Shown here piece by piece: positions 1 through 64,000 of a stretch of DNA of 64,000 bases. Under the pieces are notes generated by a model. It searched no databases. It was not told the origin of the DNA and was given only the letters and a program-made list of their open reading frames with translations. The position numbers were made by a program, and so were the translations under genes. Source of the stretch: an uncultured Actinomycetes bacterium (GTDB lineage Bacteria; Actinomycetota; Thermoleophilia; Solirubrobacterales; 70-9); contig CAVOMF010000002.1 in NCBI GenBank assembly GCA_963696955.1, positions 354,044 to 418,043 of the forward strand, in the 5' to 3' direction. Each line of letters begins with the position of its first letter. The first letter of the stretch is position 1.

Positions 1-523
1 TGCCGGTGGCCTCAGCTATCCGCTCAAGCGGCGCGTCTTCGATATAGCGCATGACGGCAATCCGGCGCTGCGAGGGATTCAACCCCGCCATGGCAGTGGC
101 AACATCGCCGTCTCCCCAGGGGGCGAGGCGCTCTTCGACGACCTCAGCGACGTCCGCCCCCTCTTTGGCAGATGCCGGTTCAGGTGCGAGTCCCTGAACC
201 TCCTCGGGCAGGGGCGGCAGCCAATGCTGATGCTCCCGGTTCACAGCGCCCCGCATGTAGAACTCGGCGTAGGCGGGGAATCCTGCGCGGTCGAGGTCGT
301 GGCGGCGTACGGCGCGTACGAGGGCGAGACGCGCAGCGTTCCGCAAGTCCTCCTGTAGCGTCGAGTTCTTGGTGGCCCGCTTGGCCAACCGATCAGCAAG
401 CGGCTCAAAACGGCGGACGATCTCGTTCATCGCGAACGTATCGTCGAGGTCGCTTGCCTGTGCCTTCCTGAGGAGGAAGTCGAGGCCAGCCGAGGTGTGA
501 TGCTTCGCTTCTTCGGACTCCAT
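1..523 (-). CDS. sigma-70 family RNA polymerase sigma factor (3' end runs off the window)
   Basis: Absent from the ORF track because it is open at the window edge. Reverse-strand ATG at 523-521 gives MESEEAKHHTSAGLDFLLRKAQ...NAARLALVRAVRRHDLDRAGFPAYAEFYMRGAV (region-2-like) and LNPSQRRIAVMRYIEDAPLERIAEATG (region-4 HTH-like). Confidence 0.6.
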   Translation of the reverse strand, partial: MESEEAKHHTSAGLDFLLRKAQASDLDDTFAMNEIVRRFEPLADRLAKRATKNSTLQEDLRNAARLALVRAVRRHDLDRAGFPAYAEFYMRGAVNREHQHWLPPLPEEVQGLAPEPASAKEGADVAEVVEERLAPWGDGDVATAMAGLNPSQRRIAVMRYIEDAPLERIAEATG

Positions 524-651
524 AGATGCTCCCTTCGTAGATGGTGAGGAAGGGAACCCCGAGGGGTCACGAAGCACTTTGGCTCGACACGTCGGTTGGC
601 CCAGTTACCCAGGCAGTGGACGAACCCTTCCGGCTTACAACTACATGATAA

Positions 652-678
652 ACCCGGGGGCAAGTCCTGCCCCCGGGT
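652..678 (-). terminator. intrinsic terminator-like hairpin after the GHKL ATPase gene
   Basis: Perfect 11-bp stem ACCCGGGGGCA/TGCCCCCGGGT with a 5-nt loop, 8 nt past the stop at 686. It is followed on the minus strand by TTTATCAT. Confidence 0.55.
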
Positions 679-685
679 ACTACCG

Positions 686-2479
686 CTAAGCGGCGACCTC
701 CTCTTCTTCGACCAAGCCAATCGTCTTGAGCTCGCTCAGGGCGTCGGCCAGCTTCGGGGACCACTCGCTTACGCGCTCCCGCTCGTAGAACTTGCGGCGG
801 TCCGACTCCGGGTCGGCGTCGACCTCTGCATTGCCAAGCGTCCACAACAGGACCTCGAGGCCAGCCCGAAGCCGAGGCGTCGCGCCAGGTCCCTCATACA
901 GATCGACATAGAAGGGATGAGCGACGTTGAGATAGAGAACGCGGGTGCCGCCCTCCTGAACGCATCGAAAGAAGGGTGCCCCTGGAAGGTCCTCGACCTC
1001 GACGGCGAGAGATGCACCCTCCCTGTCCGCCACCAGCTCGCGCTCGACCGCTTCCGGTTTCAGCCCTGACTTGGATGCACGCTTTTTCGCCTCCTTGTCG
1101 AGGTTGGATTTTGCCTCCGAACGCCTCTCGGTGGTGTCCTTGGGCTCGGGAGTCGTTGCGAATTTTTTCGCTCCTTTGACGGCTTCGATCGAGGCGCGTT
1201 CCTGCTGTTTTTTCTTTGCCTGCTCGGCCTCAGCGCGAATCTTCTTCGCTTCCTTTTCGTAGGCCGTCCGCATCGTTCCGATCGCTTTGAACAGGTTGGC
1301 CTTATCCGCCAGCATGTCCCAGACACGGTCGTCAGGCGTTACCTGCTGCTTCGACGTGGTGATCGAGAAGAGATCATCGAGACCAGGATCGAAATCCACC
1401 TCGACCGCCCAGAACCGATCCGTCGTGGCGTTGATCGATCCCAACCGTCGCGGCGGCCGCAGCACATCGATCTGCCTTCCTTTTCGCAGGAAGATGATCC
1501 CGTTGTTGGCGTCTGCGATCTCAAGCCGCTCGTTCGTATGTCCGCGACCCGGCTTGTTCGTGTGCTTGTAATCCGGGTCGCGAAAGAACGTCGCCGGCAT
1601 CCGCGCGAAGCGCACCTTCATGGTCCCCACGATCTCGCCGGTCTCCTTGTCCTTGACGGGCACCGTCGCCGGGTCCATCTCGATGGCTCGATCCCCGTCC
1701 AGGTCGTAGTAGCGGAACCCCTCGGTTAGGAAGAGTGGATCGCAAGGTTCGACATTGACGCCATCTACCTTCATCGGGGTCGCTAGAAGGTGATTGCGGT
1801 AGATAACTCCGAGATTCGTGACGAGGGTGTTTCGCAGCTCCTCACGCCGCCTGTAATCGATCCGATTCCCATCGAGGCGATCCCAGACGACAATCGTGCC
1901 GTGATCGAACTCGTCCCAGCGGCCTTCCTTCTTCAGGTACTCGATGACGAAAGCGGGCGGCTCTTGAACCTCCTCGGGCGGCATCTGGATTCGGTTGCCC
2001 TTGGTCCAATCGCCATCCCTGATCTCGTCAATGTCGAGATAGGCCCTGTTCCAGGTTCCTTCGGCGGTGCGTGAATAGACCTCGACGCGGTAGCACTGGC
2101 TGATCGAGGCGCTCGGCAAGCCGTAGCCGTACTTCCCAAACCCGGTTCGGTCTTCGGCGCGAGTTCCAGCCCCCCAAATCAAGGAGGCCCGCACCATCTT
2201 GCCGTCCATCCCATGCCCGTCGTCGATGATCGCCACCTGGGTCGGCTTGGCGCCCTTCTCAAAGCCGAAAACCACGTCGATTTTGGTTGCGCCCGCCTGG
2301 ATCGAGTTGTCGCCCAGCTCGGCCAACGCAAAGGCCGTGCTCTTGTAGCCGATATCCCGCATTCCTCGGACGAAGGCATCGCCGACCATCAGGTCCCAGC
2401 CGAATTCCTCGGACTCCAGATGGTGGATGTAGTCGCGCTGCTCTTGGAGACCTCGGGGAACTTCAACCTGCTTCTTCAT
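686..2479 (-). CDS. GHKL-superfamily (MORC / HATPase_c_3-like) ATPase with a charged coiled-coil and an unknown C-terminal domain
   Basis: 597-aa ORF. Bergerat-fold motifs ELGDNSIQAGA, IIDDGHGMD and GFGKYGYGLPSAS, then a K/E-rich segment AYEKEAKKIRAEAEQAKKKQQE. Confidence 0.75.
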   Translation of the reverse strand: MKKQVEVPRGLQEQRDYIHHLESEEFGWDLMVGDAFVRGMRDIGYKSTAFALAELGDNSIQAGATKIDVVFGFEKGAKPTQVAIIDDGHGMDGKMVRASLIWGAGTRAEDRTGFGKYGYGLPSASISQCYRVEVYSRTAEGTWNRAYLDIDEIRDGDWTKGNRIQMPPEEVQEPPAFVIEYLKKEGRWDEFDHGTIVVWDRLDGNRIDYRRREELRNTLVTNLGVIYRNHLLATPMKVDGVNVEPCDPLFLTEGFRYYDLDGDRAIEMDPATVPVKDKETGEIVGTMKVRFARMPATFFRDPDYKHTNKPGRGHTNERLEIADANNGIIFLRKGRQIDVLRPPRRLGSINATTDRFWAVEVDFDPGLDDLFSITTSKQQVTPDDRVWDMLADKANLFKAIGTMRTAYEKEAKKIRAEAEQAKKKQQERASIEAVKGAKKFATTPEPKDTTERRSEAKSNLDKEAKKRASKSGLKPEAVERELVADREGASLAVEVEDLPGAPFFRCVQEGGTRVLYLNVAHPFYVDLYEGPGATPRLRAGLEVLLWTLGNAEVDADPESDRRKFYERERVSEWSPKLADALSELKTIGLVEEEEVAA

Positions 2480-2577
2480 GCTGCTTTCCTTTCAATAGGG
2501 CGAGCGCGGTTGGCCCACCGTTGAGGACTTACATAAGAGAAGAGACATCTGAGGCTGCGTTGACTTAAGGGCCAGCT

Positions 2578-3078
2578 ATGAACGAGCAACTAGAGCAGAG
2601 GCAAGAGCGGGCGCTGGAGCGCTTGCGGGAGATTGAGCGGCAACTTCCGAGCTTGCTAGATGCGCTGATCACTGCGCCGTCATATCGCCGTGCTCGAAGA
2701 CCAGCCGTCCCAAAGATGCCGGGGGTCTATCTCTTCACCGAGAAGGGCGTCCATCGCTACATCGGGCGCACCCGAAATGCCAACCGGCGGCTCGGTGAAC
2801 ACATTCAGAAGAGCTCCCCGCAGAATTCCGCTCCCTTTGCTTTCAACATCGCGAAGGCAGAAGCTGCACGGGAAGGGATCGAGTTCATCGGGACTCGCGA
2901 CGAGATCGCGGCTACCCCCGAGTTTGCTCCGTACTTTCAGCAGGCCAAGGAACGCATTCGGGCTATGGACTTCCAGGTCATCGAGATCGCCGATCCAGTC
3001 TTGTCGACGATCTTTGAGGTCTATGCCGCAGTCGCGCTTGAGACGGAGGGGGACTTCAATCTCTTTGAGACCCATTAG
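2578..3078 (+). CDS. GIY-YIG nuclease family protein
   Basis: 166 aa. PGVYLFTEKGVHRYIGRTRNANRRLGEH supplies the GIY, YIG, Arg and Glu core. Divergent from the GHKL ATPase across a 98-bp spacer. Confidence 0.7.
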   Translation: MNEQLEQRQERALERLREIERQLPSLLDALITAPSYRRARRPAVPKMPGVYLFTEKGVHRYIGRTRNANRRLGEHIQKSSPQNSAPFAFNIAKAEAAREGIEFIGTRDEIAATPEFAPYFQQAKERIRAMDFQVIEIADPVLSTIFEVYAAVALETEGDFNLFETH

Positions 3079-3215
3079 TCGCTAGGGGGATCTCCTTGCC
3101 CAGGCATTTCCTTGAGGAGAAGCCTCAATCGCTCCATGAAGTCGGGGTTCGACAGACGTCCACCCAACTCCATCGGAGGAAGTCCCTGCACACGGGAATG
3201 TGTGATGGGCCACAT
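3075..3215 (-). CDS. possible 46-aa ORF inside repeat copy A (function unknown)
   Basis: MWPITHSRVQGLPPMELGGRLSNPDFMERLRLLLKEMPGQGDPPSD. Copy B encodes a recognisably similar peptide (MQGVLPMELGG*LSKHDFQDRAKKLLAAMKKRAG) with an in-frame TGA. The substitution pattern looks protein-like. Confidence 0.25.
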   Translation of the reverse strand: MWPITHSRVQGLPPMELGGRLSNPDFMERLRLLLKEMPGQGDPPSD

Positions 3216-3244
3216 CACAATTAACCGGCCCCGGATTTCTCTCC

Positions 3245-3270
3245 AAACTCAGGCACTTGTGCCTGAGTTT
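3245..3270. promoter_or_regulatory. 26-bp perfect palindrome upstream of hicBA (candidate operator)
   Basis: AAACTCAGGCAC-TT-GTGCCTGAGTTT, about 90 bp upstream of the hicB ATG. A second 7-bp inverted repeat TGTGATG-n5-CATCACA lies at 3201-3219. Confidence 0.4.
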
Positions 3271-3361
3271 CGCGGATTACCGCCGATATACGCCGATTAC
3301 GGAGCTGTTCCGGCTTGGATCCCGGCGACAGCGGAGCTAGAGGCGCGTAAGCTTCAAGGCC

Positions 3362-3586
3362 ATGAGCATCGAGCGCGAGTACGAGATCATCCTGCAGCCG
3401 GAGCCCGAAGGCGGCTTCAGCGTCTTCGTGCCTGAGCTGCCCAGCGTCGCCACTCAGGGCGAGACGATTGAGGAAGCGACCGAGATGGCCAAGGAGGCAA
3501 TCGAGGCCTATCTCGAGGTGATGCACGAAGACAGCCTCCCGATCCCGGCCGTCCACCGCAGCAGCGTCGCCGTCCACGCGGCGTGA
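3362..3586 (+). CDS. hicB: HicB-family antitoxin
   Basis: 74 aa. YEIILQPEPEGGFSVFVPELPSVATQGETIEEATEMAKEAIEAYLE is the typical HicB N-terminal fold sequence. It overlaps the next gene by 4 nt. Confidence 0.8.
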   Translation: MSIEREYEIILQPEPEGGFSVFVPELPSVATQGETIEEATEMAKEAIEAYLEVMHEDSLPIPAVHRSSVAVHAA

Positions 3587-3816
3587 GCCCCAAGCTTCCG
3601 GCGGTTAGCGGCAAGCAAGTTATTGCCGCCCTCGAAAAGGAAGGCTGGTACGTCAAGCGGGTCCGCGGCAGCCACCACGTCCTTCGGCATCCTGACATTC
3701 CCGATGCGATCCCGGTACCGGTTCATGGGAGCCGGCCGATCAAGCGCGGCACTCTCGCAAGCATCTTGCGAGCCGCCGGGATCAGTCGGGAAGCGTTCGG
3801 GAGGCTACTTCGCTAA
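3583..3816 (+). CDS. hicA: HicA-family mRNA interferase toxin
   Basis: 77 aa. SGKQVIAALEKEGWYVKRVRGSHHVLRHP matches the HicA/YcfA pattern (G-W....GSH). GTG start overlaps the hicB stop. Confidence 0.8.
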   Translation: MSPKLPAVSGKQVIAALEKEGWYVKRVRGSHHVLRHPDIPDAIPVPVHGSRPIKRGTLASILRAAGISREAFGRLLR

Positions 3817-4069
3817 TGGCAAGGGAAATTTGGTTGCTCGGGAATGCCACTGCGTCCCATATGAGCGGTGCATTCTGGCTATGGGCTGGCTGCGCTCCCC
3901 GCGTTGTCACGGACGTTTGCCGCGGCCGCTTCGGCATTCCCCGGTCATAGAGGGACTCGCCAGACGCCGCCGGCCTGTCGCTTGAGCGCCAAGCACGCCA
4001 CTCCAATTGCCTCCTGGTAGATCTCATAACGAGCCAGAAGCCCTAGGAGAGCGGTCCGAGATCGTGCGG

Positions 4070-5806
4070 CTAATCGCTCTGGACTGCAAGCGTGCCCATG
4101 TAAGGCAAAGCCTCTAGCTGAGATAGGAAAGTCGGAAAGTCTTCGATCCGGGTTCGGGGATCCTCCTCTAGTTTGAAATCGCGAATCCATTTGCGCATCA
4201 CCGATCGAACCTCATCACTCTCAACGCTACTGTCGAGCTGGCCATCGATCTCCTCGATGAGCATCGAGACAGCTTCCTTACGTGGGGCTTCACGGTTGTC
4301 GGAGATGAAGCGACGCTTGGCGCGGTTGACCCTGCTCCGAATTCGCTCTTCGCTCGCTTCGCGATTGGCGTGTCGTTGCATCTTCGCAAGAAGACGAAGC
4401 AGAACGACAAAATTCTGCTTGACAGCAGCGCGAGCTGGTGAATCGGCCGGGGAACTCTCAATCGCCGCTAGGAGACTGCGCGCAAAACCGATCTTGTCAA
4501 GGTCGAACTCGTCCTCTTTGAGAAACGAACGAACCGCCGACTCGACTCCAGCATGACTATCAGAGCCATCGCTGAACACCTCGGCCGAATCGGGAGCAAA
4601 GTCGCTCATATTCTGTGAGATCCCTACTTCTGAGCAATAGAGCCGAGCGGCCTCTATTGCGAGCTCTAGCGGTACGAGATCCTCAATGCCGACAGGCCCG
4701 TTCGGATTCTCCGCAGTAAGTCCATTTAGTGCCTCATCGTTTAGCCGAACGACGTAGTCATCCTTGATCAGCTTCTTATTCCGTGGGCCACCTTTGCTTA
4801 GCGCCTTCCTTGCTCTGGCCCCTGGCTCGTCCCCATCCAGGAGGACGATTACCGGGGGGCGGTCGACGTCGCGCCCTCTGGCCAGGAAAGCCAGATAGGG
4901 AATATGAGACGCTCCGCCAGCCGGGACTAAAGTAATCGTATTCAAGTCGAGCCGCTCGGTATTGGCAACACCTTCACGGGTCAATAGGCTCGATAGCCCA
5001 GCGATGAGAATCTGGTCTGATGGCCCCTCGATCATCAGGTTGCAGGTGCCGATAAAGGCGGTCTCGCCGACAAAACCTCCTAGAGCCGACCTGAGTGGCT
5101 CGTAGTGATTACGTGAAGCGTTCTTAACCACGCGAGTCCCCTCGTCATGCTCACCCTTCTCCAACACTCTTATCCGATCAGCATGATTCTTGTCGATCAA
5201 GAACGGTGAGTGAGTGACGTAGACGACCTGTATCGGCCGAACAGCCTCAGCCTCTGGTTCCGCGAAACTAGAGAATATGCGGAGCAGGTCCTGCTGGCCC
5301 GATGAAGACAAATAAGCATCGGGCTCATCCATGAGAAGAATCTCTGGTCTACCGTCCTCAGGAGGCGTATGGGAAAGCGACTGGACGAAGTAGCTCAGAA
5401 AGTATTTGAGTCCTGCACTGCGCTCATCGAACGAGTAGCTTTTCCCAGTGCGATCATGAATTAGAAAGACGAGCTGGTCGAGATTCAGAGCAACTACGAG
5501 GCGAAACGCGCTGTCCTGCGACCACCAGTGTGGAAAATTGAGGCTGTTGGAAAGTTCTTCATTAACCTTGTCAACAATGCTCTTCGCGTAGCCGTTTCGC
5601 TCTTCACCCACCGCCTTTTGCAGCTCGACAAAAAGGCCTCTGTCGAGTCCGGCAATATTGATCAGCAGATCGCTCGCGAGTTCGTACTTCCTCACAAGGC
5701 TCTTATTCGGCTCCCGAGCTTCATTGAAGATCGCCATTACGTCGTCTGCTGAAGCACGCAAAGTGCGAGATTTCCGATTTGTACAAACAGATTTTGAACT
5801 TGGCAA
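4070..5806 (-). pseudogene. OLD-family ABC-ATPase + Toprim nuclease, 5'-truncated (no Walker A)
   Basis: ERSAGLKYFLSYF (signature-like), ILLMDEPDAYLS (Walker B), YVTHSPF (H-loop), then Toprim MIEGPSDQ and VLLDGDEPG. No P-loop exists: the frame closes at a stop at 5918-5920 and the upstream sequence is non-coding-like. GC is much lower than in the surroundings. Confidence 0.65.
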
Positions 5807-5917
5807 TAGATGGGGGATCGGGATACCTTCGAGGCAAGCTGAAGGAGGACAACCCGGTGACGCAAGGCCGCCGTCGCCTCTACGGGAGGTGGGCGTGATG
5901 GGGTGAAGTCTCTGCCG

Positions 5918-6173
5918 TCATCCGGCGCGCTTCTTCATTGCAGCTAGGAGCTTCTTGGCCCTATCCTGGAAGTCGTGTTTCGAGAGTCATCCACCTAGCT
6001 CCATCGGCAGAACCCCCTGCATGTCGCAATATCGGGTTCCGGCAAGCGTTTAAACCGAGACCCAAAATCCCCTTCCCATCAGGCAGAAACTGCCAGATGG
6101 GTGTCATATGCGGCGATTCGCGCCGATTGCCCTTGATTCCGCTCGCCTTGGCCGGCGACCAGAGCTAAGACGT
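5918..6173. repeat. copy B of the repeated intergenic module
   Basis: See copy A. Contains the imperfect palindrome CCCATCAGGCAG-AAA-CTGCCAGATGGG (6075-6101, 11 of 12 bp), tandem GGCGATT/GCCGATT, and a stop-interrupted homologue of the copy-A small ORF. Confidence 0.55.
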
Positions 6174-6306
6174 CCGTAACGGCCCCGCGAGGCGAGGCCC
6201 CAACGGAATCAGGAGAGGTGCCGAGGGGTCGCCACGCTACTCAAGCGCCTGAACATCTTTGCCATCCTTGCAAGGTTTCTCAGTCTTTCTGCCACTAGAG
6301 CAATAG

Positions 6307-6918
6307 ATGGACACTGAGCCAAGCGAAAGACGAGACCTCGTTGCCGATCAGGTGCGGCGGTTTCGTCAGGGGGATGGCGACGCGGCCGAGCCGCTGGCTC
6401 GCCGTGCGCTTCGCATATCCCTTCGCACCGCATCTGCCCTGATGCGAAGTCGGGAGGATGCCGCAGACGTTGCCCAGGAGGTTGCCGTAGACGTCCTGAG
6501 CTCGCTGGGAAAGCTCCGCGACCCCGAAGCTTTCGATGCTTGGGTGCACCGCATAACCGTGCGCCACGCCATGCGCCGGCTGAAGAAGGAGCGAAGGGCG
6601 CGGAAATTCGAGGCGCAGCTCGCGCGCTTGGACGAGGAGAGCTTACTCGGGGCGATCCCGAACAGCGACATCGACTCCAAGCTCGCCGCGCGGCAAGGTC
6701 TGGTCGAAGCCCTCTCGCGACTGCCGGAAAGACAACGCGTGGCGCTCGCGCTTCGCTACGTCCACGACCTTTCCGACGCCGAAATCGCCGCCGCTCTCGG
6801 CTGCCGGGTGGGCACCGTCCACGCTCTTTTGTCTCGCGGCCGCAAGGCGCTTCGTGAAGATCACCAACTCGTCGAGGTCAGCGTCGACCTAAAGGAAGGT
6901 AACCATGTCCACCCATGA
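6307..6918 (+). CDS. ECF (sigma-24 type) RNA polymerase sigma factor
   Basis: DAADVAQEVAVDVLSSLGKLRDPEAFDAWVHRITVRHAMRRLKKE (region 2) and LPERQRVALALRYVHDLSDAEIAAALGCRVGTVHALLSRGRKAL (region 4). Confidence 0.85.
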   Translation: MDTEPSERRDLVADQVRRFRQGDGDAAEPLARRALRISLRTASALMRSREDAADVAQEVAVDVLSSLGKLRDPEAFDAWVHRITVRHAMRRLKKERRARKFEAQLARLDEESLLGAIPNSDIDSKLAARQGLVEALSRLPERQRVALALRYVHDLSDAEIAAALGCRVGTVHALLSRGRKALREDHQLVEVSVDLKEGNHVHP

Positions 6919-7733
6919 TGAGTCTCTTGCTAGAGCATTTGCTCCGGTTCGGGATATAGAGCCGGATGAGGGCCTTGTTGCGCGCGTGGTCGCGCAGGTG
7001 AGCCGAAAGAAGAAGGCACCGCGGCGTTTCGCCCTCGCACCCTCGCGGCCGCGTTTCGCCTTGCAGGCTCTTATGGTGCTGGCACTGGTCGGAGCGACCC
7101 TCTACTCGGTGCCGGCCACCCGGGCGGCGATCGAAGAAACGGGGGGGAGGCGTCGGCGACGTTTTCTCCGGTTGGCTAGGCGGCCATCATGCTGAAGCTC
7201 CTGGCACGCCTCTCGGCTCGGGTGAAGCAGCGCCCGAATACCTCTACGACCACTACTCCGCCAAGGAACCGCGGGTGATCGCCGAAGCTGGCGGCTACAA
7301 GCTCTATGCGTACATCGGCGCCTCCGGCGGCCTTGGCTTCGAGCTTGGCGACACGGGTGTCGGCATGGGCTTTGAAAGCGCGACGGAACTCGGCGATGCC
7401 CCATTGCATGTCCTGGGTCCAGGGGCAATGCAGCACGCTGACTCGCAGGGCCATGTCCCCCTGTTCGGAATCGCTGCTCAGTCGGTGAGCAGTGTCGAGC
7501 TCACCTATGCCTCCGGGTCGCCGCTTCGGGTTTCTGAAGTCGACGGGGGCTTCGTCTTGCTCGCGGAACCAAGTCGCGGGCCAATCGAAGTGATCGCCTT
7601 CGATGCGAGCGGAAAGGCAAAAGGCGGACAACTTGTTGATGACTCGTCTCATCCAGGGCCGCAAATCGATTGGAATAGCTATGAGCCGTCAGGGAGCCCT
7701 GAATATGCGCCATCAGGTAGCCCCGAACCCTGA
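6905..7733 (+). pseudogene. putative membrane anti-sigma factor, frame broken at a G7 run
   Basis: Overlaps the sigma gene stop. The N-part (6905 frame) has a TM segment ALQALMVLALVGATLYSV. After GGGGGGG at 7141-7147 the sensible sequence continues in the +1 frame (GVGDVFSGWLGGHHAEAPG...YKLYAYIGASGG... to 7733). Confidence 0.55.
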
Positions 7734-7766
7734 ATCCCCAAGGGCACGCTCCAATAGCTTCGTCTT

Positions 7767-7791
7767 TGCGGTTCGAATCCGCCTAGCCTCC
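7767..7791 (+). other. tRNA 3'-end-like fragment (possible att remnant)
   Basis: GCGGTTCGAATCCGC is a canonical T-arm/T-loop, followed by 7 nt plus a discriminator. No matching acceptor 5' strand, D arm or anticodon arm lies upstream, so this is not a functional tRNA. Confidence 0.25.
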
Positions 7792-8387
7792 GGAATCCGC
7801 TCCTAAAAGAACCTATGCCCAACGGTCACGGCGATCGGGGGGCGTGTAGGGCAGGAGGTTGTAATGGGCAAGACGAAAACGAAAGCCGCTCTCGCGAAAC
7901 GCAGCCCGGGCAAAAGGCTCCGGCCGGGTCAGACTGGATGGCCTCGTCCTCGGCTACATGAAGAACACAAAGGCGAGCTGCCGAGCGTGAAGGACTAGGT
8001 GGAGCCCGACTCCTGTGCGCTGCGCAGTGGGATGCACGAACACCATCGAGGCGTGCAGGAGCGAGGGATCGAGCGACGCTACGAACGGCAGTGCGTCTGG
8101 AGCTGAGAGTTTCGCGCGTGTTCACCGCCTGGCTCGCGTTTTTCACGAGTCGGCAGGTGAAGCCTGACGAAGGACTTGCCGATCTCGCCGCCGAAAACTG
8201 CGGCTACCTCACGATCGAGGAAGTCGAGAAGACCGGGATTGACCCGCACCGCAGCGCAGGGTGGCCTTTTCCGACTTGCGGAAAATCGGCTGGCGTTCTC
8301 CTGCCACCTTGAGCCCAGATATCGTTTTCTTCGCTGACGCCGTTCTGCCTCGCCGAGTCTGTCTCGCTTCGTTGAAAGACTCGGCGC

Positions 8388-8621
8388 ATGCCGAGGAAGC
8401 CGCGCAACTGGAACGACCCAGCGGGCCTTGATCCAAGGACTGGCGAAGAGCTCCGCGTCTGCGATCTCATTCGAATTGGCGAGGAAATCCTCGGCGTGCG
8501 TCACAATCCAGAGCGAGCTAAGCGATGGCACGCATGGCGAGAGGAACTGACTGATGACCAACGCAGGCAATACACGAGAGCCCGTGGAAAACGGCCGCAA
8601 GGCAGAGCTACTGGTTGGTGA
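8388..8621 (+). CDS. hypothetical small protein
   Basis: 77-aa ORF in the less GC-rich patch. No recognisable motif. A 10-bp hairpin (8351-8386) ends 1 nt before the ATG. Confidence 0.3.
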   Translation: MPRKPRNWNDPAGLDPRTGEELRVCDLIRIGEEILGVRHNPERAKRWHAWREELTDDQRRQYTRARGKRPQGRATGW

Positions 8622-9093
8622 GGCAGACGAGTTGCTCGCCAGCGCGCTTGCGCCTGGGCATTGGCCGGAGTCCGATGAGGTTGATCGGTTTCTTTCAGAG
8701 GGCAAGCTGGATCGCGTCCTAGCGCTATACGGCCATGCGATGCGTCTGGACGCCGATGAGCCCTCCTACCCATGGAACCTTGCGTCGGCGATGAATCGCC
8801 TTGGACTTAATGACCTTGCGTTGGGGTTTCTCAGCCGAGCGATCCACTTGGCGGAGCAAAGGGAAGAAGGCGAGTGGTCTGGACCGGATGCTCAACTTGC
8901 CTTGGCCGAGATGGCGATGGATGCCGGTGAGTACGACCTAGCCCTCACCGCTCTCGCGCATGCCCGCGAGGCGGACGAGTCAAGTGACCTTTGGGATCAA
9001 GTCAAGGAGCTTCTCGTTGAGATCGGTCGCCAGCGCAAAGACCCGAAGCCGCAGGCGTCTTTGGCCTCGCTCCTTGAGCAGCTTCCGGCGTAG
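8554..9093 (+). CDS. hypothetical protein, TPR-like helical repeats
   Basis: 179 aa. Repeated Ala/Leu-rich helix pairs (YPWNLASAMNRLGLNDLALGFLSRAIHLA; AQLALAEMAMDAGEYDLALTALAHA). Confidence 0.45.
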   Translation: MTNAGNTREPVENGRKAELLVGEADELLASALAPGHWPESDEVDRFLSEGKLDRVLALYGHAMRLDADEPSYPWNLASAMNRLGLNDLALGFLSRAIHLAEQREEGEWSGPDAQLALAEMAMDAGEYDLALTALAHAREADESSDLWDQVKELLVEIGRQRKDPKPQASLASLLEQLPA

Positions 9094-9133
9094 CAAAGAC
9101 CGATACATCCGTTCCAAGGCGTACCTTCGAAGA

Positions 9134-9304
9134 ATGAAGGTGCATCTCAACATCAATTACGAGGTCGAGGACGACGACCCTCAGATCGAGGAGGTCGGAA
9201 TGCAGATCGTCGGCGAGGAGGCACGCGCATTCGGCGCTGCAATCCGCGACCGCCTCTCTGAGGCCGGGGTCGATATCCGGGAGTTCGAGGTCAAGGCAGC
9301 CTAG
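9134..9304 (+). CDS. hypothetical small acidic protein
   Basis: Internal ATG of the 8960-9304 ORF: MKVHLNINYEVEDDDPQIEEVGMQIVGEEARAFGAAIRDRLSEAGVDIREFEVKAA. Confidence 0.3.
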   Translation: MKVHLNINYEVEDDDPQIEEVGMQIVGEEARAFGAAIRDRLSEAGVDIREFEVKAA

Positions 9305-9354
9305 GCCCGACTTGGTTCCAGACCGAGGTCGGGGCTAGTTGCAGAGAGGGCGAA

Positions 9355-10107
9355 ATGGCTCTCGCGGCACAAACGCGGAAGATTCTTTGGGCGCGATCAG
9401 GTAACCAATGCGCCAAATGTCAGGCTGCGCTAGTCGCGCCTGACGAGGTGGCGAAAGGTAAGCCTGCAATCGTAGGTCAGGAGTGCCACATCGTCGCCAG
9501 GGCTCCAGATGGACCACGGGGGCGTGAGCAGGCGGATTGCGATTTGGATGACTACGCCAACCTGATCTTGCTTTGCGCCAATTGCCATGTGGTTGTGGAT
9601 GGCTGCCCGGATCTCTTTTCACGGGTTGAGCTATTGCGAATTAAGAAGGAGCATGAGAGCCGCTTGGCCGCCCGTGATGGGAACCCGTTTCAGTTCCCCA
9701 GGCTTCGGATTGAGGAGCCGGATTCGGCACCCGCGCTGATACGCATTGATCACGGCAAGACGCTACTTGACGTATTTCGTTCTGCCTGTGTCGGAAGCCG
9801 AAAGGTTCCGCCGCTGCTTTCCAGTGACCAGCGCTCGCTCGTTGTGGACTTCCTTGACTCATTTGACTGCTGGAACGAAGCCTATGAGGAGGTTGGTTGG
9901 GGTCGGCAGCTTGAAGCCGAGCACGACCTCGATGATCAATTGGAAGCCTTGCGTGATGTGGGCCTGTTCGTGTTTGCCGGGACGAAGAAATGCACGATGG
10001 TCGCGGAAGGGCGGGACCCAGTTCCATGGCCACATGCGATCTTGGTCGTCGTCCACGAAGTGGACGCCAGAGCCGACTCCAATGAGCAATTCAAGCAACC
10101 CGTCTGA
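9355..10107 (+). CDS. HNH endonuclease with an unknown C-terminal domain
   Basis: SGNQCAKCQ...GQECHIVARAPDGPRG...YANLILLCANCHVVVD is the Cys-rich HNH (beta-beta-alpha-metal) signature. Confidence 0.8.
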   Translation: MALAAQTRKILWARSGNQCAKCQAALVAPDEVAKGKPAIVGQECHIVARAPDGPRGREQADCDLDDYANLILLCANCHVVVDGCPDLFSRVELLRIKKEHESRLAARDGNPFQFPRLRIEEPDSAPALIRIDHGKTLLDVFRSACVGSRKVPPLLSSDQRSLVVDFLDSFDCWNEAYEEVGWGRQLEAEHDLDDQLEALRDVGLFVFAGTKKCTMVAEGRDPVPWPHAILVVVHEVDARADSNEQFKQPV

Positions 10108-10496
10108 AGAGCCGCCATCGGGCGGGAGCGAGCTACCGTGGCCGCGATCTGGCGGCCACGTTTTCATTTCCGGAGACGACTGGTGGATGAATGCATGCGT
10201 CAACTGGGGAGGAGGCTGGACTCTCTATGCGATCGGCTACAGGAATGCAGGAGACGTCTTGGTCGAGCGTGTGGAACAAGACAGGGGAGAGGCTGACGCG
10301 CTGGTCTATCCAATCGTCTTCTGTTACCGCCAGTACATAGAGCTGATGCTCAAGGACACGTTGATGGAGGCTCGTCGCTACCACGGCATTGACGAACCGT
10401 TTGAGGAGCATCCAGAGGTCATTGGCTTGGGCAAGATCGTTTCAACTGATGCAGGACTCGTCGCCAATCGTGAAGTTCTTGAGCCAGCTGGCATGA
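10082..10496 (+). pseudogene. hypothetical protein overlapping the HNH gene end; apparent +1 frameshift near 10410
   Basis: ATG 10082 lies 26 nt inside the HNH gene and opens ...GGWTLYAIGYRNAGDVLVERVE...YPIVFCYRQYIELMLKDTLMEARRYHGIDEPFEEH. The original frame then stays open antisense through the next gene. The +1 frame instead gives IQRSLAWARSFQLMQDSSPIVKFLSQLA and a stop at 10494-10496. Confidence 0.35.
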
Positions 10497-10693
10497 CGAG
10501 TTTGCAGGCGGCGCTTCGTCGATACGAGTACTCCTGGGGCTCGTTGCACGGTGGCATCTACGTGACGGATGAGGCGGAAGACGAGATTGACGATGAGAGT
10601 CAGACCGATGAGACCTCCCTCGTCTTCAGTGATGGCCGGCTGATGGCTGATCGCGACGACGCCCACCGACGCGCCGATCCGCGACGCTCTGGG

Positions 10694-11980
10694 CTAGCTC
10701 TTTGGCGATTGCCGCCCCATCATGCTCATGCCCCGCTCGAGCCGGCGGACGGTGGTCGCGCCTGGCGGCACCGGGACGGCGCGGAAGGTCGGGGCCGGCA
10801 GGTGCAGGCGGAAGGCGATCCTGCCCTGGCGGTCGAAGCCGGTGAGGAGCTTGTTGTCGCCCCAGCTGACGAGCCAGCCGCCACCGGGCAGTTCCCGCGC
10901 CGAGCCGCAGCAGTGGCTCCGCTTCACCTCCGGGTCGTTGAGCTGTCCCTTGTAGATGGCCTTGCCGGCGCCGAGGTCGAGCTTGTAGAAGACGACGCGC
11001 GGGCGGCGGGGGCGGTCCTTGCCGTTGTCGAAGATCGTCAGCCGGCCGTAGCGATCGAGGCGGGCGTCGTGCTGGCCCCCGAGCAGCTTCGTCGCCGGGT
11101 CGCCGACCACCCGCAGGGAGTTGCCGGTGTGGCTGCCGCCGAGCTTCCAGTTGATCTCCCCGCCGGCGCGGTCGATCCCGTAGACGGCATCGGTGTGGCG
11201 GGTGGAGATGATCACTTCGTCCCGCCCCCGCGGCTCGATCGAGTTGATGTGGACGGGGTCGTAGGCCTCGCGCTGGAGCCGGCGGCGCGGGTTGCTGAGC
11301 ACGCTGTGCCACCAGCGGCCCGTCTCCGAGAGGGCGATGTGGCCGCGCGAGTTCCAGCTCCAGAGAACCTTCCCGGCGGGGTCGACTTCCTGCGCTTCGG
11401 CGGAGACGATCGTCGCCCGCCTGGGGCCGCCGACGCGACGCAGGTCGGCCGTTTCCGGGACGTAGGTGTCGAGGAACACGTTGCCGTTCGCGAGCTCGCG
11501 GTACTCGTGACCGTCGACGATCGACCCCTCGGTCTTGACCAGGCGCAGCAGCTTGCCCGACTCCGAGCGCACCTCGTGGGCCATCCGCGGGTCGAGCCCG
11601 TAACCGTCGCCGAAGGAGCGCGCCCAGACGACGCTGCCGTCGCCGACGATCTGCCCCCACAGCGCTCGCGTATCGGGGTTGAACCACCAGCGAGGCCTGC
11701 CTTCGGTGTCGAAGACGATCACCCAGGGGCGCCCGTCCTCGCCCGAATAGGTGACGACGAAGAGGCCGAAGGGCACCGGGCGGATCGATTCGAACCGCGT
11801 CGGCGGGAAATCCGCCGGCGGTTTGGGGAGGTGGGACGCCGGCTGCGCTCTCGCGTCATCAGGCTCGCCACCGGCCTGTCCGCATCCGCTGAGAAGAAGC
11901 AGCGAGACGATCGCCAGCGGGAGCAGGGCGCCCACGGCACGGATCGACCTCGAACGATGGCGCAGCAGGATCTGCACCAA
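10694..11980 (-). CDS. arylsulfotransferase (ASST)-family lipoprotein
   Basis: 428 aa. Signal peptide plus lipobox LLLLSGC. Beta-propeller-like ASST sequence (HEYRELANGNVFLDTY, DPVHINSIE, GGQHDARLDRYGRLTIFDNG). Confidence 0.7.
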   Translation of the reverse strand: MVQILLRHRSRSIRAVGALLPLAIVSLLLLSGCGQAGGEPDDARAQPASHLPKPPADFPPTRFESIRPVPFGLFVVTYSGEDGRPWVIVFDTEGRPRWWFNPDTRALWGQIVGDGSVVWARSFGDGYGLDPRMAHEVRSESGKLLRLVKTEGSIVDGHEYRELANGNVFLDTYVPETADLRRVGGPRRATIVSAEAQEVDPAGKVLWSWNSRGHIALSETGRWWHSVLSNPRRRLQREAYDPVHINSIEPRGRDEVIISTRHTDAVYGIDRAGGEINWKLGGSHTGNSLRVVGDPATKLLGGQHDARLDRYGRLTIFDNGKDRPRRPRVVFYKLDLGAGKAIYKGQLNDPEVKRSHCCGSARELPGGGWLVSWGDNKLLTGFDRQGRIAFRLHLPAPTFRAVPVPPGATTVRRLERGMSMMGRQSPKS

Positions 11981-12089
11981 TCGAGCTTACGGACCGCCGC
12001 TGGCCGGGCTACTGCTACGGTGAGTAGGTCGGGTTTGGCCGATTCGCCACCCGAGAGGTTCCGTTTCCTCCTCGTGCTTCATTGGCGCC

Positions 12090-13339
12090 TTGGGGTCGCA
12101 GGATCTCCCTAAGACGTTCAAAACAGGAGTTCACAACATCACTACCTTTGCCGATCTCGGCACTTCCAAGCCGGTGGTCGACGCCCTCAGCGCGCGCTCG
12201 ATCACCCAGCCGTTCCCCGTTCAGGAGATGGTCGTCCGCGATGCGCTCGCCGGCCGCGACCTCCTCGTCCAATCGCCCACCGGGTCGGGCAAGACGCTCG
12301 CCTTCGGCGTCCCCATGGTCGACCTGATCGAGCCCGGGGGCAAGGGCCCGCAGCGCCCTCGTCCTCGCTCCCACCCGGGAGCTCGCCGGCCAGATCGTCG
12401 TCGAGCTGGAGGCACTCGCCAAGGCCCGCCGCCTGAAGATCGCCGCCGTCTACGGCGGCGTCGGCTTCGGGCCGCAGATCGCCGCCGCGCGACGCGCCGA
12501 CATCCTCGTCGCCACCCCGGGCCGCCTCGAGGACCTGATCGGCCGCGGCGCCGTCTCGCTCGAAAGCGATCCGCGTGCTCGTCCTCGACGAGGCCGACCG
12601 GATGCTCGACATGGGCTTCCGCCCCGCCGTCGACCGGATCGTCGGCCAGACGCCGAGCGACCGCCAGACGCTCTTCTTCTCGGCGACCCTCGAGGGCGCG
12701 ACCGGCAAGGTCGCCGCCGCCTACACCCGCGAGGCCCGCTCCCACACCCACGCCGAGCCCGAGCGCGACGAAGGCCAACATCGAGCACCGCTTCCTCCCG
12801 GTCGACTCGCAGGGCGCCAAGCTCGAGCACCTCGTCGACCCACCTCTCGGGCGCCGACGCCGGCCGCTCGCTCGTCTTCGTCCGCACCAAGCGCGGCGCC
12901 GACCGGCTGGTCAAGCGGCTGCGCAGCCGCCAGGTCGACGCCGTCGCGATGCACGGCGACAAGAGCCAGAGCCAGCGCGAGCGGGCGCTGGCGCGCTTCG
13001 AGCGCGGCGAGGTGATGACCCTGGTCGCGACCGACGTCGCCGCCCGCGGCATCGACATCCCCGACGTCGCCCACGTGATCAACTACGACGCCCCCGAGGA
13101 CCGCGACGCCTACGTCCACCGGGTCGGCCGCACCGGCCGCGCCGGGCGCACCGGCACCGGCATCAGCTTCGTCCTCGCCGAGCAGGCCGAGGAGATGCGC
13201 CGCATCACCGCCAGCCTCGGGCTCGACGACGGCCTCGGCGCGCCGCAGCGCTCCGCCGGGACCGCCGCCACAGCGGGCCTCCGGTTCCGCGTCACGCCGG
13301 CGTCGCAACCGGCGCCGCCGCAGCAAGGCCGCGGCCTGA
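12090..13339 (+). pseudogene. DEAD-box RNA helicase interrupted by about five +1 frameshifts
   Basis: All helicase motifs are present but spread over three frames: PFPVQE / SPTGSGKTLAF (frame 0), ALVLAPTRELAGQI, ILVATPGRL (frame 1), [21 protein letters not shown] (frame 2), NIEHRF (frame 0), [33 protein letters not shown] (frame 1), and the basic tail RRRRNRRRRSKAAA* (frame 2). Confidence 0.85.
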
Positions 13340-13342
13340 GGC

Positions 13343-13717
13343 ATGGCCGCCGAGGCCGTCAGATGGAGCTGCGCCCGCTGCGAGGTCTCGGTCGGCCGGA
13401 TTGACGGCGGGGCGACGCTGCTGCCAGGAACCTGGTCGCGGTCTGACGGGCAGATCCTCTGCCTGACCTGCAGCCGCGCCCAGGCCGGTGAGATGGCGAT
13501 GGAATCGGCCCCCGACGCGACCTCGCGCGAGGATCTGGTCCGGCTCCGGCGTACCGCCCTGATCGAGTTCGAGATCGACCGCGCGCCGGAAGCGCCGAAC
13601 CGCACCATCGCCCTCGCCTGCCGTACCTCGAGCGCCGCGGTCGCCGCTGTCCGCACCGAGCTGGAGGACCTCGCGGCGCCCGCGCCCCCCGACCTCGACG
13701 CCCACCGCGTCGCCTAG
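13343..13717 (+). CDS. hypothetical zinc-ribbon protein
   Basis: 124 aa. WSCARCEVS...ILCLTCS gives a CxxC...CxxC pair. The ATG lies 3 nt after the inferred helicase stop. Confidence 0.5.
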   Translation: MAAEAVRWSCARCEVSVGRIDGGATLLPGTWSRSDGQILCLTCSRAQAGEMAMESAPDATSREDLVRLRRTALIEFEIDRAPEAPNRTIALACRTSSAAVAAVRTELEDLAAPAPPDLDAHRVA

Positions 13718-13726
13718 GGGCTCGCC

Positions 13727-14585
13727 GTGGAGATCGGGATCGGCCTCGCCGCGGCCGTCGCGCTGATGACGAACCTCGCCTCGCTGCTCAAGCACCGTGG
13801 CTGCCAGCACGCGCATCCCGTCTCGATCAGCCAACCGCTCTCAAGCCTCCGCGGCCTCGCCGCCTCGCCCTGGTTCGCCGCCGGCTGGGGACTTGCAGCC
13901 CTCGCCTGGCTCGCCCACATCGCCGCCCTCTCGCTGGCCCCGATCTCGCTCGTGCAGGCGGTGCTCGCCGGCGGCGCGGTCACCCTCGCAGTGCTCTGGC
14001 AGCGCCTCTTCGGCGGCCGGGTCGAGCGCAGGCAGTGGCTGGCACTGGCGCTCGGCGGCGGCGGGCTCGCCCTTCTCGCGGCGACGCTTCCCCACTTCCA
14101 CGGCGCCCATTCGGGCTTCTCCGTACCGGCGATCGTCAGCTTCGAGGGCGGCCTGGTCCTGCTGGCGGCCGGGGTCGCGCTCTGCCACCGCGCCCCCCGC
14201 CTCGCCGCCCGCCGCGGGGTTCTGCTCGCGGTCCTCGCCGGCCTTCTCTTCGCCCTCGCCGGGATCGCGATCAAGGCCCTCACCGGCGGCGCCGGCGAGC
14301 TGGCCGCTGATCGCATCCCTGCTGGTGCTGACCCTCGCCTGCGGCGCCCTCGCCCAATACACGGCGGTCGCCGCTCTACAGAGCGGCGGCGCGATCGAGA
14401 CGATCGGCCTGATGGGAATCGTCGCCAATGCGACCCAGATCCTCGGCGGCATCCTCGTCTTCGGCGACCCCCTCTCCCCCAGCCCTCTCGGGATCACGCT
14501 CCAGATCACCGCCCTGGCGATGGTCTGCCTGTCCGCACTCCTGCTTCCGTCCTCGATCGCCGGCCGACGCCTGGAGCCGGCATAA
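13727..14585 (+). pseudogene. DMT/EamA-like integral membrane protein with one +1 frameshift near 14295
   Basis: The hydrophobic N-part ends ...FALAGIAIKALTGGAGE in the 13727 frame. It continues as WPLIASLLVLTLACGALAQYTAVAALQSGGAIETIGLMGIVANATQILGGILVFGDPLS in the 13797 frame. Confidence 0.6.
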
Positions 14586-14642
14586 GGGACCTGGACTCGG
14601 TAACGCTTCGTATCGCTGCGGATCCCTGCGTACGATGAGCAC

Positions 14643-15026
14643 ATGGGCGAACTGCCGAGGTTGCCGGCGGAGGCTAGGGAGATCGTGGCGCGCAATGGGA
14701 TCGACCGGGTACGGGCGACGCGAAAGCTTCGCGATGTACTGATTCGTGCCGCCAGGGGAGACGGTGAGGCGGCGTCCATCCGGACGGTCTCGGTCCTCGG
14801 CTCGTATGCCCGTGGGGCGGCTTCGGTCGGAGATATCGACCTCACGGTCGATGTCGACGATCCCAGGGACGAACGCACTGCTCAGCTGAACGACCTCTAC
14901 GCGCGGTTCAGAGGTGAGAATCCAGAAGCCCCCCTGCTACGCGAGTCTGCGCTGCTCCGGATCGTCGATGGTCAACGCAGTCGTTGTCCGCAGGTTCGGG
15001 CCCCACCCAGAGCCGGTCCCGCCTGA
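14643..15026 (+). CDS. Pol-beta superfamily nucleotidyltransferase (minimal NTase domain)
   Basis: VSVLGSYARGAASVGDIDLTVDVDD provides the GS loop and DxD, with a later acidic strand LLRIVDG. May be fused to the next ORF if a +1 shift near 14930-14975 is an artefact. Confidence 0.65.
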   Translation: MGELPRLPAEAREIVARNGIDRVRATRKLRDVLIRAARGDGEAASIRTVSVLGSYARGAASVGDIDLTVDVDDPRDERTAQLNDLYARFRGENPEAPLLRESALLRIVDGQRSRCPQVRAPPRAGPA

Positions 15027-15735
15027 GAAATGGCGCGATGACATCGGCCCCGGTTTTGAACTGGCTCGCCCACCCACGCTCGGTCATGTGGTTACGAACC
15101 AACCACTCGCCGGTCCTTCCTACCTCCTCTTCGTCCGTGGCGATACGGAGGAGAGAGCGTTGGAGCGACTGACGGCAATCAAGGAAGACCCGACGGCGTC
15201 GCGCTTCGAACGTACGACGAAGGTGCCGTTGCTGGATGAGCTCATCGATCTGATCGGAGTCGAAGTGCAGGACAAGCTTGCGAAGCTCGTCCTCGCCGGC
15301 GGCTTGAACCTCGAGGCCGTGGTGCTGCAGGGGGACGTCGAGCCTCCTGAGCCCGTGGTTCAGTTCGAGGCCGAGGGTGACCCGATTCCAGGCGGCAAGG
15401 CCCGCCGAGAGGTCGTGCTGTCAGCTGTGAATCACTCATTGGAAGCGGGGATCGCGCCTTCTGAAATTTCACTGCGCGGCTCACCCTTGATCAAGGGTGA
15501 GCGTGAGGGCGACGTCCTGCTCGACTGGGGATCGATGACTCTGTTCAGGGCCGGTGAACTGCTGCGCAACGAGTGGTACCGGGTGGTGTTCGTCATCCTT
15601 GGCTCACACCGCAAGGGACCCTGGATTGGACTCGAATGCACCGTGCGCAGCAAGGCCGCTTTGGAGGAAACCGAAGCAGCGGAAGCGCGCCGGATCTCCC
15701 AGCGTTTGTCCGATAGCTCCGACGGCTCGGCTTGA
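14968..15735 (+). CDS. hypothetical protein (about 255 aa), middle gene of the NTase/SLOG operon
   Basis: ATG 14968 (MVNAVVVRRFGPHPEP...) sits in the +1 frame relative to the NTase ORF and overlaps it by 59 nt. No motif recognised. Its stop lies 5 nt before the next ATG. Confidence 0.45.
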   Translation: MVNAVVVRRFGPHPEPVPPEKWRDDIGPGFELARPPTLGHVVTNQPLAGPSYLLFVRGDTEERALERLTAIKEDPTASRFERTTKVPLLDELIDLIGVEVQDKLAKLVLAGGLNLEAVVLQGDVEPPEPVVQFEAEGDPIPGGKARREVVLSAVNHSLEAGIAPSEISLRGSPLIKGEREGDVLLDWGSMTLFRAGELLRNEWYRVVFVILGSHRKGPWIGLECTVRSKAALEETEAAEARRISQRLSDSSDGSA

Positions 15736-15740
15736 GAAAC

Positions 15741-16901
15741 ATGGCGCGAAGACTGCACGTCGCTGGTAGCGCCAGTGCGGCCCTTCCCGATTTGGAGTCG
15801 CTGCGCTGGGCGCACCAACTGGTTCGGCTCGTGGTGCGATCCCATCTCGCTCCGGGAGGAACCATGCTGACCCAGGTCGGAGACGATCCCTCCCACACCC
15901 AGGACGCACAGTTGCGGATCCTCTTCGACTGGACCGTGATGGAGGTCTGTCGGGAGGCGATCGAAAACGGTGAGGCAGTCCCGCAGCAGGAAGGCCAACC
16001 ACTTGTGATCGGGATCTGCACTCCCTCCGGTCGGGAGCTGGTGTCGGAGCGAAACGAGGCGACCTTGACGGCGCTTCGGGACGCCGGCGCCCTGGGCGTA
16101 ACCGTGCTCCCGGATCGCTTCCGCTTCGGGGCACTGCTGCGACAGGTTCAAGCCGCACATGGCGATGTCCTCCTCACCCTCGGCGGCGGCGTCGGCGTCG
16201 AGCACCTGGTTCGCCTCTACATGGACAGGCGCAACCCGATCGTCCCCCTGGACCTGGAGATCGGATCGTCTGACGGCGACACCCCCTATGGCGGCACCGC
16301 GATCGCCGGCGAGGCACGTTCTCGCCCGGAGGACTTTCTGCAGCTGGTCGCGCCCGCGAGCGCAACCGCTCACCTCGATGGTCTGCGCACCAAACGCGGA
16401 GGCCTACTGCCGGCCGAGACGATCGCGGGTCGCGTGACCGCCCTGCTCGAAGAGCTGCGTCCCCGGCGAGCCTTCTATGTCCGTCTCCTCGACACGGCAT
16501 CTGAGTCCTTCGCCGACGTCGAGTGGTTCTTTCGCTCGGTGGTCGACCCGGTGGTCCAAGAACGCGGCTTTGAGCGCGTCGAGGTGGGAACCGACCCCCA
16601 GCGGCTGGGCTTCATCGACGCCGAGATCTTCACCGAGCTGCACTACGCCTCGGCAGCCGTGGTCGATATGACCGAGCAGCGCCCGAACTGCGCCCTCGAG
16701 CTGGGCTACGCCCTCGCCCGCGGCCACCTCGTCCTGCTGAGCGCCCGCGAAGGCGAGCGGCTTCCTTTCGACGTCGACAAGCTGCCCTGCCTGTTCTGGT
16801 CCCCTCACCTCGGAGCCGGAGCCCTGAAGCAGCGTCTCCGTGAGTACTGGGATAACCAGATCCAAAGGGCGCCGGTGGTTCCCCAGCTCCCGATCTCCTA
16901 G
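15741..16901 (+). CDS. SLOG-like domain fused to a TIR-like (CAP12/PycTIR or nucleoside 2-deoxyribosyltransferase-like) domain
   Basis: N-half has RLHVAGSAS and LTLGGGVGVEHL (LOG/SLOG GGxGxxxE). C-half has AFYVRLL...VVDMTEQRPNCALELGYALARGHLVLLSAREGERLPFDVDKL. The ORF track starts at TTG 15732; ATG 15741 is preferred. Confidence 0.55.
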   Translation: MARRLHVAGSASAALPDLESLRWAHQLVRLVVRSHLAPGGTMLTQVGDDPSHTQDAQLRILFDWTVMEVCREAIENGEAVPQQEGQPLVIGICTPSGRELVSERNEATLTALRDAGALGVTVLPDRFRFGALLRQVQAAHGDVLLTLGGGVGVEHLVRLYMDRRNPIVPLDLEIGSSDGDTPYGGTAIAGEARSRPEDFLQLVAPASATAHLDGLRTKRGGLLPAETIAGRVTALLEELRPRRAFYVRLLDTASESFADVEWFFRSVVDPVVQERGFERVEVGTDPQRLGFIDAEIFTELHYASAAVVDMTEQRPNCALELGYALARGHLVLLSAREGERLPFDVDKLPCLFWSPHLGAGALKQRLREYWDNQIQRAPVVPQLPIS

Positions 16902-18769
16902 GGCACGACGACGTTGAACCAGATGTTGAAGGTGTCGAGCAGCCCGATCAGCTCCGCCAGCGGGCCTGCGTCGGGCTCGGCCTCGCCGACAATCACGGCG
17001 TCGAGGTCCTTGCGCTCCAGCGTCACGGTCGCGTCGGCGTCGTCGGCCTGGCGACCCAGGGAGTGGTTGAGGGTGCCGCTGCGGAGCTCCAGCACCGCCT
17101 TCTCGCCGGTGTCGGTGACATCGAGGTTGAGAGTGATCTGCCGGCCCGCCGCTTCGGGGCCGTTGAGACGCATCGCCATGTAGTTGAAGAGCAGCTCCAG
17201 GCTCATCGCCCGCACCGTGTCCGGGGTGGCGGTGCCGGGGAAGGGGACGTCGGGGATGCCGTGGCGGAGGTCCTGGGCGCCGGTCAGGTAGTGGCCGCGC
17301 CAGCTGCCCGACTCCGCCTGGTAGCCCATCTGCTCCAGCGTGTCGGCCTGGAGCTCGCGCGCCGCCTTGTTCTGCGGGTCGGCGAAGACGACGTGGTTGA
17401 CGACCTCGGCCACCCAGCGGTACTCGCCCGCCTCGAATTCCCTGCGCGCTTTCTCTAGGACCTGGTCCGCCCCGCCCATCATCTCCACGTAGCGCTTCGA
17501 GGCCTCCTCCGGCGGCAGCTTGTGGAGGTTCGCGGGGTTGCCGTCGAACCAGCCCAGGTACTTGACGTAGGTCGCCTTGACGTTGTGGTTGACGGTCCCG
17601 TAATAGCCGCGCAGGCTCCACTCGCGCGCCAGCTCCGGCGGGAACTCGATCATCTCGCCGATCTCGACCGCGGTGTAGCCGTGGTTGGCGAGCCGCAGGG
17701 TCTGGTCGTGGATGAAGCGGTAGGCGTCGCGGCCGTTGCGCAGCATCGCCAGCACGTCATCGGTCCCCCAGACCGGCCAGTGGTGCATCGCGTAGAGCAC
17801 CTCCGCCCGGTGGCCCCAGCGGTCGATCGTCTCGTTCAGGTACTGCGACCAAGCCTGCGGGTCGCGGGTCGGCGCCCCGCGCAGGGTGTAGGTGTTGTGG
17901 AGGGTGTGGCAGCAGTTCTCGGCCGCGGTCAGCGCCCCCAGCTCCTCGACGAACCAGTGCATCTCCGCCGGCGCCTCGGTGTCCGGCGCCAGCAGGAACT
18001 CGAAGGTGAGGCCGTCGATCTCGAGCTTCTGGTCGGTCTCGGTGATCTCCTCGGTCGGCGGGATCAGGGTCGGCGCCCCGGCCGAGACGCCGATCCCGAG
18101 CCCGGCGCCGACGTGGCCCTTCGGCCCCGGCTGCAGCAGCACGCCCAGGTGGTACATCGCCCGCCGGCTCATCGCCGTCCCCGCCATCACGTTCTCGGAG
18201 ACCGCCGCCTCGAGGAACCCGACCGGCGCGATCACCCGCACCTTCCCCGCCTTCACGTCCTCCTCGGAGATCACGCCCTTGACGCCGCCGTAGTGGTCGA
18301 CGTGGCTGTGGGAGTGGATCATCGCCACCACCTCCCTGCGCGGGCGGTGTTCGAAGTAGAGGTCGAGCGCGGCCCGCGCGGTCTCCGGCGAGACCAGCGG
18401 GTCCATCAGGATCAGGCCGGTCTCGCCCTCGATGATCGTCAGGTTGGAGAGGTCCTGGCCGCGCACCTGATAGAGGCGGTCGACGACTTTGAAGAGGCCG
18501 CCTTTCTTGATCAGCTGGGCGTTCCGCCAGAGGCTGGGGTTGACGGTCGGCGGCGCCGGCGCACCCTCCTCGACGAAGTCCAGCGCGGCGCCGTTGAAGA
18601 CGGGCGTCCCGTCCTCCTTGGTGGCGATGCCGCCGTTGTTGAGCGGCGCGATGAAACCGCGGGCGGCGTCCTCGAAGTCCCTCGTGTAGTCGAAGGGCAG
18701 CTCACCGAGGACGGCTTCGTTGATCCGCTTCGTGAACTCGGTCGCGTCCTTGCGCTCACACACTTTCAT
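16898..18769 (-). CDS. MBL-fold alkyl/aryl-sulfatase (SdsA1/BDS1/YjcS family)
   Basis: 623 aa. IHSHSHVDHYGG metallo-beta-lactamase motif, a dimerisation region, and an SCP2-like C-terminus. Confidence 0.85.
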   Translation of the reverse strand: MKVCERKDATEFTKRINEAVLGELPFDYTRDFEDAARGFIAPLNNGGIATKEDGTPVFNGAALDFVEEGAPAPPTVNPSLWRNAQLIKKGGLFKVVDRLYQVRGQDLSNLTIIEGETGLILMDPLVSPETARAALDLYFEHRPRREVVAMIHSHSHVDHYGGVKGVISEEDVKAGKVRVIAPVGFLEAAVSENVMAGTAMSRRAMYHLGVLLQPGPKGHVGAGLGIGVSAGAPTLIPPTEEITETDQKLEIDGLTFEFLLAPDTEAPAEMHWFVEELGALTAAENCCHTLHNTYTLRGAPTRDPQAWSQYLNETIDRWGHRAEVLYAMHHWPVWGTDDVLAMLRNGRDAYRFIHDQTLRLANHGYTAVEIGEMIEFPPELAREWSLRGYYGTVNHNVKATYVKYLGWFDGNPANLHKLPPEEASKRYVEMMGGADQVLEKARREFEAGEYRWVAEVVNHVVFADPQNKAARELQADTLEQMGYQAESGSWRGHYLTGAQDLRHGIPDVPFPGTATPDTVRAMSLELLFNYMAMRLNGPEAAGRQITLNLDVTDTGEKAVLELRSGTLNHSLGRQADDADATVTLERKDLDAVIVGEAEPDAGPLAELIGLLDTFNIWFNVVVP

Positions 18770-18795
18770 CCCTCCTCTACCGCTTTGCCCGCCCG

Positions 18796-19179
18796 GTGAA
18801 GATAATCGCCTGGGTGAACCAAGACAGCAGAGACCCGGCCGTCGTCGACGCGACCCGGCGCACCCGGCTCGCCAACGAGCGCACCGAGCTCGCTTGGTGG
18901 CGGACCGGGATGACCGTCTTTGCCCTGGCCCTGGCGATCAGCCGGGTAATCCCCGAGCTGGCCGATACCTCGCACCGCTGGCCCTACATCCTCGCCGGCG
19001 GCGCTTTCGCCCTCTACGGCACCGCCCTGATCGCCTACGGCAGCAGCCGGCGGCGGTCCGTCGAAAGGGCGCTCAGCCGCGGTGAGTTCCCCGACCCGCT
19101 CGGGAAGGCGCAGACCGCGTTCGCGGCCGGCGGTGTCCTCCTCGGGGTGATGACCGTCCTCCTGGTGGTCCTCGACTAG
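18796..19179 (+). CDS. DUF202 (YidH-like) membrane protein
   Basis: LANERTELAWWRTGMTVFALALAI signature plus three TM segments. Confidence 0.75.
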   Translation: MKIIAWVNQDSRDPAVVDATRRTRLANERTELAWWRTGMTVFALALAISRVIPELADTSHRWPYILAGGAFALYGTALIAYGSSRRRSVERALSRGEFPDPLGKAQTAFAAGGVLLGVMTVLLVVLD

Positions 19180-19200
19180 CGCTGCTGGGATGATTTCGCC

Positions 19201-19467
19201 ATGACTCGCAGCCAGGTTCCCGGCGGTGTGGTGCACGAGCTGCCCGCGGACTTGCGTGAGGCACTGATCGCCGATGCCACGGTCCTCGACACCTGGAAGG
19301 ACATCACGCCGCTGGCCCGCAACGAGTTCATCTGCTGGGTCGAGGACGCCAAGCAGCAGAAAACCCGGGAGCGGCGCATCCGCCGCACCCGCGAAGAGCT
19401 GGAAGAAGGCATGCGCCGGCCCTGCTGCTGGCCCGGGTGCAAGCACCGCGAGCGCAACGGCAGGTAG
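19201..19467 (+). CDS. YdeI/OmpD-associated family protein
   Basis: LPADLREALIADATVLDTWKDITPLARNEFICWVEDAKQQKTRERRIRRTREEL. Confidence 0.7.
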   Translation: MTRSQVPGGVVHELPADLREALIADATVLDTWKDITPLARNEFICWVEDAKQQKTRERRIRRTREELEEGMRRPCCWPGCKHRERNGR

Positions 19468-19504
19468 CCCGTAACGCTTTTTCGCCCTGCGGCAAATAAG
19501 GGGC

Positions 19505-20161
19505 ATGGAGACTGAATTGGCGTTACCTCAACCACCGAGCTCCCTCGGCCGCCGGCTGGCTTTGATCAAGGTGAGGGACAGGGGCGTTGGGCCCGAGCAG
19601 GTTCGCCTCATAGCCACCAACCCCGAGATCTTCGAGGTCTTCTACCGCGAGCATGTGGAGGCGATCCAGGGGTTCGTCGCTCGCCGGGTCGGCGATCGCG
19701 AGCGGGCGGCGGACCTCACCGCGGAGATATTCCTGGCGGCGATCGGCGCCGCTCACCGGTACCGACCGCGACGGGGGAGCCCGAAGGCCTGGCTCTACGG
19801 CATCGCCCAGAACGTCGTCGCGATCGAGCGGCGGCGGGCGGGTCGCGAGCGGGACCGGGAGGAGCGGCTCCGCGGCAGCGCCCTGCTCGACGAGAGCGAC
19901 GCGGCGGAGATCGACGCCCGGATCGACGCCGCCGCCGAGCAGCGCCATCTCTACCAGGCGATGGAGCGGCTGACCGAGACGGAGCGGGCCGTGATCGAGC
20001 TCGTCGCCATCGACGAACTGAGCCTCACCGAGGCCGCCGCCGCCGCGGGCGTCCGACCCGTGACCGCGCGGGTTCGCCTGCACCGCGCCCGGCGCAAGCT
20101 GCGAGCCGAGCTCGAGGCCGCGTCAACCGAACCAACCGTTAACGAGGGGGGACCAGCATGA
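19505..20161 (+). CDS. ECF RNA polymerase sigma factor (start uncertain)
   Basis: FEVFYREHVEAIQGFVARRVGDRERAADLTAEIFL...PKAWLYGIAQNV (region 2); LTETERAVIELVAIDELSLTEAAAAAGVRPVTARVRLHRARRKL (region 4). Confidence 0.85.
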   Translation: METELALPQPPSSLGRRLALIKVRDRGVGPEQVRLIATNPEIFEVFYREHVEAIQGFVARRVGDRERAADLTAEIFLAAIGAAHRYRPRRGSPKAWLYGIAQNVVAIERRRAGRERDREERLRGSALLDESDAAEIDARIDAAAEQRHLYQAMERLTETERAVIELVAIDELSLTEAAAAAGVRPVTARVRLHRARRKLRAELEAASTEPTVNEGGPA

Positions 20162-20928
20162 AAGAGAACCGAGACCGCGGCAGCAACTTCGAGGAGCGGC
20201 TGCTCGAGGAGCTGAAGAACGTCGTCGCCCAGCGGGCCGCCGACGAAGAGGAGCTCTCGACCGAGCCCGAAAAGCACCCGGCCGGCCGGCGAAGCGCTCC
20301 GCGGCTGGCCTTCGGCGGGGCGACCGTCCTCGCCGCTGCGGCAGTGATGCTCGTCTTCAACTCCGGAAGCGGCGACACGCCCAAGGCATTCGCCGTCGAA
20401 CCGCAGGACGGCGGCGGGGTGACGATCAGCATCTACAGCGCCGAAGACGCCAGCGGCCTCGAAGGGGCGCTGGCGGAAGCCGGAATCCGCTCCCAGGTGA
20501 CCTGGCTGCCCGCCGGGCTGACCTGCCGCGAACCGCGCTTCACGCCGTCAAGCGCGAAGACGTCGGGCGGCGGAACCATCGGCGGGATGACCCTCGCCGG
20601 CCCCGGCAAGGCGATGACGATCGGGGTGATGAGCCACGAGCAGTGGAGCGAGCTCTGGAGCAAGCACACCAGCGGCGAAATCTCCGACGACGACTACTAC
20701 GCCTCGACTCCGAACGTGAGCCTCGATCCCGAAGGCCTTCGTCCCGACCAGACCGTGGTCATCTCCGGCTCACGGGGTCCCTACGACGGCAACCCCGAAG
20801 GCGGCTTCGAAGCTCAGCTCGCGATCGCCGAAGGGCCGGTCGAACCGTGCGACGCCGTAAAGGTACCCGCCGGCAGAAGCCTCGAAGGCATGAACGAGGT
20901 GATCGAAGCCGAAGGCGCCGGCAAGTAG
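20158..20928 (+). CDS. single-pass membrane protein, putative cognate anti-sigma factor
   Basis: ATGA overlap with the sigma gene. Cytoplasmic charged N-terminus, TM segment FGGATVLAAAAVMLVF, extracytoplasmic C-domain. Confidence 0.5.
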   Translation: MKENRDRGSNFEERLLEELKNVVAQRAADEEELSTEPEKHPAGRRSAPRLAFGGATVLAAAAVMLVFNSGSGDTPKAFAVEPQDGGGVTISIYSAEDASGLEGALAEAGIRSQVTWLPAGLTCREPRFTPSSAKTSGGGTIGGMTLAGPGKAMTIGVMSHEQWSELWSKHTSGEISDDDYYASTPNVSLDPEGLRPDQTVVISGSRGPYDGNPEGGFEAQLAIAEGPVEPCDAVKVPAGRSLEGMNEVIEAEGAGK

Positions 20929-20938
20929 TCCTCGCGGT

Positions 20939-21358
20939 TCAAGCCAGCACGAACCGCATCACGACCTGGGTCCCCTGGCCCTCCTGGACGATTTGCAGGT
21001 CGTCGCAGAGGCGGGCGATGATCGCGAGGCCGAGGCCGAGGCCGCCGGAGGGGCCGGGGCGGAAGCCGGTGCCGCGGTCGGCGATGCGCAGGGTCAGCCA
21101 GCCGTCCTCGGCGGCGGCCGAGAGGTCGACGGTGCCGCTCTCGTCGCGCCCGTACGCGTATTTGACGGCGTTGGTGGTGGCCTCGGAGACAGCGAGGACG
21201 ACGTCGGTGACCAGGTCCGCGTCCGCGCCCTGCTCGGCGGCGAAGGCGGCCGCCCGATGGCGGAAGACGGTAACCGTCTCCGGCTCGGCGGGGCGGCTGA
21301 TTTCAAATCCGCTCAGGGTCGCCTTCGCCTCGGGGCGGGGTGAGCGGTCGCCGACCAT
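20939..21358 (-). CDS. anti-sigma regulatory factor, serine kinase (RsbW/SpoIIAB-like HATPase_c_2)
   Basis: LAVSEATTNAVKYAY...LRIADRGTGF...GGLGLGLAIIARLCDD. Confidence 0.75.
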   Translation of the reverse strand: MVGDRSPRPEAKATLSGFEISRPAEPETVTVFRHRAAAFAAEQGADADLVTDVVLAVSEATTNAVKYAYGRDESGTVDLSAAAEDGWLTLRIADRGTGFRPGPSGGLGLGLAIIARLCDDLQIVQEGQGTQVVMRFVLA

Positions 21359-21374
21359 CAGGAAGAACTCCTCA

Positions 21375-21716
21375 TCAGGGCGATCTCTCGTCGCTGGCGC
21401 GGGCCATCTCCCTCGCCTCCGGCGCCCGCTTGACGACGATCAGATAGGCAGGCCGCCGCTCGACCACCCTGTCGACCTCATCGATCTCGTGGCCGGGGAC
21501 GACGAAGAAGCGATCGAAGTCCACCCTCACTTCCTCGTACTCCCCGACCGCGATCTCGACGGTCTCGCTGCAGCCGAGGTTGCCGCACTCGCAGACGAAG
21601 ACCGCGCTGCGATCGGGCCGCCCCTGCGGCTCGATCGCCTCATTGACACGGCGTCCATTTACCTCCGCCGCCGCAGCCCGGCGCTGGAAGCGCTCTTCCG
21701 AAGCCTGATCAGTCAC
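21375..21716 (-). CDS. hypothetical protein
   Basis: 113 aa. Cys cluster VFVCECGNLGCSE. Sits immediately upstream of the RsbW-like gene on the same strand. Confidence 0.5.
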   Translation of the reverse strand: MTDQASEERFQRRAAAAEVNGRRVNEAIEPQGRPDRSAVFVCECGNLGCSETVEIAVGEYEEVRVDFDRFFVVPGHEIDEVDRVVERRPAYLIVVKRAPEAREMARASDERSP

Positions 21717-21783
21717 CGTCGTCTAATTCCCGCTGAGGTTGAGCAGGAAACCTGACGGCCAGGTTAGGGATGGGGGCGGCGCT

Positions 21784-21969
21784 TCAGAGCGAGGCGATCT
21801 GGCGCACCTCGATTTCGGTGCCGCCGTCGAAGGGGGCTTTTTCGAGCCAGGCGATCGCGTCCTCGCGCGAGTCGCACTCCCAGAGCCAGTAGCCGGCGAC
21901 GATCTCCTTGGCCTCGGTGAAGGGCCCGTCGGTGACCGTGCGTTGAACGGGCGCGGCGGAAATCGACAC
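21784..21969 (-). pseudogene. C-terminal fragment of a YCII-related (DGPF) protein
   Basis: TVTDGPFTEAKEIVAGYWLWECDSREDAIAWLEKAPF...EIEVRQI is the C-half of a YCII-like domain. The N-half is missing and ogt ends only 10 nt upstream. Confidence 0.45.
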
Positions 21970-21979
21970 GGGCCGAAAG

Positions 21980-22486
21980 TCAGAGGATTGCCAGCTGGCG
22001 GCGCTGCTCGAGGTCGAGCAGCGCCCGCTTGCGGTGGAGGCCGCCGGCGTAGCCGGTGAGGGAGCCGTCGGAGCCGATCACCCGGTGACAGGGGACGACG
22101 ATCGCGACGGGATTGCGGCCGTTGGCGGCGCCGACCACGCGGGCGCGCTGCCACGTCTCCATGCCGCTGTCGAAGAGGGAGGCCTCGATCCGCGCCGCCT
22201 GCTCGCCGTAGGTCGCGGTCTCGCCGTAGGGGATCTGCAGAAGCGCCCGCCAGACCGCCCGCTCGAGAGGGGTGCCGTGGAGATCGAGGGGAAGGTCGAA
22301 CTGCTGCAGCTCGGCCGCGAAGTAGGCGTCGAGCTGCTCGGTGATCTCGGGCATCGGCGCCTTCGTCGCCCCGGCGGGGAGGCGCGAGTGCCCCTCGAAG
22401 CTGAGCGCGGTCAGTCCCGCGTCGCTTGCCACCAAGGTCAGCGGACCGATCGGGCTGTCGTGGACGGTCCAGCGGATGGCGCTCAT
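21980..22486 (-). CDS. ogt: methylated-DNA--protein-cysteine methyltransferase
   Basis: VWRALLQIPYGETATYGEQA...NPVAIVVPCHRVIGSDGSLTGYAGG (PCHRV active site). Confidence 0.9.
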   Translation of the reverse strand: MSAIRWTVHDSPIGPLTLVASDAGLTALSFEGHSRLPAGATKAPMPEITEQLDAYFAAELQQFDLPLDLHGTPLERAVWRALLQIPYGETATYGEQAARIEASLFDSGMETWQRARVVGAANGRNPVAIVVPCHRVIGSDGSLTGYAGGLHRKRALLDLEQRRQLAIL

Positions 22487-22581
22487 GTCTATAGAACGCT
22501 GCGGGTGGAAGAAGCGTGAGGTCTTCGCAAGGTCCGTTGCAGGACGGGCTTGGCGTCCGGCCCTCTCGCAACCATCGGGAC

Positions 22582-22785
22582 ATGTGGCAAGTGACCGTCG
22601 TCTGTTCCAGCTGCGCGGAGGAGTCCGACGTTGTCGTCGAGACCCTCGACGACGTCGACCGCGAGGTCTGCGAGTGCGGCTATAGCTACGTGGTGGTCTC
22701 GGTCGCCGAGTTCGAGCCGGTGGAGATCGCCGGGGCCGAAGTGATCGAGCTGCGGCGCCGCGACGACGGCCGCATGGCTGCCTAG
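22582..22785 (+). CDS. hypothetical small Cys-rich protein
   Basis: Internal ATG: MWQVTVVCSSCAEESDVVVETLDDVDREVCECGYSYVV (CxxC...CxC). Confidence 0.4.
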   Translation: MWQVTVVCSSCAEESDVVVETLDDVDREVCECGYSYVVVSVAEFEPVEIAGAEVIELRRRDDGRMAA

Positions 22786-22851
22786 GAGGGATTGGCGAAA
22801 CCCGCGTGTGCGCTGGCGAGCGCCGGACCGAGCGGGGGTAGGACGCAGGTA

Positions 22852-23082
22852 GGCCGAATAGCGGAGCTCATGTGTATCCGGCTCCGCCAGGCCTGGCCCT
22901 GCACGAGTCTCTCGCGTAGACATCCGGGCAGACCCGCCAGCTCGCGCCGCAGCCGATTTTGACCACAGCGGGGTGTGGTCAAAGTCGGATGCGCCTCAAG
23001 TCGACCCATCCACGACTGTCCTCGGGGCTCAGGAGTGGGCTCCCTGGGCGAACCGGATACTCATGAGCGTTGCTATTCGGCC
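22852..23082. repeat. 231-bp nested inverted-repeat element between convergent genes
   Basis: Outer 30-nt arms at 22852-22881 and 23053-23082 match 26 of 30 as reverse complements. A 15-bp hairpin CCGATTTTGACCACA-gcgggg-TGTGGTCAAAGTCGG (22953-22988, one G-T pair) sits at the exact centre. Confidence 0.6.
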
Positions 23083-23161
23083 GACTGAGGACGCCGCACC
23101 TCGCAGTGTCCGCCGCCGCCAGGCGTGCGCGGGGGTGTCGCCGAGCCCTCCTAGCCGCGGC

Positions 23162-24118
23162 TCAGCGCCAGCCGAACACGCGCGGGGGAAAGATGCAGGC
23201 GGGGTAGCGGCAGCTGGTTCGGGTAATCGGGTTCGCCGCGCCACCGGCGACGGGGGCGGTGCCAAGTGCAAAGCTCGGCTTCGCCCACGAGGTGAAGACG
23301 AATCGACCGGCGTCCGGCGAGAAGAACGGGTTGAAGCCTTCTTCCGGCAAGGTGACGGGGGTTCCCGCCGGATTCGAGCCATCGGCCGGGGCGACGAGGT
23401 ACTGCGTCGGGAAGAATTCCGGCAGTTCGCCCTTCGGGTCGCCTTCGCCGGTGCCGTCGGCGAAGACCAGCTTCCCGCTGTCGGCGGACCAGGCGACCTC
23501 GCCGATTTCTTTGCCTTCGCCGGTGCTCTGGTAGACGACGGTGCGATCGCTGCCGTCGGGCTTGGCCGAGAACAGCGTCTCGACGTCGCCGTCGGCGCAG
23601 TTGGGGACGAGGCAGCCGTAGACGATGAAGGCGATGCGGCGGCCGTCAGGGCTGGGGACGACGCGTTCGTCGACGACGGATTCGGAGGTCCTGACGGCGC
23701 GGAAGACGCTGGCCTTACGCGCTCCCGGCGCCAGCGAGAAGACTTTCGTGAACGCCTTCACCCAGTAGGCGCGGCCATCGGGGCCGAGGGTGACAATGTC
23801 GTAGCGGATGGCCCGGGGCAGCGGGCCGACCCGGCGCAGGTGGGTGCCGTCGGTCCGGATCGAGCCGACCTCGTCCTGGCGGCAGACGCAGAAGATCCGG
23901 CGCCCGTCGCGGGAGAGGGCGGCGGCTCCACCCTGCGGGCCGTCCGGCATCCGCCGCCGGAGGAGCTGGGGCTTGCCGCCGCTCGCCGGGACCGACCAGA
24001 TCCGGGAGGTGCCGGGAAGCGGAGAGCTGGTGGTGAAGTAGACCGTCTGCTTGCCCGCGGCGGCGGCCGGCAGAACCAGGGCGGCCGCGAGGATCAACGT
24101 GGAGGCGAAACGGACCAC
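23162..24118 (-). CDS. secreted beta-propeller (TolB/PD40-like) protein
   Basis: Signal peptide MVRFASTLILAAALVLPAAAAG. Repeated SPDG/SRDG-RIAF/RIFC-type blades. Confidence 0.6.
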   Translation of the reverse strand: MVRFASTLILAAALVLPAAAAGKQTVYFTTSSPLPGTSRIWSVPASGGKPQLLRRRMPDGPQGGAAALSRDGRRIFCVCRQDEVGSIRTDGTHLRRVGPLPRAIRYDIVTLGPDGRAYWVKAFTKVFSLAPGARKASVFRAVRTSESVVDERVVPSPDGRRIAFIVYGCLVPNCADGDVETLFSAKPDGSDRTVVYQSTGEGKEIGEVAWSADSGKLVFADGTGEGDPKGELPEFFPTQYLVAPADGSNPAGTPVTLPEEGFNPFFSPDAGRFVFTSWAKPSFALGTAPVAGGAANPITRTSCRYPACIFPPRVFGWR

Positions 24119-24265
24119 GCAGCGATCCTAAACGCCGCTCTGCACGCCAGTGCCTTTGGCTGCTGCGGGTCGAGGCGAAGGACGCGCTCCGCAGCTATCC
24201 GGCCGAGCTGGTGGTCAAGGTCGAGGGCCAGGAGATCGCCCGGACCAGCGCCGGGCCGGCAGCTC

Positions 24266-25462
24266 CTACTGCCGGGTGAAGGAGACCCGCAGGGCGATCT
24301 CCAGGTCCGCCGCCGCGACGCTGAGCGGGCGGCCGACGAGTTCCTCGATCGCGCGGATGCGGTTGCGCACCGTTCGGCGGTCGACACCGAGGGCGGCGGC
24401 GGTCGAGGAGACGTTCCGCTCCGCCGCGAAGTAGGCACGCAGGGTCTGGCGCGCGACCTTGCCGCCGTCCCGCATCCGCTCCAGCGGCTCCAGGTAGAGC
24501 TGGCGCAGCGACCGCGCGAGCAGGTCGTCGCGGAGCGTCGCCGCCTCGATCGCGACATCGGCGTAGCGGACGAGGGGCTCGCCGCGGCGCTCGGCCACCG
24601 CCAGCGCCGCCTTCGCCTGCAGATGGCTGAAGCGCCAGCCGGCCAGCCCCTCCGCCGGCTCGCCGAGGGTCACGACCACGCCCCTCGGTTCGAGCTCGGA
24701 GAGAACCCGCACCGCCTCCTCGGCCTCGACCGGGCGGCTGCCGCCGAGCCAGCCCGCCCAGGTCGGCTCCTCCTCCCGCTGGACCGAGAGCAGGCGGCGA
24801 TCGAGCCGCTTCGCCAGCTCGCGCAACAGCGGCTCCGCCCCCTCCCCCCGCGCCATCAGGGCGAGGTGCTCGGCTTCGAGGTCGTATTCGACCTCCGCGT
24901 GGTCGACGAATTCGCCCGCCAGCAGCCTTTTCACCGACTCGCGCCGGCGCTCGGCGGTGCTGCTCGGCCGCACCTGTGCCTCGCGGGCATGCTCGGCGCT
25001 GACCGCCGCGAGGAGACGATCGCCCACCGTCGCCTGAGCGGCGAGCAGGTTGCGGAGGGTCGCGTTCGGGACCCCCTCCCGCTCCGCCTCTTCGGCGAGG
25101 AAGTCGGCGAAGAGGGCGTTGCCGGCGAAGTAGCGCCGCAGGACGGTGTCGAGCGGCACTCGGTCGCGGGCGTCGAGCCGGGCCTGGGCCAGCAGCGCTG
25201 CCGGGACATCGGAGACGGCGCGCTCGCCGACCTCGAGCACCTCGAGCCGGTACTCGACTGCGGCGGCAAGGGCCGCGTTCAGCCCCTCGACGTAGGCGGG
25301 ATCGGTGACGTCGCGCGGATCGGAGATCGAATACACCCGCGTCGCGATCGCCGTCTTCAACTCCGGCAGCCGCTCGCGCAGGCGCTCGGCGAGCAACGAG
25401 CGCGCGCCCCCGACGGAGGGGGAGCGGCCTGCTGACTTACCGGCCGTTCGCTTTCCCACCAA
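24266..25462 (-). CDS. PucR/CdaR-family transcriptional regulator
   Basis: C-terminal HTH LRAYFAAERNVSSTAAALGVDRRTVRNRIRAIEELVGRPL. Confidence 0.8.
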   Translation of the reverse strand: MVGKRTAGKSAGRSPSVGGARSLLAERLRERLPELKTAIATRVYSISDPRDVTDPAYVEGLNAALAAAVEYRLEVLEVGERAVSDVPAALLAQARLDARDRVPLDTVLRRYFAGNALFADFLAEEAEREGVPNATLRNLLAAQATVGDRLLAAVSAEHAREAQVRPSSTAERRRESVKRLLAGEFVDHAEVEYDLEAEHLALMARGEGAEPLLRELAKRLDRRLLSVQREEEPTWAGWLGGSRPVEAEEAVRVLSELEPRGVVVTLGEPAEGLAGWRFSHLQAKAALAVAERRGEPLVRYADVAIEAATLRDDLLARSLRQLYLEPLERMRDGGKVARQTLRAYFAAERNVSSTAAALGVDRRTVRNRIRAIEELVGRPLSVAAADLEIALRVSFTRQ

Positions 25463-25468
25463 GCCAGG

Positions 25469-26023
25469 TTAACTGCCGCTGTTGCGCTGGCGGTAGCGGC
25501 GAGTCTTCTCGCGGTTGCCGCACTCCTCCATCGAGCACCAGGTGCGGGAACGGTTGCGGGTGGCGTCGTAGAAGGCCCATTGGCAGCCCTCATCGGTGCA
25601 GGCTTTGAGGCGGGGCCAGGTGCCCTGGGACTGGAGGCGCTCGATCGCCAGCAGCAGGCGGGCTTCGAAGCCCGTCAGGTCCGAGCGGGCGGGGGCGATC
25701 TGCAGCTCGCCGGCGGCGGAGAAGGTGGTGCGGTAGCGGCTGCGCTCGGCGGCTTCGCGCAGCGGCTGCAGGCGAGCGTCGTCGAGCTCGCCGCCGTTGT
25801 GGGTGCGGAGGAGCGCCCGCAGGGACTTGCGCAGGGCGTGGACACGGGCGACGTCCTCTTCCTCGGGCGCCGCGATCAGCTCGCCGGTCTTCTCGGCGAC
25901 CCAGGCTGAGAGCTGATCCGGCTCGGCGATCGCATCGCTCTCCTCCTCGAGATCGTGCGTGTTGACGAAGTCGACGAGCAGGTCGACCTCGTCCTCGATG
26001 CCTTTGTTAAGTTGGATTGACAC
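25469..26023 (-). CDS. CGNR zinc-finger (ABATE) domain protein
   Basis: LKACTDEGCQWAFYDATRNRSRTWCSMEECGNREKTRRYRQR. Confidence 0.85.
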   Translation of the reverse strand: MSIQLNKGIEDEVDLLVDFVNTHDLEEESDAIAEPDQLSAWVAEKTGELIAAPEEEDVARVHALRKSLRALLRTHNGGELDDARLQPLREAAERSRYRTTFSAAGELQIAPARSDLTGFEARLLLAIERLQSQGTWPRLKACTDEGCQWAFYDATRNRSRTWCSMEECGNREKTRRYRQRNSGS

Positions 26024-26103
26024 CGTCTAGCCAGTTTAGCTAGTGTTTGTGACACTGGCAAGTTGATTTAGCCGGTGTTCACCCTAAGCCTGAGGAGGCC
26101 ATC

Positions 26104-26208
26104 ATGAGATTCCTCGCCAGCCTCACCATCGCCAACGCCGCCGAGTCGCAGCGCCGCCTGCGGGAGGTCGCCGCCCGCGATCGCCAAGTTCGCCGGCGCC
26201 CGCGCTAG
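26104..26208 (+). CDS. possible 34-aa Arg-rich peptide
   Basis: GAGGAGG lies 6 nt upstream of the ATG. MRFLASLTIANAAESQRRLREVAARDRQVRRRPR. Too short for the ORF track. Confidence 0.25.
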   Translation: MRFLASLTIANAAESQRRLREVAARDRQVRRRPR

Positions 26209-26312
26209 CCGAGTTCGATTACGCCGAAGAGCAGCAGCAGGACCAAGGTCACCACGGCCGAGACCAGCAGCGAACCGGCGCAGCCGAGGTTGTTGGAGAA
26301 GAAAAGGAACAC
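26205..26312 (-). CDS. possible 35-aa hydrophobic peptide
   Basis: GTG start. FLFFSNNLGCAGSLLVSAVVTLVLLLLFGVIELG. Convergent with the previous ORF; the two stops share a CTAG. Confidence 0.2.
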   Translation of the reverse strand: MFLFFSNNLGCAGSLLVSAVVTLVLLLLFGVIELG

Positions 26313-26409
26313 CCGAGGGTCGCTACCCCTGGGCTCAAAGCCGGAAACCGGCTGAGGTAACCGACATCAGACGTCGCCGACCTCAGATGTAGGCGACCCG
26401 TGAGGAAGG

Positions 26410-26940
26410 CTACCCGGATGCTTCGGCGAGCCTTTCCTTCAGTCGCAGCAGGGCGATCACCGTGGTCGCGTCGCGGATGCCCGGCAGCGCCCAGTCGAGC
26501 TCGGCCAGATCGAGGCGGACGATCTCGATCTCCTCGTCCTCGTCGCGCTCGCCGCTCGCCGGCGAAAGGCCGGTCGCCTCGAAGATCGTCACCTTCTCGG
26601 TGAGGAATCCGGGGCTGGGATAGATGACGTGGAGGAGGCTCCAGCTCTCAGCCCGGAGCTCCGCCTCCTCGGCCAGCTCCCGCTTCGCGCACTCCAGCTC
26701 GTCCTCCCCCTCGACGTCCAGCGTCCCAGCCGGAATCTCCAGCAGCTCGTCCTCCTCGACAGCCTCCCGCGGCTGCGCGACCAGGTAGGCGAACTCCTCG
26801 TCATGGGCGAGCACCGCGACAGAGCCGGGATGCTCGACGACCTCCCGCTCGACCTCGGTCCCGTCGGCGCGCCGATAGCGCTTGGCGACGAAGTCGACGT
26901 GCTTGCCCTTATGTAGTGGGGTTTCCCCTAGAAAGTCCAT
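26410..26940 (-). CDS. NUDIX hydrolase (ADP-ribose pyrophosphatase-like)
   Basis: Nudix box GTLDVEGEDELECAKRELAEEAEL. Confidence 0.85.
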   Translation of the reverse strand: MDFLGETPLHKGKHVDFVAKRYRRADGTEVEREVVEHPGSVAVLAHDEEFAYLVAQPREAVEEDELLEIPAGTLDVEGEDELECAKRELAEEAELRAESWSLLHVIYPSPGFLTEKVTIFEATGLSPASGERDEDEEIEIVRLDLAELDWALPGIRDATTVIALLRLKERLAEASG

Positions 26941-26973
26941 GTAAATCTTTCAGTAAATGTTATATTTGCAAGG

Positions 26974-28135
26974 ATGATCTCTCGACGAATCGCGCCTGAA
27001 GCTATCGCTCTTCTCGATCAGTCGCCCGCAGTGGTGCTGACGGGGCCGCGGCAGGTCGGCAAGACGACGCTGGCCCTCGAGATAGCCGCAAGCCGGCCGG
27101 CCTCCTACCTCGACCTCGAGTCCGAGGCAGATCGCGCCCGGCTCGCCGAGCCAGAGCTCTATTTCGCCGATCACGCTGATGAGCTGCTCGTCCTCGACGA
27201 GATCCAGAGGCTGCCCGGCCTCTTCGAAGTGCTGCGCGGAGTGATCGACCGCGGCCGGCGCGAAGGCAAGGCTGATGGCCGCTTCCTCCTCCTCGGCTCC
27301 GCTTCGCTGCGAGCTGCTGGCCCAGAGCGGGGAGACGCTCGCCGGCCGGATCGCGTTTGCCGAGCTTGCGCCGTTCGACGTCACCGAGATCGGTGCCGAG
27401 CGGCTCGACCGGCTCTGGGTTCGCGGTGGCTTTCCGGAGAGCTTCCTCGCCGACGGAGACGAGACGAGCCTGCGCTGGCGAGGTGACTTCATCCGCACCT
27501 ACCTCGAACGAGACATCCCCCAGCTCGGTCCGCGGATACCGGCGGAGACGCTGCGACGGCTGTGGACGATGCTCGCCCACAACCAGGGGAGCCTGCTGAA
27601 CGCTGCCAATCTCGCCCGCGGTCTCGGCGTCAGCGGCGTCACGATCGGCCGCTACCTCGACCTGATGGTCGACCTGCTGCTGGTCCGGCGCCTACCGCCG
27701 CGGCTCACCAACGTCGGTAAGCGCCTGGTGCGCTCGCCCAAGGTCTACCTGCGCGACAGCGGCCTTCTGCATTCCCTGCTCGGGATCGCCGACAAGGAGG
27801 CGCTGTTGGGGCATCCGGTTGTCGGCGGCAGCTGGGAGGGCCTTGCGATCGAGAACCTGATCGGAATCGCGGGCGATGCCGAGCCGGCCTTCTACCGCAC
27901 CAGCGGCGGCGCCGAGATCGACCTTGTGCTCTCCTGGCGGGACGGGCGCGAGTGGGCGATCGAGGTGAAGCGGACCCTCTCGCCGAAGCTCGAGCCGGGA
28001 ATGCGCTCCGCGCTCGCCGACATCGAGCCGGAGCGCGCCTTCGTCGTCTATCCCGGCAGCGAGCGCTTCGCCCTGGGCGCAAGGGTGGAGGCGATCAGCC
28101 TGCCGGAGCTCTGCGCCGAGCTCAGCTTGAAGTAG
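26974..28135 (+). pseudogene. AAA-ATPase + DUF4143 family protein with one +1 frameshift near 27310
   Basis: VVLTGPRQVGKTTLA (Walker A), LLVLDEIQRLP (Walker B), FLLLGSASL in the 26974 frame, then ELLAQSGETLAGRIAFAELAPF...VVGGSWEGLAIENL in the 27275 frame. Confidence 0.7.
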
Positions 28136-29639
28136 GGAAGTGCAGCGAGCCGGCGTCGCCGGGACCGGCGGCGTTGGTGGCGGGCCAGCGGGCGGTGATC
28201 GCCTTGCCGCGGGTGTAGAAGCGGACGCCCTCGGGACCGTGGATGTGGTGGTCGCCGAAGAGGGAGTCCTTCCAGCCGCCGAAGGAGTAGAAGGCCATCG
28301 GCACCGGGATCGGGACGTTGATGCCGATCATCCCCACTTCGACCTCGCGCTGGAAGCGGCGGGCCTCGTAGCCGGAGCCGGTGAAGATCGCGGCGCCGTT
28401 GGCGTAGGGGTTGCGGTTGATCAGCTCGATCGCCTCGTCGAGGCCGGGGCTGCGGACGACCGAGAGGACGGGGCCGAAGATCTCGTCGGTGTAGACGGAC
28501 ATGCTTGGGTCGACCTGGTCGATCAGGGTCGGCCCGACCCAGAAGCCGCCTCCGTCGACGTCGAGCTCGCGGCCGTCGACGGTGACGTTCGCGCCCGCCT
28601 CGGCCCCCTGGCCGATGTAGTCGACGATCCGCTCGCGCGCCTGCGGCGTCACCACCGGCCCCATTTCCGAGCTCGGGTCGAGCCCGGGGCCGACCTTGAT
28701 CTCGCGCGCCCGCCGCGCCACCTCCTCGACCAGCTCGTCGGCGACCTCGCCGGCGGCGACGGCGACCGAGATCGCCATGCAGCGCTGGCCGGCCGAGCCG
28801 AAGCCGGCGGCGGCGAGCTGGTCGGCGGCGTAGCCGAGGTCGGCGCCGGGAACGACGACGGCGTGGTTCTTCGCCCCGCCGAGCGCTTGCACCCGCTTGC
28901 GGTTCTCGGTCGCCCGGGCGTGGACGTAGGAGGCGATCGGGGTCGAGCCGACGAAGGAGACGGCGGCGACGCCGGGGTGGTCGAGCAGAGCATCGACCGC
29001 GACCTTGTCGCCGTGGACGACGTTGAAGACGCCGGCCGGCAGCCCCGCCTCAGCGTAGAGCTCAGCGACCAGGTTGGAGGCGGAGGGATCGCGCTCGGAG
29101 GGCTTGAGGACGAAGGTGTTGCCGCAGGCGATTGCCACCGGGTGCATCCACATCGGCACCATCGCCGGGAAGTTGAACGGGGTGATGCCGGCGCAGACGC
29201 CAAGCGGCTGGCGGAAAGAGAAGGCGTCGACCGTGGTCGAGACCTGATCGGAGTACTCACCCTTCATCAGGTGCGGGATCCCGCAGGCGAACTCGACCAC
29301 CTCGAGCCCACGCAGCACCTCCCCCTTCGCGTCCTCGAAGACCTTGCCGTGCTCGGAGGAGACGATCCGGGCCAGCTTCTCGACGTTCTCGTTCAGCAGC
29401 TCACGGAAGGCGAACATGACCTTGGCGCGGCGGCTCAGCGAGGCCTCCGACCAGTCAGCGAAGGCCGCGCGCGCCGCCGTGACCGCGGCATCCACGTCGG
29501 CCGGTTCCGCCAGCACCACCTCGGCCTGCTGCTCCCCGGTCGCGGGGTCCCAGACGGGTGAGGTTCGGGTCGAGGAACCGGCGGCCTCCTCGCCGCCGAT
29601 CCGGTGCCGGATCGTCCGTTTCGCAGTCACCGCGCTCAT
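28122..29639 (-). CDS. mmsA: CoA-acylating methylmalonate-semialdehyde dehydrogenase
   Basis: 505-aa ALDH-family protein. FVGSTPIA, GQRCMA catalytic Cys region, MmsA-like ends (IGGEE...; FYTRGKAITARW). Confidence 0.8.
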   Translation of the reverse strand: MSAVTAKRTIRHRIGGEEAAGSSTRTSPVWDPATGEQQAEVVLAEPADVDAAVTAARAAFADWSEASLSRRAKVMFAFRELLNENVEKLARIVSSEHGKVFEDAKGEVLRGLEVVEFACGIPHLMKGEYSDQVSTTVDAFSFRQPLGVCAGITPFNFPAMVPMWMHPVAIACGNTFVLKPSERDPSASNLVAELYAEAGLPAGVFNVVHGDKVAVDALLDHPGVAAVSFVGSTPIASYVHARATENRKRVQALGGAKNHAVVVPGADLGYAADQLAAAGFGSAGQRCMAISVAVAAGEVADELVEEVARRAREIKVGPGLDPSSEMGPVVTPQARERIVDYIGQGAEAGANVTVDGRELDVDGGGFWVGPTLIDQVDPSMSVYTDEIFGPVLSVVRSPGLDEAIELINRNPYANGAAIFTGSGYEARRFQREVEVGMIGINVPIPVPMAFYSFGGWKDSLFGDHHIHGPEGVRFYTRGKAITARWPATNAAGPGDAGSLHFPTSS

Positions 29640-29643
29640 CCGA

Positions 29644-30615
29644 TCATTGTGACGCGACCGGGGTCAGCGGCCCTTGGCCACTGAGTACAGAGATCGCGTT
29701 GCGGGCCGCCAGCTCGGCCATGGCGGTGCGCGTCTCGACCGTGGCCGAGCCGAGGTGCGGCGCGAGGACGACGTTGTCGAGATCGAGCAGCGCCGGCTCG
29801 ACCAGCGGCTCGTGCTCGTAGACGTCGAGGCCGGCGGCGGCGATCTGCCCCTCGGCCAGGGCCGCCGCCAGCGCCCGCTCGTCGACCACCGGCCCCCGCG
29901 ACGCATTGACCAGCACTGCGCTCGGCTTCATCGCTTCCAGCTCGGCGGTGCCGATCAGGTGACGCGTTTCCGGGGTCAGCGGGGTGTGGAGGCTGACGAC
30001 GTCGGCGGTGGCAAGCAGCTCCGCGAGCGGCAGCCGCTCGGCCTCCAGCGCCGCCTCGACCTCGGCCGGCGCCGGGTGGCGCGAGTGGTAGGCGATCTCC
30101 ATCCCGAAGGCGCGGGCCCGCTCCGCCACCTTGCGGCCGATTCCGCCGAGCCCGACGATTCCCAGCCGCTTCCCCTGCAGGCCGCTGCCGAGCATGAAGC
30201 CCATCCCCCAGCTCCACTCGCGGCCGGAGCGGATGAGCCGTTCCCCCTCCCCCAGCCGCCGCGTCGCCGCCAGGATCAGCCCGAAGGTGAGGTCGGCGGT
30301 GGCGTCGTCGAGGACGCCCGGGGTGTTGGTCACCGTCACCCCGTGGCGCGCCGCCGCCTCGAGGTCGACGTTGTCGTAGCCGACGGCGACGTTGGCGACG
30401 CAGCGCAGCTGCGGCCCGGCCGCCATCAGCAGCTCCTCGTCGACGCGGTCGTGGAGGAGGGTGAGGACGGCGTCGGCACCGGCGACCAGCTCGAGCAGGT
30501 CGGCTCGCGGGATCGCCACCTCGCGATCGTCGATCCGCACCTCCCCTGCCTCCCGCAGCAACTCGACGGCGGAGCCTGGGACACGGTTGGTGACGGCGAA
30601 GGTCGGGCCTTGCAC
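29644..30615 (-). CDS. D-isomer-specific 2-hydroxyacid dehydrogenase (glyoxylate/hydroxypyruvate reductase-like)
   Basis: GIVGLGGIGRKVAERARAFGM NAD-binding motif; NASRGPVVDE; APHLGSAT. Confidence 0.85.
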   Translation of the reverse strand: MQGPTFAVTNRVPGSAVELLREAGEVRIDDREVAIPRADLLELVAGADAVLTLLHDRVDEELLMAAGPQLRCVANVAVGYDNVDLEAAARHGVTVTNTPGVLDDATADLTFGLILAATRRLGEGERLIRSGREWSWGMGFMLGSGLQGKRLGIVGLGGIGRKVAERARAFGMEIAYHSRHPAPAEVEAALEAERLPLAELLATADVVSLHTPLTPETRHLIGTAELEAMKPSAVLVNASRGPVVDERALAAALAEGQIAAAGLDVYEHEPLVEPALLDLDNVVLAPHLGSATVETRTAMAELAARNAISVLSGQGPLTPVASQ

Positions 30616-30621
30616 TTAGAA

Positions 30622-30659
30622 CTCCCGAGGCGCTTTACTCTGGGTAGGCGCCTCGGGAG
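30622..30659 (-). terminator. intrinsic terminator-like hairpin after the PP2C gene
   Basis: Perfect 12-bp stem CTCCCGAGGCGC/GCGCCTCGGGAG with a 14-nt loop, followed on the minus strand by TTCTAAG. Confidence 0.5.
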
Positions 30660-30766
30660 CCAGGATCAACATGATTCGCGTCATTGATTTTCCCGGGGCG
30701 CCATTGTGTGTCAACTGGGTACGGCTGACTACCTGATCAAGTGCCACAGGGCACCGTACCGCGGTG

Positions 30767-31807
30767 TCACCCGGAGTCGGGCTTCAGCACGACGAGGCAG
30801 AGGTCGTCGCGGATCGGCCGGTCCGCCCAGCCGAGGATCGCCCGCTCGACCTCGCTCACCATCACCCGGGCGTTAAGGCCGGAGAGCGGCGCCAGCATCC
30901 CGACCAGCCCCTCGAGGCCGAGCATCTCGCGGCCGCGCCGGACATCGGTGGCGCCGTCGGTGTAGACGACGATTCCCTCGCTGCCGATGACCGAGGCCTC
31001 AGTGTTTTCAAGCTCCAACCTCTCCTGTGCGCCGAGCAGGAAGGTCGACCCGTCGGCCGCCAGCTCCTGCAGCTCGGGGAGGCGCAGCGGCGGCGGGTGC
31101 CCAGCCCGCGCCCAGCTCAGCGTGCTGCCGTCGGTGTGCAGCCGCACGCAGATCGCGCTCACCAGCTCGTCCTGCCCGCCGGGACGCTCGGCCAGCGCCG
31201 AGTTGGCAAGCCGCAGCAGCTCGGCCGGGTCGCTGGTGTTGGCGGCGAAGGCGGCGAGCTGGGCGCGGACAAAGGTGGCGAGGCGGGCCGCCGCGGGGCC
31301 GTGCCCGACGACGTCGCCGACAATTGCCACCGCCGAGCCGTCGGGGCCGTTGGTGAGCAGGTAGAAGTCACCGGAGACGCCGAGTTCGGAGGGGACGAAG
31401 GCGGCCGCCGCATCGACGCCGGCGAGCTCCGGCAGGTCGGCCGGAGTCAGGGCCGCCCGGATCGCCTCCAATTCCTCGGCCGAGTGCTCGAGCAGCTGCA
31501 GGCGCCGGCCGAGCGCGGTGAAGAGGAGCGCCACGCCGAGGAAGGAGGCGCCGCGGATGACGAAGGCGAGCGCGAAATGGGAGACCGGATGGATCGCCGC
31601 GCCGACCGCGTAGAGCGCCAGGCACGCGGCCGCCGTCAGCAGCGCCGGCCTCGGCCCGAACCACCAGGCGGCGAGGCCGATCGGGACCGAGTAGAGGAAG
31701 GCGACGCCGGAGCTGGCGGCGGCGATCGCCACCCAGGCGACGAAGACAGCAAGGACTCCGACGACGATCCAGGCGATGCGAGCGGTTCGCGAAGGGGCCC
31801 CTGACAA
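30767..31807 (-). CDS. membrane-anchored PP2C/SpoIIE-family serine phosphatase
   Basis: N-terminal TM helices, then SGDFYLL...AIVGDVVGHGPAAA...VVYTDGATD...DDLCLVVLK. Confidence 0.8.
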   Translation of the reverse strand: MSGAPSRTARIAWIVVGVLAVFVAWVAIAAASSGVAFLYSVPIGLAAWWFGPRPALLTAAACLALYAVGAAIHPVSHFALAFVIRGASFLGVALLFTALGRRLQLLEHSAEELEAIRAALTPADLPELAGVDAAAAFVPSELGVSGDFYLLTNGPDGSAVAIVGDVVGHGPAAARLATFVRAQLAAFAANTSDPAELLRLANSALAERPGGQDELVSAICVRLHTDGSTLSWARAGHPPPLRLPELQELAADGSTFLLGAQERLELENTEASVIGSEGIVVYTDGATDVRRGREMLGLEGLVGMLAPLSGLNARVMVSEVERAILGWADRPIRDDLCLVVLKPDSG

Positions 31808-31862
31808 CGTGGGGCGGACCTTACCTCAGGCCCGCCCCCAAGCTCGACGGAGGATCAGTCGA

Positions 31863-32039
31863 TCAGTACCACCTGCCGCGGGCAAAGCCGCCGAATGCGA
31901 TCAATCCGATCAGGGCGATGATCACGCCGAGCACGACGCTCCAGACGAGCGCCACCACGATTCCGATGATGACAAGGATGCCCCCCAACGAAATACCGCC
32001 GATGCCGCCGGCGTCCCTGTTGTCTGCTCTGGTGTTCAT
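31863..32039 (-). CDS. small membrane protein (58 aa)
   Basis: GGAGGAG RBS. MNTRADNRDAGGIGGISLGGILVIIGIVVALVWSVVLGVIIALIGLIAFGGFARGRWY. Below the ORF-track size cut-off. Confidence 0.5.
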   Translation of the reverse strand: MNTRADNRDAGGIGGISLGGILVIIGIVVALVWSVVLGVIIALIGLIAFGGFARGRWY

Positions 32040-32105
32040 CTGCTCCTCCGTTGGTCGGTTCCTTTGGACGACTGGTGCCTTCCAATTACCCCGCGAGGGC
32101 AGATC

Positions 32106-32381
32106 TCACTCCGGTTCGGGCGCCTCCTCCCCCGGCCAGGAGCCGGTCAATTTCGCGAACGAGGTGCGGGTGCCGTGGTCGACCAGGCCTTTGACGAGGC
32201 GGAAGATCGCCCCCTCGACGACCAGCGCCGCGACCAGCTTCGGCCAGGAGAATTCGCGGTGCTCGGGCTTCGGCGGCTCCTCTTCGTCGATCAGGCCCCA
32301 GACCTGTTCGAAGATCTTCTTGCCGGCGATTCCCGCGATCAATCCGAGGATAATGCTGATCGGGGCAAAGATGAGCTTCAT
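32106..32381 (-). CDS. DUF4235 domain protein
   Basis: Internal ATG of a long shadow ORF: MKLIFAPISIILGLIAGIAGKKIFEQVWGLIDEEEPPKPEHREFSWPKLVAALVVEGAIF. Confidence 0.6.
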   Translation of the reverse strand: MKLIFAPISIILGLIAGIAGKKIFEQVWGLIDEEEPPKPEHREFSWPKLVAALVVEGAIFRLVKGLVDHGTRTSFAKLTGSWPGEEAPEPE

Positions 32382-32401
32382 CGGTTGCGGCCTCCCTGCG
32401 G

Positions 32402-33319
32402 TTAGGTGGTCTTCTGGTCCTTGGGCTCGTCGCGCGGCTCGAGCTGGATCTCCTTCTCGGCCCGCGGCGTCCCTTCCTCGATCTCGGCGCTGCGCTCGCG
32501 CTCGGCGTTCATCTGGTGGCCGAAGAGGATCGCCAGGTTGGTGATCCAGAACCAGAGCAGCAGGACGACGAGCCCGGCGAGGGTGCCGTAGGTCTTGTCG
32601 TAGGAGCCGAAGTTGGCGACGAAGAGGGCGAAGAGGGCCGAGGCGATCGCCCAGACGACGATCGCGACGATCGCTCCCGGGGTCACCCATTTGAAGCCGC
32701 GGATCTTCACGTTCGGGGTCGTGTAATAGAGGACGTCGACCATGAGGATGAAGATCGCCGCCATCACCGGCCACTTGGCGATGTTCCAGACGTCGACGGC
32801 GGTGCCGCTGAGGCCGATCGGGTCGGCGATGGCTTCGACGACCGGGCCGGTGAGGACGAGGCCGATGGCGAGCAGCGCCATCATCACGATCATCGCCAGG
32901 GTGACCGCGATCTGCAGCGGCCGCAGCTTCCAGAAGGGGCGGCCCTCGGGGGTCTCGTAGATGATGTTGGAGGCGCGGGTGAAGGCGCCGACGTAGCCGG
33001 AGGCCGACCACAGCGCGGCGGCGAGGCCGAAGACGAAGGCGAAGCCGGCGGCGCTCTGGTTTTCGGTGATCGACTTGATCGGGCCTTCGAAGGTTTCGGC
33101 GCCGGATTCGGGGCCGAGTTCGGTGATGATCTCGGTCAGCTTCGACGTCGTCGTCTGCGGGTCGCCGAAGATCCCGATCAGCGAGACCATCGCGATCAGC
33201 GCCGGGAACAGCGAGAGCAGGCCGTAGTAGGTAAGCGCCGCCGCCCAGTCGGTGAGGTTGTCCTCCTGGAACTCGGTCAGCGTCCGCTTCAGGGTCGAGG
33301 GCACGCCCGATCTCTCCAT
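32402..33319 (-). CDS. YihY/BrkB (virulence factor BrkB) family membrane protein
   Basis: MERSGVPSTLKRTLTEFQEDNLTDWAAALTYYGLLSLFPALIA... plus six TM segments. The track ORF's N-terminal extension is Arg/Gly-rich junk. Confidence 0.8.
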   Translation of the reverse strand: MERSGVPSTLKRTLTEFQEDNLTDWAAALTYYGLLSLFPALIAMVSLIGIFGDPQTTTSKLTEIITELGPESGAETFEGPIKSITENQSAAGFAFVFGLAAALWSASGYVGAFTRASNIIYETPEGRPFWKLRPLQIAVTLAMIVMMALLAIGLVLTGPVVEAIADPIGLSGTAVDVWNIAKWPVMAAIFILMVDVLYYTTPNVKIRGFKWVTPGAIVAIVVWAIASALFALFVANFGSYDKTYGTLAGLVVLLLWFWITNLAILFGHQMNAERERSAEIEEGTPRAEKEIQLEPRDEPKDQKTT

Positions 33320-33348
33320 ACCGCCTACCTGCCCGCCTCTCCAACCTC

Positions 33349-35235
33349 CTAATCCAGCGCCGCTTCGATCTCCTCCCACTCCAGCGGCGTCGAGACCGTC
33401 GTCCGCTCGCCGGGCTGCGGCGAGGGGGCCCAGTCGACGATCACCTTGCCGGCGCGCTTCGCCTTCGACTCCGGCGTGACGACGCGGTCGCCGAAGCGCT
33501 GTTCGAGCGCCTCGGCGACCGCCTTGGCGGAAGACGGCGTCTGCGCGAGGGGGACGTCGGAGTTGAGCGGCACGAACACCAGCAGCCCCTCCTCGCCGGT
33601 GGTCTCCGAATAGCAGCTGAGCCCGAGTTGCTCGAACAACCCGCGCAGCCAGAGCGCGACCTGGGCACAATCGACCGTGTCGGCCGGGGGGACGGGATTG
33701 AGGGCGAAGACCATTGCCGCCGGGTGGTCGGCCTCCTCCGGCGGCTCAGTCGCCAGCTCGAGCCCGACCTCGGTCGCCGGCTTGTCCTCGCGCAGGCCTT
33801 TGTAGGCGCCGTGGCGGACCATTCCCTCCTTGGTCAGCTGGCGGAACTCGACCTCGGCGACCAGGCAGGGCTCGACGAAGTGGGCGCCTTTCGGCGGTTT
33901 CGGGCCGGCGCCGAAGGGGCTCTGCTTCTGCTCCAGCGGCGCCAGCCGCGCGGTCAGCGCCGCCAGCTCCTCGTCGCTGAACCCGGTCCCGACTTTGCCG
34001 CCATAGCGAAGGACAGGCTCGCCGCCGTCGCCCTCGAAGTAGCCGACGAGGAGCGCCCCGACCTGGCTCTTGCGGCGGCCTTCGCCGGGGGTCCAGCCGC
34101 CGATTACGAACTCCTGGCGGCTGACGTTTTTCACCTTCAGCCAGGCGCCGTTGCGCTTGCCGGGGGCGTAAATCGAGTCGAGGCGCTTCAGCATCACCCC
34201 CTCGAGGCCCTGCTCCTTGCTCGCCGCCAGCAGCTCCTTCGCGTGGCCGACCGAGTGGCCCGGCGTCTGCCAGCTCTCGCCGTTCAAGTCGAGCCCGGCG
34301 AGCAGCTCGCGTCGGCGGCTGTAGGGCTCACCGGTGAGGTCGCGGCCGTCGAGGTAGAGGAGGTCGAAGACGACGTAGACGACGGGGTGGGTCTTCATCC
34401 GTCGGCGGACGGCGCCCTCGTCGGTGTTGTGGATCCGCTGCTGCAGGCGCTCGAAGCTCGGCTTGCCGTCCTCGTCGAAGGCGACGATCTCGCCGTCGAG
34501 GACGGCGTCGTGGGAGCCGAGCGCGCGCGAGATCCGCCGCACCTCCGGGTACTGGACGCTGACGTCGTTGAGGTTGCGCGTCTGCAGCTCCACCCGGCCG
34601 GGCTTGCAGTAGGCGATCGCCCGCACCCCGTCCCACTTCACCTCTACCGCCCAGCCGTCTTCGTCGCGCGGCAGCTGCGAGAGCCGCGCCAGCATCGGCA
34701 CCACGTTCTCGGGGAAGGGGTCGCGCTCGCGCGCCGGCGGGTCGATCCGGTGGATCATCCAGTCCTTCTCCGCTTTGCCGGCGTGGAAGAGCGCGTAGCG
34801 CCCCTGCAGCCGCTCGCCATGGAACTCGACCATCACTTTCCCCGGCTCCCACTTCTCCAGCTCGTAGGTGCCGGAGTCCCAGATCGTCATCGTCCCGGCG
34901 CCGTACTCCCCCTTCGGGATCTCCCCTTCCCAATCCAGGTACTCGAGCGGGTGGTCCTCGGTGTGAACCGCCTTGCGGTTCTCCTTCGGGTCCTCGGGGA
35001 TGCCGTTGGGGATCGCCCAGGAGGCGGCGACCCCCTCGTGCTCCAGCCGCAGATCCCAGTGCAGGCGGCGGGCGCTGTGTTCCTGGACGACGAAGCGCGG
35101 GGCACCCTTCTTGCCGCGGCGGCGTTTCGGGGTGGGCTCGGCGGTCTTGCCGAAGTCGCGCTTGCGTTCGTATTCGGCGAGCTGCTCCTTGGTCTTCGTC
35201 TTCGCCCTCGGCTGTTTCCGGGCTTTCGGCGCCAT
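33349..35235 (-). CDS. ligD: DNA ligase D: 3'-phosphoesterase + ATP-dependent ligase + degenerate polymerase remnant
   Basis: FVVQEHSARRLHWDLRLE (PE domain), EVKWDGVRA (ligase motif I), OB domain, then a C-terminal Pol-like tail with altered catalytic positions (VFALNP, ETTGEEGLLVFVPL). Start taken at MAPKARKQ. Confidence 0.8.
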   Translation of the reverse strand: MAPKARKQPRAKTKTKEQLAEYERKRDFGKTAEPTPKRRRGKKGAPRFVVQEHSARRLHWDLRLEHEGVAASWAIPNGIPEDPKENRKAVHTEDHPLEYLDWEGEIPKGEYGAGTMTIWDSGTYELEKWEPGKVMVEFHGERLQGRYALFHAGKAEKDWMIHRIDPPARERDPFPENVVPMLARLSQLPRDEDGWAVEVKWDGVRAIAYCKPGRVELQTRNLNDVSVQYPEVRRISRALGSHDAVLDGEIVAFDEDGKPSFERLQQRIHNTDEGAVRRRMKTHPVVYVVFDLLYLDGRDLTGEPYSRRRELLAGLDLNGESWQTPGHSVGHAKELLAASKEQGLEGVMLKRLDSIYAPGKRNGAWLKVKNVSRQEFVIGGWTPGEGRRKSQVGALLVGYFEGDGGEPVLRYGGKVGTGFSDEELAALTARLAPLEQKQSPFGAGPKPPKGAHFVEPCLVAEVEFRQLTKEGMVRHGAYKGLREDKPATEVGLELATEPPEEADHPAAMVFALNPVPPADTVDCAQVALWLRGLFEQLGLSCYSETTGEEGLLVFVPLNSDVPLAQTPSSAKAVAEALEQRFGDRVVTPESKAKRAGKVIVDWAPSPQPGERTTVSTPLEWEEIEAALD

Positions 35236-35243
35236 GCCCCGGC

Positions 35244-36158
35244 CTACCCGCGCCAGGCCTGCCAGTACCGGCGCTGGCGGCGGCTGAAGTCCCGCGGGTG
35301 CTCGGCGTAGAGGCGGGCGCCGAGGTCGAGGGCCGCGGCGGTGAGCTCGTCCTGGCGCCGGTCGATCGCCGCCTCCAGCGCCCGGGTCTCCTCCTCCCCG
35401 AGCCGGCGCTGACGAAGGTCGGCGCGCAGGAGGGCGAGGTCGTGATGGTCGCCGAGTGCTTCCGAGAGGCGGTGGGCCTCCTCGGCCGCCGGCTCGATCA
35501 CCCCCGGCCAGGCGCCGGCCAGCAGCTGCTGCGCGTACCAGAGGTCCTTGGCGCGTTTGCGCCACTCGTGCCAGGCCTCGTCATCGGGCCGGTCGCGGGC
35601 GGCGCGCATCCGCCGGCGGCCACGGCGGTAGACGCGCTCGAGGCCTGGAGCGATCGCCTTCCACGAGTTGCGAATGCCCCAATCCTCGACGCCCTCGCGC
35701 CCGGCTTCGATCAGCCCGATCGCCTCCGCCTCGGCGGCGCGGTCGGAACCGGTACCACCGGCGGCATCGCGATCGCGGTCGAGAATCCGTTCCCAGGCCG
35801 CCATCGCTTCGGCGGGAAGCGCAAGCTCACCCAGGCCCAGTACCTGCAGCGTCGCCACCTTGACCTCGGCGTCGCGCATCGGCGAGAGCAACCTGCCCGC
35901 CCTGCGGTAGCGCCCGGCTTCGCGGGCGTAGATCTCCTTCGGCAGCTCGTCGCGGAGCAGGCGCAGCAGCGTCCGCAGCTTCTTCAGGTCCCTGCGGGCG
36001 CCGTGAATCGCCTCGTCGGCCTCCAACTGACCGGTTCCGATCGCCCGCAGGCGACCGACCGCCTTCCCGGCGCGGCCGGCGGCGATCCGCCGCGCTCCCT
36101 CGCCGAGGCTCTCGCCGTCGAGGAGGCGATAGGAGCGGTCTGCACCTTCCGAGCTCAT
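35244..36158 (-). CDS. CHAD domain-containing protein
   Basis: IHGARRDLKKLRTLLRLL and WHEWRKRAKDLWY CHAD-type helical motifs. Confidence 0.75.
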   Translation of the reverse strand: MSSEGADRSYRLLDGESLGEGARRIAAGRAGKAVGRLRAIGTGQLEADEAIHGARRDLKKLRTLLRLLRDELPKEIYAREAGRYRRAGRLLSPMRDAEVKVATLQVLGLGELALPAEAMAAWERILDRDRDAAGGTGSDRAAEAEAIGLIEAGREGVEDWGIRNSWKAIAPGLERVYRRGRRRMRAARDRPDDEAWHEWRKRAKDLWYAQQLLAGAWPGVIEPAAEEAHRLSEALGDHHDLALLRADLRQRRLGEEETRALEAAIDRRQDELTAAALDLGARLYAEHPRDFSRRQRRYWQAWRG

Positions 36159-36175
36159 CGCCGGTTAATCGTAGG

Positions 36176-37540
36176 ATGCGTGCCTTGCCTGCGCTACCGA
36201 AGAGCCTCGTCGTCCTCTGTCTGACGGGGTCGCTGATGGCGGCGGGAGCGGCTCCGGCCGGCGCCGCGGAACCCTTCTTCCCCCACGCCGGCAGCCGCGC
36301 CTACGACGTCAAGAGCTACGACGTCGCAGTCGGCTACAGCCGCAGCGGCCGGATCCGGGGCACGGCCCGCGTCACCCTCGTCCCCCGCCGCCAGTTGCAA
36401 CAGGTCTCGCTCGACTTCCGCGGCCCGCGGGTCGAGAAGGCCTTCCTCGGCCCCCCGGCCAGGGTCAAGCGTCGCGGCGGCAAGCTGATCCTGATCCCGT
36501 CGCACCCGATCCCGAAGGGGGAGCTGTTGACCGCGGAGGTCGCGTACTCAGGCGTGCCGCCGACGATCGTCGACCCGGACGGGACCAAGGAGGGCTGGGT
36601 CCCGACCGACGACGGCGCGCTCGCCGTCGGCGAGCCGCAGGGGACCGCCGCCTGGATCCCGTGCAACAACATCCCGGGCGACAAGGCGACCTTCCGGATC
36701 TCGATCTCCGTTCCGCCGGGGCTGAAGGCGATCGCCAACGGGCGGCTCGCCAACGTCCAGCGCCGGCACCGGCTGCGCGACGAAGTCTCCTACTCGTGGC
36801 ACGAAAGCAGCCCGATGAGCCCCTACCTAGCGGTGCTCGACATCGGCCGCGGCAAGCTCTGGAAGCAGACGTTCCACGGCCGCCCCTACTGGACGCTGAT
36901 CGACCCGCGGCTCGCCGCCGACTCCCGGCTGGTGGTCGAATCTCTGCCCGAGGTGATCCGCTTCGAGGGCCGGCTCTTCGGCGGCTACCCGTTTGAGGCC
37001 GCCGGCTCGATCGTCGACAACGCGCCGGGACTCGGCTACGCGCTCGAGACCCAGAGCCGGCCGATCTATCCCTACGTCCCAGACCTGACTACGCTCGTCC
37101 ACGAGACCGCGCACCAGTGGTTCGGCGACTCGGTCGGGCTCAAGCGCTGGCCGAACATCTGGCTCAACGAGGGCTTCGCGACCTGGACCGAGTGGTACTA
37201 CGCCGAGCGCCACGGTCGCCGCAGCGCCCAGGCGATCTTCAACCGGCTCTACAAAGTCCCTGCCTCGAACAAGGAGTTCTGGAACCCGCCCTCGGCGCAC
37301 CCGGGCAGCCCCGTCCACATGTTCGGCCCCTCCGTCTACATAAGGGGAGCGATGGCGCTGCAGGCTCTGCGGATGAAGATCGGGACCAACACCTTTCTTC
37401 GCATCCTCAACGCCTGGACCACCGGCCACCGGTACGGCAGCGCCGACATCGGCGAATTCGTCGCCCTCGCTGAGGAAATCTCCGGCCGAGACCTCGATCG
37501 CTTCTTCCACCGCTGGCTCTATCGCCGGGGCAAGCCGTGA
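36176..37540 (+). CDS. secreted M1-family zinc metallopeptidase
   Basis: Signal peptide. VHETAHQWFGD (HExxH) plus WLNEGFATW (third ligand Glu). Confidence 0.85.
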   Translation: MRALPALPKSLVVLCLTGSLMAAGAAPAGAAEPFFPHAGSRAYDVKSYDVAVGYSRSGRIRGTARVTLVPRRQLQQVSLDFRGPRVEKAFLGPPARVKRRGGKLILIPSHPIPKGELLTAEVAYSGVPPTIVDPDGTKEGWVPTDDGALAVGEPQGTAAWIPCNNIPGDKATFRISISVPPGLKAIANGRLANVQRRHRLRDEVSYSWHESSPMSPYLAVLDIGRGKLWKQTFHGRPYWTLIDPRLAADSRLVVESLPEVIRFEGRLFGGYPFEAAGSIVDNAPGLGYALETQSRPIYPYVPDLTTLVHETAHQWFGDSVGLKRWPNIWLNEGFATWTEWYYAERHGRRSAQAIFNRLYKVPASNKEFWNPPSAHPGSPVHMFGPSVYIRGAMALQALRMKIGTNTFLRILNAWTTGHRYGSADIGEFVALAEEISGRDLDRFFHRWLYRRGKP

Positions 37541-37544
37541 TGAT

Positions 37545-39247
37545 GTGCCGGTGACGCGCCTCCGCCTGCTCTTCTTCTTTGCTCTGCTCGGGCTGCTGAT
37601 TCCGGCCGCGGTCGCGAGTGCCCGGCAGGTCGACGAGCACACGATTGAGATCGGGCGCGTCAGTACCGGCACCACGGCCGGCGGGCGCACCTCCCTCCTC
37701 GTCCCGATCCGATACGGAATCCAGCTCGCCGGGCGTTCGGTCGAGACCCGCGTCTGGCTCTTCAACCGCAGGACCGGGATCAAGCGCAAATGGGTCCTGC
37801 ACGACCGCCTCAGCAGCGGCCGCCGGCGCAGCCCGGAGCGTCGCCGCAGCTTCGTCTTCGTCCACCGGATCGACCTCGATGCGGCGCTCGCCGATCAGCT
37901 GCGGGGCAAGACGAGGTGCGGGTGCTGTCGCCGAACTGGATCGACGTCGAGGGCGACGGCAGGTACGAGGTCGGCGGCATCTCCGAAGCGGTCAAGCCCC
38001 TGGCGCAGGCCTACCCGCGGCTCTGCAGCAGCTTCCCGCGGCTGCGGGTCCGCCCCGGCCGGACGGTCTCGGTGCCGCTGCCCGCCTGCGGCGAGCGTTT
38101 CGACTGGACCGGCGCCGAACTGGCGCACGGCCGCACCCGCATTCGCAACGGCCGCCTGATCTACAGCGCTCCGCGCCGCTTCCGCGGCCACGTGGAGATC
38201 AAGCTGGTCGAGGCGGTGCCCGACCGGAACGTCGCCACGGCCTCGACGATGCCGGTCAGCTCCGTCGCCGACGTCACCGTCGGCACCGCCGCCCCCGGCA
38301 TCGTCGTCCGCGCGCTCGGCGATTCGGTCACCGCCGGCTTCGGCTACTACAGCAACGGCACCGCTATGACTATCGGAGAGCTGCTCGGCTGCCGACCGCC
38401 GGCGAAGGGCTACGACGATGCCTGCTCCTCGAACTCGCTGGTCACCAGCAACAAGGCGGCGAAGGTCGAATACGCACCCGACTACGGCCTGGCCGACAAC
38501 ATCTCCTGGGCAGCGCAGTGGGCCAACGACCACGGCGTCACCGACTACGCGAACTATGCAATCAGTGGGTCGGAACCGGCGAACTGGGCGCCCGGCGGCG
38601 AATTCCATGAAACGACGGCGCAGATCGAGAGCGAAGACCCCGACTACATCCTGATGACGATGGGGGCAAACCCGCTGCTCTCGGAAATGCTCTTCGGCGT
38701 CGACAACATGGGCTGTGCGATCTATTCCGACGTTTTCGGCGGCTATCGCGAATGCATCGAAGATGCCTTCGCCGAAGTGAAGCTGCAGGCGAGCCTGAAG
38801 GCTCTCTACTCCGACCTGGTGAAGAACACCGACGCGACGATCTTCCTCATGCAGTACCACCTCTCGGTGCCCTCGGTCGCACTCGCCTACAGCGCCACCC
38901 AGATCGCCGAGATGGGGAAGCTGGTGAACCGCGAAATCGCCGCGGTCGCCGCCGAGGTCAACCCGCAGCGGCTGCGGGTCGTCACCCCACCCCACTTCAA
39001 CGTCGGCATCGATATCTCGCCGGTCTACCCCTCTCGCTACTCGTGCTCGCGGCTCGGCTTCAAGGTCGACGGGCCGAGTGTGCAATCGACCCCGACCCAG
39101 GACGAGCTGGCGATTCTGCACCCGCTCTCCTTCTGCAAGGGCCCGGCCGGCGGCGGCCCGCCGTGGGTGATCAGCGGCGACACCGGCATCCATCCCAGCG
39201 GCGCCGGCTACGCGCAGATGGCCTCGCAGGTCCCGCCGCCCGAATAG
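37545..39247 (+). pseudogene. secreted SGNH/GDSL hydrolase with one -1 frameshift near 37905
   Basis: Signal peptide and N-domain lie in the 37545 frame up to ...ALADQLRG. QDEVRVLSPNWIDVEGDG...RALGDSVTAGFG (GDS)...GANP...DTGIHPSGAGY (DxxH) lie in the 37790 frame. Confidence 0.65.
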
Positions 39248-39256
39248 GAGGGCACC

Positions 39257-40252
39257 TTGCGGTTCCTCGTCGCGCCGGACTCGTTCAAGGGAACCTTCGA
39301 CGCATCTGAAGTCGCCGAGGCCATCGCGGCGGGCGTTGAGGAGGGCGGCGCCGAGGCCGACCGCTGCCCGGTTGCCGACGGCGGCGAAGGGACGATGGAC
39401 GTGCTGCTGGGGGCGCTCGGTGGAGAGCGGCGGACGGCGGCGGTTCACGATCCGCTGCGGCGGCCGATCGACGCTGAGTTCGCGCTTCTCGGCGACGGTG
39501 AGACGGCGGTAGTCGAGACCGCCCGGGCCGCGGGGCTGGCCCTGGTCGCCGCAGAGGAGCGCGACGCGGAGCGGGCGGACACCTATGGCGCCGGGGAGCT
39601 GATCGCCGCGGCGCTGGCGACGGGAGCGGAGGCCGTGTTGGTCGCGGTCGGCGGCAGCGCCACCACCGACGGCGGTCGCGGTGCGATCGAGGCGCTGGGC
39701 GGAAGTGGGCAGCTCGATTCCCTGGCGCGGATTGAGGTCCTCTGTGACGTGGAGACCGCCTTCGAGGACGCGGCCCGCCTCTTCGCGCCGCAGAAGGGCG
39801 CCGATCCGGCTGCGGTCGAGCGTCTCAGCGATCGCCTCGAGGAGCTCGCCACCCAGCTGCCACGCGATCCACGCGGGGTGTCGATGGGCGGCTGCGCCGG
39901 CGGTCTCTCCGGTGGCCTTTGGGCCGGCGGTGCTCGCCTCCGCTCCGGCGCCGCTTTCGTCCTCGACGCGGTCTCCTTCGATCAGCGCTTGGCTGCGGCC
40001 GATGCCGTGATCAGCGGCGAGGGCCGCTTCGACTCCCAGAGCCTCACCGGCAAGCTCGTCGGTGAGATCGCCAACCGCTGCGCCGCGATCGGGAAGCCGC
40101 TGCACCTGATCGTCGGCGGGGACGCCCTCGAGAGTGAGGCTCCCGAGGCCATTGCCACCGTCGCTGCAGCCGAATCCCCCGCCGAAATGGCGCAAAAAGC
40201 GTTCGATCTGGTGCGAGGACGCCGATGTTCGTTATTCCGTCATTTGCTGTGA
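39257..40252 (+). CDS. glycerate kinase
   Basis: FLVAPDSFKGT, PVADGGEGT, VAVGGSATTDGG. Confidence 0.85.
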   Translation: MRFLVAPDSFKGTFDASEVAEAIAAGVEEGGAEADRCPVADGGEGTMDVLLGALGGERRTAAVHDPLRRPIDAEFALLGDGETAVVETARAAGLALVAAEERDAERADTYGAGELIAAALATGAEAVLVAVGGSATTDGGRGAIEALGGSGQLDSLARIEVLCDVETAFEDAARLFAPQKGADPAAVERLSDRLEELATQLPRDPRGVSMGGCAGGLSGGLWAGGARLRSGAAFVLDAVSFDQRLAAADAVISGEGRFDSQSLTGKLVGEIANRCAAIGKPLHLIVGGDALESEAPEAIATVAAAESPAEMAQKAFDLVRGRRCSLFRHLL

Positions 40253-40271
40253 ATAAGGTTGAACGCTCGCA

Positions 40272-40607
40272 ATGGGTGAACGAAATCGACAAGGGCCGAG
40301 CAAATGCAAACAGGGCGTTGAAAATGGCGAGGCCGCGGTGCTGCTGAAGGCGATTTCGCACCCGATTCGCGCCCGCGCCCTCACCGTCCTCAACCAGCGC
40401 GCCGCCAGCCCCAGCGAACTCGCGGCCGAACAGGACGCGGCGGTCCCCGACGTCGCCTACCACGTGCGGGTCCTGCGCGAGCTGGGGATGATCAAGCTGG
40501 TCGGCACCCGCCAGGTGCGCGGGGCGACCCAGCACTTCTACCGCAGCGTCTCCCAGCCCTACCTCGACGACGAGGTTTGGCGCCGGCTTCTCGGCACCTG
40601 CGGCTGA
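40272..40607 (+). CDS. ArsR/SmtB-family winged-helix regulator
   Basis: LLKAISHPIRARALTVLNQRAASPSELAAE...VAYHVRVLRELGMIKLV. Confidence 0.7.
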   Translation: MGERNRQGPSKCKQGVENGEAAVLLKAISHPIRARALTVLNQRAASPSELAAEQDAAVPDVAYHVRVLRELGMIKLVGTRQVRGATQHFYRSVSQPYLDDEVWRRLLGTCG

Positions 40608-40622
40608 GCCTTCTCCAGCGGG

Positions 40623-41414
40623 TCAGGCGGAGAGGTCGCGTCGCTCGAACAGCCAGGCGCCGAGCGCTGCGAACAGGCAGGCGGCGGCGGTGACGCCGGC
40701 GAAAGCGAGCGGGTCGATCCCGTCCTCGATCGCGTTGCCGTAGTACTTGAAGACCGAGAGGTAGCGGAGGTCGTCGAGGTCGGGGTCGAGCTTGCCGACG
40801 AGGTCGATCACATACATCGCCACCAGGACCCCGGCGACCGAGCCGGTGACGACGCTGGTCCGCAGCGAGAAGCCGGCGGCGACGACGCCGAAGCCGGCGA
40901 ACAGCAGCGCCAACGGCCAGACGTTGGCGAAGCCGGCGGTGGCGGCGCCGGCGTCGAGCCCGGCACCGGCGAGGATGCTGCCGAGGCCGGTGAGGGCGCC
41001 GGTGACGAGGAGGACAGCCGCGAGCTCGACGGCCGTCGCCAGGAAGCCGGCGAGGACGAGGCGGCGGCGCGAGACCGGGGCCGAGAGGAGGACGTCGAGC
41101 CGGCCGACCTCAGCCGCGCCGGTGAGGCCGCTGGCGATTGCCCGCACCGCCAGGTAGCCGAGCGCCAGCGGCATGATCAGGCTCAGCATCTCCGCTTGCA
41201 GGTACTGCTCGACGTTGCTCAGCTGGCCGATACCGAAGGCTTCCTTCAGCCCCTGCGGGTAGCCCTGCACCGCCTTGGAGATCGAGTCTTCGACCGAGGG
41301 AAAGATGGCGACGATGAAGGCCGACATCAGCCCCAGCGGAATCCCCCAGGCCCAGACCGAGCGGCGGCGGTCGTAGAGGTGGGTGCGCAGAAGGGCCGCG
41401 ACCTGCCCGCTCAT
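40623..41414 (-). CDS. ABC-2 type transporter permease
   Basis: 263-aa polytopic membrane protein, translationally coupled to the upstream ABC ATPase. Confidence 0.7.
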   Translation of the reverse strand: MSGQVAALLRTHLYDRRRSVWAWGIPLGLMSAFIVAIFPSVEDSISKAVQGYPQGLKEAFGIGQLSNVEQYLQAEMLSLIMPLALGYLAVRAIASGLTGAAEVGRLDVLLSAPVSRRRLVLAGFLATAVELAAVLLVTGALTGLGSILAGAGLDAGAATAGFANVWPLALLFAGFGVVAAGFSLRTSVVTGSVAGVLVAMYVIDLVGKLDPDLDDLRYLSVFKYYGNAIEDGIDPLAFAGVTAAACLFAALGAWLFERRDLSA

Positions 41415-42313
41415 CCCGCCTCCCCCTCGTCGTAGTAGCCGAGGAAGACTTCCTCCAGCGAGGGGTGGGTGGCTTCGAGGTCGAGGACGTGGTGGCCGGC
41501 GAGCTCACGGACGACGGCGTCGAGGTCGCCGGCGGCGGTGAAGGTGGCGCGGTTGCCGCCGACCTGCAGGTCGGCGACGCCGTCGAGTGAGCGCAGGCGC
41601 TCGAGTCCGGCCGGGTCGGCGAGCGCGACGGCGAAGCGGCGGCGGGCCTTGCCGAGCAGGTCGGCGATCCGCTCGACCGCGACGAGGCGGCCGCCGCGGA
41701 CGATCCCGACCCGGTCGCAGACCCGCTGCACCTCGTCGAGCTCGTGCGAGGAGAGGAAGACGGCGCAGCCGCGGTCGCGTTCCTCGGCGACCAAGTCGAG
41801 GAACTCCTCCTGCATCAGCGGGTCGAGGCCGCTGGTCGGCTCGTCGAGGATCAGCAGCTCGGGCCGGTGGAAGGTGGCGAGGATGAGCCCGACCTTCTGC
41901 CGGTTGCCGCGCGAGAGCTGGCCCAGCGGCCGGTCGAGGTCGGCGCGGAAGCGCTTCGCCAACTCCTCGGCGCGGGCGATCCCGGCAACGCCGCGAAGGC
42001 GGCCGAGCAGCTCGACCGCGCGGCGGCCCGTCGCCTCGCGGCCGAAGCCGAAGTCGCCGGGCAGGTTGCCGAGCCGGGCCCGGATCGCGACGCTGTCTCG
42101 CCGGCTGTCGAGCCCGAAGAGCCGAGCGCTCCCCGAAGTCGGGTGGATCAGGTCGAGCAGAGTCCGGATCGTCGTCGTCTTCCCGGCCCCGTTAGGGCCA
42201 AGGAAGCCGAACACCTCGCCCGGCTGCACCGTGAAGGAGAGGTCCTCGATCCCCCGGTGCCGCCCGTAACGCTTGCTCAGCGCCTCGGTCTCGATCGCGG
42301 GCTGAGTCGTCAC
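41411..42313 (-). CDS. ABC transporter ATP-binding protein
   Basis: GFLGPNGAGKTTT (Walker A), LSRGNRQKV (signature), LLILDEPTSGLD (Walker B). GTG start at 42313 preferred over the longer track ORF. Confidence 0.85.
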   Translation of the reverse strand: MTTQPAIETEALSKRYGRHRGIEDLSFTVQPGEVFGFLGPNGAGKTTTIRTLLDLIHPTSGSARLFGLDSRRDSVAIRARLGNLPGDFGFGREATGRRAVELLGRLRGVAGIARAEELAKRFRADLDRPLGQLSRGNRQKVGLILATFHRPELLILDEPTSGLDPLMQEEFLDLVAEERDRGCAVFLSSHELDEVQRVCDRVGIVRGGRLVAVERIADLLGKARRRFAVALADPAGLERLRSLDGVADLQVGGNRATFTAAGDLDAVVRELAGHHVLDLEATHPSLEEVFLGYYDEGEAG

Positions 42314-42320
42314 AAGGGGA

Positions 42321-43232
42321 TTATCCGGCGGCCCGCGGCGCCCGGGCGCGCCGCAGCGCCGCGGCCACGTCCTCGACCACCGCTTCAGGTTCGGCTTCCA
42401 ACTGCCGTTCGCTAAAGCGATGGACCGAGTAGCCGAGCCGCCGCAGCCGCAACTCCCGTTCGCGGTCGTCCTCGAAAGCGATCGTCCCACCATGGGTCGC
42501 ATAGCTGTCGGTTTCGACGATCAAACGCGCGTCGCGCCAGAGGAAGTCGACAGTCATCCCGCCAATCGGGACGTTGACCTCCGGCTGCGAGAGGCGCGCC
42601 CGCCGCCAAAGGCGAAGGAAATAGCGCTCGAGGTCGCTACGAGTGCGGTCGCTCTTTATCTCACCAAGCCCGAGACCGAGGAACTCGGCCTGCCGAATCG
42701 CGCGACGTACAAGGCGAGGAGGAAGCGTCGCGTGGATATCCACGAGCGTGCGAGGCACCGTCGTGACGGGGATTCGGTCGCGCATCGTGACCAGCAAGGT
42801 GGGGCGTATTTGCGAACCAGTGGTTTGGAAACCCGCCCCGAGGGTGACGCAGCGGTGAAGACGTATGCCCTTGCGGCGCTCGCGGCCGCCATGGGTCGGG
42901 ACGGTCACGTCCACCGGTCCTTCGAGGGGGCGCAGAAGTCCCCAGTGAACAGCGGCGGCGCCATGGCTCAGCACGGCGTCTGAACCGCAGGCGAGGACCG
43001 CAGCCATCCAGTGCGCTCTTTCATCAATGCCGAGGTGGCCGACGGCGTAGATGCCTTGGTGAAGGCGGTGTAGTCGCCCGCTACGCACGCGCTTGGAGAT
43101 CGCCGAGGTCGACAACCCTGCCGCGAGGAGCTGCTTCGTCGTGACGATCCCGTGTTGAGTTCGCGCAATGGCAGCGAGGCGAAGGTCGATTGGGGCGGCT
43201 TTGCGAACCACAAGGACGTAAAGCCGCCCCAC
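42321..43232 (-). CDS. DUF559 (Vsr-like endonuclease fold) protein with an AbiEi-like N-terminal wHTH
   Basis: GIVTTKQLLAAGLSTSAISKRVRSGRLHRLHQGIY...DFLWRDARLIVETDSYATHG...DRERELRLRRLGYSVHRF. Confidence 0.7.
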   Translation of the reverse strand: MGRLYVLVVRKAAPIDLRLAAIARTQHGIVTTKQLLAAGLSTSAISKRVRSGRLHRLHQGIYAVGHLGIDERAHWMAAVLACGSDAVLSHGAAAVHWGLLRPLEGPVDVTVPTHGGRERRKGIRLHRCVTLGAGFQTTGSQIRPTLLVTMRDRIPVTTVPRTLVDIHATLPPRLVRRAIRQAEFLGLGLGEIKSDRTRSDLERYFLRLWRRARLSQPEVNVPIGGMTVDFLWRDARLIVETDSYATHGGTIAFEDDRERELRLRRLGYSVHRFSERQLEAEPEAVVEDVAAALRRARAPRAAG

Positions 43233-43250
43233 CCCGCTGATTCGCCCCCC

Positions 43251-43604
43251 TTACGCGCTAAGTACTGCCTCTAGCTCCGCTAGTTGCGACTCGATTCCCG
43301 CGGTGACGCCGTCGCAGAGTTCGTGGACGCCGGGGTCGGCGATCCGGTAGAGGGAGCTGGTGCCGCGTTTGCGGCGGGCGACGAAGCCCTCGGCGTGGAG
43401 GGCCGAGAGGTGCTTGGAGACGTTCTGCTGGGAGCCCCCGAGCGTCTCGGTGATCTCCCCCACCGAGGCCTCGTCGTGGTTGCGTAGGTGGTCGAGGATT
43501 CGCAGCCGGGTCGGGTCGGCGAGGGCGCGAAAGCGCCTCGCGATCAGCTCCGCCGCCTCGGGGTTGAGGGGGCTCTGGGGCTTATTGCTTGCTCGGCTCG
43601 CCAT
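43251..43604 (-). CDS. ArsR/SmtB-family metalloregulator-like repressor
   Basis: FRALADPTRLRILDHLRNHDEASVGEITETLGGSQQNVSKHLSALHAEGFVARRK. Confidence 0.8.
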   Translation of the reverse strand: MASRASNKPQSPLNPEAAELIARRFRALADPTRLRILDHLRNHDEASVGEITETLGGSQQNVSKHLSALHAEGFVARRKRGTSSLYRIADPGVHELCDGVTAGIESQLAELEAVLSA

Positions 43605-43624
43605 TCCTTGTTATTCTACCATTT

Positions 43625-43640
43625 ACAACTGTTAAGTTGT
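43625..43640. promoter_or_regulatory. candidate ArsR operator in the AT-rich divergent promoter
   Basis: ACAACT-gtta-AGTTGT inverted repeat inside the only AT-rich stretch between the ArsR gene and the MMPL gene. Confidence 0.3.
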
Positions 43641-43672
43641 TAAGCTGTAAACGGGTAGATAGGAGAATACAA

Positions 43673-45913
43673 GTGACCGCCGACACCGTAGCGCCGAACT
43701 CACTGGGACCAATTGGGCGACTCGGGCGACTCGCCGCCACCCACCGCGGCGCCGTCTTCGCGATCTGGGCGCTGCTCGCGGTCGGCCTCGGTTTCCTCGC
43801 CCCGCGGGTGGAGACGGCGCTCTCCGGCGCCGGCTGGGAAGACACCGGCTCGGAGTCGGTCGCGGTCCGCCACCAGGTCGACCGCGCCTTCGGCGGCGGG
43901 GGCGCTTACGGCCTCCAGGTCGCCGTCCACTCAGATCGGCAGACCGTCTCCAGCCCCGCCTTCCAGCGTTCGTTGAGCGCGGTCGAGCGCGCGCTCGCTG
44001 CCGACCCGGCCGTCGGCCGCGTGGTCCCACCGCAGCCTCGGGTCTCGATCTCGCGCGATGGCCACACCGCCGTCGTCCGCGCCACCGCGGCTACCGACCC
44101 GAACGAGATGGTCGCCGCCGCCACCGACCTCAAGGACGAGGTCGCCGCAACGACGGCGCCCGGCGTCGAAGCCAACCTCACCGGCGCCGCCGGCATGTGG
44201 TCGGACTTCAACGAAGCGAACAAAGAGGCGATGCTGAAGTCCGAGCTCTTCTCCTGGCCGGTGACGTTGCTGATCCTCGTCCTCGCCTTCGGCTCGCTGG
44301 TCGCGGCCGGCCTGCCGCTGATGCTGACGATCACCGGCCTCGTCCTCTCCGCCGGCGTCCTCTACCTCGGCACCAAGCTCTCCCCGATCTCGATCTGGGC
44401 GATGAACTTCGCGCTGATGTTCGCGCTGGCGCTGGGCATCGACTACGCCCTCTTCGTCGTCATGCGCTTCCGCAACGCCCTCTTCGGTCAGAAGCTCTCC
44501 CCCGCTGAGGCGGTGGAGTCGACGATGGACACCGCCGGCAAGGCGGTGCTGTTCTCCGGCCTCACCGTGATCGTCTCGCTGGCGGCGGTAATGCTGATCC
44601 CCAGCCCCGCCTTCCGCTCGGTCGCGCTCGGGATCATGATCTCGGTCCTCTTCGTCCTCGGGGCGACCCTCACCCTGCTGCCGGCGGTGCTGGCCAAGCT
44701 CGGCCCGCGGATCGACAAGCTGGCGCTCCCCTGGGCGCACTCGGGCGAGCACCGCTCGCCACGCTTCGCCCGCTGGGGGGAGCTGCTCTGGCGGCGGCCG
44801 CTCCTCTTCGGCGGCCTCGGCCTGCTCGCCCTCATCCTCCTGGCGCTACCGGTGCTCGGCGCGCGCACGGGGATGCCTTCGATCAAGGTCGTGCCGCCGA
44901 GCGACCACTCGCGGGTCGGCTACGAGCAGCTGAGCGAAGCCTTCGGCCCGGGGGCACCGGGCTTGCTGCAGGTGACTGCACCCGCCGGTGAGGCGCGGCA
45001 GGTCGCCGCCCGCTTGCAGGCGGACGAAGGGATCGCGATGGCGTTGCCGCCGCAGAACGGTCGTGGTGGCTTGGCGCTGATCGAAGCGACGCCGACCGCG
45101 CCTCCCGCGACTACCGCCTTCAATTACACCGTCGACCGGCTCCGCACCGAGCTCCCCGCCGGCGCCCAGGTGGGCGGCCCGGCCGCCGAAAACCGCGACC
45201 TCGAGGCGGTGCTGGCGACGAAGACGCCGCTGGTCATCGGCGTCGTCCTCGCGCTCGGCTTCCTGCTCCTCCTGGTCGCCTTCCAGGCGCCGCTGGTCGC
45301 CGCCCTCGGGGTCCTCACCAACCTGCTCTCGACCGCCGCTGCCTTCGGCGTCGCCAAGCTGATCTTCCAGGACGGCAACCTGTCCGGCCTGCTCGGCTTC
45401 GAATCGCAGGGCTTCCTCGACGCCTGGGCGCCGGTCTTCTTCTTCGCGATGGTCTTCGCGATCGCGATGGACTACACCGTCTTCCTGCTCTCCTCGGCGC
45501 GCGAGCACTGGGAGCAGACGGGCGACGCCCGCGAGGCGATGGTCGGCGGCCTCGCCCACTCCGGCCGCGTCATCCTCGCCGCCGGCGGGGTCATGGTCGC
45601 GGTCTTCTTCACCTTCGCCCTCTCCGGCCCCCTGCCGCCGAAGGAAATGGGCGCGATCCTCGGCGTCGCCGTCCTCCTCGACGCTTTCCTCGTCCGCCTC
45701 CTGCTGGTGCCGGTGCTGCTGCGCCTGACCGGCAGCGCCGCCTGGTGGATCCCGGGCTGGCTGCGGCGAGTGCTGCCGCGGGTCAGCTTCGGTCACGGTG
45801 AGAGACTGGGCGGGTGCGAGTCCTCGCCATCGTCCACCAGCGAGACGCCGGCCCCGGCGTCTTCGCCGAGGCGATCCGCGACGCGGGCGGCGAGCTCGAC
45901 GAGTGGACGCTGA
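43673..45913 (+). CDS. MMPL-family RND-type transporter
   Basis: GTG 43673 lies 8 nt after TAGGAG. Two 6-TM bundles with large loops (MLKSELFSWPVTLLILVLAFGSLVAAGLPL...; IAMDYTVFLLSSAREH). The 3' end overlaps the next gene by 100 nt, so the true stop may be earlier. Confidence 0.8.
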   Translation: MTADTVAPNSLGPIGRLGRLAATHRGAVFAIWALLAVGLGFLAPRVETALSGAGWEDTGSESVAVRHQVDRAFGGGGAYGLQVAVHSDRQTVSSPAFQRSLSAVERALAADPAVGRVVPPQPRVSISRDGHTAVVRATAATDPNEMVAAATDLKDEVAATTAPGVEANLTGAAGMWSDFNEANKEAMLKSELFSWPVTLLILVLAFGSLVAAGLPLMLTITGLVLSAGVLYLGTKLSPISIWAMNFALMFALALGIDYALFVVMRFRNALFGQKLSPAEAVESTMDTAGKAVLFSGLTVIVSLAAVMLIPSPAFRSVALGIMISVLFVLGATLTLLPAVLAKLGPRIDKLALPWAHSGEHRSPRFARWGELLWRRPLLFGGLGLLALILLALPVLGARTGMPSIKVVPPSDHSRVGYEQLSEAFGPGAPGLLQVTAPAGEARQVAARLQADEGIAMALPPQNGRGGLALIEATPTAPPATTAFNYTVDRLRTELPAGAQVGGPAAENRDLEAVLATKTPLVIGVVLALGFLLLLVAFQAPLVAALGVLTNLLSTAAAFGVAKLIFQDGNLSGLLGFESQGFLDAWAPVFFFAMVFAIAMDYTVFLLSSAREHWEQTGDAREAMVGGLAHSGRVILAAGGVMVAVFFTFALSGPLPPKEMGAILGVAVLLDAFLVRLLLVPVLLRLTGSAAWWIPGWLRRVLPRVSFGHGERLGGCESSPSSTSETPAPASSPRRSATRAASSTSGR

Positions 45914-46527
45914 GCGAGCGGCCACAGCCGCCCGCCGACCCGCTCGGCTACGACGCGGTGCTGGTCCTCGGCGGGGCGATGAACGTCGACGAAGGCGAGC
46001 GGCACGGCTGGATCGCCGAGGAGGTGGCGCTGCTGCGGGAGCTGCTCGAGCGGGAGGTGCCGCTGATGGGCCTCTGCCTCGGCGGCCAGCTACTGACGCA
46101 GGCCGGCGGTGCCGAGCCGGCGCGCGCCTCGCGGCCGGAGATCGGCTGGCACCAGGTGGAGGTGACGGCGGAGGGCGAGGACGACCCGCTGCTCGGTCCC
46201 CTCGCCCCCGCCTTCGAGACCTTCCAGTGGCACAGTTACGAGTTCCCGCTACCGGCCGGCGCCATCCCCCTCGCCCGCAGCGAGGTCTGCTGCCAGGGCG
46301 CCCGCCTCGGCGAGCGCGCCTACGCGCTCCAGTTCCACCCCGAGGTAAGCCGCGCCGACGCCCTCCACTGGGTCGACGACTACGAGGCCGACCCTGACGC
46401 CGTCCGCATCGGCATCGACCCGGCGGTCCTCGGCCCGGAGACCGAAGCGAAGATCGGCGCCTTCAATGAGCTGGGCCGGCAACTCTGCCGCCGCTGGCTG
46501 GAGCTCAATCCACCTGGGCCGGGGTGA
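45814..46527 (+). CDS. class I glutamine amidotransferase-like protein
   Basis: PLMGLCLGGQLL (nucleophile Cys) and ALQFHPE (His/Glu). Confidence 0.8.
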   Translation: MRVLAIVHQRDAGPGVFAEAIRDAGGELDEWTLSERPQPPADPLGYDAVLVLGGAMNVDEGERHGWIAEEVALLRELLEREVPLMGLCLGGQLLTQAGGAEPARASRPEIGWHQVEVTAEGEDDPLLGPLAPAFETFQWHSYEFPLPAGAIPLARSEVCCQGARLGERAYALQFHPEVSRADALHWVDDYEADPDAVRIGIDPAVLGPETEAKIGAFNELGRQLCRRWLELNPPGPG

Positions 46528-47257
46528 GGTAGGCGGCGGAGAGGCCGCCGTCGACGAGGAAGGTGCTGGCGGTGACGAAGGTGGAGTCGTCGCTGGCGAG
46601 GAAGAGGGCGGCTTTGGCGATCTCCTCGGGCTCGCCGAAGCGGCCCATCGGGATGTGGACGAGGCGCTTGGCGGCACGGTCGGGGTCCTTGGCGAAGAGC
46701 TCTTTGAGCAGCGGCGTGTTGACCGGGCCCGGGCAGAGGGCGTTGACGCGGACGCCGCGGTCGGCGAACTCGACGCCGAGCTCGCGCGAGAGGGCGAGGA
46801 CGCCGCCCTTGGAGGCGGTGTAGGAGATCTGCGAGACGGCGGCGCCCATCGTCGCGACGAAGGAGGCGACGTTGATCACCGAGCCGCCGCCGGCCTCGAG
46901 CAGGTGCGGGATGCCGTGCTTGCAGCAGAGGAAGACGCTGCGGAGGTTGACGTCCTGGACCCGCTGCCAGGAGTCAAGGCTGGTCTCCAGCACCGAGCCG
47001 TCGTCGGTCGGGTTGATGCCGGCGTTGTTCATCAGCACGTCGATGCGGCCGAACTCAGCCTCGACCCGCCGGAAGGCTTCGACAACCTGGCCCTCGTCGG
47101 AGACGTCGGCCTCGATCGTCAGGTCCCCCTCAGCCTCGGTGGAGAGGTCGACTCCGACGACCGTCGCCCCCTCGGCCGCGAACAACCGCGCCGACTCGGC
47201 ACCGATCCCGCTCGCCGTCCCGGTGACGACGCAGACCTTGCCGTCGAGTCTCGCCAT
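46505..47257 (-). CDS. SDR-family oxidoreductase
   Basis: KVCVVTGTASGIGAE (TGxxxGxG), NNAG, YTASKGG (YxxxK). Start at MARLDGK; the rest of the 518-aa track ORF is read-through antisense junk. Confidence 0.85.
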   Translation of the reverse strand: MARLDGKVCVVTGTASGIGAESARLFAAEGATVVGVDLSTEAEGDLTIEADVSDEGQVVEAFRRVEAEFGRIDVLMNNAGINPTDDGSVLETSLDSWQRVQDVNLRSVFLCCKHGIPHLLEAGGGSVINVASFVATMGAAVSQISYTASKGGVLALSRELGVEFADRGVRVNALCPGPVNTPLLKELFAKDPDRAAKRLVHIPMGRFGEPEEIAKAALFLASDDSTFVTASTFLVDGGLSAAYLTPAQVD

Positions 47258-47259
47258 GC

Positions 47260-48627
47260 TCAGTCTCCCTCGGTTGCGTAGTAGACGTTCTTGACGTCCG
47301 TGTAGTGCTCGAGCGCGTCGGGCCCGAGCTCGCGGCCGACCCCGGACTGCTTGAAGCCGCCGAAGGGGGTGGAGACGCGGACCGAGGTGTTCGAGTTGAT
47401 CGAGATCACGCCGGTGTCGATCGCCCGCGCCATCCGCAGTGCCCGCGCGCCGTCCCGCGTCCAGACTGAGCCCGAGAGACCGTAGATCGTCTCGTTGGCG
47501 AGGCGGATCGCATCGGACTCGGAGTCGAAGGGGATGACGCAGGCGACCGGTCCGAAGATCTCCTCGGCGGCGGCGCGATCGTGGTTCGAGACCGGCGCCA
47601 AGACAGTCGGCGGGAACCAGTACCCGGGACCGTCGGGAGCGCTGCCGCGGATCGCCACCGGGGCATCGTCGGGGACGTAGGAGGCGACGGCGTCGCGCTG
47701 GCCGGCGGAGATCAGCGGCCCCATCTGCGTGGACTCCGCCAGCGGGTCGCCGACCGCGATGCCCTCGACCGCCGGCTGCAGGGCAGCGAGGAAGTCGTCG
47801 AGAGCCGGTTGCTCGACGAGGATCCGCGAGCGGGCGCAACAGTCTTGGCCGGCGTTGCCGAAAACCGCCATCGGCGCTGCTGCCGCAGCCGCCTCGATGT
47901 CCGCGTCGGCGAAGACGACGTTGGCGGACTTGCCGCCCAGCTCCAGGGTCACCCGCTTGATCGTCTGTGCGGCGCCGGCGGCGATCCCGCGGCCGACCTC
48001 GGTCGAGCCGGTGAAGGCGATCTTGGCGACGTCGGGGTGTTCGACGAGGCGTTTCCCGCAAACGCTGCCCGGGCCGGCGACGACGTTCAGCACTCCCTCC
48101 GGAATGCCGGCGTCGAGCGCAAGCACCTCGAGCTCCAGCGCGGTCAGCGGCGTCAGCTCCGCCGGCTTCAAGACGACACAGTTGCCGGCGGCGAGCGCCG
48201 GCGCCACCTTCCAGGAGGCGATCGTCAGCGGGAAGTTCCAGGGGACGATCAGGCCGACCACCCCGAGCGGCTCGCGGAAGGTCATGTCGATGCCGCCGGC
48301 GACGGGGATCGTCTGCCCGAGCAGCCGCTCCGGCGCCCCGGCGTAGTAGCGGAAGGTCTCGACGACCATCCCGATCTCCCCCCGGGCGTCGCCGATCGGC
48401 TTGCCGGCGTTCCGCGCCTCCAGCTGCGCGAGGTCATCCTGCCGCGCCTCGATCGCCTCGGCGAGGTCGCGAAGCAGCTTCGCCCGATCGGCCGGCGCCA
48501 CCGCCCGCCAGGCCGGGAAGGCGGCCTTAGCCCGCGCCACCGCCGCATCGGTCTCCTCGATCCCGGCGCGCGGAACCTCGGCCATCACCTGCTCGGTCGC
48601 CGGCTCGATCACCTCGATCGCGCTCAC
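47260..48627 (-). CDS. NAD-dependent aldehyde dehydrogenase (gamma-glutamyl-aminoaldehyde dehydrogenase-like)
   Basis: 455-aa ALDH. FTGSTEVG, ELGGKSA, GQDCCA catalytic Cys. Confidence 0.8.
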   Translation of the reverse strand: MSAIEVIEPATEQVMAEVPRAGIEETDAAVARAKAAFPAWRAVAPADRAKLLRDLAEAIEARQDDLAQLEARNAGKPIGDARGEIGMVVETFRYYAGAPERLLGQTIPVAGGIDMTFREPLGVVGLIVPWNFPLTIASWKVAPALAAGNCVVLKPAELTPLTALELEVLALDAGIPEGVLNVVAGPGSVCGKRLVEHPDVAKIAFTGSTEVGRGIAAGAAQTIKRVTLELGGKSANVVFADADIEAAAAAAPMAVFGNAGQDCCARSRILVEQPALDDFLAALQPAVEGIAVGDPLAESTQMGPLISAGQRDAVASYVPDDAPVAIRGSAPDGPGYWFPPTVLAPVSNHDRAAAEEIFGPVACVIPFDSESDAIRLANETIYGLSGSVWTRDGARALRMARAIDTGVISINSNTSVRVSTPFGGFKQSGVGRELGPDALEHYTDVKNVYYATEGD

Positions 48628-49499
48628 GACGGGCCGCCTTGTCCACTTCGAGCCGCCGACGGGACGAAGTGACTGCCCTGTTTGGACCTATCGGCCCGTC
48701 GGCCGGTGGGGGTGGGCATTTCGGCCCGTCGGCCAGCTGCCGCGTCCACGAGGGCGCTGATCACCTTGGAACTCTCGTCCTCCTCGGGGTGCCAGACGAC
48801 GCCGAGGGCGAAGTGCTTGCCGGGGAGCTCGATCGCCTCGGGGAGGTCGTCCTCGGCTGACCATCCCGTCACCCTCAGCCCGTCGCCGAGGCGGTCGACG
48901 CCCTGGTGATGGTGGGACCAGACGACGAAGCTCTCGACGCCTGCCGCGGTACAGGCGAGCGAGTCGGCATCGAGGCGGATGTGGTGCTTGCTGAAGGTCC
49001 CGGCCACCGTCCGGTGCGCCTCCGAGCCCAGCATCTCCGGCAGGTGCTGGACCAAGGTCCCGCCCAGCGCCACGTTCAGCACCTGCATGCCGCGACAGAT
49101 CCCCAGCACCGGCATGTCCCGCTCCAGCGCCCGCCGCGCCAGGGCAAGCTCAAAGGCGTCGCGGTCGGGCCAGGTGCCCTTCGTCTCCGGGTGCGGCTCG
49201 GCGCCGTAGCTCGCCGGATCGACGTCGGCACCACCGGCCAGCATCAGCGCGTCGATGCGGTCGAGCAGGATGTCGGGATCCTCGACGGCGGCCTCGTCGG
49301 GCGGCAGCACGATCGCGATTCCCCCCGCCCGCTGCACGGCGTTGACGTACCCCCGCGGCGCCAGCGTCACTTCGTAGCCGTCCCAGACCCCCCAGCTGAC
49401 CCGCTCGATCGCGGCGCAGATCCCGATCGCCGCTCGTCTGTTCCTTTTCGTTGCTATACCCCGATAAGGAACAGACGAATGGGGGTCCCCTTCGCTCAT
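48624..49499 (-). CDS. gamma-glutamyl-gamma-aminobutyrate hydrolase-like peptidase C26 (PuuD family)
   Basis: MPVLGICRGMQVLNVALGG (Cys nucleophile), GVVWHPE. Confidence 0.8.
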   Translation of the reverse strand: MSEGDPHSSVPYRGIATKRNRRAAIGICAAIERVSWGVWDGYEVTLAPRGYVNAVQRAGGIAIVLPPDEAAVEDPDILLDRIDALMLAGGADVDPASYGAEPHPETKGTWPDRDAFELALARRALERDMPVLGICRGMQVLNVALGGTLVQHLPEMLGSEAHRTVAGTFSKHHIRLDADSLACTAAGVESFVVWSHHHQGVDRLGDGLRVTGWSAEDDLPEAIELPGKHFALGVVWHPEEDESSKVISALVDAAAGRRAEMPTPTGRRADRSKQGSHFVPSAARSGQGGPS

Positions 49500-50824
49500 A
49501 GCCGCTCGAAGCCCCGGTAGCGCTCCCAGTCGGTGACGGCCGCCTCGAAGGCCTCGATCTCGACCCCGGCCCGGTTCAGGTAGTGGTCGACGACCTCCTC
49601 GCCGAAGGCCTCCTTCGCGACCGCGCTGGCGGCGAAGGCGTCGCGCGCCTCGTAGATGTTCGACGGCACCCGCGGCTTGTCGGACTCATACGCGTTGCCC
49701 TCGAAGGCCTCCTCCAGCGGCAGCTCCGTGTCGATCCCGTGCAGGCCGGCGGCGATCATCGCGCTCAGCGCCAGGTAGGGATTGACGTCGGCGCCCGGCA
49801 GCCGGTTCTCCACCCGCAGCCCCTCGCCGTGGCCGACCACCCGCAGCGAGCAGGTGCGGTTGTCCCGTCCCCAGGCGATCGCGGTCGGGGCGAAGGAGCC
49901 CTTGGCGAAGCGCTTGTAGCTGTTGACGTGCGGCGCGTACATCAGCGTCAGCTCCCGCATGCAGGCGAGCTGGCCGGCGACGAAGTGCTCGAACATCTCC
50001 TCGTCGGCAGCGAAGGCGTTGGAGTCGTCGGCCCGCGCCAGCGAGCAGTGGATGTGGCACGAGTTCCCCTCGCGCTCGTTGAACTTCGCCATGAAGGTGA
50101 TCGCGTGCCCCTCCTGGGCGGCGATCTCCTTAGCGCCGTTCTTGTAGATCGCGTGGTTGTCGGCGCTCCGCAGGGCGCCCTCATAGCGGAAGTTGATCTC
50201 GTGCTGGCCGAGGTTGCACTCGCCCTTCGAGTTCTCCACCTCCATCCCCGCCCCGGCCATCTCGTTGCGGATGCGGCGGATCAGCGGCTCCACCCGCGAG
50301 GTCCCCAGCAGCGAGTAGTCGATGTTGTAGAGGTTGGCCGGCTCGAGCTCGTGGAAGCCCTTCCGCCAAGCCTCCTCGTAGGTGTTGCGGAAGACGATGA
50401 ACTCGAGCTCGGTCGCGGCCTTGGCGGTCACCCCACGCTCCGCCAGCCGGACCAGCTGCCGGCGCAGGATCTGCCGCGGCGAGGCGGCGACTTCGCGGCC
50501 ATCTGACCACTGCACGTCGGCCATCACCATCGCCGTCCCCGGCAGCCACGGCACCAGCCGCAGCGTCTCGATGTCCGGGACCATCTCGAAGTCGCCGTAG
50601 CCGGTGTCCCAGGAGGACATCGCGTAGCCGCCGACCGTTTCCATGTCGACGTCGACGGCGAGCAGGTAGTTGCAGCCCTCCGCCCCATGCTCGAGCACGT
50701 CGCCGAGGAAGTGGCTCGCGGTCAGCCGCTTGCCCTGCAGCCGCCCCTCCATGTCGGCGATCGCGAGCAGCACGGTGTCGACCGTGCCGTCCGCGACCGC
50801 CTCTTTCAGCTCCTCGACGGTCAC
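49496..50824 (-). CDS. glutamine synthetase family protein (gamma-glutamyl-amine synthetase, PuuA/GlnA3-4-like)
   Basis: 442-aa GS-type catalytic domain (NSCHIHCSL, WGRDNRTCSLRV). Confidence 0.8.
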   Translation of the reverse strand: MTVEELKEAVADGTVDTVLLAIADMEGRLQGKRLTASHFLGDVLEHGAEGCNYLLAVDVDMETVGGYAMSSWDTGYGDFEMVPDIETLRLVPWLPGTAMVMADVQWSDGREVAASPRQILRRQLVRLAERGVTAKAATELEFIVFRNTYEEAWRKGFHELEPANLYNIDYSLLGTSRVEPLIRRIRNEMAGAGMEVENSKGECNLGQHEINFRYEGALRSADNHAIYKNGAKEIAAQEGHAITFMAKFNEREGNSCHIHCSLARADDSNAFAADEEMFEHFVAGQLACMRELTLMYAPHVNSYKRFAKGSFAPTAIAWGRDNRTCSLRVVGHGEGLRVENRLPGADVNPYLALSAMIAAGLHGIDTELPLEEAFEGNAYESDKPRVPSNIYEARDAFAASAVAKEAFGEEVVDHYLNRAGVEIEAFEAAVTDWERYRGFERL

Positions 50825-50848
50825 CCGCGGAACGTTACGCCGACGCGG

Positions 50849-52441
50849 TCACGGGCGGGCCGGGCCGACCTCGGGTTCGGGCCCGATCGCTTCCTCGATC
50901 TCGATCTCCCGCACCTGCCCGGTGAAGTGCTTGCGGGCGGTCGTCATCCACCCGATCCAGGCCAGGAGGATCACCACACCCACCGTCAGCGGCGCGTAGT
51001 TGAACGACTCCCAGGTGAATTCGTCATTCCAGGGAACCGCGAGCGGGGTGAACGGGAGGCAGAAGATGATCGTGATCAGACCGACCCAGAAGGTCGCAAA
51101 CGCGTTCATCCACCTGTACTTGCGACCGTTGTTCCAGGGGCCGGGCTCGAAGTCGTCGCCCATCCGCCAGCGCAGGAAGATCGGGATCACGTAGGCGATG
51201 TAGAGGCCGATGACGGTGATCGAGACGACCGCGAAGAAGGCGAAGGGCACGTTTTCGCCGTTCCCCTTCAGCGCCGGCAGGGTGATGATCAGAGCCGCGG
51301 CGGCCATCACCAGCACGGCGTAGATCGGTACCCGCTCGGCGTTGACCCGGGAGATCCAGCCGGAGGCCCGGTGGCCGAAGCCTTTGTCGCGGGAGAAGGC
51401 GTAACACATGCGCGAGGCGCTGGTCAGGCAGGCAGCACCGCAGAAGAGCTGGCCGACCACCGAGATGATGAGGACGAACTTGCCCCAGCCGGAGCCGAGC
51501 GCTTCGACCAGCAGCGTCGGCGCGAAGCCGAGCGCTTCGTTGGCGCCGTCGACGTTGGTGACGGCGAAGGTGATCGCCAGCAACACGATCCAGCCGATCA
51601 GCGCCGAGTAGAAGATCGACTTCCAGACTCCCTTCGCCGCCGATTCGGAGGCGCCGTGGGTCTCCTCGGAGATGTGGGCCGAGGCGTCGAAGCCGGTGAT
51701 CGTGTACTGGGTCAGCAGGAAGCCGAGCGGCAGCACGTAGAACCAGTACATGCCTTCGCTGAAGCCGCTGTTGTTGATCCGGTGGCTGAAGACGAAGCTG
51801 AAGCTCTGGTGGCCGTCGGGGACGACGATCAGGACGACGACGATCGCGGCGACGCCGATCACGTGCCACCAGACCGAGACGCTGTTGACTAGCGAGAGCA
51901 TGTGCGTTCGCCTGATGTTCACCGCCGTGTGGACCAGCAGGATCAGCGCGAAGAGGAGGAAGACCTCGCTGAGGATGTGGGCTTCGTCGCCGAAGTTGAC
52001 CCCGAGCAGGTTCACTTCGTAGAGGCCGAGGACGACGTTGAGGAAGGTCGCGCAGGCGTAGTCGACCGAGGCGACCACGGCGACCAGGCCGATCAGGTTG
52101 AACCAGCCGGTGAACCAGGCCCAGATCGGGCCGCCGAGGCGTCCCGCCCACCAGTAGATCCCGCCCGCGGTCGGGTAGGCGGAGACCAGCTCCGACATGC
52201 AGAAGCCGATGATCAGGATCGGGATCGAGATCAGCGGCCAGCCGATCGAGATCGCGATCGGGCCGCCGTTATTCCAGGCCTGGCCATAGGTGGTGAAGCA
52301 GCCGGCCAGGATCGAGATGATCGTGAACGAGATCGCGAAGTTGGAGAACCCACTCCAAGCTCGGTTCAGCGTCTGTTTGTAGCCGAGCTCAGCCAGCCTC
52401 TGTTCGTCATGGCTGGGGGACGAAACGTTGCTCTCCATCAA
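50849..52441 (-). CDS. APC-superfamily amino acid/amine permease
   Basis: 530 aa, 12 or more TM segments. SELVSAYPTAGGIYWWA signature. Confidence 0.85.
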   Translation of the reverse strand: MMESNVSSPSHDEQRLAELGYKQTLNRAWSGFSNFAISFTIISILAGCFTTYGQAWNNGGPIAISIGWPLISIPILIIGFCMSELVSAYPTAGGIYWWAGRLGGPIWAWFTGWFNLIGLVAVVASVDYACATFLNVVLGLYEVNLLGVNFGDEAHILSEVFLLFALILLVHTAVNIRRTHMLSLVNSVSVWWHVIGVAAIVVVLIVVPDGHQSFSFVFSHRINNSGFSEGMYWFYVLPLGFLLTQYTITGFDASAHISEETHGASESAAKGVWKSIFYSALIGWIVLLAITFAVTNVDGANEALGFAPTLLVEALGSGWGKFVLIISVVGQLFCGAACLTSASRMCYAFSRDKGFGHRASGWISRVNAERVPIYAVLVMAAAALIITLPALKGNGENVPFAFFAVVSITVIGLYIAYVIPIFLRWRMGDDFEPGPWNNGRKYRWMNAFATFWVGLITIIFCLPFTPLAVPWNDEFTWESFNYAPLTVGVVILLAWIGWMTTARKHFTGQVREIEIEEAIGPEPEVGPARP

Positions 52442-52543
52442 CCCTCTCCCTTCCTGAGCCTTCCCAAGCTCCGGATTAAAAGGTTCAATAAACCGACCTA
52501 TAAGGTTCGGAGGCGAGCCTAGAACCGCCCTTGACCCGTGTCA

Positions 52544-53488
52544 ATGGCGGTGGAGAATCTTCTTCAAGCCGTGGCCTCCCTCGCCGACACCCTCGGACCG
52601 ATCTCCGCCCGCCTCGGCGAGCTGGAAGGGGAGCCGCTGCCGCTGGAGGGCGGGATCACCAACCGCAACTACCGCGTGCGGTTCGCTGGGGAGGATGTCG
52701 TCGTGCGGCTGCCGGGCAAGGACACCGGCCTGTTGGAGATCGACCGCGCGGCGGAGAAGGCGGCGGGGGATCTGGCGGCGGCGGTCGGGGTCGGGCCGGC
52801 GGTGGTGGCGATGCTCGAGGACCCGCCCTGCCTCGTCACCGAGTTCGTCGTCGGCGAGCCGATGAGCGCCGAGGAGCTGCGCGAGCCCGGCGCCCTCGCT
52901 GAAGCCGCCGCGGCGCTGCGGGCGCTGCACGGCTGCGAGGAGCGCCTCCCCGGCGTCTTCTCGAGCTTCCGCATCGTCGAGACCTACGCGGCGCGGATGG
53001 CCGACCGCGGCGCCGAGGTCCCGAGCTCCTATGAGTGGGCAATGGGAGCGGCGCACCGGATAGAAGCGACACTGGTCGGCCCCGAGCACGAGCCGGTCCC
53101 CTGCCACAACGACCTCCTCTCCGCCAACTTCATCCGCTCGCCGCAGGGGCTGCGGATCATCGACTGGGAGTACGCCGGGATGGGCGACCGCTATTTCGAC
53201 CTCGGCAACTTCGCCGTCAACAACGAGCTCGACGAGGGCCAGGAGTGGAACCTGCTCGGGGCCTACTTCGAGTCGCCGGCGAGCGAGGCACGACTTGCCT
53301 CGCTGCGACTGATGCGCTTCATGTCCGACTTCCGCGAGGCGATGTGGGGGGCGCTGCAGAGCACGATCTCCGAGATCGACTTCGACTTCCACGACTACTG
53401 CGCCAAGCACTTCGAGCGCATGCGCGCCTCGGCGGCCGACGGTCGCCTCGAGCGGCTGCTGGAGGAAGCCGGCGGTGCCGCGGGCTGA
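52544..53488 (+). CDS. choline/ethanolamine-kinase-like phosphotransferase (APH fold)
   Basis: GGITNRNYRV, PCHNDLLSANF (catalytic HxDxxxxN), IIDWEYAG. Confidence 0.75.
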   Translation: MAVENLLQAVASLADTLGPISARLGELEGEPLPLEGGITNRNYRVRFAGEDVVVRLPGKDTGLLEIDRAAEKAAGDLAAAVGVGPAVVAMLEDPPCLVTEFVVGEPMSAEELREPGALAEAAAALRALHGCEERLPGVFSSFRIVETYAARMADRGAEVPSSYEWAMGAAHRIEATLVGPEHEPVPCHNDLLSANFIRSPQGLRIIDWEYAGMGDRYFDLGNFAVNNELDEGQEWNLLGAYFESPASEARLASLRLMRFMSDFREAMWGALQSTISEIDFDFHDYCAKHFERMRASAADGRLERLLEEAGGAAG

Positions 53489-55985
53489 GCTGCCCGACTC
53501 CGCCCGCTGCGTCATCGTCGGGGGCGGCGTCGGCGGCACCTCACTCGCCTACCACCTCGCGAAGCTCGGCTGGGAGGACGTTGTCCTGCTGGAGCGCTCC
53601 CAGCTCACCTCCGGCTCGACCTTCCACTCGGCGGGGCTGGTCGGCCAGCTGCGCGGCTCGGTCTCGCTGACGAAGATGATGATGCACTCGGTCGAGCTCT
53701 ACCGGCAGCTCGGCGAGGAGTCCGAGTTCGACCCCGGCTGGGTCGAGTGCGGCGGCATCCGGCTCGCTTCCAGCGAGGAGCGGATGGAGGAGCTGCGCCG
53801 GCAGGCGGGCTGGGCGAAGACCTTCGGGCTGCCGCTGGAGCTGATCTCGGCCGAGGAGGCGAAGGAGCTGTTTCCGCTGATGTCGACCGAGGGAGTGCTG
53901 GGCGCGGCCTGGCTGCCGACCGACGGCTACATCGACCCGGCGCAGCCGACCTACGCGCTCGCCGACGGCGCCCGCCAGGGGGGCTGCCGGATCTTCACCA
54001 ACACGCGGGTGACCGGGATCGACGTCCGCGACGGTCGCGTGCGCGGGGTGCGGACCGAGCAGGGCGACGTCGCCGCCGAGGTGGTGGTCGACGCCGGCGG
54101 CATGTTCGCGGCCGAGATCGCCCGCATGGCCGGCGTCCGCGTGCCGGTGATCCCGATGTCCCACCAGTACCTCGTCACCCAGCCGCTGGAGGAGGTCCGC
54201 GAGGCGCGCCGGTCCTTAGTTCCGGATAGCGACACAAATGACCGGAGCACCCGTGGTCACCTCCCCACTTTGCGGGATCCCGACCTGCTGGTCTACTACC
54301 GCGAGGACGGGGCCGGGCTGGTGATGGGCGGCTACGAGCGGCGCAGCGAGCCGGCCTTCCTGCCCGGGGGGACGGGGCGGGTGGAGGCGATCCCGGCTGA
54401 CTTCAATGGCCGACTGCTGGAAGAGGACTGGGAGCGCTTCGAGGAGATCACCGAGAACTCGAAGCGACGGGTGCCGGCGATGGACCGGATTACCGTCACC
54501 AAACTGATCAACGGTCCCGAGGCGTTCACCCCGGACAACGAGTTCTGCCTCGGCGAGACCGAGGTCGGCGGTTTCTTCGTCTGCGCCGGCTTCTGCGCCC
54601 ACGGGCTCGCCGGCGCCGGCGGGATCGGCAAAGTCGTCGCCGAGTGGATCGTCGAGGGGGAACCGAGCCTCGACCTCTGGCACATGGACATCCGCCGCTT
54701 CGGCGCCCAGTACCGCTCCCCCGCCTACACCCACGCGCGGATCAGGGAGACCTACGAGACCTACTACGACATCCGCTACCCCAACCACGAGCGGGGGGCG
54801 GGGCGGCCGCTGCGGGTCTCGCCGGCGAACGCCTGGCACCGCGAGCATGGGGCGGCCTTTGGCGAGAAGTCCGGCTGGGAGCGGGTCAACTGGTACGAGC
54901 GCAACGCCGCCGGGGACGAGGAGCTGCGGCCGCGCGGCTGGGCGGGGCAGCACTGGTCGCCGGCGATCGGCGCCGAGCACCGGGCAACGCGGGAGGCGGT
55001 CGCCCTCTTCGACGAGAGCTCCTTCGCCAAGCTCGAGATCGAGGGACGGGGCGCCGAGAGCTTCCTCGAAATCCTCTGCGACAACCGCGTCGGCCGCGGC
55101 GTCGGCCAGATCACCTACACGCAGATGCTCAACCACCGCGGCGGCATCGAGTGCGACTTCACGGTGGCGCGGCTGGCCGAGGAGCGCTTCTCGATCGTCA
55201 CCGGCACCGCCTCCGGCAACCACGACCGCGAGTGGATGCGCCGCCACCTGCCCGGCGAGGAAGTGCGGATCCACGACGTCACCTCGCAGTGGGCATGCTT
55301 CGGGATCTGGGGACCGCGGGCGCGCGAGGTGCTGCAGCCGCTCACTCCCCAGGACCTCGGCAACGAGGCCTTCCCCTACATGAGCCTGCGCGAGACGACG
55401 GTCGGCAATGTGCCGGTGCGGATGCTGCGGGTGACCTACGTCGGCGAGCTCGGCTGGGAGATCTACTGCCCGACCGAGTACGGCCTCGGGCTCTGGCGGG
55501 CGCTCTGGGAGGCGGGGCAACCGCACGGCATCCTCGCCGGCGGCTACCGGGCGATCGACAGCCTCCGGCTCGAGAAGGGCTACCGCGTCTGGGGCGCCGA
55601 CATCACCCCGGACGAGACCCCGTACGAGGGCGGGGTCGGCTTCTGCGTCAAGCTCGAGAAGGAGGGCGGCTTCATCGGCCAGGAGGCGCTGCTCGAGGCG
55701 AAGGAGCGCGGGCCGCGCTCCCGTCTCTGCTGCCTCACCCTCGCCGACCCCCACTCGATCGCCCTCGGCAACGAGCCGGTCCGGGTCGGCGGCGAGATCG
55801 TCGGCCGGGTGACCACCGGCGGCTATGGCTACACCGTCGAGCGCTCGATCGCCTACGCCTACCTGCCGCCGGAGGCGAGCGAGCCGGGGACCGCAGTCGA
55901 GGTCGAGAGCTTCGGCCGCTGGGTCGAGGGCGAGGTCGCGCAAGAGCCGCTCTTCGACCCGAAGGGCGAGCGCGTGCGCGCCTAA
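53475..55985 (+). CDS. FAD-dependent oxidoreductase fused to a GcvT-like aminomethyltransferase domain (dimethylglycine/sarcosine dehydrogenase family)
   Basis: VIVGGGVGGTSLAYHL dinucleotide fold. C-terminal folate-binding GcvT-type domains (GELGWEIY, GYRAIDSLRLEKGY). Confidence 0.85.
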   Translation: MPRAELPDSARCVIVGGGVGGTSLAYHLAKLGWEDVVLLERSQLTSGSTFHSAGLVGQLRGSVSLTKMMMHSVELYRQLGEESEFDPGWVECGGIRLASSEERMEELRRQAGWAKTFGLPLELISAEEAKELFPLMSTEGVLGAAWLPTDGYIDPAQPTYALADGARQGGCRIFTNTRVTGIDVRDGRVRGVRTEQGDVAAEVVVDAGGMFAAEIARMAGVRVPVIPMSHQYLVTQPLEEVREARRSLVPDSDTNDRSTRGHLPTLRDPDLLVYYREDGAGLVMGGYERRSEPAFLPGGTGRVEAIPADFNGRLLEEDWERFEEITENSKRRVPAMDRITVTKLINGPEAFTPDNEFCLGETEVGGFFVCAGFCAHGLAGAGGIGKVVAEWIVEGEPSLDLWHMDIRRFGAQYRSPAYTHARIRETYETYYDIRYPNHERGAGRPLRVSPANAWHREHGAAFGEKSGWERVNWYERNAAGDEELRPRGWAGQHWSPAIGAEHRATREAVALFDESSFAKLEIEGRGAESFLEILCDNRVGRGVGQITYTQMLNHRGGIECDFTVARLAEERFSIVTGTASGNHDREWMRRHLPGEEVRIHDVTSQWACFGIWGPRAREVLQPLTPQDLGNEAFPYMSLRETTVGNVPVRMLRVTYVGELGWEIYCPTEYGLGLWRALWEAGQPHGILAGGYRAIDSLRLEKGYRVWGADITPDETPYEGGVGFCVKLEKEGGFIGQEALLEAKERGPRSRLCCLTLADPHSIALGNEPVRVGGEIVGRVTTGGYGYTVERSIAYAYLPPEASEPGTAVEVESFGRWVEGEVAQEPLFDPKGERVRA

Positions 55986-56018
55986 GCGCGTTTCCGTTCC
56001 GGTGGTTTGGAAAAGCGC

Positions 56019-56753
56019 CTAGGCGGGCTCGAGGCGGAGCGGCGCCGGCAGGAGGCCGGCGAGGATGTGCTCGGTTCCCTCGGTGTGTTCGCGCATCTCC
56101 CGCACCGCCCGCGGACCGTCCCCTTTGCGCAGCGCCTTGACCAGCTGCGCATGCTGCTCGTTGGAGCGGGTGAGGACCTCCGGCGGGTGGGCGATGAGCG
56201 CGATCAGGGCGCTCATCTGCGACTGCGCGTCGGTCATCGCGCTCAGCATCCGCGGCGACTGCGCGGCCTCGGCGATGCCGATGTGGAAGCGGATGTCGGT
56301 GCGGCGGAACTCCTCGAAGTCCTCGAGCTCGTCTTCCATCTTCGCCACCAGCTCGTCGAGGCGGTCGAACTGCTCGATGCTCCCCCGCTCCGCCGCCAGC
56401 AGCACCGCGCCGGACTCGATCGCGACGCGGTAGTCAAGCGCCGCCCACGCCCTCTGGTCCAATGGCTCGCCATCCGGTTCGGCCAGCGGCGGCCGCTCGG
56501 CGACGAAGGTGCCGCCGGTGCGCCCACGCTGCGAGACCAGGTGCCCGCTCTGGACCAGCGCCGTCAGCGCCTGCCGCAGAGTCGAACGGGAAATCCGCAG
56601 CTGCTTCGCCAGCTCCCGCTCCGGCGGCAGCTTCGCGCCAGGGGCGAGCAAGCCCGCCCGAATCGCGCTCCCCAGCCGCTCTACCGTCTCCTCGAAGGTG
56701 CTCGCCGGCTGCACCGGCATGAACACCGCCTCAAGCGCTGCGTCGCGCTCCAT
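56019..56753 (-). CDS. GntR/FadR-family transcriptional regulator
   Basis: LPPERELAKQLRISRSTLRQALTALVQSGHLVSQRGRTGGTFV wHTH plus an FCD-type helical C-domain. Confidence 0.85.
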   Translation of the reverse strand: MERDAALEAVFMPVQPASTFEETVERLGSAIRAGLLAPGAKLPPERELAKQLRISRSTLRQALTALVQSGHLVSQRGRTGGTFVAERPPLAEPDGEPLDQRAWAALDYRVAIESGAVLLAAERGSIEQFDRLDELVAKMEDELEDFEEFRRTDIRFHIGIAEAAQSPRMLSAMTDAQSQMSALIALIAHPPEVLTRSNEQHAQLVKALRKGDGPRAVREMREHTEGTEHILAGLLPAPLRLEPA

Positions 56754-56774
56754 GAAGAGAACCGTACCGCTCGG

Positions 56775-57104
56775 TTAGGAATCCATGTCCATATAGCGGT
56801 TGAAAGCCTCGCGAGCCAGTTCGCTGAGCGAGCGCCCTTCCTTGTCGGCCCGGGCCCAAGCGGCCTCGTAGAGATCGGGCGGGACGCGGAAGCTGACGCG
56901 CGGGGAGAGGCCTTTGGGACCGAGAGAGGGGCGACCGACATAGCGGCGCACGAGTTCAGACGGGTCGGGGGGATTTTTCTCGAATTCATCCGCCCACTGT
57001 TCGGCGAGCTCCTCCGTAATCACAGTCCCTGACCGCGTCACTCCGAGGACCTCGTCCCCCTTGCTCCCTTTGTCCTTCTTACCTGGTTTTTTCACTTTTC
57101 CCAT
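56775..57104 (-). CDS. ribbon-helix-helix (CopG-like) antitoxin-type protein
   Basis: GRPSLGPKGLSPRVSFRVPPDLYEAAWARADKEGRSLSELAREAFNRYM. Overlaps the upstream gene by 13 nt. Confidence 0.65.
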   Translation of the reverse strand: MGKVKKPGKKDKGSKGDEVLGVTRSGTVITEELAEQWADEFEKNPPDPSELVRRYVGRPSLGPKGLSPRVSFRVPPDLYEAAWARADKEGRSLSELAREAFNRYMDMDS

Positions 57105-57439
57105 GACCGTGCCTCCTCGTAGAGCTCTCGAAATCGATCCCGAAGGTCCATCGCGTGGATCACCATGAACTCATCCTCATCTTCTTCGGCCGCGATGACC
57201 TCAATCGCCACTCCCTCGAGATCATCGCCGAGGAAGACAACTCGCTGGTCGACAGTTGAATGCGTGGGCCGCGTGACCAACTGGAGCCCGCAGCGCTCGA
57301 CAACGCAGAGCGAGCGCTCCCGGGAGATCCGGTGCCGGGTGGCTGATCGCGCGAAGGTGATCTTTGGTTCCTCAGGCCAAACATTCTGTCTGACAGAATA
57401 GCGGAGCTCTGGGTCTAGCTCTTTACGCAAAACGCGCAC
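57092..57439 (-). CDS. toxin-like small protein (family uncertain)
   Basis: GTG 57439 chosen. ...ITFARSATRHRISRERSLCVVE...VVFLGDDLEGVAIEVIAAEEDEDEFMVIHAMDLRDRF resembles small actinobacterial toxins ending IHAM..R. Coupled to an RHH gene. Confidence 0.4.
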   Translation of the reverse strand: MRVLRKELDPELRYSVRQNVWPEEPKITFARSATRHRISRERSLCVVERCGLQLVTRPTHSTVDQRVVFLGDDLEGVAIEVIAAEEDEDEFMVIHAMDLRDRFRELYEEARSWEK

Positions 57440-57465
57440 TAACAGCCACGGTGGGTTGACCTCTT

Positions 57466-57774
57466 CTAACTCGTCTTCGGCACGAAGACGAAGGCGCGAT
57501 CGTCCTCCGAGAGATGGAGATATCGCCTCGTCCAGTAGTGCTTGTAGACCTGCAGCCGGGTCCCGTCGACCAGCCGGACCGTGCCCATCCACATGAAGTC
57601 GACGACGTGGTCTCGGGCGAGGTTCAGCAGCGGCTCCCATTCGGGAGCGTCGACGCGCAGCCATTTTCCTCGGATCGGTTTCTGCGGCACGGCCACAACC
57701 TCCCGAGGGAGGTGTGACCGAACAAGACGCGGAAGTGCCGCTTCTGAAAAACCTTGGTGCCGGGGTCGTGACAT
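57466..57774 (-). CDS. hypothetical protein
   Basis: This is the real-looking C-terminal part of the 307-aa track ORF (KWLRVDAPEWEPLLNLARDHVVDFMWMGTVRLVDGTRLQVYKHYWTRRYLHL). The rest of that ORF is antisense to the next gene. Confidence 0.45.
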   Translation of the reverse strand: MSRPRHQGFSEAALPRLVRSHLPREVVAVPQKPIRGKWLRVDAPEWEPLLNLARDHVVDFMWMGTVRLVDGTRLQVYKHYWTRRYLHLSEDDRAFVFVPKTS

Positions 57775-57804
57775 CCTCCCCCTGGGCCGCGAAAGAAGGA
57801 GGAC

Positions 57805-58377
57805 ATGATGGGGAAGATCGTCGTCACCGAGTTCATCTCGCTGGACGGGGTGATCGAGGACCCGGGCGGGGCCGAGGACTACAGCCGCGGCGGCTGGGCC
57901 TTCGACTTCGACCGCGGCGCCGAGGGGGACAAGTTCAAGATGGACGAGCTCGTGGAGGCCGAGGCCCAGCTGCTCGGCCGCGTCACCTATGAAGGTTTCG
58001 CCGCCGCCTGGCCGGAGCGTGACGACGAGGCGGGCTTCGCGAAGAAGATGAACGAGATGCCGAAGTACGTCGTCTCCTCGACCCTCGAGCGGCCCGAGTG
58101 GCAGAACACGACCGTCCTCAGCGGCGACCTCGCCGGGGCGGTCGCCCGGCTGCGCGACGAAGTCGACGGCATCGTCCTCGTCGCCGGCAGCGCCAGCCTC
58201 GTCCAGGCCCTCGTCGAGCACGACCTCGTCGACGAGCTGCGCCTGATGCTGTTCCCCGTCCTCCTCGGCGAGGGCAAGCGCCTCTTCCCCACCGGCGACG
58301 CCAAAAAGCCCCTCCGCCTGACGGAGGCGAAAACGGTCGGCGACGGCGTCGCGATCCTCCGCTACGAGCGCCCATAG
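57805..58377 (+). CDS. dihydrofolate reductase family protein (RibD C-terminal domain type)
   Basis: KIVVTEFISLDGVIEDPGG...LLGRVTYEGFAAAWP...KYVVSSTL...LMLFPVLLGEGKRLF. Confidence 0.85.
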   Translation: MMGKIVVTEFISLDGVIEDPGGAEDYSRGGWAFDFDRGAEGDKFKMDELVEAEAQLLGRVTYEGFAAAWPERDDEAGFAKKMNEMPKYVVSSTLERPEWQNTTVLSGDLAGAVARLRDEVDGIVLVAGSASLVQALVEHDLVDELRLMLFPVLLGEGKRLFPTGDAKKPLRLTEAKTVGDGVAILRYERP

Positions 58378-58411
58378 CGCCAACCTCAAGATCGCTTAGA
58401 ACGACCGGCCA

Positions 58412-58439
58412 GCCCACCCTGCGCAGGAGTAGGGTGGGC
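58412..58439. terminator. 9-bp hairpin abutting the left direct repeat (terminator or operator)
   Basis: GCCCACCCT-n10-AGGGTGGGC, 35 nt after the DHFR-family stop and ending where repeat R1 begins. No T-tract. Confidence 0.35.
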
Positions 58440-58602
58440 CGATGCCCGTCTTCCACGTTCGCTTCAAGGGCATGCTCACCGGTCAGGAGCGCGAGCGGCT
58501 GACCGCTGCCGGCATCCACCTCGAGGGCCGCGAATCCTCAATGGTCGTCGGCTCACCCGAGACCGGAACCGCTCCCACCGGCCGCCCGATCTACACCGTC
58601 AG
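58439..58602 (+). repeat. direct repeat R1 (164 bp)
   Basis: Identical to 60376-60539 except 4 mismatches. Covers the RBS, the start and the first 53 codons of the 86-aa gene. Confidence 0.9.
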
Positions 58603-58702
58603 CGTCGAGGCGAACTCCGCCGAGGAGGCGTTGCGAAGGGTGCGCGATGCGATCGAACCGGACACTGCGAACTTCTCAGGTTGGGAAGCCGCGCCGGCCT
58701 GA
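58442..58702 (+). CDS. hypothetical 86-aa protein (intact copy)
   Basis: MPVFHVRFKGMLTGQERERLTAAGIHLEGRESSMVVGSPETGTAPTGRPIYTVSVEANSAEEALRRVRDAIEP... Confidence 0.5.
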   Translation: MPVFHVRFKGMLTGQERERLTAAGIHLEGRESSMVVGSPETGTAPTGRPIYTVSVEANSAEEALRRVRDAIEPDTANFSGWEAAPA

Positions 58703-58790
58703 GCGAATTTACAAAGCCTCTCGCCTCTCGCCTCAAATTCATGACTTTGTGCGCGCCACCTGTGCGCTGCCGCCGCCTAGCGTCGCGCTC

Positions 58791-59165
58791 ATGGGATGGC
58801 CGCCCAGAGAAGGAGAGTTTTTGCCCCGCGCAGAGGAAGCTCGCGGCGTCCGCCGGAAGCTCGAGGCGTACTCCCTGAATCTGTTCCACGAGTCGGGAGG
58901 TCCGAAGGCTCGGGGCTTTGCTCACCTGCTCGGGATCACGATCGAGGCAGTCGATGAGTTGGAAGCTGCGATACACCAGGCCGTCTTGGAAACTCGAATC
59001 AGCTCAGTTAGGAAGAACCGTGAAGGCGGATTCAATTGTGTGATCGACTTTTCGATGCGGGGACAAGGCACCCGAAATGAGCGATTCGTCCGAGTCCGAA
59101 CCGTCTGGGAGCTGGCGAGCCCAACGTCCCGTCCTCGTCTTGTGACCGCATTCCCAAGCCCCTAG
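58791..59165 (+). CDS. DUF6883-like protein
   Basis: RKLEAYSLNLFHESGGPKARGFAHLLGIT matches the K-L..Y.L...H..GG.KA..F pattern I associate with DUF6883. ATG 58791 preferred. Confidence 0.5.
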   Translation: MGWPPREGEFLPRAEEARGVRRKLEAYSLNLFHESGGPKARGFAHLLGITIEAVDELEAAIHQAVLETRISSVRKNREGGFNCVIDFSMRGQGTRNERFVRVRTVWELASPTSRPRLVTAFPSP

Positions 59166-59176
59166 ACTGAAGAAGC

Positions 59177-59392
59177 ATGCGGACCGCTCATCTTCAGATC
59201 ACGGAGAACGACTACGTCGAGTTGACCCGCGATATCGGCAAGTGGCCATCGGGCACTCGTGGCACGGCTGTCAGCGATCATGGGTCATGGAAGCTGATTG
59301 AGGTCGCTGACGATTACGGCAAGATGCTCGACCTGCTCGAAGTTGACGATCGCGACCTGCGGCTCATAACGCAGCATCCCTTCGCTGCCTAA
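59177..59392 (+). CDS. DUF4926-like small protein
   Basis: 71 aa. DYVELTRDIGKWPSGTRGTAVSDHGSWKLIEVADDYGKMLDLLEV. The usual partner of DUF6883 genes. Confidence 0.45.
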   Translation: MRTAHLQITENDYVELTRDIGKWPSGTRGTAVSDHGSWKLIEVADDYGKMLDLLEVDDRDLRLITQHPFAA

Positions 59393-59487
59393 GGAATTTC
59401 AGGCTCGCCCTCACCTTCGCGAACTTCTCGCAGGCGTAGGTATGCTGGATCGCCGGATGTTTTTGTCTGCTACAGTGTATAACAAAT

Positions 59488-59865
59488 ATGTTCTATGATC
59501 TTGCAATGCGGCACACTCCGCCCGAAATCAAGTGCGGGTCATTCGTGAGAGAGCTACGTGGGGAGCGCGGCTGGGGGCAGGCCGAGCTCGCCCGACGCGC
59601 CGGCATGGAGCAGCCGGCAGTCAGCCGAATTGAGCGGGACGTGATCTCTCCCTCACTCGACACGTTGCATCGGCTCTTCGGGGCGCTGGGCATGACCTTT
59701 GTTCTCGAACCGGTTCGGCTTCAAGACAGGGTCCCCGGCGGCGGGAACCAAAGCATCGCCGAGCTCCGCTCCGACTTTCGAGACCTGACCGCTGAGGAGC
59801 GCCTCGCGCAGGCCGCTCATCTCAGCGAGGTCACCACGGAGCTTGCCTCGGGCGCACAGATATGA
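59488..59865 (+). CDS. XRE-family helix-turn-helix protein (antitoxin-like)
   Basis: FVRELRGERGWGQAELARRAGMEQPAVSRIERDVISPSLDTLHRLFGALG. Confidence 0.8.
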   Translation: MFYDLAMRHTPPEIKCGSFVRELRGERGWGQAELARRAGMEQPAVSRIERDVISPSLDTLHRLFGALGMTFVLEPVRLQDRVPGGGNQSIAELRSDFRDLTAEERLAQAAHLSEVTTELASGAQI

Positions 59866-60368
59866 CGCAGGCGCTGAAGCTTGAGCCCCTTCTGAAGGCT
59901 CTGATTGACCACGAGGTCGGTTTCATCATCGTCGGCGGCTTCGCAGTTGTCGCCCACGGTTATGTCCGCGCAACGAAGGACGTCGATATCTGCCCGGAGC
60001 CCTCTGACGAGAATCTGGGGCGCTTGGCTGCCGCGTTAGCCGAGCTTGAAGCCGAGCCTCTCGGGCTAGACGATTTCGCGCCGGAGGAGTTCAACCTCCG
60101 ACCGGATCACGAAGGCCTGCAGCTCGGTGGCAACTGGACTCTACGCACGAAATTCGGCCGTCTCGACGTCCTCCAGCACATCAAGGGACTGGGTGGAGAC
60201 GAAGGCGGATGGAAAGAGCTATCGCGCCGGGCTGTCCGGAGGAAGTTTGTCGGATACGACTGCCTCTTCTGCAACTACGAGGACCTGCTCTCGATGAAGG
60301 TGAGCGCAGGGCGCCCTCAGGACGAGTTCGACATCAAAAGCCTGAAGGCAGCGCGCGGCGAACTGTAG
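59862..60368 (+). CDS. nucleotidyltransferase-fold protein (DUF6036/AbiEii-like)
   Basis: ATGA overlap with the XRE gene. FIIVGGFAVVAHGYVRATKDVDICPEP supplies the G-G...D-x-D NTase core. Confidence 0.55.
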   Translation: MTQALKLEPLLKALIDHEVGFIIVGGFAVVAHGYVRATKDVDICPEPSDENLGRLAAALAELEAEPLGLDDFAPEEFNLRPDHEGLQLGGNWTLRTKFGRLDVLQHIKGLGGDEGGWKELSRRAVRRKFVGYDCLFCNYEDLLSMKVSAGRPQDEFDIKSLKAARGEL

Positions 60369-60375
60369 CCTCCTT

Positions 60376-60539
60376 CCGATGCCCGTCTTCCACGTTCGCT
60401 TCAAGGGCATGCTCACCGGTCAGGAGCGCGAGCGGCTGACCGCTGCCGGTATCCACCTCGAGGGTCGCGAATCCTCGATGGTCGTCGGCTCACCGGAGAC
60501 CGGAACCGCTCCCACCGGCCGCCCGATCTACACCGTCAG
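60376..60539 (+). repeat. direct repeat R2 (164 bp)
   Basis: Second copy of R1, 1937 bp downstream. Its last 12 nt also encode the last three codons and the stop of the convergent Fic gene. Confidence 0.9.
60379..60539 (+). pseudogene. truncated duplicate (first 53 codons) of the 86-aa gene
   Basis: Same MPVFHVRFKGML...RPIYTV sequence. Beyond the repeat the frame runs antisense into the Fic gene and gives low-complexity nonsense. Confidence 0.7.
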
Positions 60540-61742
60540 AGCCAACGACCGCTCGAACTCGTCGACCAGATCGAGCAACTCGTCGCACTCCCATACCCGT
60601 CCCCACCTCCGCTCGTTCAGGGGCCTGAGGATTCCGGCATCCACCAGCTGCCTCATCGCGTTGCCGACGGCTACGTGCGACTTGGCCGTGATCCGCTGCC
60701 CCGTAGCTATGTCGATGACCGGCTGCTCGGGTAACGCCGCCACCAGCTGCCGCACAGCGGCGTCGCCGCGCGGCTGGCCCAGTCGCTCCAGCCAGTCCTG
60801 CTGCCGCTCCTCGATGTGCCTGGCAAATCCGACAGCCGCTTCGGCCGCCCGGCCGGTGGCCTCGGCAAAGACCTCGCACCAGGAGCTGACGTCTCCACCG
60901 CTATAGGCGCCAAACCCGTTCACATAGGTTTTCGGTCGCGCCCCCAAAACCAAGCTGATCGGCGGTACGTAGTCCTTGATCTCCTCGCGCCGGCGCAGGA
61001 CCGCGTAGATCAACGCTCTTCCGGTTCTCCCGTTCCCGTCCGCGAAGGGATGGATGTTCTCGAACTGTGCGTGGGCGATCGCCGCCTGGGCGACCGGCGG
61101 CAGGTCGGTCCGTTCGATGAAGCGGCACAGGTCCTCCATCAGCTCGGGGACGTAGCCGGGCGGCGGGGGCACGTAGGTCGCGCCAACCGGGTTGTAGTCG
61201 TTCCCGCCGATCCAGTTCTGCTTTTCGCGGATGACCCCGGCAATGTCCCGGTCCTCCGTATGGCACAAGAGCGTCCGGTGGATCTCGAGGATGTCCTTCA
61301 CCTCGAAGGCCGTAGGCGGCTCCGCCAGGCTGATCGCCCTCTGCATTGCTTCGACGTTTCCCAGTACCTCTGCCGCCTTGCCATCGGCGCGCCCGATTCC
61401 TTCATATTCAGCCCTGGCCAGCCGCTTATGCGAGATAGACACCCCCTCGATCCGGGACGACGCGACGCTCTCAGAGCGCAGCAGGTTCTGCGCGACCGAT
61501 CCCAGCCTCGCGATCCGGGGTGGGTCCTCGGTGAGCCGGACGAGCGCCCGAGCAGCCACCGCCATGGCAGCACTGGCCACGTCACTGAACGAGAGCGACA
61601 GCCCGGCAATCTTCGCCGGTACGAATGCGTCGTAGACGCCACCTCGCCGGGCACGACCAGTGCCATAGGCCTCCGGCTCGCTCGGCCAGAAGTGCTCCTC
61701 GTATCGACCCAGCGGCTCCACTATCCCTACAGAGTTTACCAA
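60528..61742 (-). CDS. Fic-family protein (AMPylase-type) with Fic_N and C-terminal wHTH regions
   Basis: HAQFENIHPFADGNGRTGRALIYAVL is the canonical HxFx(D/E)GNGRxxR motif. 404 aa. Confidence 0.9.
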   Translation of the reverse strand: MVNSVGIVEPLGRYEEHFWPSEPEAYGTGRARRGGVYDAFVPAKIAGLSLSFSDVASAAMAVAARALVRLTEDPPRIARLGSVAQNLLRSESVASSRIEGVSISHKRLARAEYEGIGRADGKAAEVLGNVEAMQRAISLAEPPTAFEVKDILEIHRTLLCHTEDRDIAGVIREKQNWIGGNDYNPVGATYVPPPPGYVPELMEDLCRFIERTDLPPVAQAAIAHAQFENIHPFADGNGRTGRALIYAVLRRREEIKDYVPPISLVLGARPKTYVNGFGAYSGGDVSSWCEVFAEATGRAAEAAVGFARHIEERQQDWLERLGQPRGDAAVRQLVAALPEQPVIDIATGQRITAKSHVAVGNAMRQLVDAGILRPLNERRWGRVWECDELLDLVDEFERSLALTV

Positions 61743-61769
61743 GCTTTGTAAGGTTAAACCGCTTACCTT

Positions 61770-62303
61770 TCAGGCCTGGGTAACGACAAAGCCGCCGAAG
61801 GCCGCCAGCAGCGTGATCCCGAAGCCGACCCCCGCCACCATCAGGGCATGTAGGAGCTTGTCGAACCTCTCGTTGAGGCGCCCCAACTCGACCTTGACTT
61901 CTTTCATCTCGCCTTTGAGCCCTTCCTGCCCAACCCTGAGCTCTCCCACATCGCCTTTGACCCCTCCCAACTCGACTTTGACCCCTCCGAGTTCCCGCCT
62001 AACCTCTCCAACTTCCCCTTTGACATCTCCAACTTCCCCTCGGACGGCTGCGACTTCTCCTCGGACCGCTACGACTTCCCCGCGGACCGCTGCGACTTCC
62101 CCTCGGACCGCTACGACTCCCTCTTTGACTCCGCCCAGTTCGCCCTTCGTGGCGACCTTGGCGAACCTGTCCTTCATCTCGCCTTCGAGCTGCTCGAAGC
62201 GGCGGTCCACCTTGGTGAACCCGTCGTTGACCCGCCGGTTCAGTTCATCGAGCCTCTCGTCGTTCCAAGTGCCCATTTGCCTCTCCATGTCCAGTGCCTC
62301 CAT
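61770..62303 (-). CDS. tail-anchored coiled-coil protein made of about 13 heptad repeats
   Basis: Residues 55-143 are heptads (GVVAVRG EVAAVRG EVVAVRG EVAAVRG EVGDVKG EVGEVRR ELGGVKV ...). C-terminal TM segment LLHALMVAGVGFGITLLAAFGGFVV. Confidence 0.65.
   Translation of the reverse strand: MEALDMERQMGTWNDERLDELNRRVNDGFTKVDRRFEQLEGEMKDRFAKVATKGELGGVKEGVVAVRGEVAAVRGEVVAVRGEVAAVRGEVGDVKGEVGEVRRELGGVKVELGGVKGDVGELRVGQEGLKGEMKEVKVELGRLNERFDKLLHALMVAGVGFGITLLAAFGGFVVTQA
62016..62120. repeat. 21-bp tandem repeats (best-conserved core of a 61875-62141 array)
   Basis: ACTTCCCCTCGGACGGCTGCG / ACTTCTCCTCGGACCGCTACG / ACTTCCCCGCGGACCGCTGCG / ACTTCCCCTCGGACCGCTACG, with degenerate units on both sides. 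In-frame coding repeats. Confidence 0.85.
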
Positions 62304-62508
62304 GATGACAGAAGCGTAGACAAAAAGTTGCTACAGGTTGCACACGAAGGTAATTTCTCTGCGGCGGATATGTGCTGCGGCCGTGACTTCAGGGGAGGCG
62401 ATGGTTGCGACTTAGGCAGCATCTACTAATAAGACAGGACTATTTATTTTAGTTGGGTGTATCGCCTACTATTCTGCCATCGGGACTAGGGCGTCATCCA
62501 ACGGCTCG

Positions 62509-63687
62509 GTGCGGGGAGCGAACGATCCGCGGGTTCTCCTGGCGGATCACCTCCAGCTGCGCTCATCTGAAATCTGTCAAACCATCCTCGACCGCCTCCA
62601 CGCGATGGCGGGCGAGGACGGAGTCAGGGACATCGAGTACCTGCGTGGGCTCGAGGCGGCGGTCTTGAGCGGTGTCGAGTATGGCCTCAAGATCACCATG
62701 CTCGGAAGCACCACGCCACCCCGCTTCCCGGTACCTGTACTGATGCAGCCACGACTCGCCGCTCGTCACCGGATCCCACTGACACTCGTGCTCAACCGGT
62801 ACATCGCGGCACAGGCCGTTCTCATCGAATTCGTCCTGAAATCCGGTACGGAACTCCCTGATGTCAGTCCACCGGTGCTGAATGCGGTGTTGGCGGCCCA
62901 CAACGCGGCATTGAGCGGGCTCGTCACAGCGGTTTCCGCTGAGTACGAGCGAGAGGAGGCCGCTCTTGCCTCAAATGGGAGGTCCCAGCGTGCCGAGCTG
63001 ATTCAGCGTCTCCTACGCGCCGAACCAGTGGATCCGAGCTCGCTGGATTACCCGTTCGACGGATACCACTTGGGGCTGGTGGTGCTATCCCCAGATCCCG
63101 GCCCCCTACTTCGCGCGCTAAGCAAAGAGGTCAACGCCCGTCTGCTCATGACCAAGGCGCCTGATTCGACGACCTGGGCATGGCTAGGTGGGAAGAAGCC
63201 GCCGGACCCGATCGCTGTTTCCGAGTGGGCAGAGGGGAATTGGCCGCGGGCCGTGCCCTGTGGGGCAGGCGAGGTCACGCGCTCCTTGGCCGGCTGGCGC
63301 CGCACCCACGAACAGGCCCGAGCAGCCGCAAGCGTTGCCCACCTGACCTCCCACGCCGTGGCGAAATATCGCGACGTCGCCCTGCTTGCAACCGCCCATC
63401 GAGACCCTCTACTCCTCGCCTCGATGCAGGACATGTACCTGGATCCGCTGAGCCAAGCGGGTGATCGAGGGGAGGTGCTCCGAGCAACGCTTCGTGCATT
63501 CTTCGACGCGAGGCGCAACCGCAAGTCCGCGGGAGCCACCCTTGGGGTTACCCGGCAAACGGTCTCGAAAGACCTCAAGATCGTAGAAGGGCACTTGGAT
63601 CAGCCCATAATCGAATGTGGTGACCTATTGCGGGCCGCCCTCCAGCTTGAGGAACGTGGCGCTTTCCCCACACTTGACAATTGTTAA
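62509..63687 (+). CDS. PucR-like helix-turn-helix regulator (start uncertain)
   Basis: C-terminal LRATLRAFFDARRNRKSAGATLGVTRQTVSKDLKIVEGHL. Confidence 0.65.
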   Translation: MRGANDPRVLLADHLQLRSSEICQTILDRLHAMAGEDGVRDIEYLRGLEAAVLSGVEYGLKITMLGSTTPPRFPVPVLMQPRLAARHRIPLTLVLNRYIAAQAVLIEFVLKSGTELPDVSPPVLNAVLAAHNAALSGLVTAVSAEYEREEAALASNGRSQRAELIQRLLRAEPVDPSSLDYPFDGYHLGLVVLSPDPGPLLRALSKEVNARLLMTKAPDSTTWAWLGGKKPPDPIAVSEWAEGNWPRAVPCGAGEVTRSLAGWRRTHEQARAAASVAHLTSHAVAKYRDVALLATAHRDPLLLASMQDMYLDPLSQAGDRGEVLRATLRAFFDARRNRKSAGATLGVTRQTVSKDLKIVEGHLDQPIIECGDLLRAALQLEERGAFPTLDNC

Positions 63688-63793
63688 TTAACCCTCCCAT
63701 CCTTTTACATCAAGCACCTGAAACTGCTCAGTACGTCCAAGAGACTCTGCCGGGACAGGAGCATTTGCTCTGACACTCGAGATAGGAGGATCT

Positions 63794-64000
63794 ATGCCTG
63801 TTGCTCTGAACAGGATGAAGTTCTGGCTCGCTGCGATCGGCTCGGTGGTAGCACTGGCACTTGTCGTCCAGCCAGCCACGGCGGGGGCGTCCACCAGCCC
63901 GTATTGCGGGGGCTGGAAGAGCCCTTACCAAGAGTGCGGTGGAGAAGGCCGTTGGCTATACCAGACTTACGGTTGGGGAGACCAAGCGTCTGTCTGCGTA
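63794..64000 (+). CDS. secreted Cys-containing protein, 3' end beyond the window
   Basis: AGGAGG lies 4 nt upstream of the ATG. MPVALNRMKFWLAAIGSVVALALVVQPATAGAST signal peptide, then PYCGGWKSPYQECGGEGRW... Confidence 0.5.
   Translation, partial: MPVALNRMKFWLAAIGSVVALALVVQPATAGASTSPYCGGWKSPYQECGGEGRWLYQTYGWGDQASVCV

Follow-up and report, generated by a model that had tools for sequence, protein, structure and literature searches.

The locus at positions 14643 to 16901 of the window (the whole 64,000-nucleotide stretch of DNA analysed here) is best read as an anti-phage signalling module of two genes that resembles CBASS but has a non-canonical signal synthase, a reading to which we give a probability of about 0.55. 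The first gene encodes a 363-residue nucleotidyltransferase (NTase) of Pol-beta fold with an MNT/Pol-X-like core (GS, DxD, D167), and upon infection this enzyme would produce a nucleotide-based second messenger. The effector gene, on the same strand, starts at ATG 15741, 5 nt (GAAAC) after the NTase stop, and is probably translationally coupled to it. The TPALS SLOG domain of the effector would bind the messenger and switch on a C-terminal NDT/TIR-like domain, a putative N-glycosidase, which would use up NAD+ or some other essential nucleotide and so halt growth of the infected cell. An earlier note on this DNA had proposed the logic of a nucleotide signal maker beside a signal-activated effector, and this is still the best reading. 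The note went too far in saying that the locus fits no named system, as the effector belongs to a catalogued CBASS family (PDLC00733, PF18178) with relatives in type III and IV operons. The effector is not novel; what is new is its combination with an NTase that is not a recognisable CD-NTase. No description of an NTase paired with a TPALS SLOG-TIR effector was found in the literature searched.

The features of the locus are these:

14628..14642, no strand: left edge of the conserved module; similarity to L001 begins at 14628, 15 nt 5' of the NTase start
14643..15735, + strand: NTase gene, 363 aa once repaired; homologues span ORF1 and ORF2
14643-15026, + strand: ORF1, the N-terminal part of the frameshifted NTase gene
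14799..14840, + strand: NTase catalytic core, G53-S54 loop and D64-I-D66, conserved across 31 family members
14946, + strand: inserted T, GAG-T-CTG here versus GAG-CTG in relatives (...LLRE LRCSGSS...)
ATG 14968 (alternative GTG 14914) to stop 15735, +1 frame relative to ORF1: ORF2, the C-terminal two-thirds of the NTase
15142..15144 in the corrected frame, + strand: D167 in VRGD, probable third metal-binding carboxylate
15741..16901, + strand: effector gene (ORF3), 386 aa; PADLOC PDLC00733 match over residues 2-384
15744..16388, + strand: PF18178 region of ORF3, with LOG-like, DprA and ShosA fold matches
16458..16898, + strand: C-terminal NDT/TIR-like domain of ORF3, about residues 240-386, from Foldseek, weak Pfam matches and E320

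The coordinates and frames of three ORFs, the spacing of ORF2 and ORF3, and the CTAG (16898-16901) in which the ORF3 stop overlaps that of a convergent alkyl sulfatase gene had been described previously, and all were reproduced. What had been called a three-gene insert, however, contains two genes, ORF1 and ORF2 being a single 363-residue gene split by the T at 14946. In blastn of L001 against the window, 14628-18762 aligned at 91.7% and nothing aligned to the left of 14628. The block had also been described as less GC-rich than both flanks. A dip does exist, but it is clear only for the NTase (0.635, with low GC3 as well); against 0.672 for the window as a whole, ORF3 has 0.669, the sulfatase 0.689 and the left flank 0.733. 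The neighbouring gene described as a frameshifted permease does change frame near 14190, but a Pfam search with it returned no match. A scan of 14.3-17.1 kb for promoters and terminators gave no informative signal.

The note had offered as a fallback that ORF1 and ORF2 form one enzyme of about 365 residues interrupted by a +1 shift, and this is the case. Twelve homologues of 352-377 residues cover the two ORFs together (50-85% identity, E values of 1e-92 to 1e-195), which rules out ORF2 as a separate protein. The split exists because a single inserted T at 14946 causes a +1 frameshift. The window carries one T more at this position than its closest relative, L001, and deleting it in silico yields a 363-residue ORF that is 87% identical to P0001. 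The insertion was placed by blastn and MAFFT alignments to L001, L002, L003 and L006, and the base was checked directly. The statement that ORF2 matches nothing was accurate for profile libraries, but ORF2 is a conserved part of the NTase. The "later acidic strand" LLRIVDG attributed to ORF1 is an out-of-frame translation; intact homologues have LLRELRCSGSSMV at that place.

The NTase copy in the window is thus either inactive or mis-sequenced. It may be inactive, and in that case the module would be a decaying remnant, with a real frameshift at 14946 and no function in this genome, whatever its ancestral role. We consider this doubtful but a serious contender. The inserted base lies outside any homopolymer, and L033/L034, from two different samples, have a separate +1 insertion in the NTase about 25 nt upstream of the window's site, indicating that NTase-null alleles arise in nature. 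Against a remnant, about six frame changes, all in one direction, are clustered in 2.8 kb (12.15-14.95 kb), including one in a DEAD-box helicase gene, and the remainder of the window consists mostly of long single-frame runs, a pattern that looks like local consensus error. Moreover, dN/dS of the NTase relative to L001 is 0.16 upstream of the shift and 0.19 downstream, so any inactivation would be recent; judged from these ratios, the NTase is under purifying selection. Programmed frameshifting, or a split enzyme re-initiating at ATG 14968, was also considered and set aside as having low probability, there being no slippery-site logic for the window allele and nothing else in its favour. The two frameshift alleles lie within 25 nt of each other. 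That the NTase is frameshifted both in the window and in L033/L034 was counted against the module reading.

ORF1 had been called a Pol-beta nucleotidyltransferase core with a GS loop and DxD motif, and both the motifs and the assignment stand. GS (14799-14804) and DID (14832-14840) show little or no variation among 31 family members, with G53, S54 and D64 invariant and D66 at least 90% conserved. Across the wide family, R165 and G166 are invariant or nearly so and position 167 is Asp, or Glu in a few members; D167 is the probable third metal-binding carboxylate, with a presumed catalytic role. The retention of GS, DxD and D/E167 over 31 members indicates an active enzyme. Foldseek against the PDB returned minimal NTases as the best matches to the first ~100 residues (2rff, probability 0.98, E=0.024; also 7ae9 and 6m6u), a PDB profile search matched the Pol lambda/beta palm at the core over about 56 residues (E 0.005-0.1), and Pfam DNA_pol_B_palm and NTP_transf_2 matched weakly there, just under their cut-offs (22.1 versus 25 and 16.5 versus 21). 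For the C-terminal ~250 residues, no relatives of known structure were detected, and a Foldseek comparison of the NTase with the viral structures in BFVD gave nothing below E=0.08.

CD-NTases are themselves Pol-beta-fold enzymes with GS and DxD motifs. The locus could, in principle, be an ordinary type I CBASS, its NTase a CD-NTase too diverged for current profiles to detect, with a cyclic di- or trinucleotide as its product. The two-gene layout, the effector family and the 363-residue length are all as in type I CBASS (the enzyme had been called CD-NTase-sized, which is correct as to size), and CdnE, CdnC, cGAS and OAS do appear in the NTase Foldseek list, although far down. Every test of membership, however, was negative. 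None of 13 family members matches a PADLOC cyclase model, even at E<=10, whereas control cyclases from the L008 and L010 operons match 22 and 24 of them. Pfam SMODS (PF18144) does not match the NTase, and an hhalign comparison with a genuine type III cyclase has a probability of 0.2%. Minimal NTases rank best in Foldseek, with CdnE at E=0.3 and TM 0.16, and the C-terminal region is predicted to be mixed alpha/beta, unlike a helical bundle. Neither sequence, profile nor predicted fold identifies the NTase as a CD-NTase, and we regard a highly diverged CD-NTase as improbable. Because the NTase fails all of these tests, the proposal that it makes a signal is drawn from gene order and analogy.

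The effector matches the PADLOC CBASS "Effector TIR" model PDLC00733 over its full length (6.6e-69) and PF18178 (Cap17-like_N, TPALS SLOG) at 3.1e-30, with 105.6 bits versus a cut-off of 26.6. PF18178 is described as the domain with which the CBASS effector Cap17 is predicted to bind cyclic oligonucleotides (bioRxiv 10.1101/2023.01.24.525353). ORF3 homologues number 128, and in 42 homologues G9, S10, G149, G152 and E154 are invariant, as are RLHVAGSAS, GGGVGVEH and the Glu of NCALELGYA (E320, 16698-16700). The glycine loop, GGxGxxxE motif and SLOG identity that had been read from the sequence are thus borne out. The C-terminal half had been likened to TIR-like (NDT-like) domains with a conserved Glu, and here too the fold matches and the invariance of E320 agree. 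Foldseek of ORF3 (AF2 model pLDDT 92.3) found NDT and DNPH1/RCL at probability 1.00 (E 5e-4 to 5e-3, TM on the target up to 0.74), making nucleoside 2'-deoxyribosyltransferase and the DNPH1 N-glycosidases the nearest structural relatives of the catalytic domain. Foldseek gave no query coordinates, and these matches are placed on the C-terminal domain through weak Pfam Nuc_deoxyrib_tr (PF05014) matches, all below threshold, in 20 of the 42 homologues and, when C-terminal halves were searched alone, in 7 of 15. A canonical TIR structure was absent from the Foldseek top 50, and sequence searches of ORF3, or of its C-terminal half alone, against the PDB returned no match. With dN/dS of 0.11-0.12, the effector is, by this measure, under purifying selection.

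Whether the module is conserved as a unit elsewhere was a check that the note had suggested. The NTase and effector genes are neighbours on one strand, with 1-10 nt between them, in the window, L001/L002, L003-L005, L006 and L033/L034, and so in five or more lineages; the flanks of the pair differ among at least five lineages. Four further pairs of NTase and effector homologues sit on contigs of equal size. The NTase family is actinobacterial and rare, with 176 matches among 1.84 billion representative proteins. A scan of 185,579 species representatives gave one locus, a MAG already among the relatives, and the close homologues, about 12, all come from soil metagenomes or MAGs. There was no tblastn match of the NTase to plasmids; in IMG/VR viral contigs, the long form was absent and the short form gave two marginal matches. 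NTase relatives of ~290 residues have no conserved partner and no TPALS gene in 21 metagenome and 3 genome loci, and the NTase family is therefore not tied to this effector.

The surroundings are suggestive of function. Directly upstream of the pair in L001 (left flank) are a methyltransferase, an Eco57I-like gene (restriction-modification, RM) and McrBC, and the window has a gene for an OLD-like ATPase-TOPRIM protein 9 kb upstream of the module. This context, together with the low GC and GC3 of the NTase, fits defence. More distant relatives of the effector, 35-46% identical to it, are found inside canonical CBASS operons of types III and IV. The L008 operon contains Cyclase (1.9e-94), HORMA, TRIP13, a PDLC00733 effector (9.5e-91) and an exonuclease, and the L010 operon contains QueC, TGT, Cyclase (5e-84) and OGG. 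SLOG and NDT folds are found too in LOG, DNPH1 and nucleoside deoxyribosyltransferases, and the pair could conceivably have a housekeeping role in nucleotide metabolism, for instance in cytokinin activation of the LOG type or in the salvage of nucleosides, and none in defence. This seems very improbable, as the family-specific matches are to the CBASS effector model and PF18178, not to LOG (Lysine_decarbox), nor to NDT above threshold; the distribution is patchy; and the variable flanks, which include RM and McrBC, and the embedding of effector relatives in CBASS operons also speak against it.

A further possibility is that the two genes form a toxin-antidote or guard pair, in which the NTase would hold the TPALS-TIR toxin off, through nucleotidylylation or an inhibitory nucleotide, until loss of the NTase during infection frees the toxin. 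The MntA antitoxin nucleotidylylates the HepT toxin; minimal NTases, such MNT antitoxins among them, are the best structural matches to the NTase core; and tight coupling with the NTase first is seen in many toxin-antitoxin operons. But the NCBIfam MntA model (NF047752) scores 12.8 bits versus a cut-off of 60, the partner is not a HEPN protein, in bona fide CBASS operons this effector family stands beside a signal synthase, and the ligand-pocket residues are invariant. In addition, both frameshifted NTase alleles (window and L033/L034) accompany intact, constrained effectors, which should be lethal if the NTase were an antidote, an argument that is weaker if the window's shift is a sequencing error. 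Such alleles fit an activator more readily than an antidote, and we consider an antidote role unlikely. The structural proximity of the core to minimal NTases, MntA antitoxin included, was nevertheless counted against the module reading, since MntA acts by protein AMPylation, not signalling.

On the reading as a signalling module, the locus resembles several known systems without coinciding with any of them. First, the layout is that of type I CBASS, a nucleotidyltransferase gene standing ahead of one for a sensor-effector fusion from a CBASS effector family, and ORF3 has the nucleotide-sensing domain, the putative toxic domain and the relatives in CBASS operons expected of such an effector; unlike CBASS, its nucleotidyltransferase is not a detectable CD-NTase/SMODS protein. 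Second, the N-terminal domain of ORF3 partly matches PADLOC PDLC00759 "PN-superfamily", as in Cap17, the CBASS ATP nucleosidase (TPALS-PNP), but the C-terminal domain is NDT/TIR-like, not PNP_UDP_1. Third, as in Thoeris ThsA (SLOG-SIR2), a SLOG-type sensor is joined to a putative nucleotide-degrading domain; here, however, the SLOG is TPALS, not STALD (a weak STALD match was seen in only 2 of 42 ORF3 homologues), there is no separate TIR signal producer such as ThsB, the proposed signal maker being a Pol-beta NTase, and no PADLOC Thoeris model matches at the locus. Fourth, the minimal NTases (MntA, 7ae9/6m6u; Sulfolobus 2rff) have in common with the first ~100 NTase residues a GSxxRG...DxD core, but the NTase has three times their length and a conserved ~250-residue C-terminal region, and its partner is TPALS-NDT, unlike that of type VII MntA-HepT. 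Fifth, family X polymerases (Pol lambda/Pol beta) have the same helix-GSYxRG-x4-GDxD arrangement and are the sole relatives of solved structure by sequence profile, but the match is limited to the ~56 residues of the catalytic motif, with no fingers, thumb or 8-kDa domains. Finally, none of the three ORFs gave a Pycsar cyclase-type match in PADLOC or Pfam.

Distinct enzyme classes make the immune nucleotides of CBASS, Pycsar, Thoeris and type III CRISPR. If the NTase makes a signal, bacterial innate immunity would gain a further, independent class of signal-making enzyme, coupled to a known family of sensor-effectors, and perhaps a new messenger too. Sensor-effector modules would then be open to control by synthases of unrelated origin, and loci would come into view that today's detection tools probably overlook because a CD-NTase is required. 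PADLOC rules for CBASS require a cyclase; rules of this style would probably not call the locus, judging from comparison of the ORFs with PADLOC models. The practical value of the window's own copy is lower because its NTase is frameshifted. More tentatively, and at somewhat less than an even chance, the NTase could be the founding member of an unrecognised class of immune signal synthase that has only its core in common with CD-NTases, that has displaced the cyclase beside a TPALS effector and that pairs with at least one other partner, defining a new nucleotide-signalling defence family in Actinobacteria. The other partner is seen in L039, where a 50%-identical NTase is followed by a different downstream gene, a single observation that would fit effector swapping within a signalling family.

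The three ORFs described in the earlier note are present in the window, and the TAG that ends ORF3 lies in a CTAG that also contains the stop of an alkyl sulfatase gene converging on it:

14643-15026, + strand: ORF1, the 5' part of the nucleotidyltransferase (NTase) gene
14968 (ATG; GTG 14914 is the other possible start) to 15735 (stop), + strand, +1 frame: ORF2, the 3' part of the NTase gene
15741 (ATG) to 16901, + strand: ORF3, the effector, 5 nt after the ORF2 stop

ORF1 and ORF2 had been listed as two genes, with a single enzyme of about 365 aa interrupted by a +1 shift as the fallback. Sequence comparison favors the fallback: the two are one gene. A search with the conceptual ORF1-ORF2 fusion recovered 12 proteins (352-377 aa, 50-85% identity), most of which cover the whole query and one of which is a 254-aa fragment. 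Across the split, intact homologues read ...NPDxxLLRELRCSGSSMV... in the protein alignment, where the window follows the ORF1 frame until LLRE and the ORF2 frame from LRCSGSS on. Aligned with the closest relative, L001 (91.7% nucleotide identity over 4.1 kb), the window gene has exactly one extra base, T at 14946 (GAG-T-CTG), whose deletion gives a 363-aa protein 87% identical to the NTase homologue P0001. The two sides of the shift have dN/dS values versus L001 of 0.16 (upstream) and 0.19 (downstream) in the corrected frame; thus, the whole length has been one constrained reading frame. The LLRIVDG segment, previously read as an acidic strand, is an out-of-frame artefact; farther downstream, D167 (VRGD, 15142-15144) is the conserved acidic residue.

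That the frameshift at 14946 is genuine seems rather doubtful. A GC3 frame plot places about six shifts of reading frame, each in the +1 direction, within 2.8 kb (12.15-14.95 kb): four in a DEAD-box helicase, whose motif I (SPTGSGKT), DEAD and SAT motifs, and motif VI (HRVGRTGRAG) are spread over three ORFs, one in the upstream membrane protein (13727-14638, near 14190), and one in the NTase gene. Elsewhere, the window consists mostly of long single-frame runs. This clustering points to a local consensus error in the assembly and suggests that 12150-14950 is locally poor consensus at a variable locus. In favor of a real shift, the inserted T lies outside any homopolymer, and an independent NTase allele with a different +1 insertion occurs in two independent samples (L033:2150-3312 and L034:112-1201; 72% identical). 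There, the insertion turns a C4 run into C5 about 25 nt ahead of where the window has its extra T and produces the same 127-aa plus 254-aa split, and the downstream effector is intact.

The effector belongs, by sequence, to an already known CBASS class. Its whole length aligns with the PADLOC CBASS model "Effector TIR" (PDLC00733; 6.6e-69), and relatives at 35-46% identity lie inside textbook CBASS operons, which are of type III at L008 (Cyclase, 1.9e-94; HORMA; TRIP13; the same effector model, 9.5e-91; exonuclease) and type IV at L010 (QueC; TGT; Cyclase, 5.3e-84; OGG). A 56%-identical relative is found near a weak SMODS match and queuosine-type genes. Because of the type III and IV relatives, this is a bona fide CBASS effector class and not a new one, and the idea of a system without named kin is overstated on this point. 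The proposed domains and motifs of ORF3 do hold (SLOG and TIR-like fusion, glycine loop, conserved Glu; PF18178, PDLC00733, and Foldseek). PF18178 (the TPALS-type SLOG domain) is described as the part of the CBASS effector Cap17 predicted to bind cyclic oligonucleotides (bioRxiv 10.1101/2023.01.24.525353). From 42 homologues, AlphaFold gives a high-confidence model (pLDDT 92.3), whose Foldseek matches are nucleoside 2'-deoxyribosyltransferases (NDTs), DNPH1/RCL, BcmB, LOG-like proteins, DprA, and ShosA, each at a probability of ~1.0; the C-terminal half alone gives weak Nuc_deoxyrib_tr matches over the region with the invariant Glu (E320, NCALELGYA). Judged from the predicted structure, the catalytic domain resembles NDT/DNPH1 N-glycosidases more closely than classical TIRs. 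The proposed TIR-like NADase, therefore, stands as a C-terminal TIR/NDT-like domain, but NAD+ would be one candidate substrate among others. Public annotations of identical or near-identical effectors (P0014 and P0373; 345 aa) begin 41 codons too late (window 15741-15863) and so lack RLHVAGSAS, the invariant N-terminal glycine loop of the SLOG domain; because this loop requires it, the start is ATG 15741.

The module shares effector class and architecture with CBASS but differs in its NTase. A hidden CD-NTase, the usual CBASS cyclase, is unlikely, having failed all tests. First, even with a cut-off of E<=10, the 13 NTase family members have no match among the PADLOC cyclase models (as a positive control for these models, two control cyclases match 22 and 24). 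Second, the family profile reaches a probability of 0.2% in hhalign when compared with a genuine type III cyclase. Third, in Foldseek the AlphaFold model (pLDDT 79.8, pTM 0.74) matches minimal NTases only, over ~100 residues (2rff, E=0.024; MntA; AadA), with CdnE and CdnC at E 0.3-0.65 and TM ~0.16; the BFVD viral structures contain no match to it. Pfam matches (DNA_pol_B_palm, NTP_transf_2, and Polbeta) are all just below threshold and cover the catalytic motif only, and a PDB profile search returns only the Pol lambda/beta palm, ~56 residues. Conservation is also good over the last ~250 residues (RFERTT, GGL, PGGKAR, HRKGPW), which are predicted to be mixed alpha/beta, with no relative of solved structure detected in the PDB profile and Foldseek searches. 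Across the family, G53, S54, D64, and G166 are invariant, D66 and R165 are nearly so, and position 167 is D or E; these conserved catalytic residues indicate that the NTase is probably an active enzyme.

The pair is conserved as a unit. An NTase followed by an effector of this class on the same strand, 1-10 nt apart, occurs in the window, L001/L002/L011, L003-L005, L006, and L033/L034, with flanks that are unrelated among these loci; four further matches to both genes lie on contigs of identical size. The sequence shared by the window and L001 starts 15 nt ahead of the NTase gene, and the left flank of L001 carries an RM methyltransferase, an Eco57I-like gene, and McrBC. Purifying selection acts on both genes, with dN/dS values of 0.18-0.28 in the NTase and 0.11-0.12 in the effector. 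Synonymous divergence from L001 across 14643-18769 is higher in the NTase (0.42) and effector (0.28) than in the alkyl sulfatase (0.15), which may reflect faster evolution of the module or its exchange between strains.

The most economical model, which reaches beyond domain identity and gene linkage, is that the NTase would supply an activating nucleotide, by analogy to CBASS, and that the activated effector would degrade an essential nucleotide. We favor it because the effector family elsewhere needs a cyclase-made ligand and the pocket residues are invariant, and because its sole conserved partner in this module is an NTase whose catalytic residues are intact. The main rival, in which the NTase is an antidote or guard of the effector, as in MNT-type systems, draws on the MNT-like core. 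However, the MntA membership test failed, the partner is non-HEPN, and NTase-null alleles stand alongside intact effectors, an argument that weakens if the window shift is a sequencing error. A housekeeping role for the pair is very unlikely. In the literature searched, we found no description of this pairing; the architecture and effector are known, but the putative synthase is not. A non-CD-NTase synthase beside a CBASS effector would be noteworthy to specialists and is directly testable, although the window copy is frameshifted.

When 1.84 billion representative proteins were searched exhaustively with a profile, 176 NTase family matches were obtained at E<=1e-3, comprising a few long forms (353-398 aa) and many ~290-aa forms without a ~45-residue insert. 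The shorter relatives occur in Streptomyces, Amycolatopsis, Streptosporangium, Nonomuraea, and soil metagenomes; at the loci examined, none has a TPALS neighbor, and their surroundings are mobile or defence-like. Around those in Streptomyces, Streptosporangium, and a metagenome contig (L035:3196-6861, L037, and L038) are Septu-like AAA_21 + HNH, PIN_12 + AAA ATPase, PemK, integrases, RelA_SpoT/NA37, and DnaB with an SPDY-domain protein, the last two being typical of actinomycete integrative conjugative elements. At L039:4383-6315, a long-form NTase (P0011, 50% identical) has a different coding gene 10 nt after it. That gene covers at least 272 aa before the contig ends, has a GC3 of ~0.9, and gives no Pfam, PADLOC, or TPALS match. 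This gene may be an alternative effector, which would fit effector swapping as a single partial observation.

The low GC content ascribed to the whole block is borne out chiefly in the NTase gene (ORF1+2, 0.635); ORF3 has 0.669, the left flank 0.733, the sulfatase 0.689, and the whole window 0.672. The flanking arylsulfotransferase (ASST; 10694-11980, -) and alkyl sulfatase (16898-18769, -) appear to be ordinary sulfur-ester metabolism genes with no relation to the module. Farther away, an ORF at 4070-5806 (-) has the AAA_21/AAA_15 ATPase and OLD-like TOPRIM architecture of OLD/Gabija-type defence nucleases; its N terminus may be truncated or shifted because the ATPase match begins mid-profile. 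Finally, the 9000-10600 region, which includes an ORF with a marginal HNH_2 match (9355-10107), is markedly low in GC (0.56-0.61; window mean, 0.67). It is probably a further insert of foreign origin.

Follow-up and report, generated by a model that had tools for sequence, protein, structure and literature searches.

Long, nearly identical direct repeats around toxin-antitoxin (TA)-like genes of low GC content mimic the attL/attR boundaries of an integrated element, and a locus of this kind in an uncultured member of the Solirubrobacterales raises the question of whether its repeats delimit a mobile cassette or have another origin. The locus lies within a 64-kb stretch of DNA (hereafter the window, to which all coordinates refer), where two repeats, designated R1 and R2, enclose four accessory genes, the first repeat forming the start of a small gene that we term S86 and the second abutting the 3' end of a convergent Fic gene. 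The original prediction saw here a non-autonomous cassette, recently inserted or accreted by duplication. From comparisons with related loci (identified below by L numbers), we consider it likely that R1 and R2 are instead the 5' parts of two old S86 paralogues, the second copy of which was truncated at Fic within a TA/defence hotspot, such that the attachment-site interpretation is a misreading that can now be corrected.

Geometry of the repeat pair

The locus comprises the following features:

58412-58439, plus strand: hairpin upstream of S86 copy A (fold -32.9 kcal/mol, z=-3.35; conserved)
58439-58602, plus strand: R1, consisting of 3 nt, codons 1-53 and 2 nt of S86 copy A
58442-58702, plus strand: S86 copy A, intact 86-aa gene; conserved Solirubrobacterales core gene with a predicted ferredoxin-like fold
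58821-59165, plus strand: DUF6883, predicted RNase toxin of the BECR-Tox3 type (Pfam 1.7e-14; likely TTG start after GAAGGAG)
59177-59392, plus strand: DUF4926-like small protein, presumed antitoxin/immunity partner (weak Pfam match, 4e-3, below cutoff)
59488-59865, plus strand: XRE-family HTH protein, presumed antitoxin or regulator (HTH_3 2.6e-11)
59862-60368, plus strand: DUF6036 nucleotidyltransferase (NT6036), distantly AbiEii-like (Pfam DUF6036 3.9e-7; PADLOC AbiEii 1.1e-4)
60376-60539, plus strand: R2, probable 5' stump (codons 1-53) of a second S86 paralogue, copy B'
60539-60540, no strand: probable illegitimate junction at which codon 53 of S86 copy B meets the Fic module, with loss of S86 codons 54-86 and of the native Fic tail
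60528-61742, minus strand: SoFic-like Fic protein with Fic_N and Fic domains (Pfam Fic 2e-22, Fic_N 6e-10; PADLOC SoFic 1.6e-70)
61770-62303, minus strand: coiled-coil/TM protein with a weak DUF2730 match and 21-nt heptad repeats; the L001 orthologue lies 7 nt after a complete copy B
62509-63687, plus strand: PucR-like regulator (Pfam GGDEF_2 and HTH_30), conserved right border of the variable slot

R1 and R2, each 164 nt long, are 98% (97.6%) identical at a spacing of 1937 nt (blastn E=1.6e-77) and differ at four positions (58513, 58528, 58540 and 58558); the coordinates, mismatches and 1937-bp period described originally were all reproduced, and blastn detected no third copy in the 64-kb window. 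The DNA between the repeats is less GC-rich, as also described, at 60.4% vs 67.2% across the window. Each of the four mismatches is synonymous and falls at a third codon position, and the first 53 residues encoded by R2 are identical to those of the intact 86-aa ORF. In both copies the repeat begins 3 nt 5' of the ATG and therefore contains no ribosome-binding site, so that the earlier account of R1 as a ribosome-binding site plus 53 codons is right about the codons but not about the binding site. A 175-aa ORF that continues from R2 (60379-60906) and lies antisense to Fic was dismissed as a mechanical ORF of a genome with 67% GC. The chance that the pair is an assembly artefact, whether a falsely duplicated repeat or a chimera, is very remote: four positions distinguish the copies, each copy is bordered by unique sequence on either side, and the two-copy architecture appears in at least seven independent assemblies from different projects.

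S86 as a conserved core gene

S86 is a syntenic core gene of the Solirubrobacterales. Its 194 homologues are nearly all 86 aa long and 66-92% identical, and its neighborhood reads GntR, p109, p190, RibD_C, S86, a variable slot and the PucR-like regulator, with the GntR-p109-p190-RibD_C order retained next to S86 wherever the locus extends far enough. An AF2 model (pLDDT 81.6) has a beta-alpha-beta-beta-alpha-beta topology. We assign no function to S86, because the matches that a Foldseek search of the PDB returned for this model were all of a generic ferredoxin-like kind (S6, PII, ACT-like; E 3e-3 or worse). A weak Pfam match to DpnD/PcfM covered 18 residues (E=3.5e-3) and was discounted as noise, and look-ups of the exact window sequences of the S86 and NT6036 proteins found no record.

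The 9-bp hairpin reported to end where R1 starts was confirmed, its arms spanning 58412-58420 and 58431-58439 and its final base being the first base of R1. It is part of a conserved upstream region of copy A that is also seen in relatives without the cassette, where the hairpin is maintained with paired substitutions (CTCACCTT...AAGGTGAG). The 3' arm contains TAGGGT (58430-58435), 6 nt before the S86 ATG, and the arrangement TANNNT-N6-ATG, which predicts a leaderless start at this ATG, stands upstream of most S86 genes examined; the full copy A flank, comprising the hairpin and the end of RibD_C, is kept by the nearest relatives of the window, the majority of the other loci having only TANNNT-N6-ATG. 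R2 is similarly preceded by TAGCCT (60366-60371). The hairpin belongs to no known RNA family, because Rfam yielded no match for 56500-64000 even when a permissive threshold was used, and a scan of 58300-61900 for sigma-70 promoters and terminators yielded nothing above shuffled expectation.

A second S86 copy in relatives

A second S86 copy in direct orientation, usually full length, is present in 8 of about 32 related loci; the two-copy loci are L001, L002/3/4, L005, L010, L013, L024 and L027, plus the window, and copy B is full length in L001, L002, L005, L010, L013 and L024. At least 90 nt of conserved flank, common to L001 through L024, precede copy B and carry on the opposite strand a conserved ORF of some 55 aa, with a stop codon that overlaps the start of a DUF2204 nucleotidyltransferase (NTase) gene. 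Because this flank is conserved, copy B can be placed at the same position in the L001-L024 genomes. L001, the relative nearest to the window (91.6% nt identity across 5.3 kb), has copy A, then the minus-strand DUF2204 NTase gene, a full copy B and, 7 nt later, the coiled-coil gene. Relatives closer than about 92% nt identity were not found, nor was a full copy B convergent with Fic observed in the lineage of the window.

In a neighbor-joining tree built on S86 codons 1-53, copies A and B pair by genome rather than by position in all seven two-copy genomes measured, and their identity within these genomes, 86-99%, always exceeds the best between-genome value. The two copies have distinct flanks that are conserved across genomes, R2 of the window being the weak case with only 6 nt of its own. 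This topology points to an old, shared duplication whose copies have been held alike by gene conversion. If the copies are kept near-identical in this way, the low divergence of R1 and R2 does not date an insertion, and the earlier argument from low divergence to a recent event loses its basis. The same data bear on the condition under which the original prediction was to be abandoned, namely that relatives carry both copies as ancient, independently evolving paralogues: the copies are indeed old and shared, but they evolve in concert rather than independently.

That R2 occupies the B-type position is suggested mainly by downstream synteny (the coiled-coil and PucR genes) and by the two-copy state of the nearest relatives, and not by its upstream flank, because homology of the NT6036 module to L109 stops at 60369 and only 6 nt (60370-60375) remain before R2. 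This same short stretch, which cannot prove an ancestral B-type flank, leaves some room for a recent tandem duplication confined to this lineage, in which a 1937-bp unit from S86 to the NT6036 stop was copied head to tail, after which a deletion reaching the Fic 3' end removed most of the second unit. Such a history would also fit the high identity of 97.6% and the start of the repeat at the same -3 position in both copies. We nevertheless regard it as rather improbable. It requires two events, as the old-paralogue model also does; it ignores the copy B already present in the nearest relatives (L001, L002, L027 and L005) and the same coiled-coil gene directly downstream of copy B in L001; and A-B identity is equally high where the duplication is demonstrably old. 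The earlier suggestion of accretion by duplication thus survives insofar as the two repeats represent paralogous copies of a single gene, but the duplication is old and shared and not recent.

The variable slot and its genes

The gene content reported between the repeats was upheld, with all four genes on the plus strand and their families matched by Pfam. DUF6883/DUF4926 and XRE/DUF6036 NTase are presumed TA-like pairs of type II/IV, a prediction from gene content and arrangement: in each, small, adjacent, co-oriented genes combine a toxin family with a partner family and co-occur, and the XRE stop and NT6036 start overlap by 4 nt. Pairing of DUF6883 with DUF4926 has been described (bioRxiv 10.64898/2026.08.28.747851).

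Both pairs recur in relatives. DUF6883/DUF4926 is also found in L020, L021, L024 and L026, following S86 in L026 and L024, and remnants of it follow S86 copies in L002 (directly after copy A) and L005. XRE/NT6036 follows a single-copy S86 in L109, L111-113 and L023; the window XRE protein is 89% identical (aa) to its L109 orthologue, sited directly after the single S86 copy, and NT6036 has orthologues in L109 (88%), L111 (84%), L030 (80%) and L023 (71%), with a remnant after S86 in L019. The PucR-like regulator lies downstream of S86 in many relatives. The slot between S86 and this regulator, or between the copies in two-copy loci, is a hotspot in which small TA-like and defence modules (DUF6883/DUF4926, XRE/DUF6036-NTase, small-ORF/DUF2204-NTase, SoFic and the coiled-coil protein) are gained, lost and reshuffled, and the genes between R1 and R2 are ordinary residents of it rather than a mobile cassette with attachment sites.

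These observations bear directly on the idea that R1 and R2 are the attL and attR sites of a non-autonomous cassette, integrated site-specifically and mobilized by a distal integrase. Direct repeats do bracket lower-GC accessory genes, as that idea requires, and the statement that no integrase lies inside the segment was borne out by Pfam and NCBIfam scans of all genes in 56775-63687. The same scans, however, found no recombinase beside the segment, none occurs in the relatives' loci, and the low-GC left end of the window has none among its ORFs of 180 aa or longer, the scanned regions lying outside positions 12000-55000. In relatives the duplicated gene is full length and not reduced to an att stub, and the genes between its copies differ; XRE/NT6036 (L023, L109, L111) or DUF6883/DUF4926 (L026) also stands beside a single-copy S86 with no second repeat. 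Comparison of related loci with and without the cassette genes revealed neither an empty site with a single att copy nor presence and absence of the segment as a unit. Moreover, excision by recombination between R1 and R2 would leave S86 truncated, with no intact copy, and the irregular R2/Fic boundary cuts both genes, S86 at codon 53 and Fic in its native tail, instead of forming a clean att stub. Site-specific integration is thus extremely improbable. An integron gene cassette was likewise rejected: no IntI was found, and instead of an imperfect palindrome of the attC type the repeat consists of coding sequence from a conserved gene.

The R2/Fic junction

The Fic gene is a SoFic-like predicted defence gene, to judge from a PADLOC match covering model positions 6-359 of 361 and an intact Fic motif, HPFADGNGRTGR, of the HPFxDGNGR type in its translation. 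As originally noted, R2 is truncated and runs into the 3' end of this convergent gene, whose last three codons and stop (LTV-stop, 60528-60539) lie within R2 and derive from the antisense strand of S86 codons 51-53. Fic C-termini read EFERSLA followed by LTV-stop in the window, ERGLASAA-stop in L005, ERSLV-stop in L030 and SLAAPPAVR-stop in L029; the tails differ in every genome after ERSL/ERGL and therefore mark the junction. Fic homology to relatives begins at 60540-60547, and homology of the module runs over 60540-61771. Compared with L001, 1232 nt with Fic in the window replace the 7-nt spacer between copy B and the coiled-coil gene together with S86_B codons 54-86. The untruncated state is found in L030, where a complete S86 is convergent with an 87%-identical Fic gene and the two stop codons overlap.

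Under the old-paralogue model, an ancient duplication would have produced the direct pair S86_A and S86_B in a subset of related Solirubrobacterales, and gene conversion would have kept the two nearly identical within each genome. In the genome studied here, copy B would then have been truncated at codon 53 by an illegitimate deletion or replacement that joined it to the 3' end of the convergent SoFic-like gene, at a cost of some 100 nt of S86_B and roughly three terminal Fic codons, after which the antisense strand of S86 codons 51-53 would supply the new LTV-stop. Loss of copy B would be tolerable because copy A stays intact.

A different order of events is offered by a Campbell-type insertion, in which a circle carrying one S86 and the four genes, perhaps looped out of a relative's two-copy locus, entered a resident truncated S86-Fic junction by a single crossover, thereby restoring S86 and creating the repeats. 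When polarized, the four mismatches read ancestral, ancestral, derived, derived in R1 and derived, derived, ancestral, ancestral in R2, the order that a single crossover predicts, although it would arise by chance one time in three. That all four are synonymous (P ~0.005 if neutral) would be expected of two functional alleles from different lineages, but after polarization each copy carries two changes, and the synonymous excess in the R2 stump alone has P ~0.07; purifying selection on the stump, considered from the same four synonymous differences, was rejected as not significant on this value. The insertion further requires transient loss of a gene present in every relative, no circular form or donor was seen, and a search for different nearest relatives of the 3' and 5' parts of copy A, as expected of a mosaic or donor origin, gave no signal, with greater divergence in the S86 3' part than in the 5' part for most comparisons, closest relatives included. 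We judge a Campbell-type origin to be quite improbable.

Implications

Uncultured soil Solirubrobacterales possess a small, integrase-free variable slot in which gene-end junctions are the points of reshuffling for SoFic, NTase and BECR-type modules, and recognition of the S86 slot helps to annotate these MAGs and provides an example for island-calling heuristics. The locus is one of ordinary plasticity and does not reveal a new mechanism. It is unlikely that the S86 copies act as homology 'handles', kept alike by conversion, through which RecA-dependent recombination loops out, re-inserts and swaps TA/defence modules; were this so, the locus would represent an integrase-free cassette-exchange system specific to these Solirubrobacterales, and the window would display one exchange, the SNP order fitting its single crossover.

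Comparison with known systems

As in integrative elements that target gene ends, direct repeats containing part of a gene flank accessory DNA at this locus. In contrast to such elements, the locus has no recombinase, the repeated segment comes from the 5' part of the gene, no gene is rebuilt at the right-hand copy, and whole-gene duplicates occur in relatives. The window Fic protein resembles the single-gene anti-phage system SoFic (PADLOC PDLC03963) in its full-length match (1.6e-70), Fic_N plus Fic architecture and HPFxDGNGR motif, but its native C-terminal tail has been exchanged for three codons antisense to the S86 stump. Similarly, the window matches BECR-Tox3 (DUF6883)/DUF4926 toxin-immunity pairs in gene order, tight spacing and recurrence in relatives, and departs from them in a DUF4926 match below the Pfam cutoff and in having no MuF fusion.

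Concerted evolution by intragenomic gene conversion is familiar in bacteria from, e.g. tuf or rRNA operon copies. Like these, two S86 copies in the same orientation resemble each other more closely within a genome than they resemble their positional counterparts elsewhere, and they retain distinct, conserved flanks; unlike them, the S86 copies are separated by no more than 1-3 kb, with accessory genes between them, and one copy is here a 53-codon stump. Finally, chromosomal defence/TA islets between core genes are known, e.g. the core defence hotspots of Pseudomonas, and the S86 slot shares with these its fixed core-gene borders, S86 on the left and the PucR-like regulator on the right, around a changing set of TA-like and defence genes. 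It differs from the Pseudomonas-type hotspots in being a very small islet (0.1-4 kb) that involves neither an integrase nor a tRNA, and in that its left border gene, S86, has itself been duplicated inside the slot in some lineages.

The repeat and the genes it borders

The best explanation for the right-hand copy (R2, 60376-60539) of a 164-nt direct repeat is that of a truncated paralogue lying within a small, variable toxin-antitoxin (TA)/defence slot, the left-hand copy (R1, 58439-58602) belonging to an intact 86-aa gene, here called S86. The two copies, 98% (97.6%) identical with a start-to-start spacing of 1937 nt, form the sole long direct repeat in the scanned region 55000-64000, and blastn of the repeat across the window returned these two copies and no more (E=1.6e-77 for the second). 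R1 begins 3 nt 5' of the S86 ATG (ORF 58442-58702) and spans codons 1-53; R2 encodes the same 53 residues and then enters the antisense strand of a Fic ORF whose stop and last three codons lie inside the repeat. On these points, and on the lower GC content between the repeats (60.4% vs 67.2% for the window), the original prediction was accurate; its placement of a ribosome-binding site within the repeat was mistaken.

Genes between and around the repeats (Pfam assignments)
58821-59165, DUF6883 gene (1.7e-14)
59177-59392, DUF4926 gene (match below threshold)
59488-59865, XRE HTH gene
59862-60368, DUF6036 nucleotidyltransferase gene (NT6036)
60528-61742, minus strand, Fic_N plus Fic protein of 404 aa, right of R2
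Left flank of S86, RibD_C-domain gene
Right flank, beyond Fic, coiled-coil protein and PucR-like regulator

The Fic protein matches the PADLOC SoFic model over its full length (1.6e-70), and NT6036 gives a weak PADLOC match to AbiEii. DUF6883 has been placed among the BECR-Tox3 RNase toxins with a conserved downstream DUF4926 partner (bioRxiv 10.64898/2026.08.28.747851). Because of these Pfam and PADLOC matches and that published pairing, the earlier description of the inter-repeat genes as two toxin-antitoxin-like pairs is a fair label.

A second, probably old copy of S86

S86 has 194 homologues, nearly all exactly 86 aa long and 66-92% identical, those named coming from Solirubrobacterales MAGs; its AF2 model (pLDDT 81.6) adopts a ferredoxin-like beta-alpha-beta-beta-alpha-beta fold with generic structural neighbours only. 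The gene neighbourhood is constant in every related locus (denoted L001, L002 and so on) long enough to judge: GntR, p109 and p190 (minus), usually RibD_C (plus), S86 and a variable stretch, with the PucR-like regulator beyond it in many relatives. Nearly all relatives keep the conserved p109 and p190 genes, which overlap by 13 nt (window 56775-57664, minus), together with GntR and S86; p109 has a weak YlcI/YnfO-like match and p190 matches no family.

A second S86 in direct orientation occurs at 8 of ~32 distinct loci, namely the window, L027 and six relatives in which it is full length (L001, L002/3/4 counted as one, L005, L010, L013 and L024). This second copy (copy B) has an upstream flank of its own, at least 90 nt long, that is shared by genomes as far apart as L001 and L024, which puts copy B at one and the same site in the genomes with that flank. 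In a tree of codons 1-53, copies A and B pair by genome in 7/7 two-copy genomes, their identity within a genome (86-99%) always exceeding that to the closest copy from another genome. Tree and flanks are read most parsimoniously as an old duplication whose copies gene conversion has kept alike. The low divergence of R1 and R2 had been taken to suggest a recent event, an argument that fails on these figures; 97.6% identity is typical of the S86 family and carries no sign of recency.

The copy B flank also contains, on the opposite strand, a conserved ORF of ~55 aa; its stop and the start of a DUF2204 nucleotidyltransferase gene overlap. Missed by gene callers, it lies head to head with copy B in L001 (5822-5990, minus, beginning VKKTRRTGNWTPDGKAERAALQRDFRELTPAQRAEQVFELSRFMSQLA) and is also found in L002, L005, L010, L013, L024 and L027; L010 retains it although the DUF2204 gene is gone. 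This ORF probably encodes a partner or antitoxin of the DUF2204 protein. In the long-read MAG L027, copy A (8001-8259) is frameshifted around codon 48, and the first ~38 codons of copy B (8955-9092) are missing with the B flank intact, reflecting either decay of one or both copies or long-read indel errors.

The hairpin adjoining the start of R1 (stem 58412-58420/58431-58439) is real (z=-3.35) and is kept, with paired substitutions, 5' of copy A in relatives without the four inter-repeat genes; its contact with R1 merely marks where A-type and B-type flanks cease to differ. Its 3' arm holds TAGGGT, 6 nt before the S86 ATG. The arrangement TANNNT-N6-ATG precedes most S86 genes examined, A and B copies alike, and is not evident in L026 and L028; at the loci examined, Shine-Dalgarno sequences are absent between hexamer and start (window 58430-58441 and 60366-60378). 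This pattern suggests that TANNNT is the -10 element of a leaderless transcript. The R2 stump has TAGCCT 7 nt before its start, the TAG doubling as the nucleotidyltransferase stop codon, and this element may still fire antisense into Fic.

Probable truncation at the Fic junction

The closest relative, L001 (nucleotide identity 91.6% across 5.3 kb to the left), carries in order S86_A, the DUF2204 gene (minus), a full S86_B, 7 nt and the convergent coiled-coil gene. In the window, a 1232-nt Fic segment (60540-61771, bounds set by homology to L029, L030, L005 and L032) stands in place of S86_B codons 54-86 and the L001-type spacer. The Fic protein ends in ...EFERSLA/LTV in the window, ...ERGLASAA in L005, ...ERSLV in L030 and ...SLAAPPAVR in L029, each before the stop; since these tails differ between relatives, the junction cuts both S86_B and Fic, and the window Fic takes its last three codons and stop from the strand antisense to S86 codons 51-53. 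L030 represents the uncut state, with a complete S86 convergent with an 87%-identical Fic gene and overlapping stop codons (TTAA). The position of the Fic module within the S86 locus differs in each of five cases (window, L005, L029, L030 and L032). S86_B would thus have been truncated in situ where the Fic segment joined, leaving the R2 stump. The SoFic-like gene itself behaves as a gene-sized module, with a C-terminal tail that varies after ...ERSL and no associated recombinase.

Beyond the junction, the coiled-coil/TM protein gene (61770-62303, minus) contains a run of 21-nt (7-aa) GEVAAVR-like repeats at 61900-62190; the product has 177 aa in the window but only 140 and 123 aa in L001 and L005, respectively, which suggests repeat-number variation.

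Each of the four R1/R2 mismatches falls at a third codon position and is synonymous. Comparison with relatives gives C, C, G and G as the ancestral states, from which R2 has departed at the first two sites and R1 at the last two. As each copy has two changes, both of those in R2 would be synonymous with a probability of ~0.07, which makes the case for selection on the stump weak. The left/right order of the SNPs would also fit a single crossover between two alleles, as in a Campbell-type insertion; however, chance alone would give that order in one case out of three, and copy A shows no mosaic signal in its 3' part. No genome closer than ~92% nucleotide identity was found and just 6 nt of flank separate NT6036 from R2, so the order of events and the preference for in situ truncation over two recombination rivals rest on inference.

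A variable slot rather than an inserted cassette

Comparison of relatives revealed that the four genes of the supposed cassette do not form a unit. The XRE/NT6036 pair directly follows a single S86 in L109/L110 (89% and 88% aa identity), L111-113 and L023, and follows Fic in L030; L019 retains a 3' remnant of NT6036 directly after S86. The DUF6883/DUF4926 pair comes after S86 in L026 and L024, and at a greater distance from it, still downstream, in L020 and L021. In L002, copy A is directly followed by 92 nt left over from the 3' end of DUF6883 (86% identical), and a DUF4926 gene follows copy B in L005. The four genes recur in the slot in changing combinations rather than as a single insertion. 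As predicted, the segment contains no integrase; no recombinase was found in it, in its flanks, in the relatives' loci or, at the low-GC left end of the window, among the ORFs of 180 aa or more. Given full-length second copies in relatives, the scattering of the four genes and the lack of a recombinase in these places, R2 as an att stub of an inserted cassette is disfavoured; as the best explanation, the proposed attL/attR pair gives way to a truncated paralogue descended from an ancestral second copy.

That left end (1-11000, 53-63% GC) is a second low-GC stretch and possibly another defence island.

Features of the low-GC left end
686-2479, minus strand, HATPase_c_3 protein
4070-5806, minus strand, AAA_21/OLD-TOPRIM-like ATPase
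6307-6918, ECF sigma factor
9355-10107, weak HNH match

Excision of the segment by homologous recombination between R1 and R2, as originally proposed, is physically possible, but it would remove both TA-like pairs and destroy S86. Since S86, present in every relative, would lose its only intact 3' end, selection is expected to act against deletions of this sort, and the S86 and Fic loci examined contained none. On this reading R2 is a case of ordinary genome plasticity.
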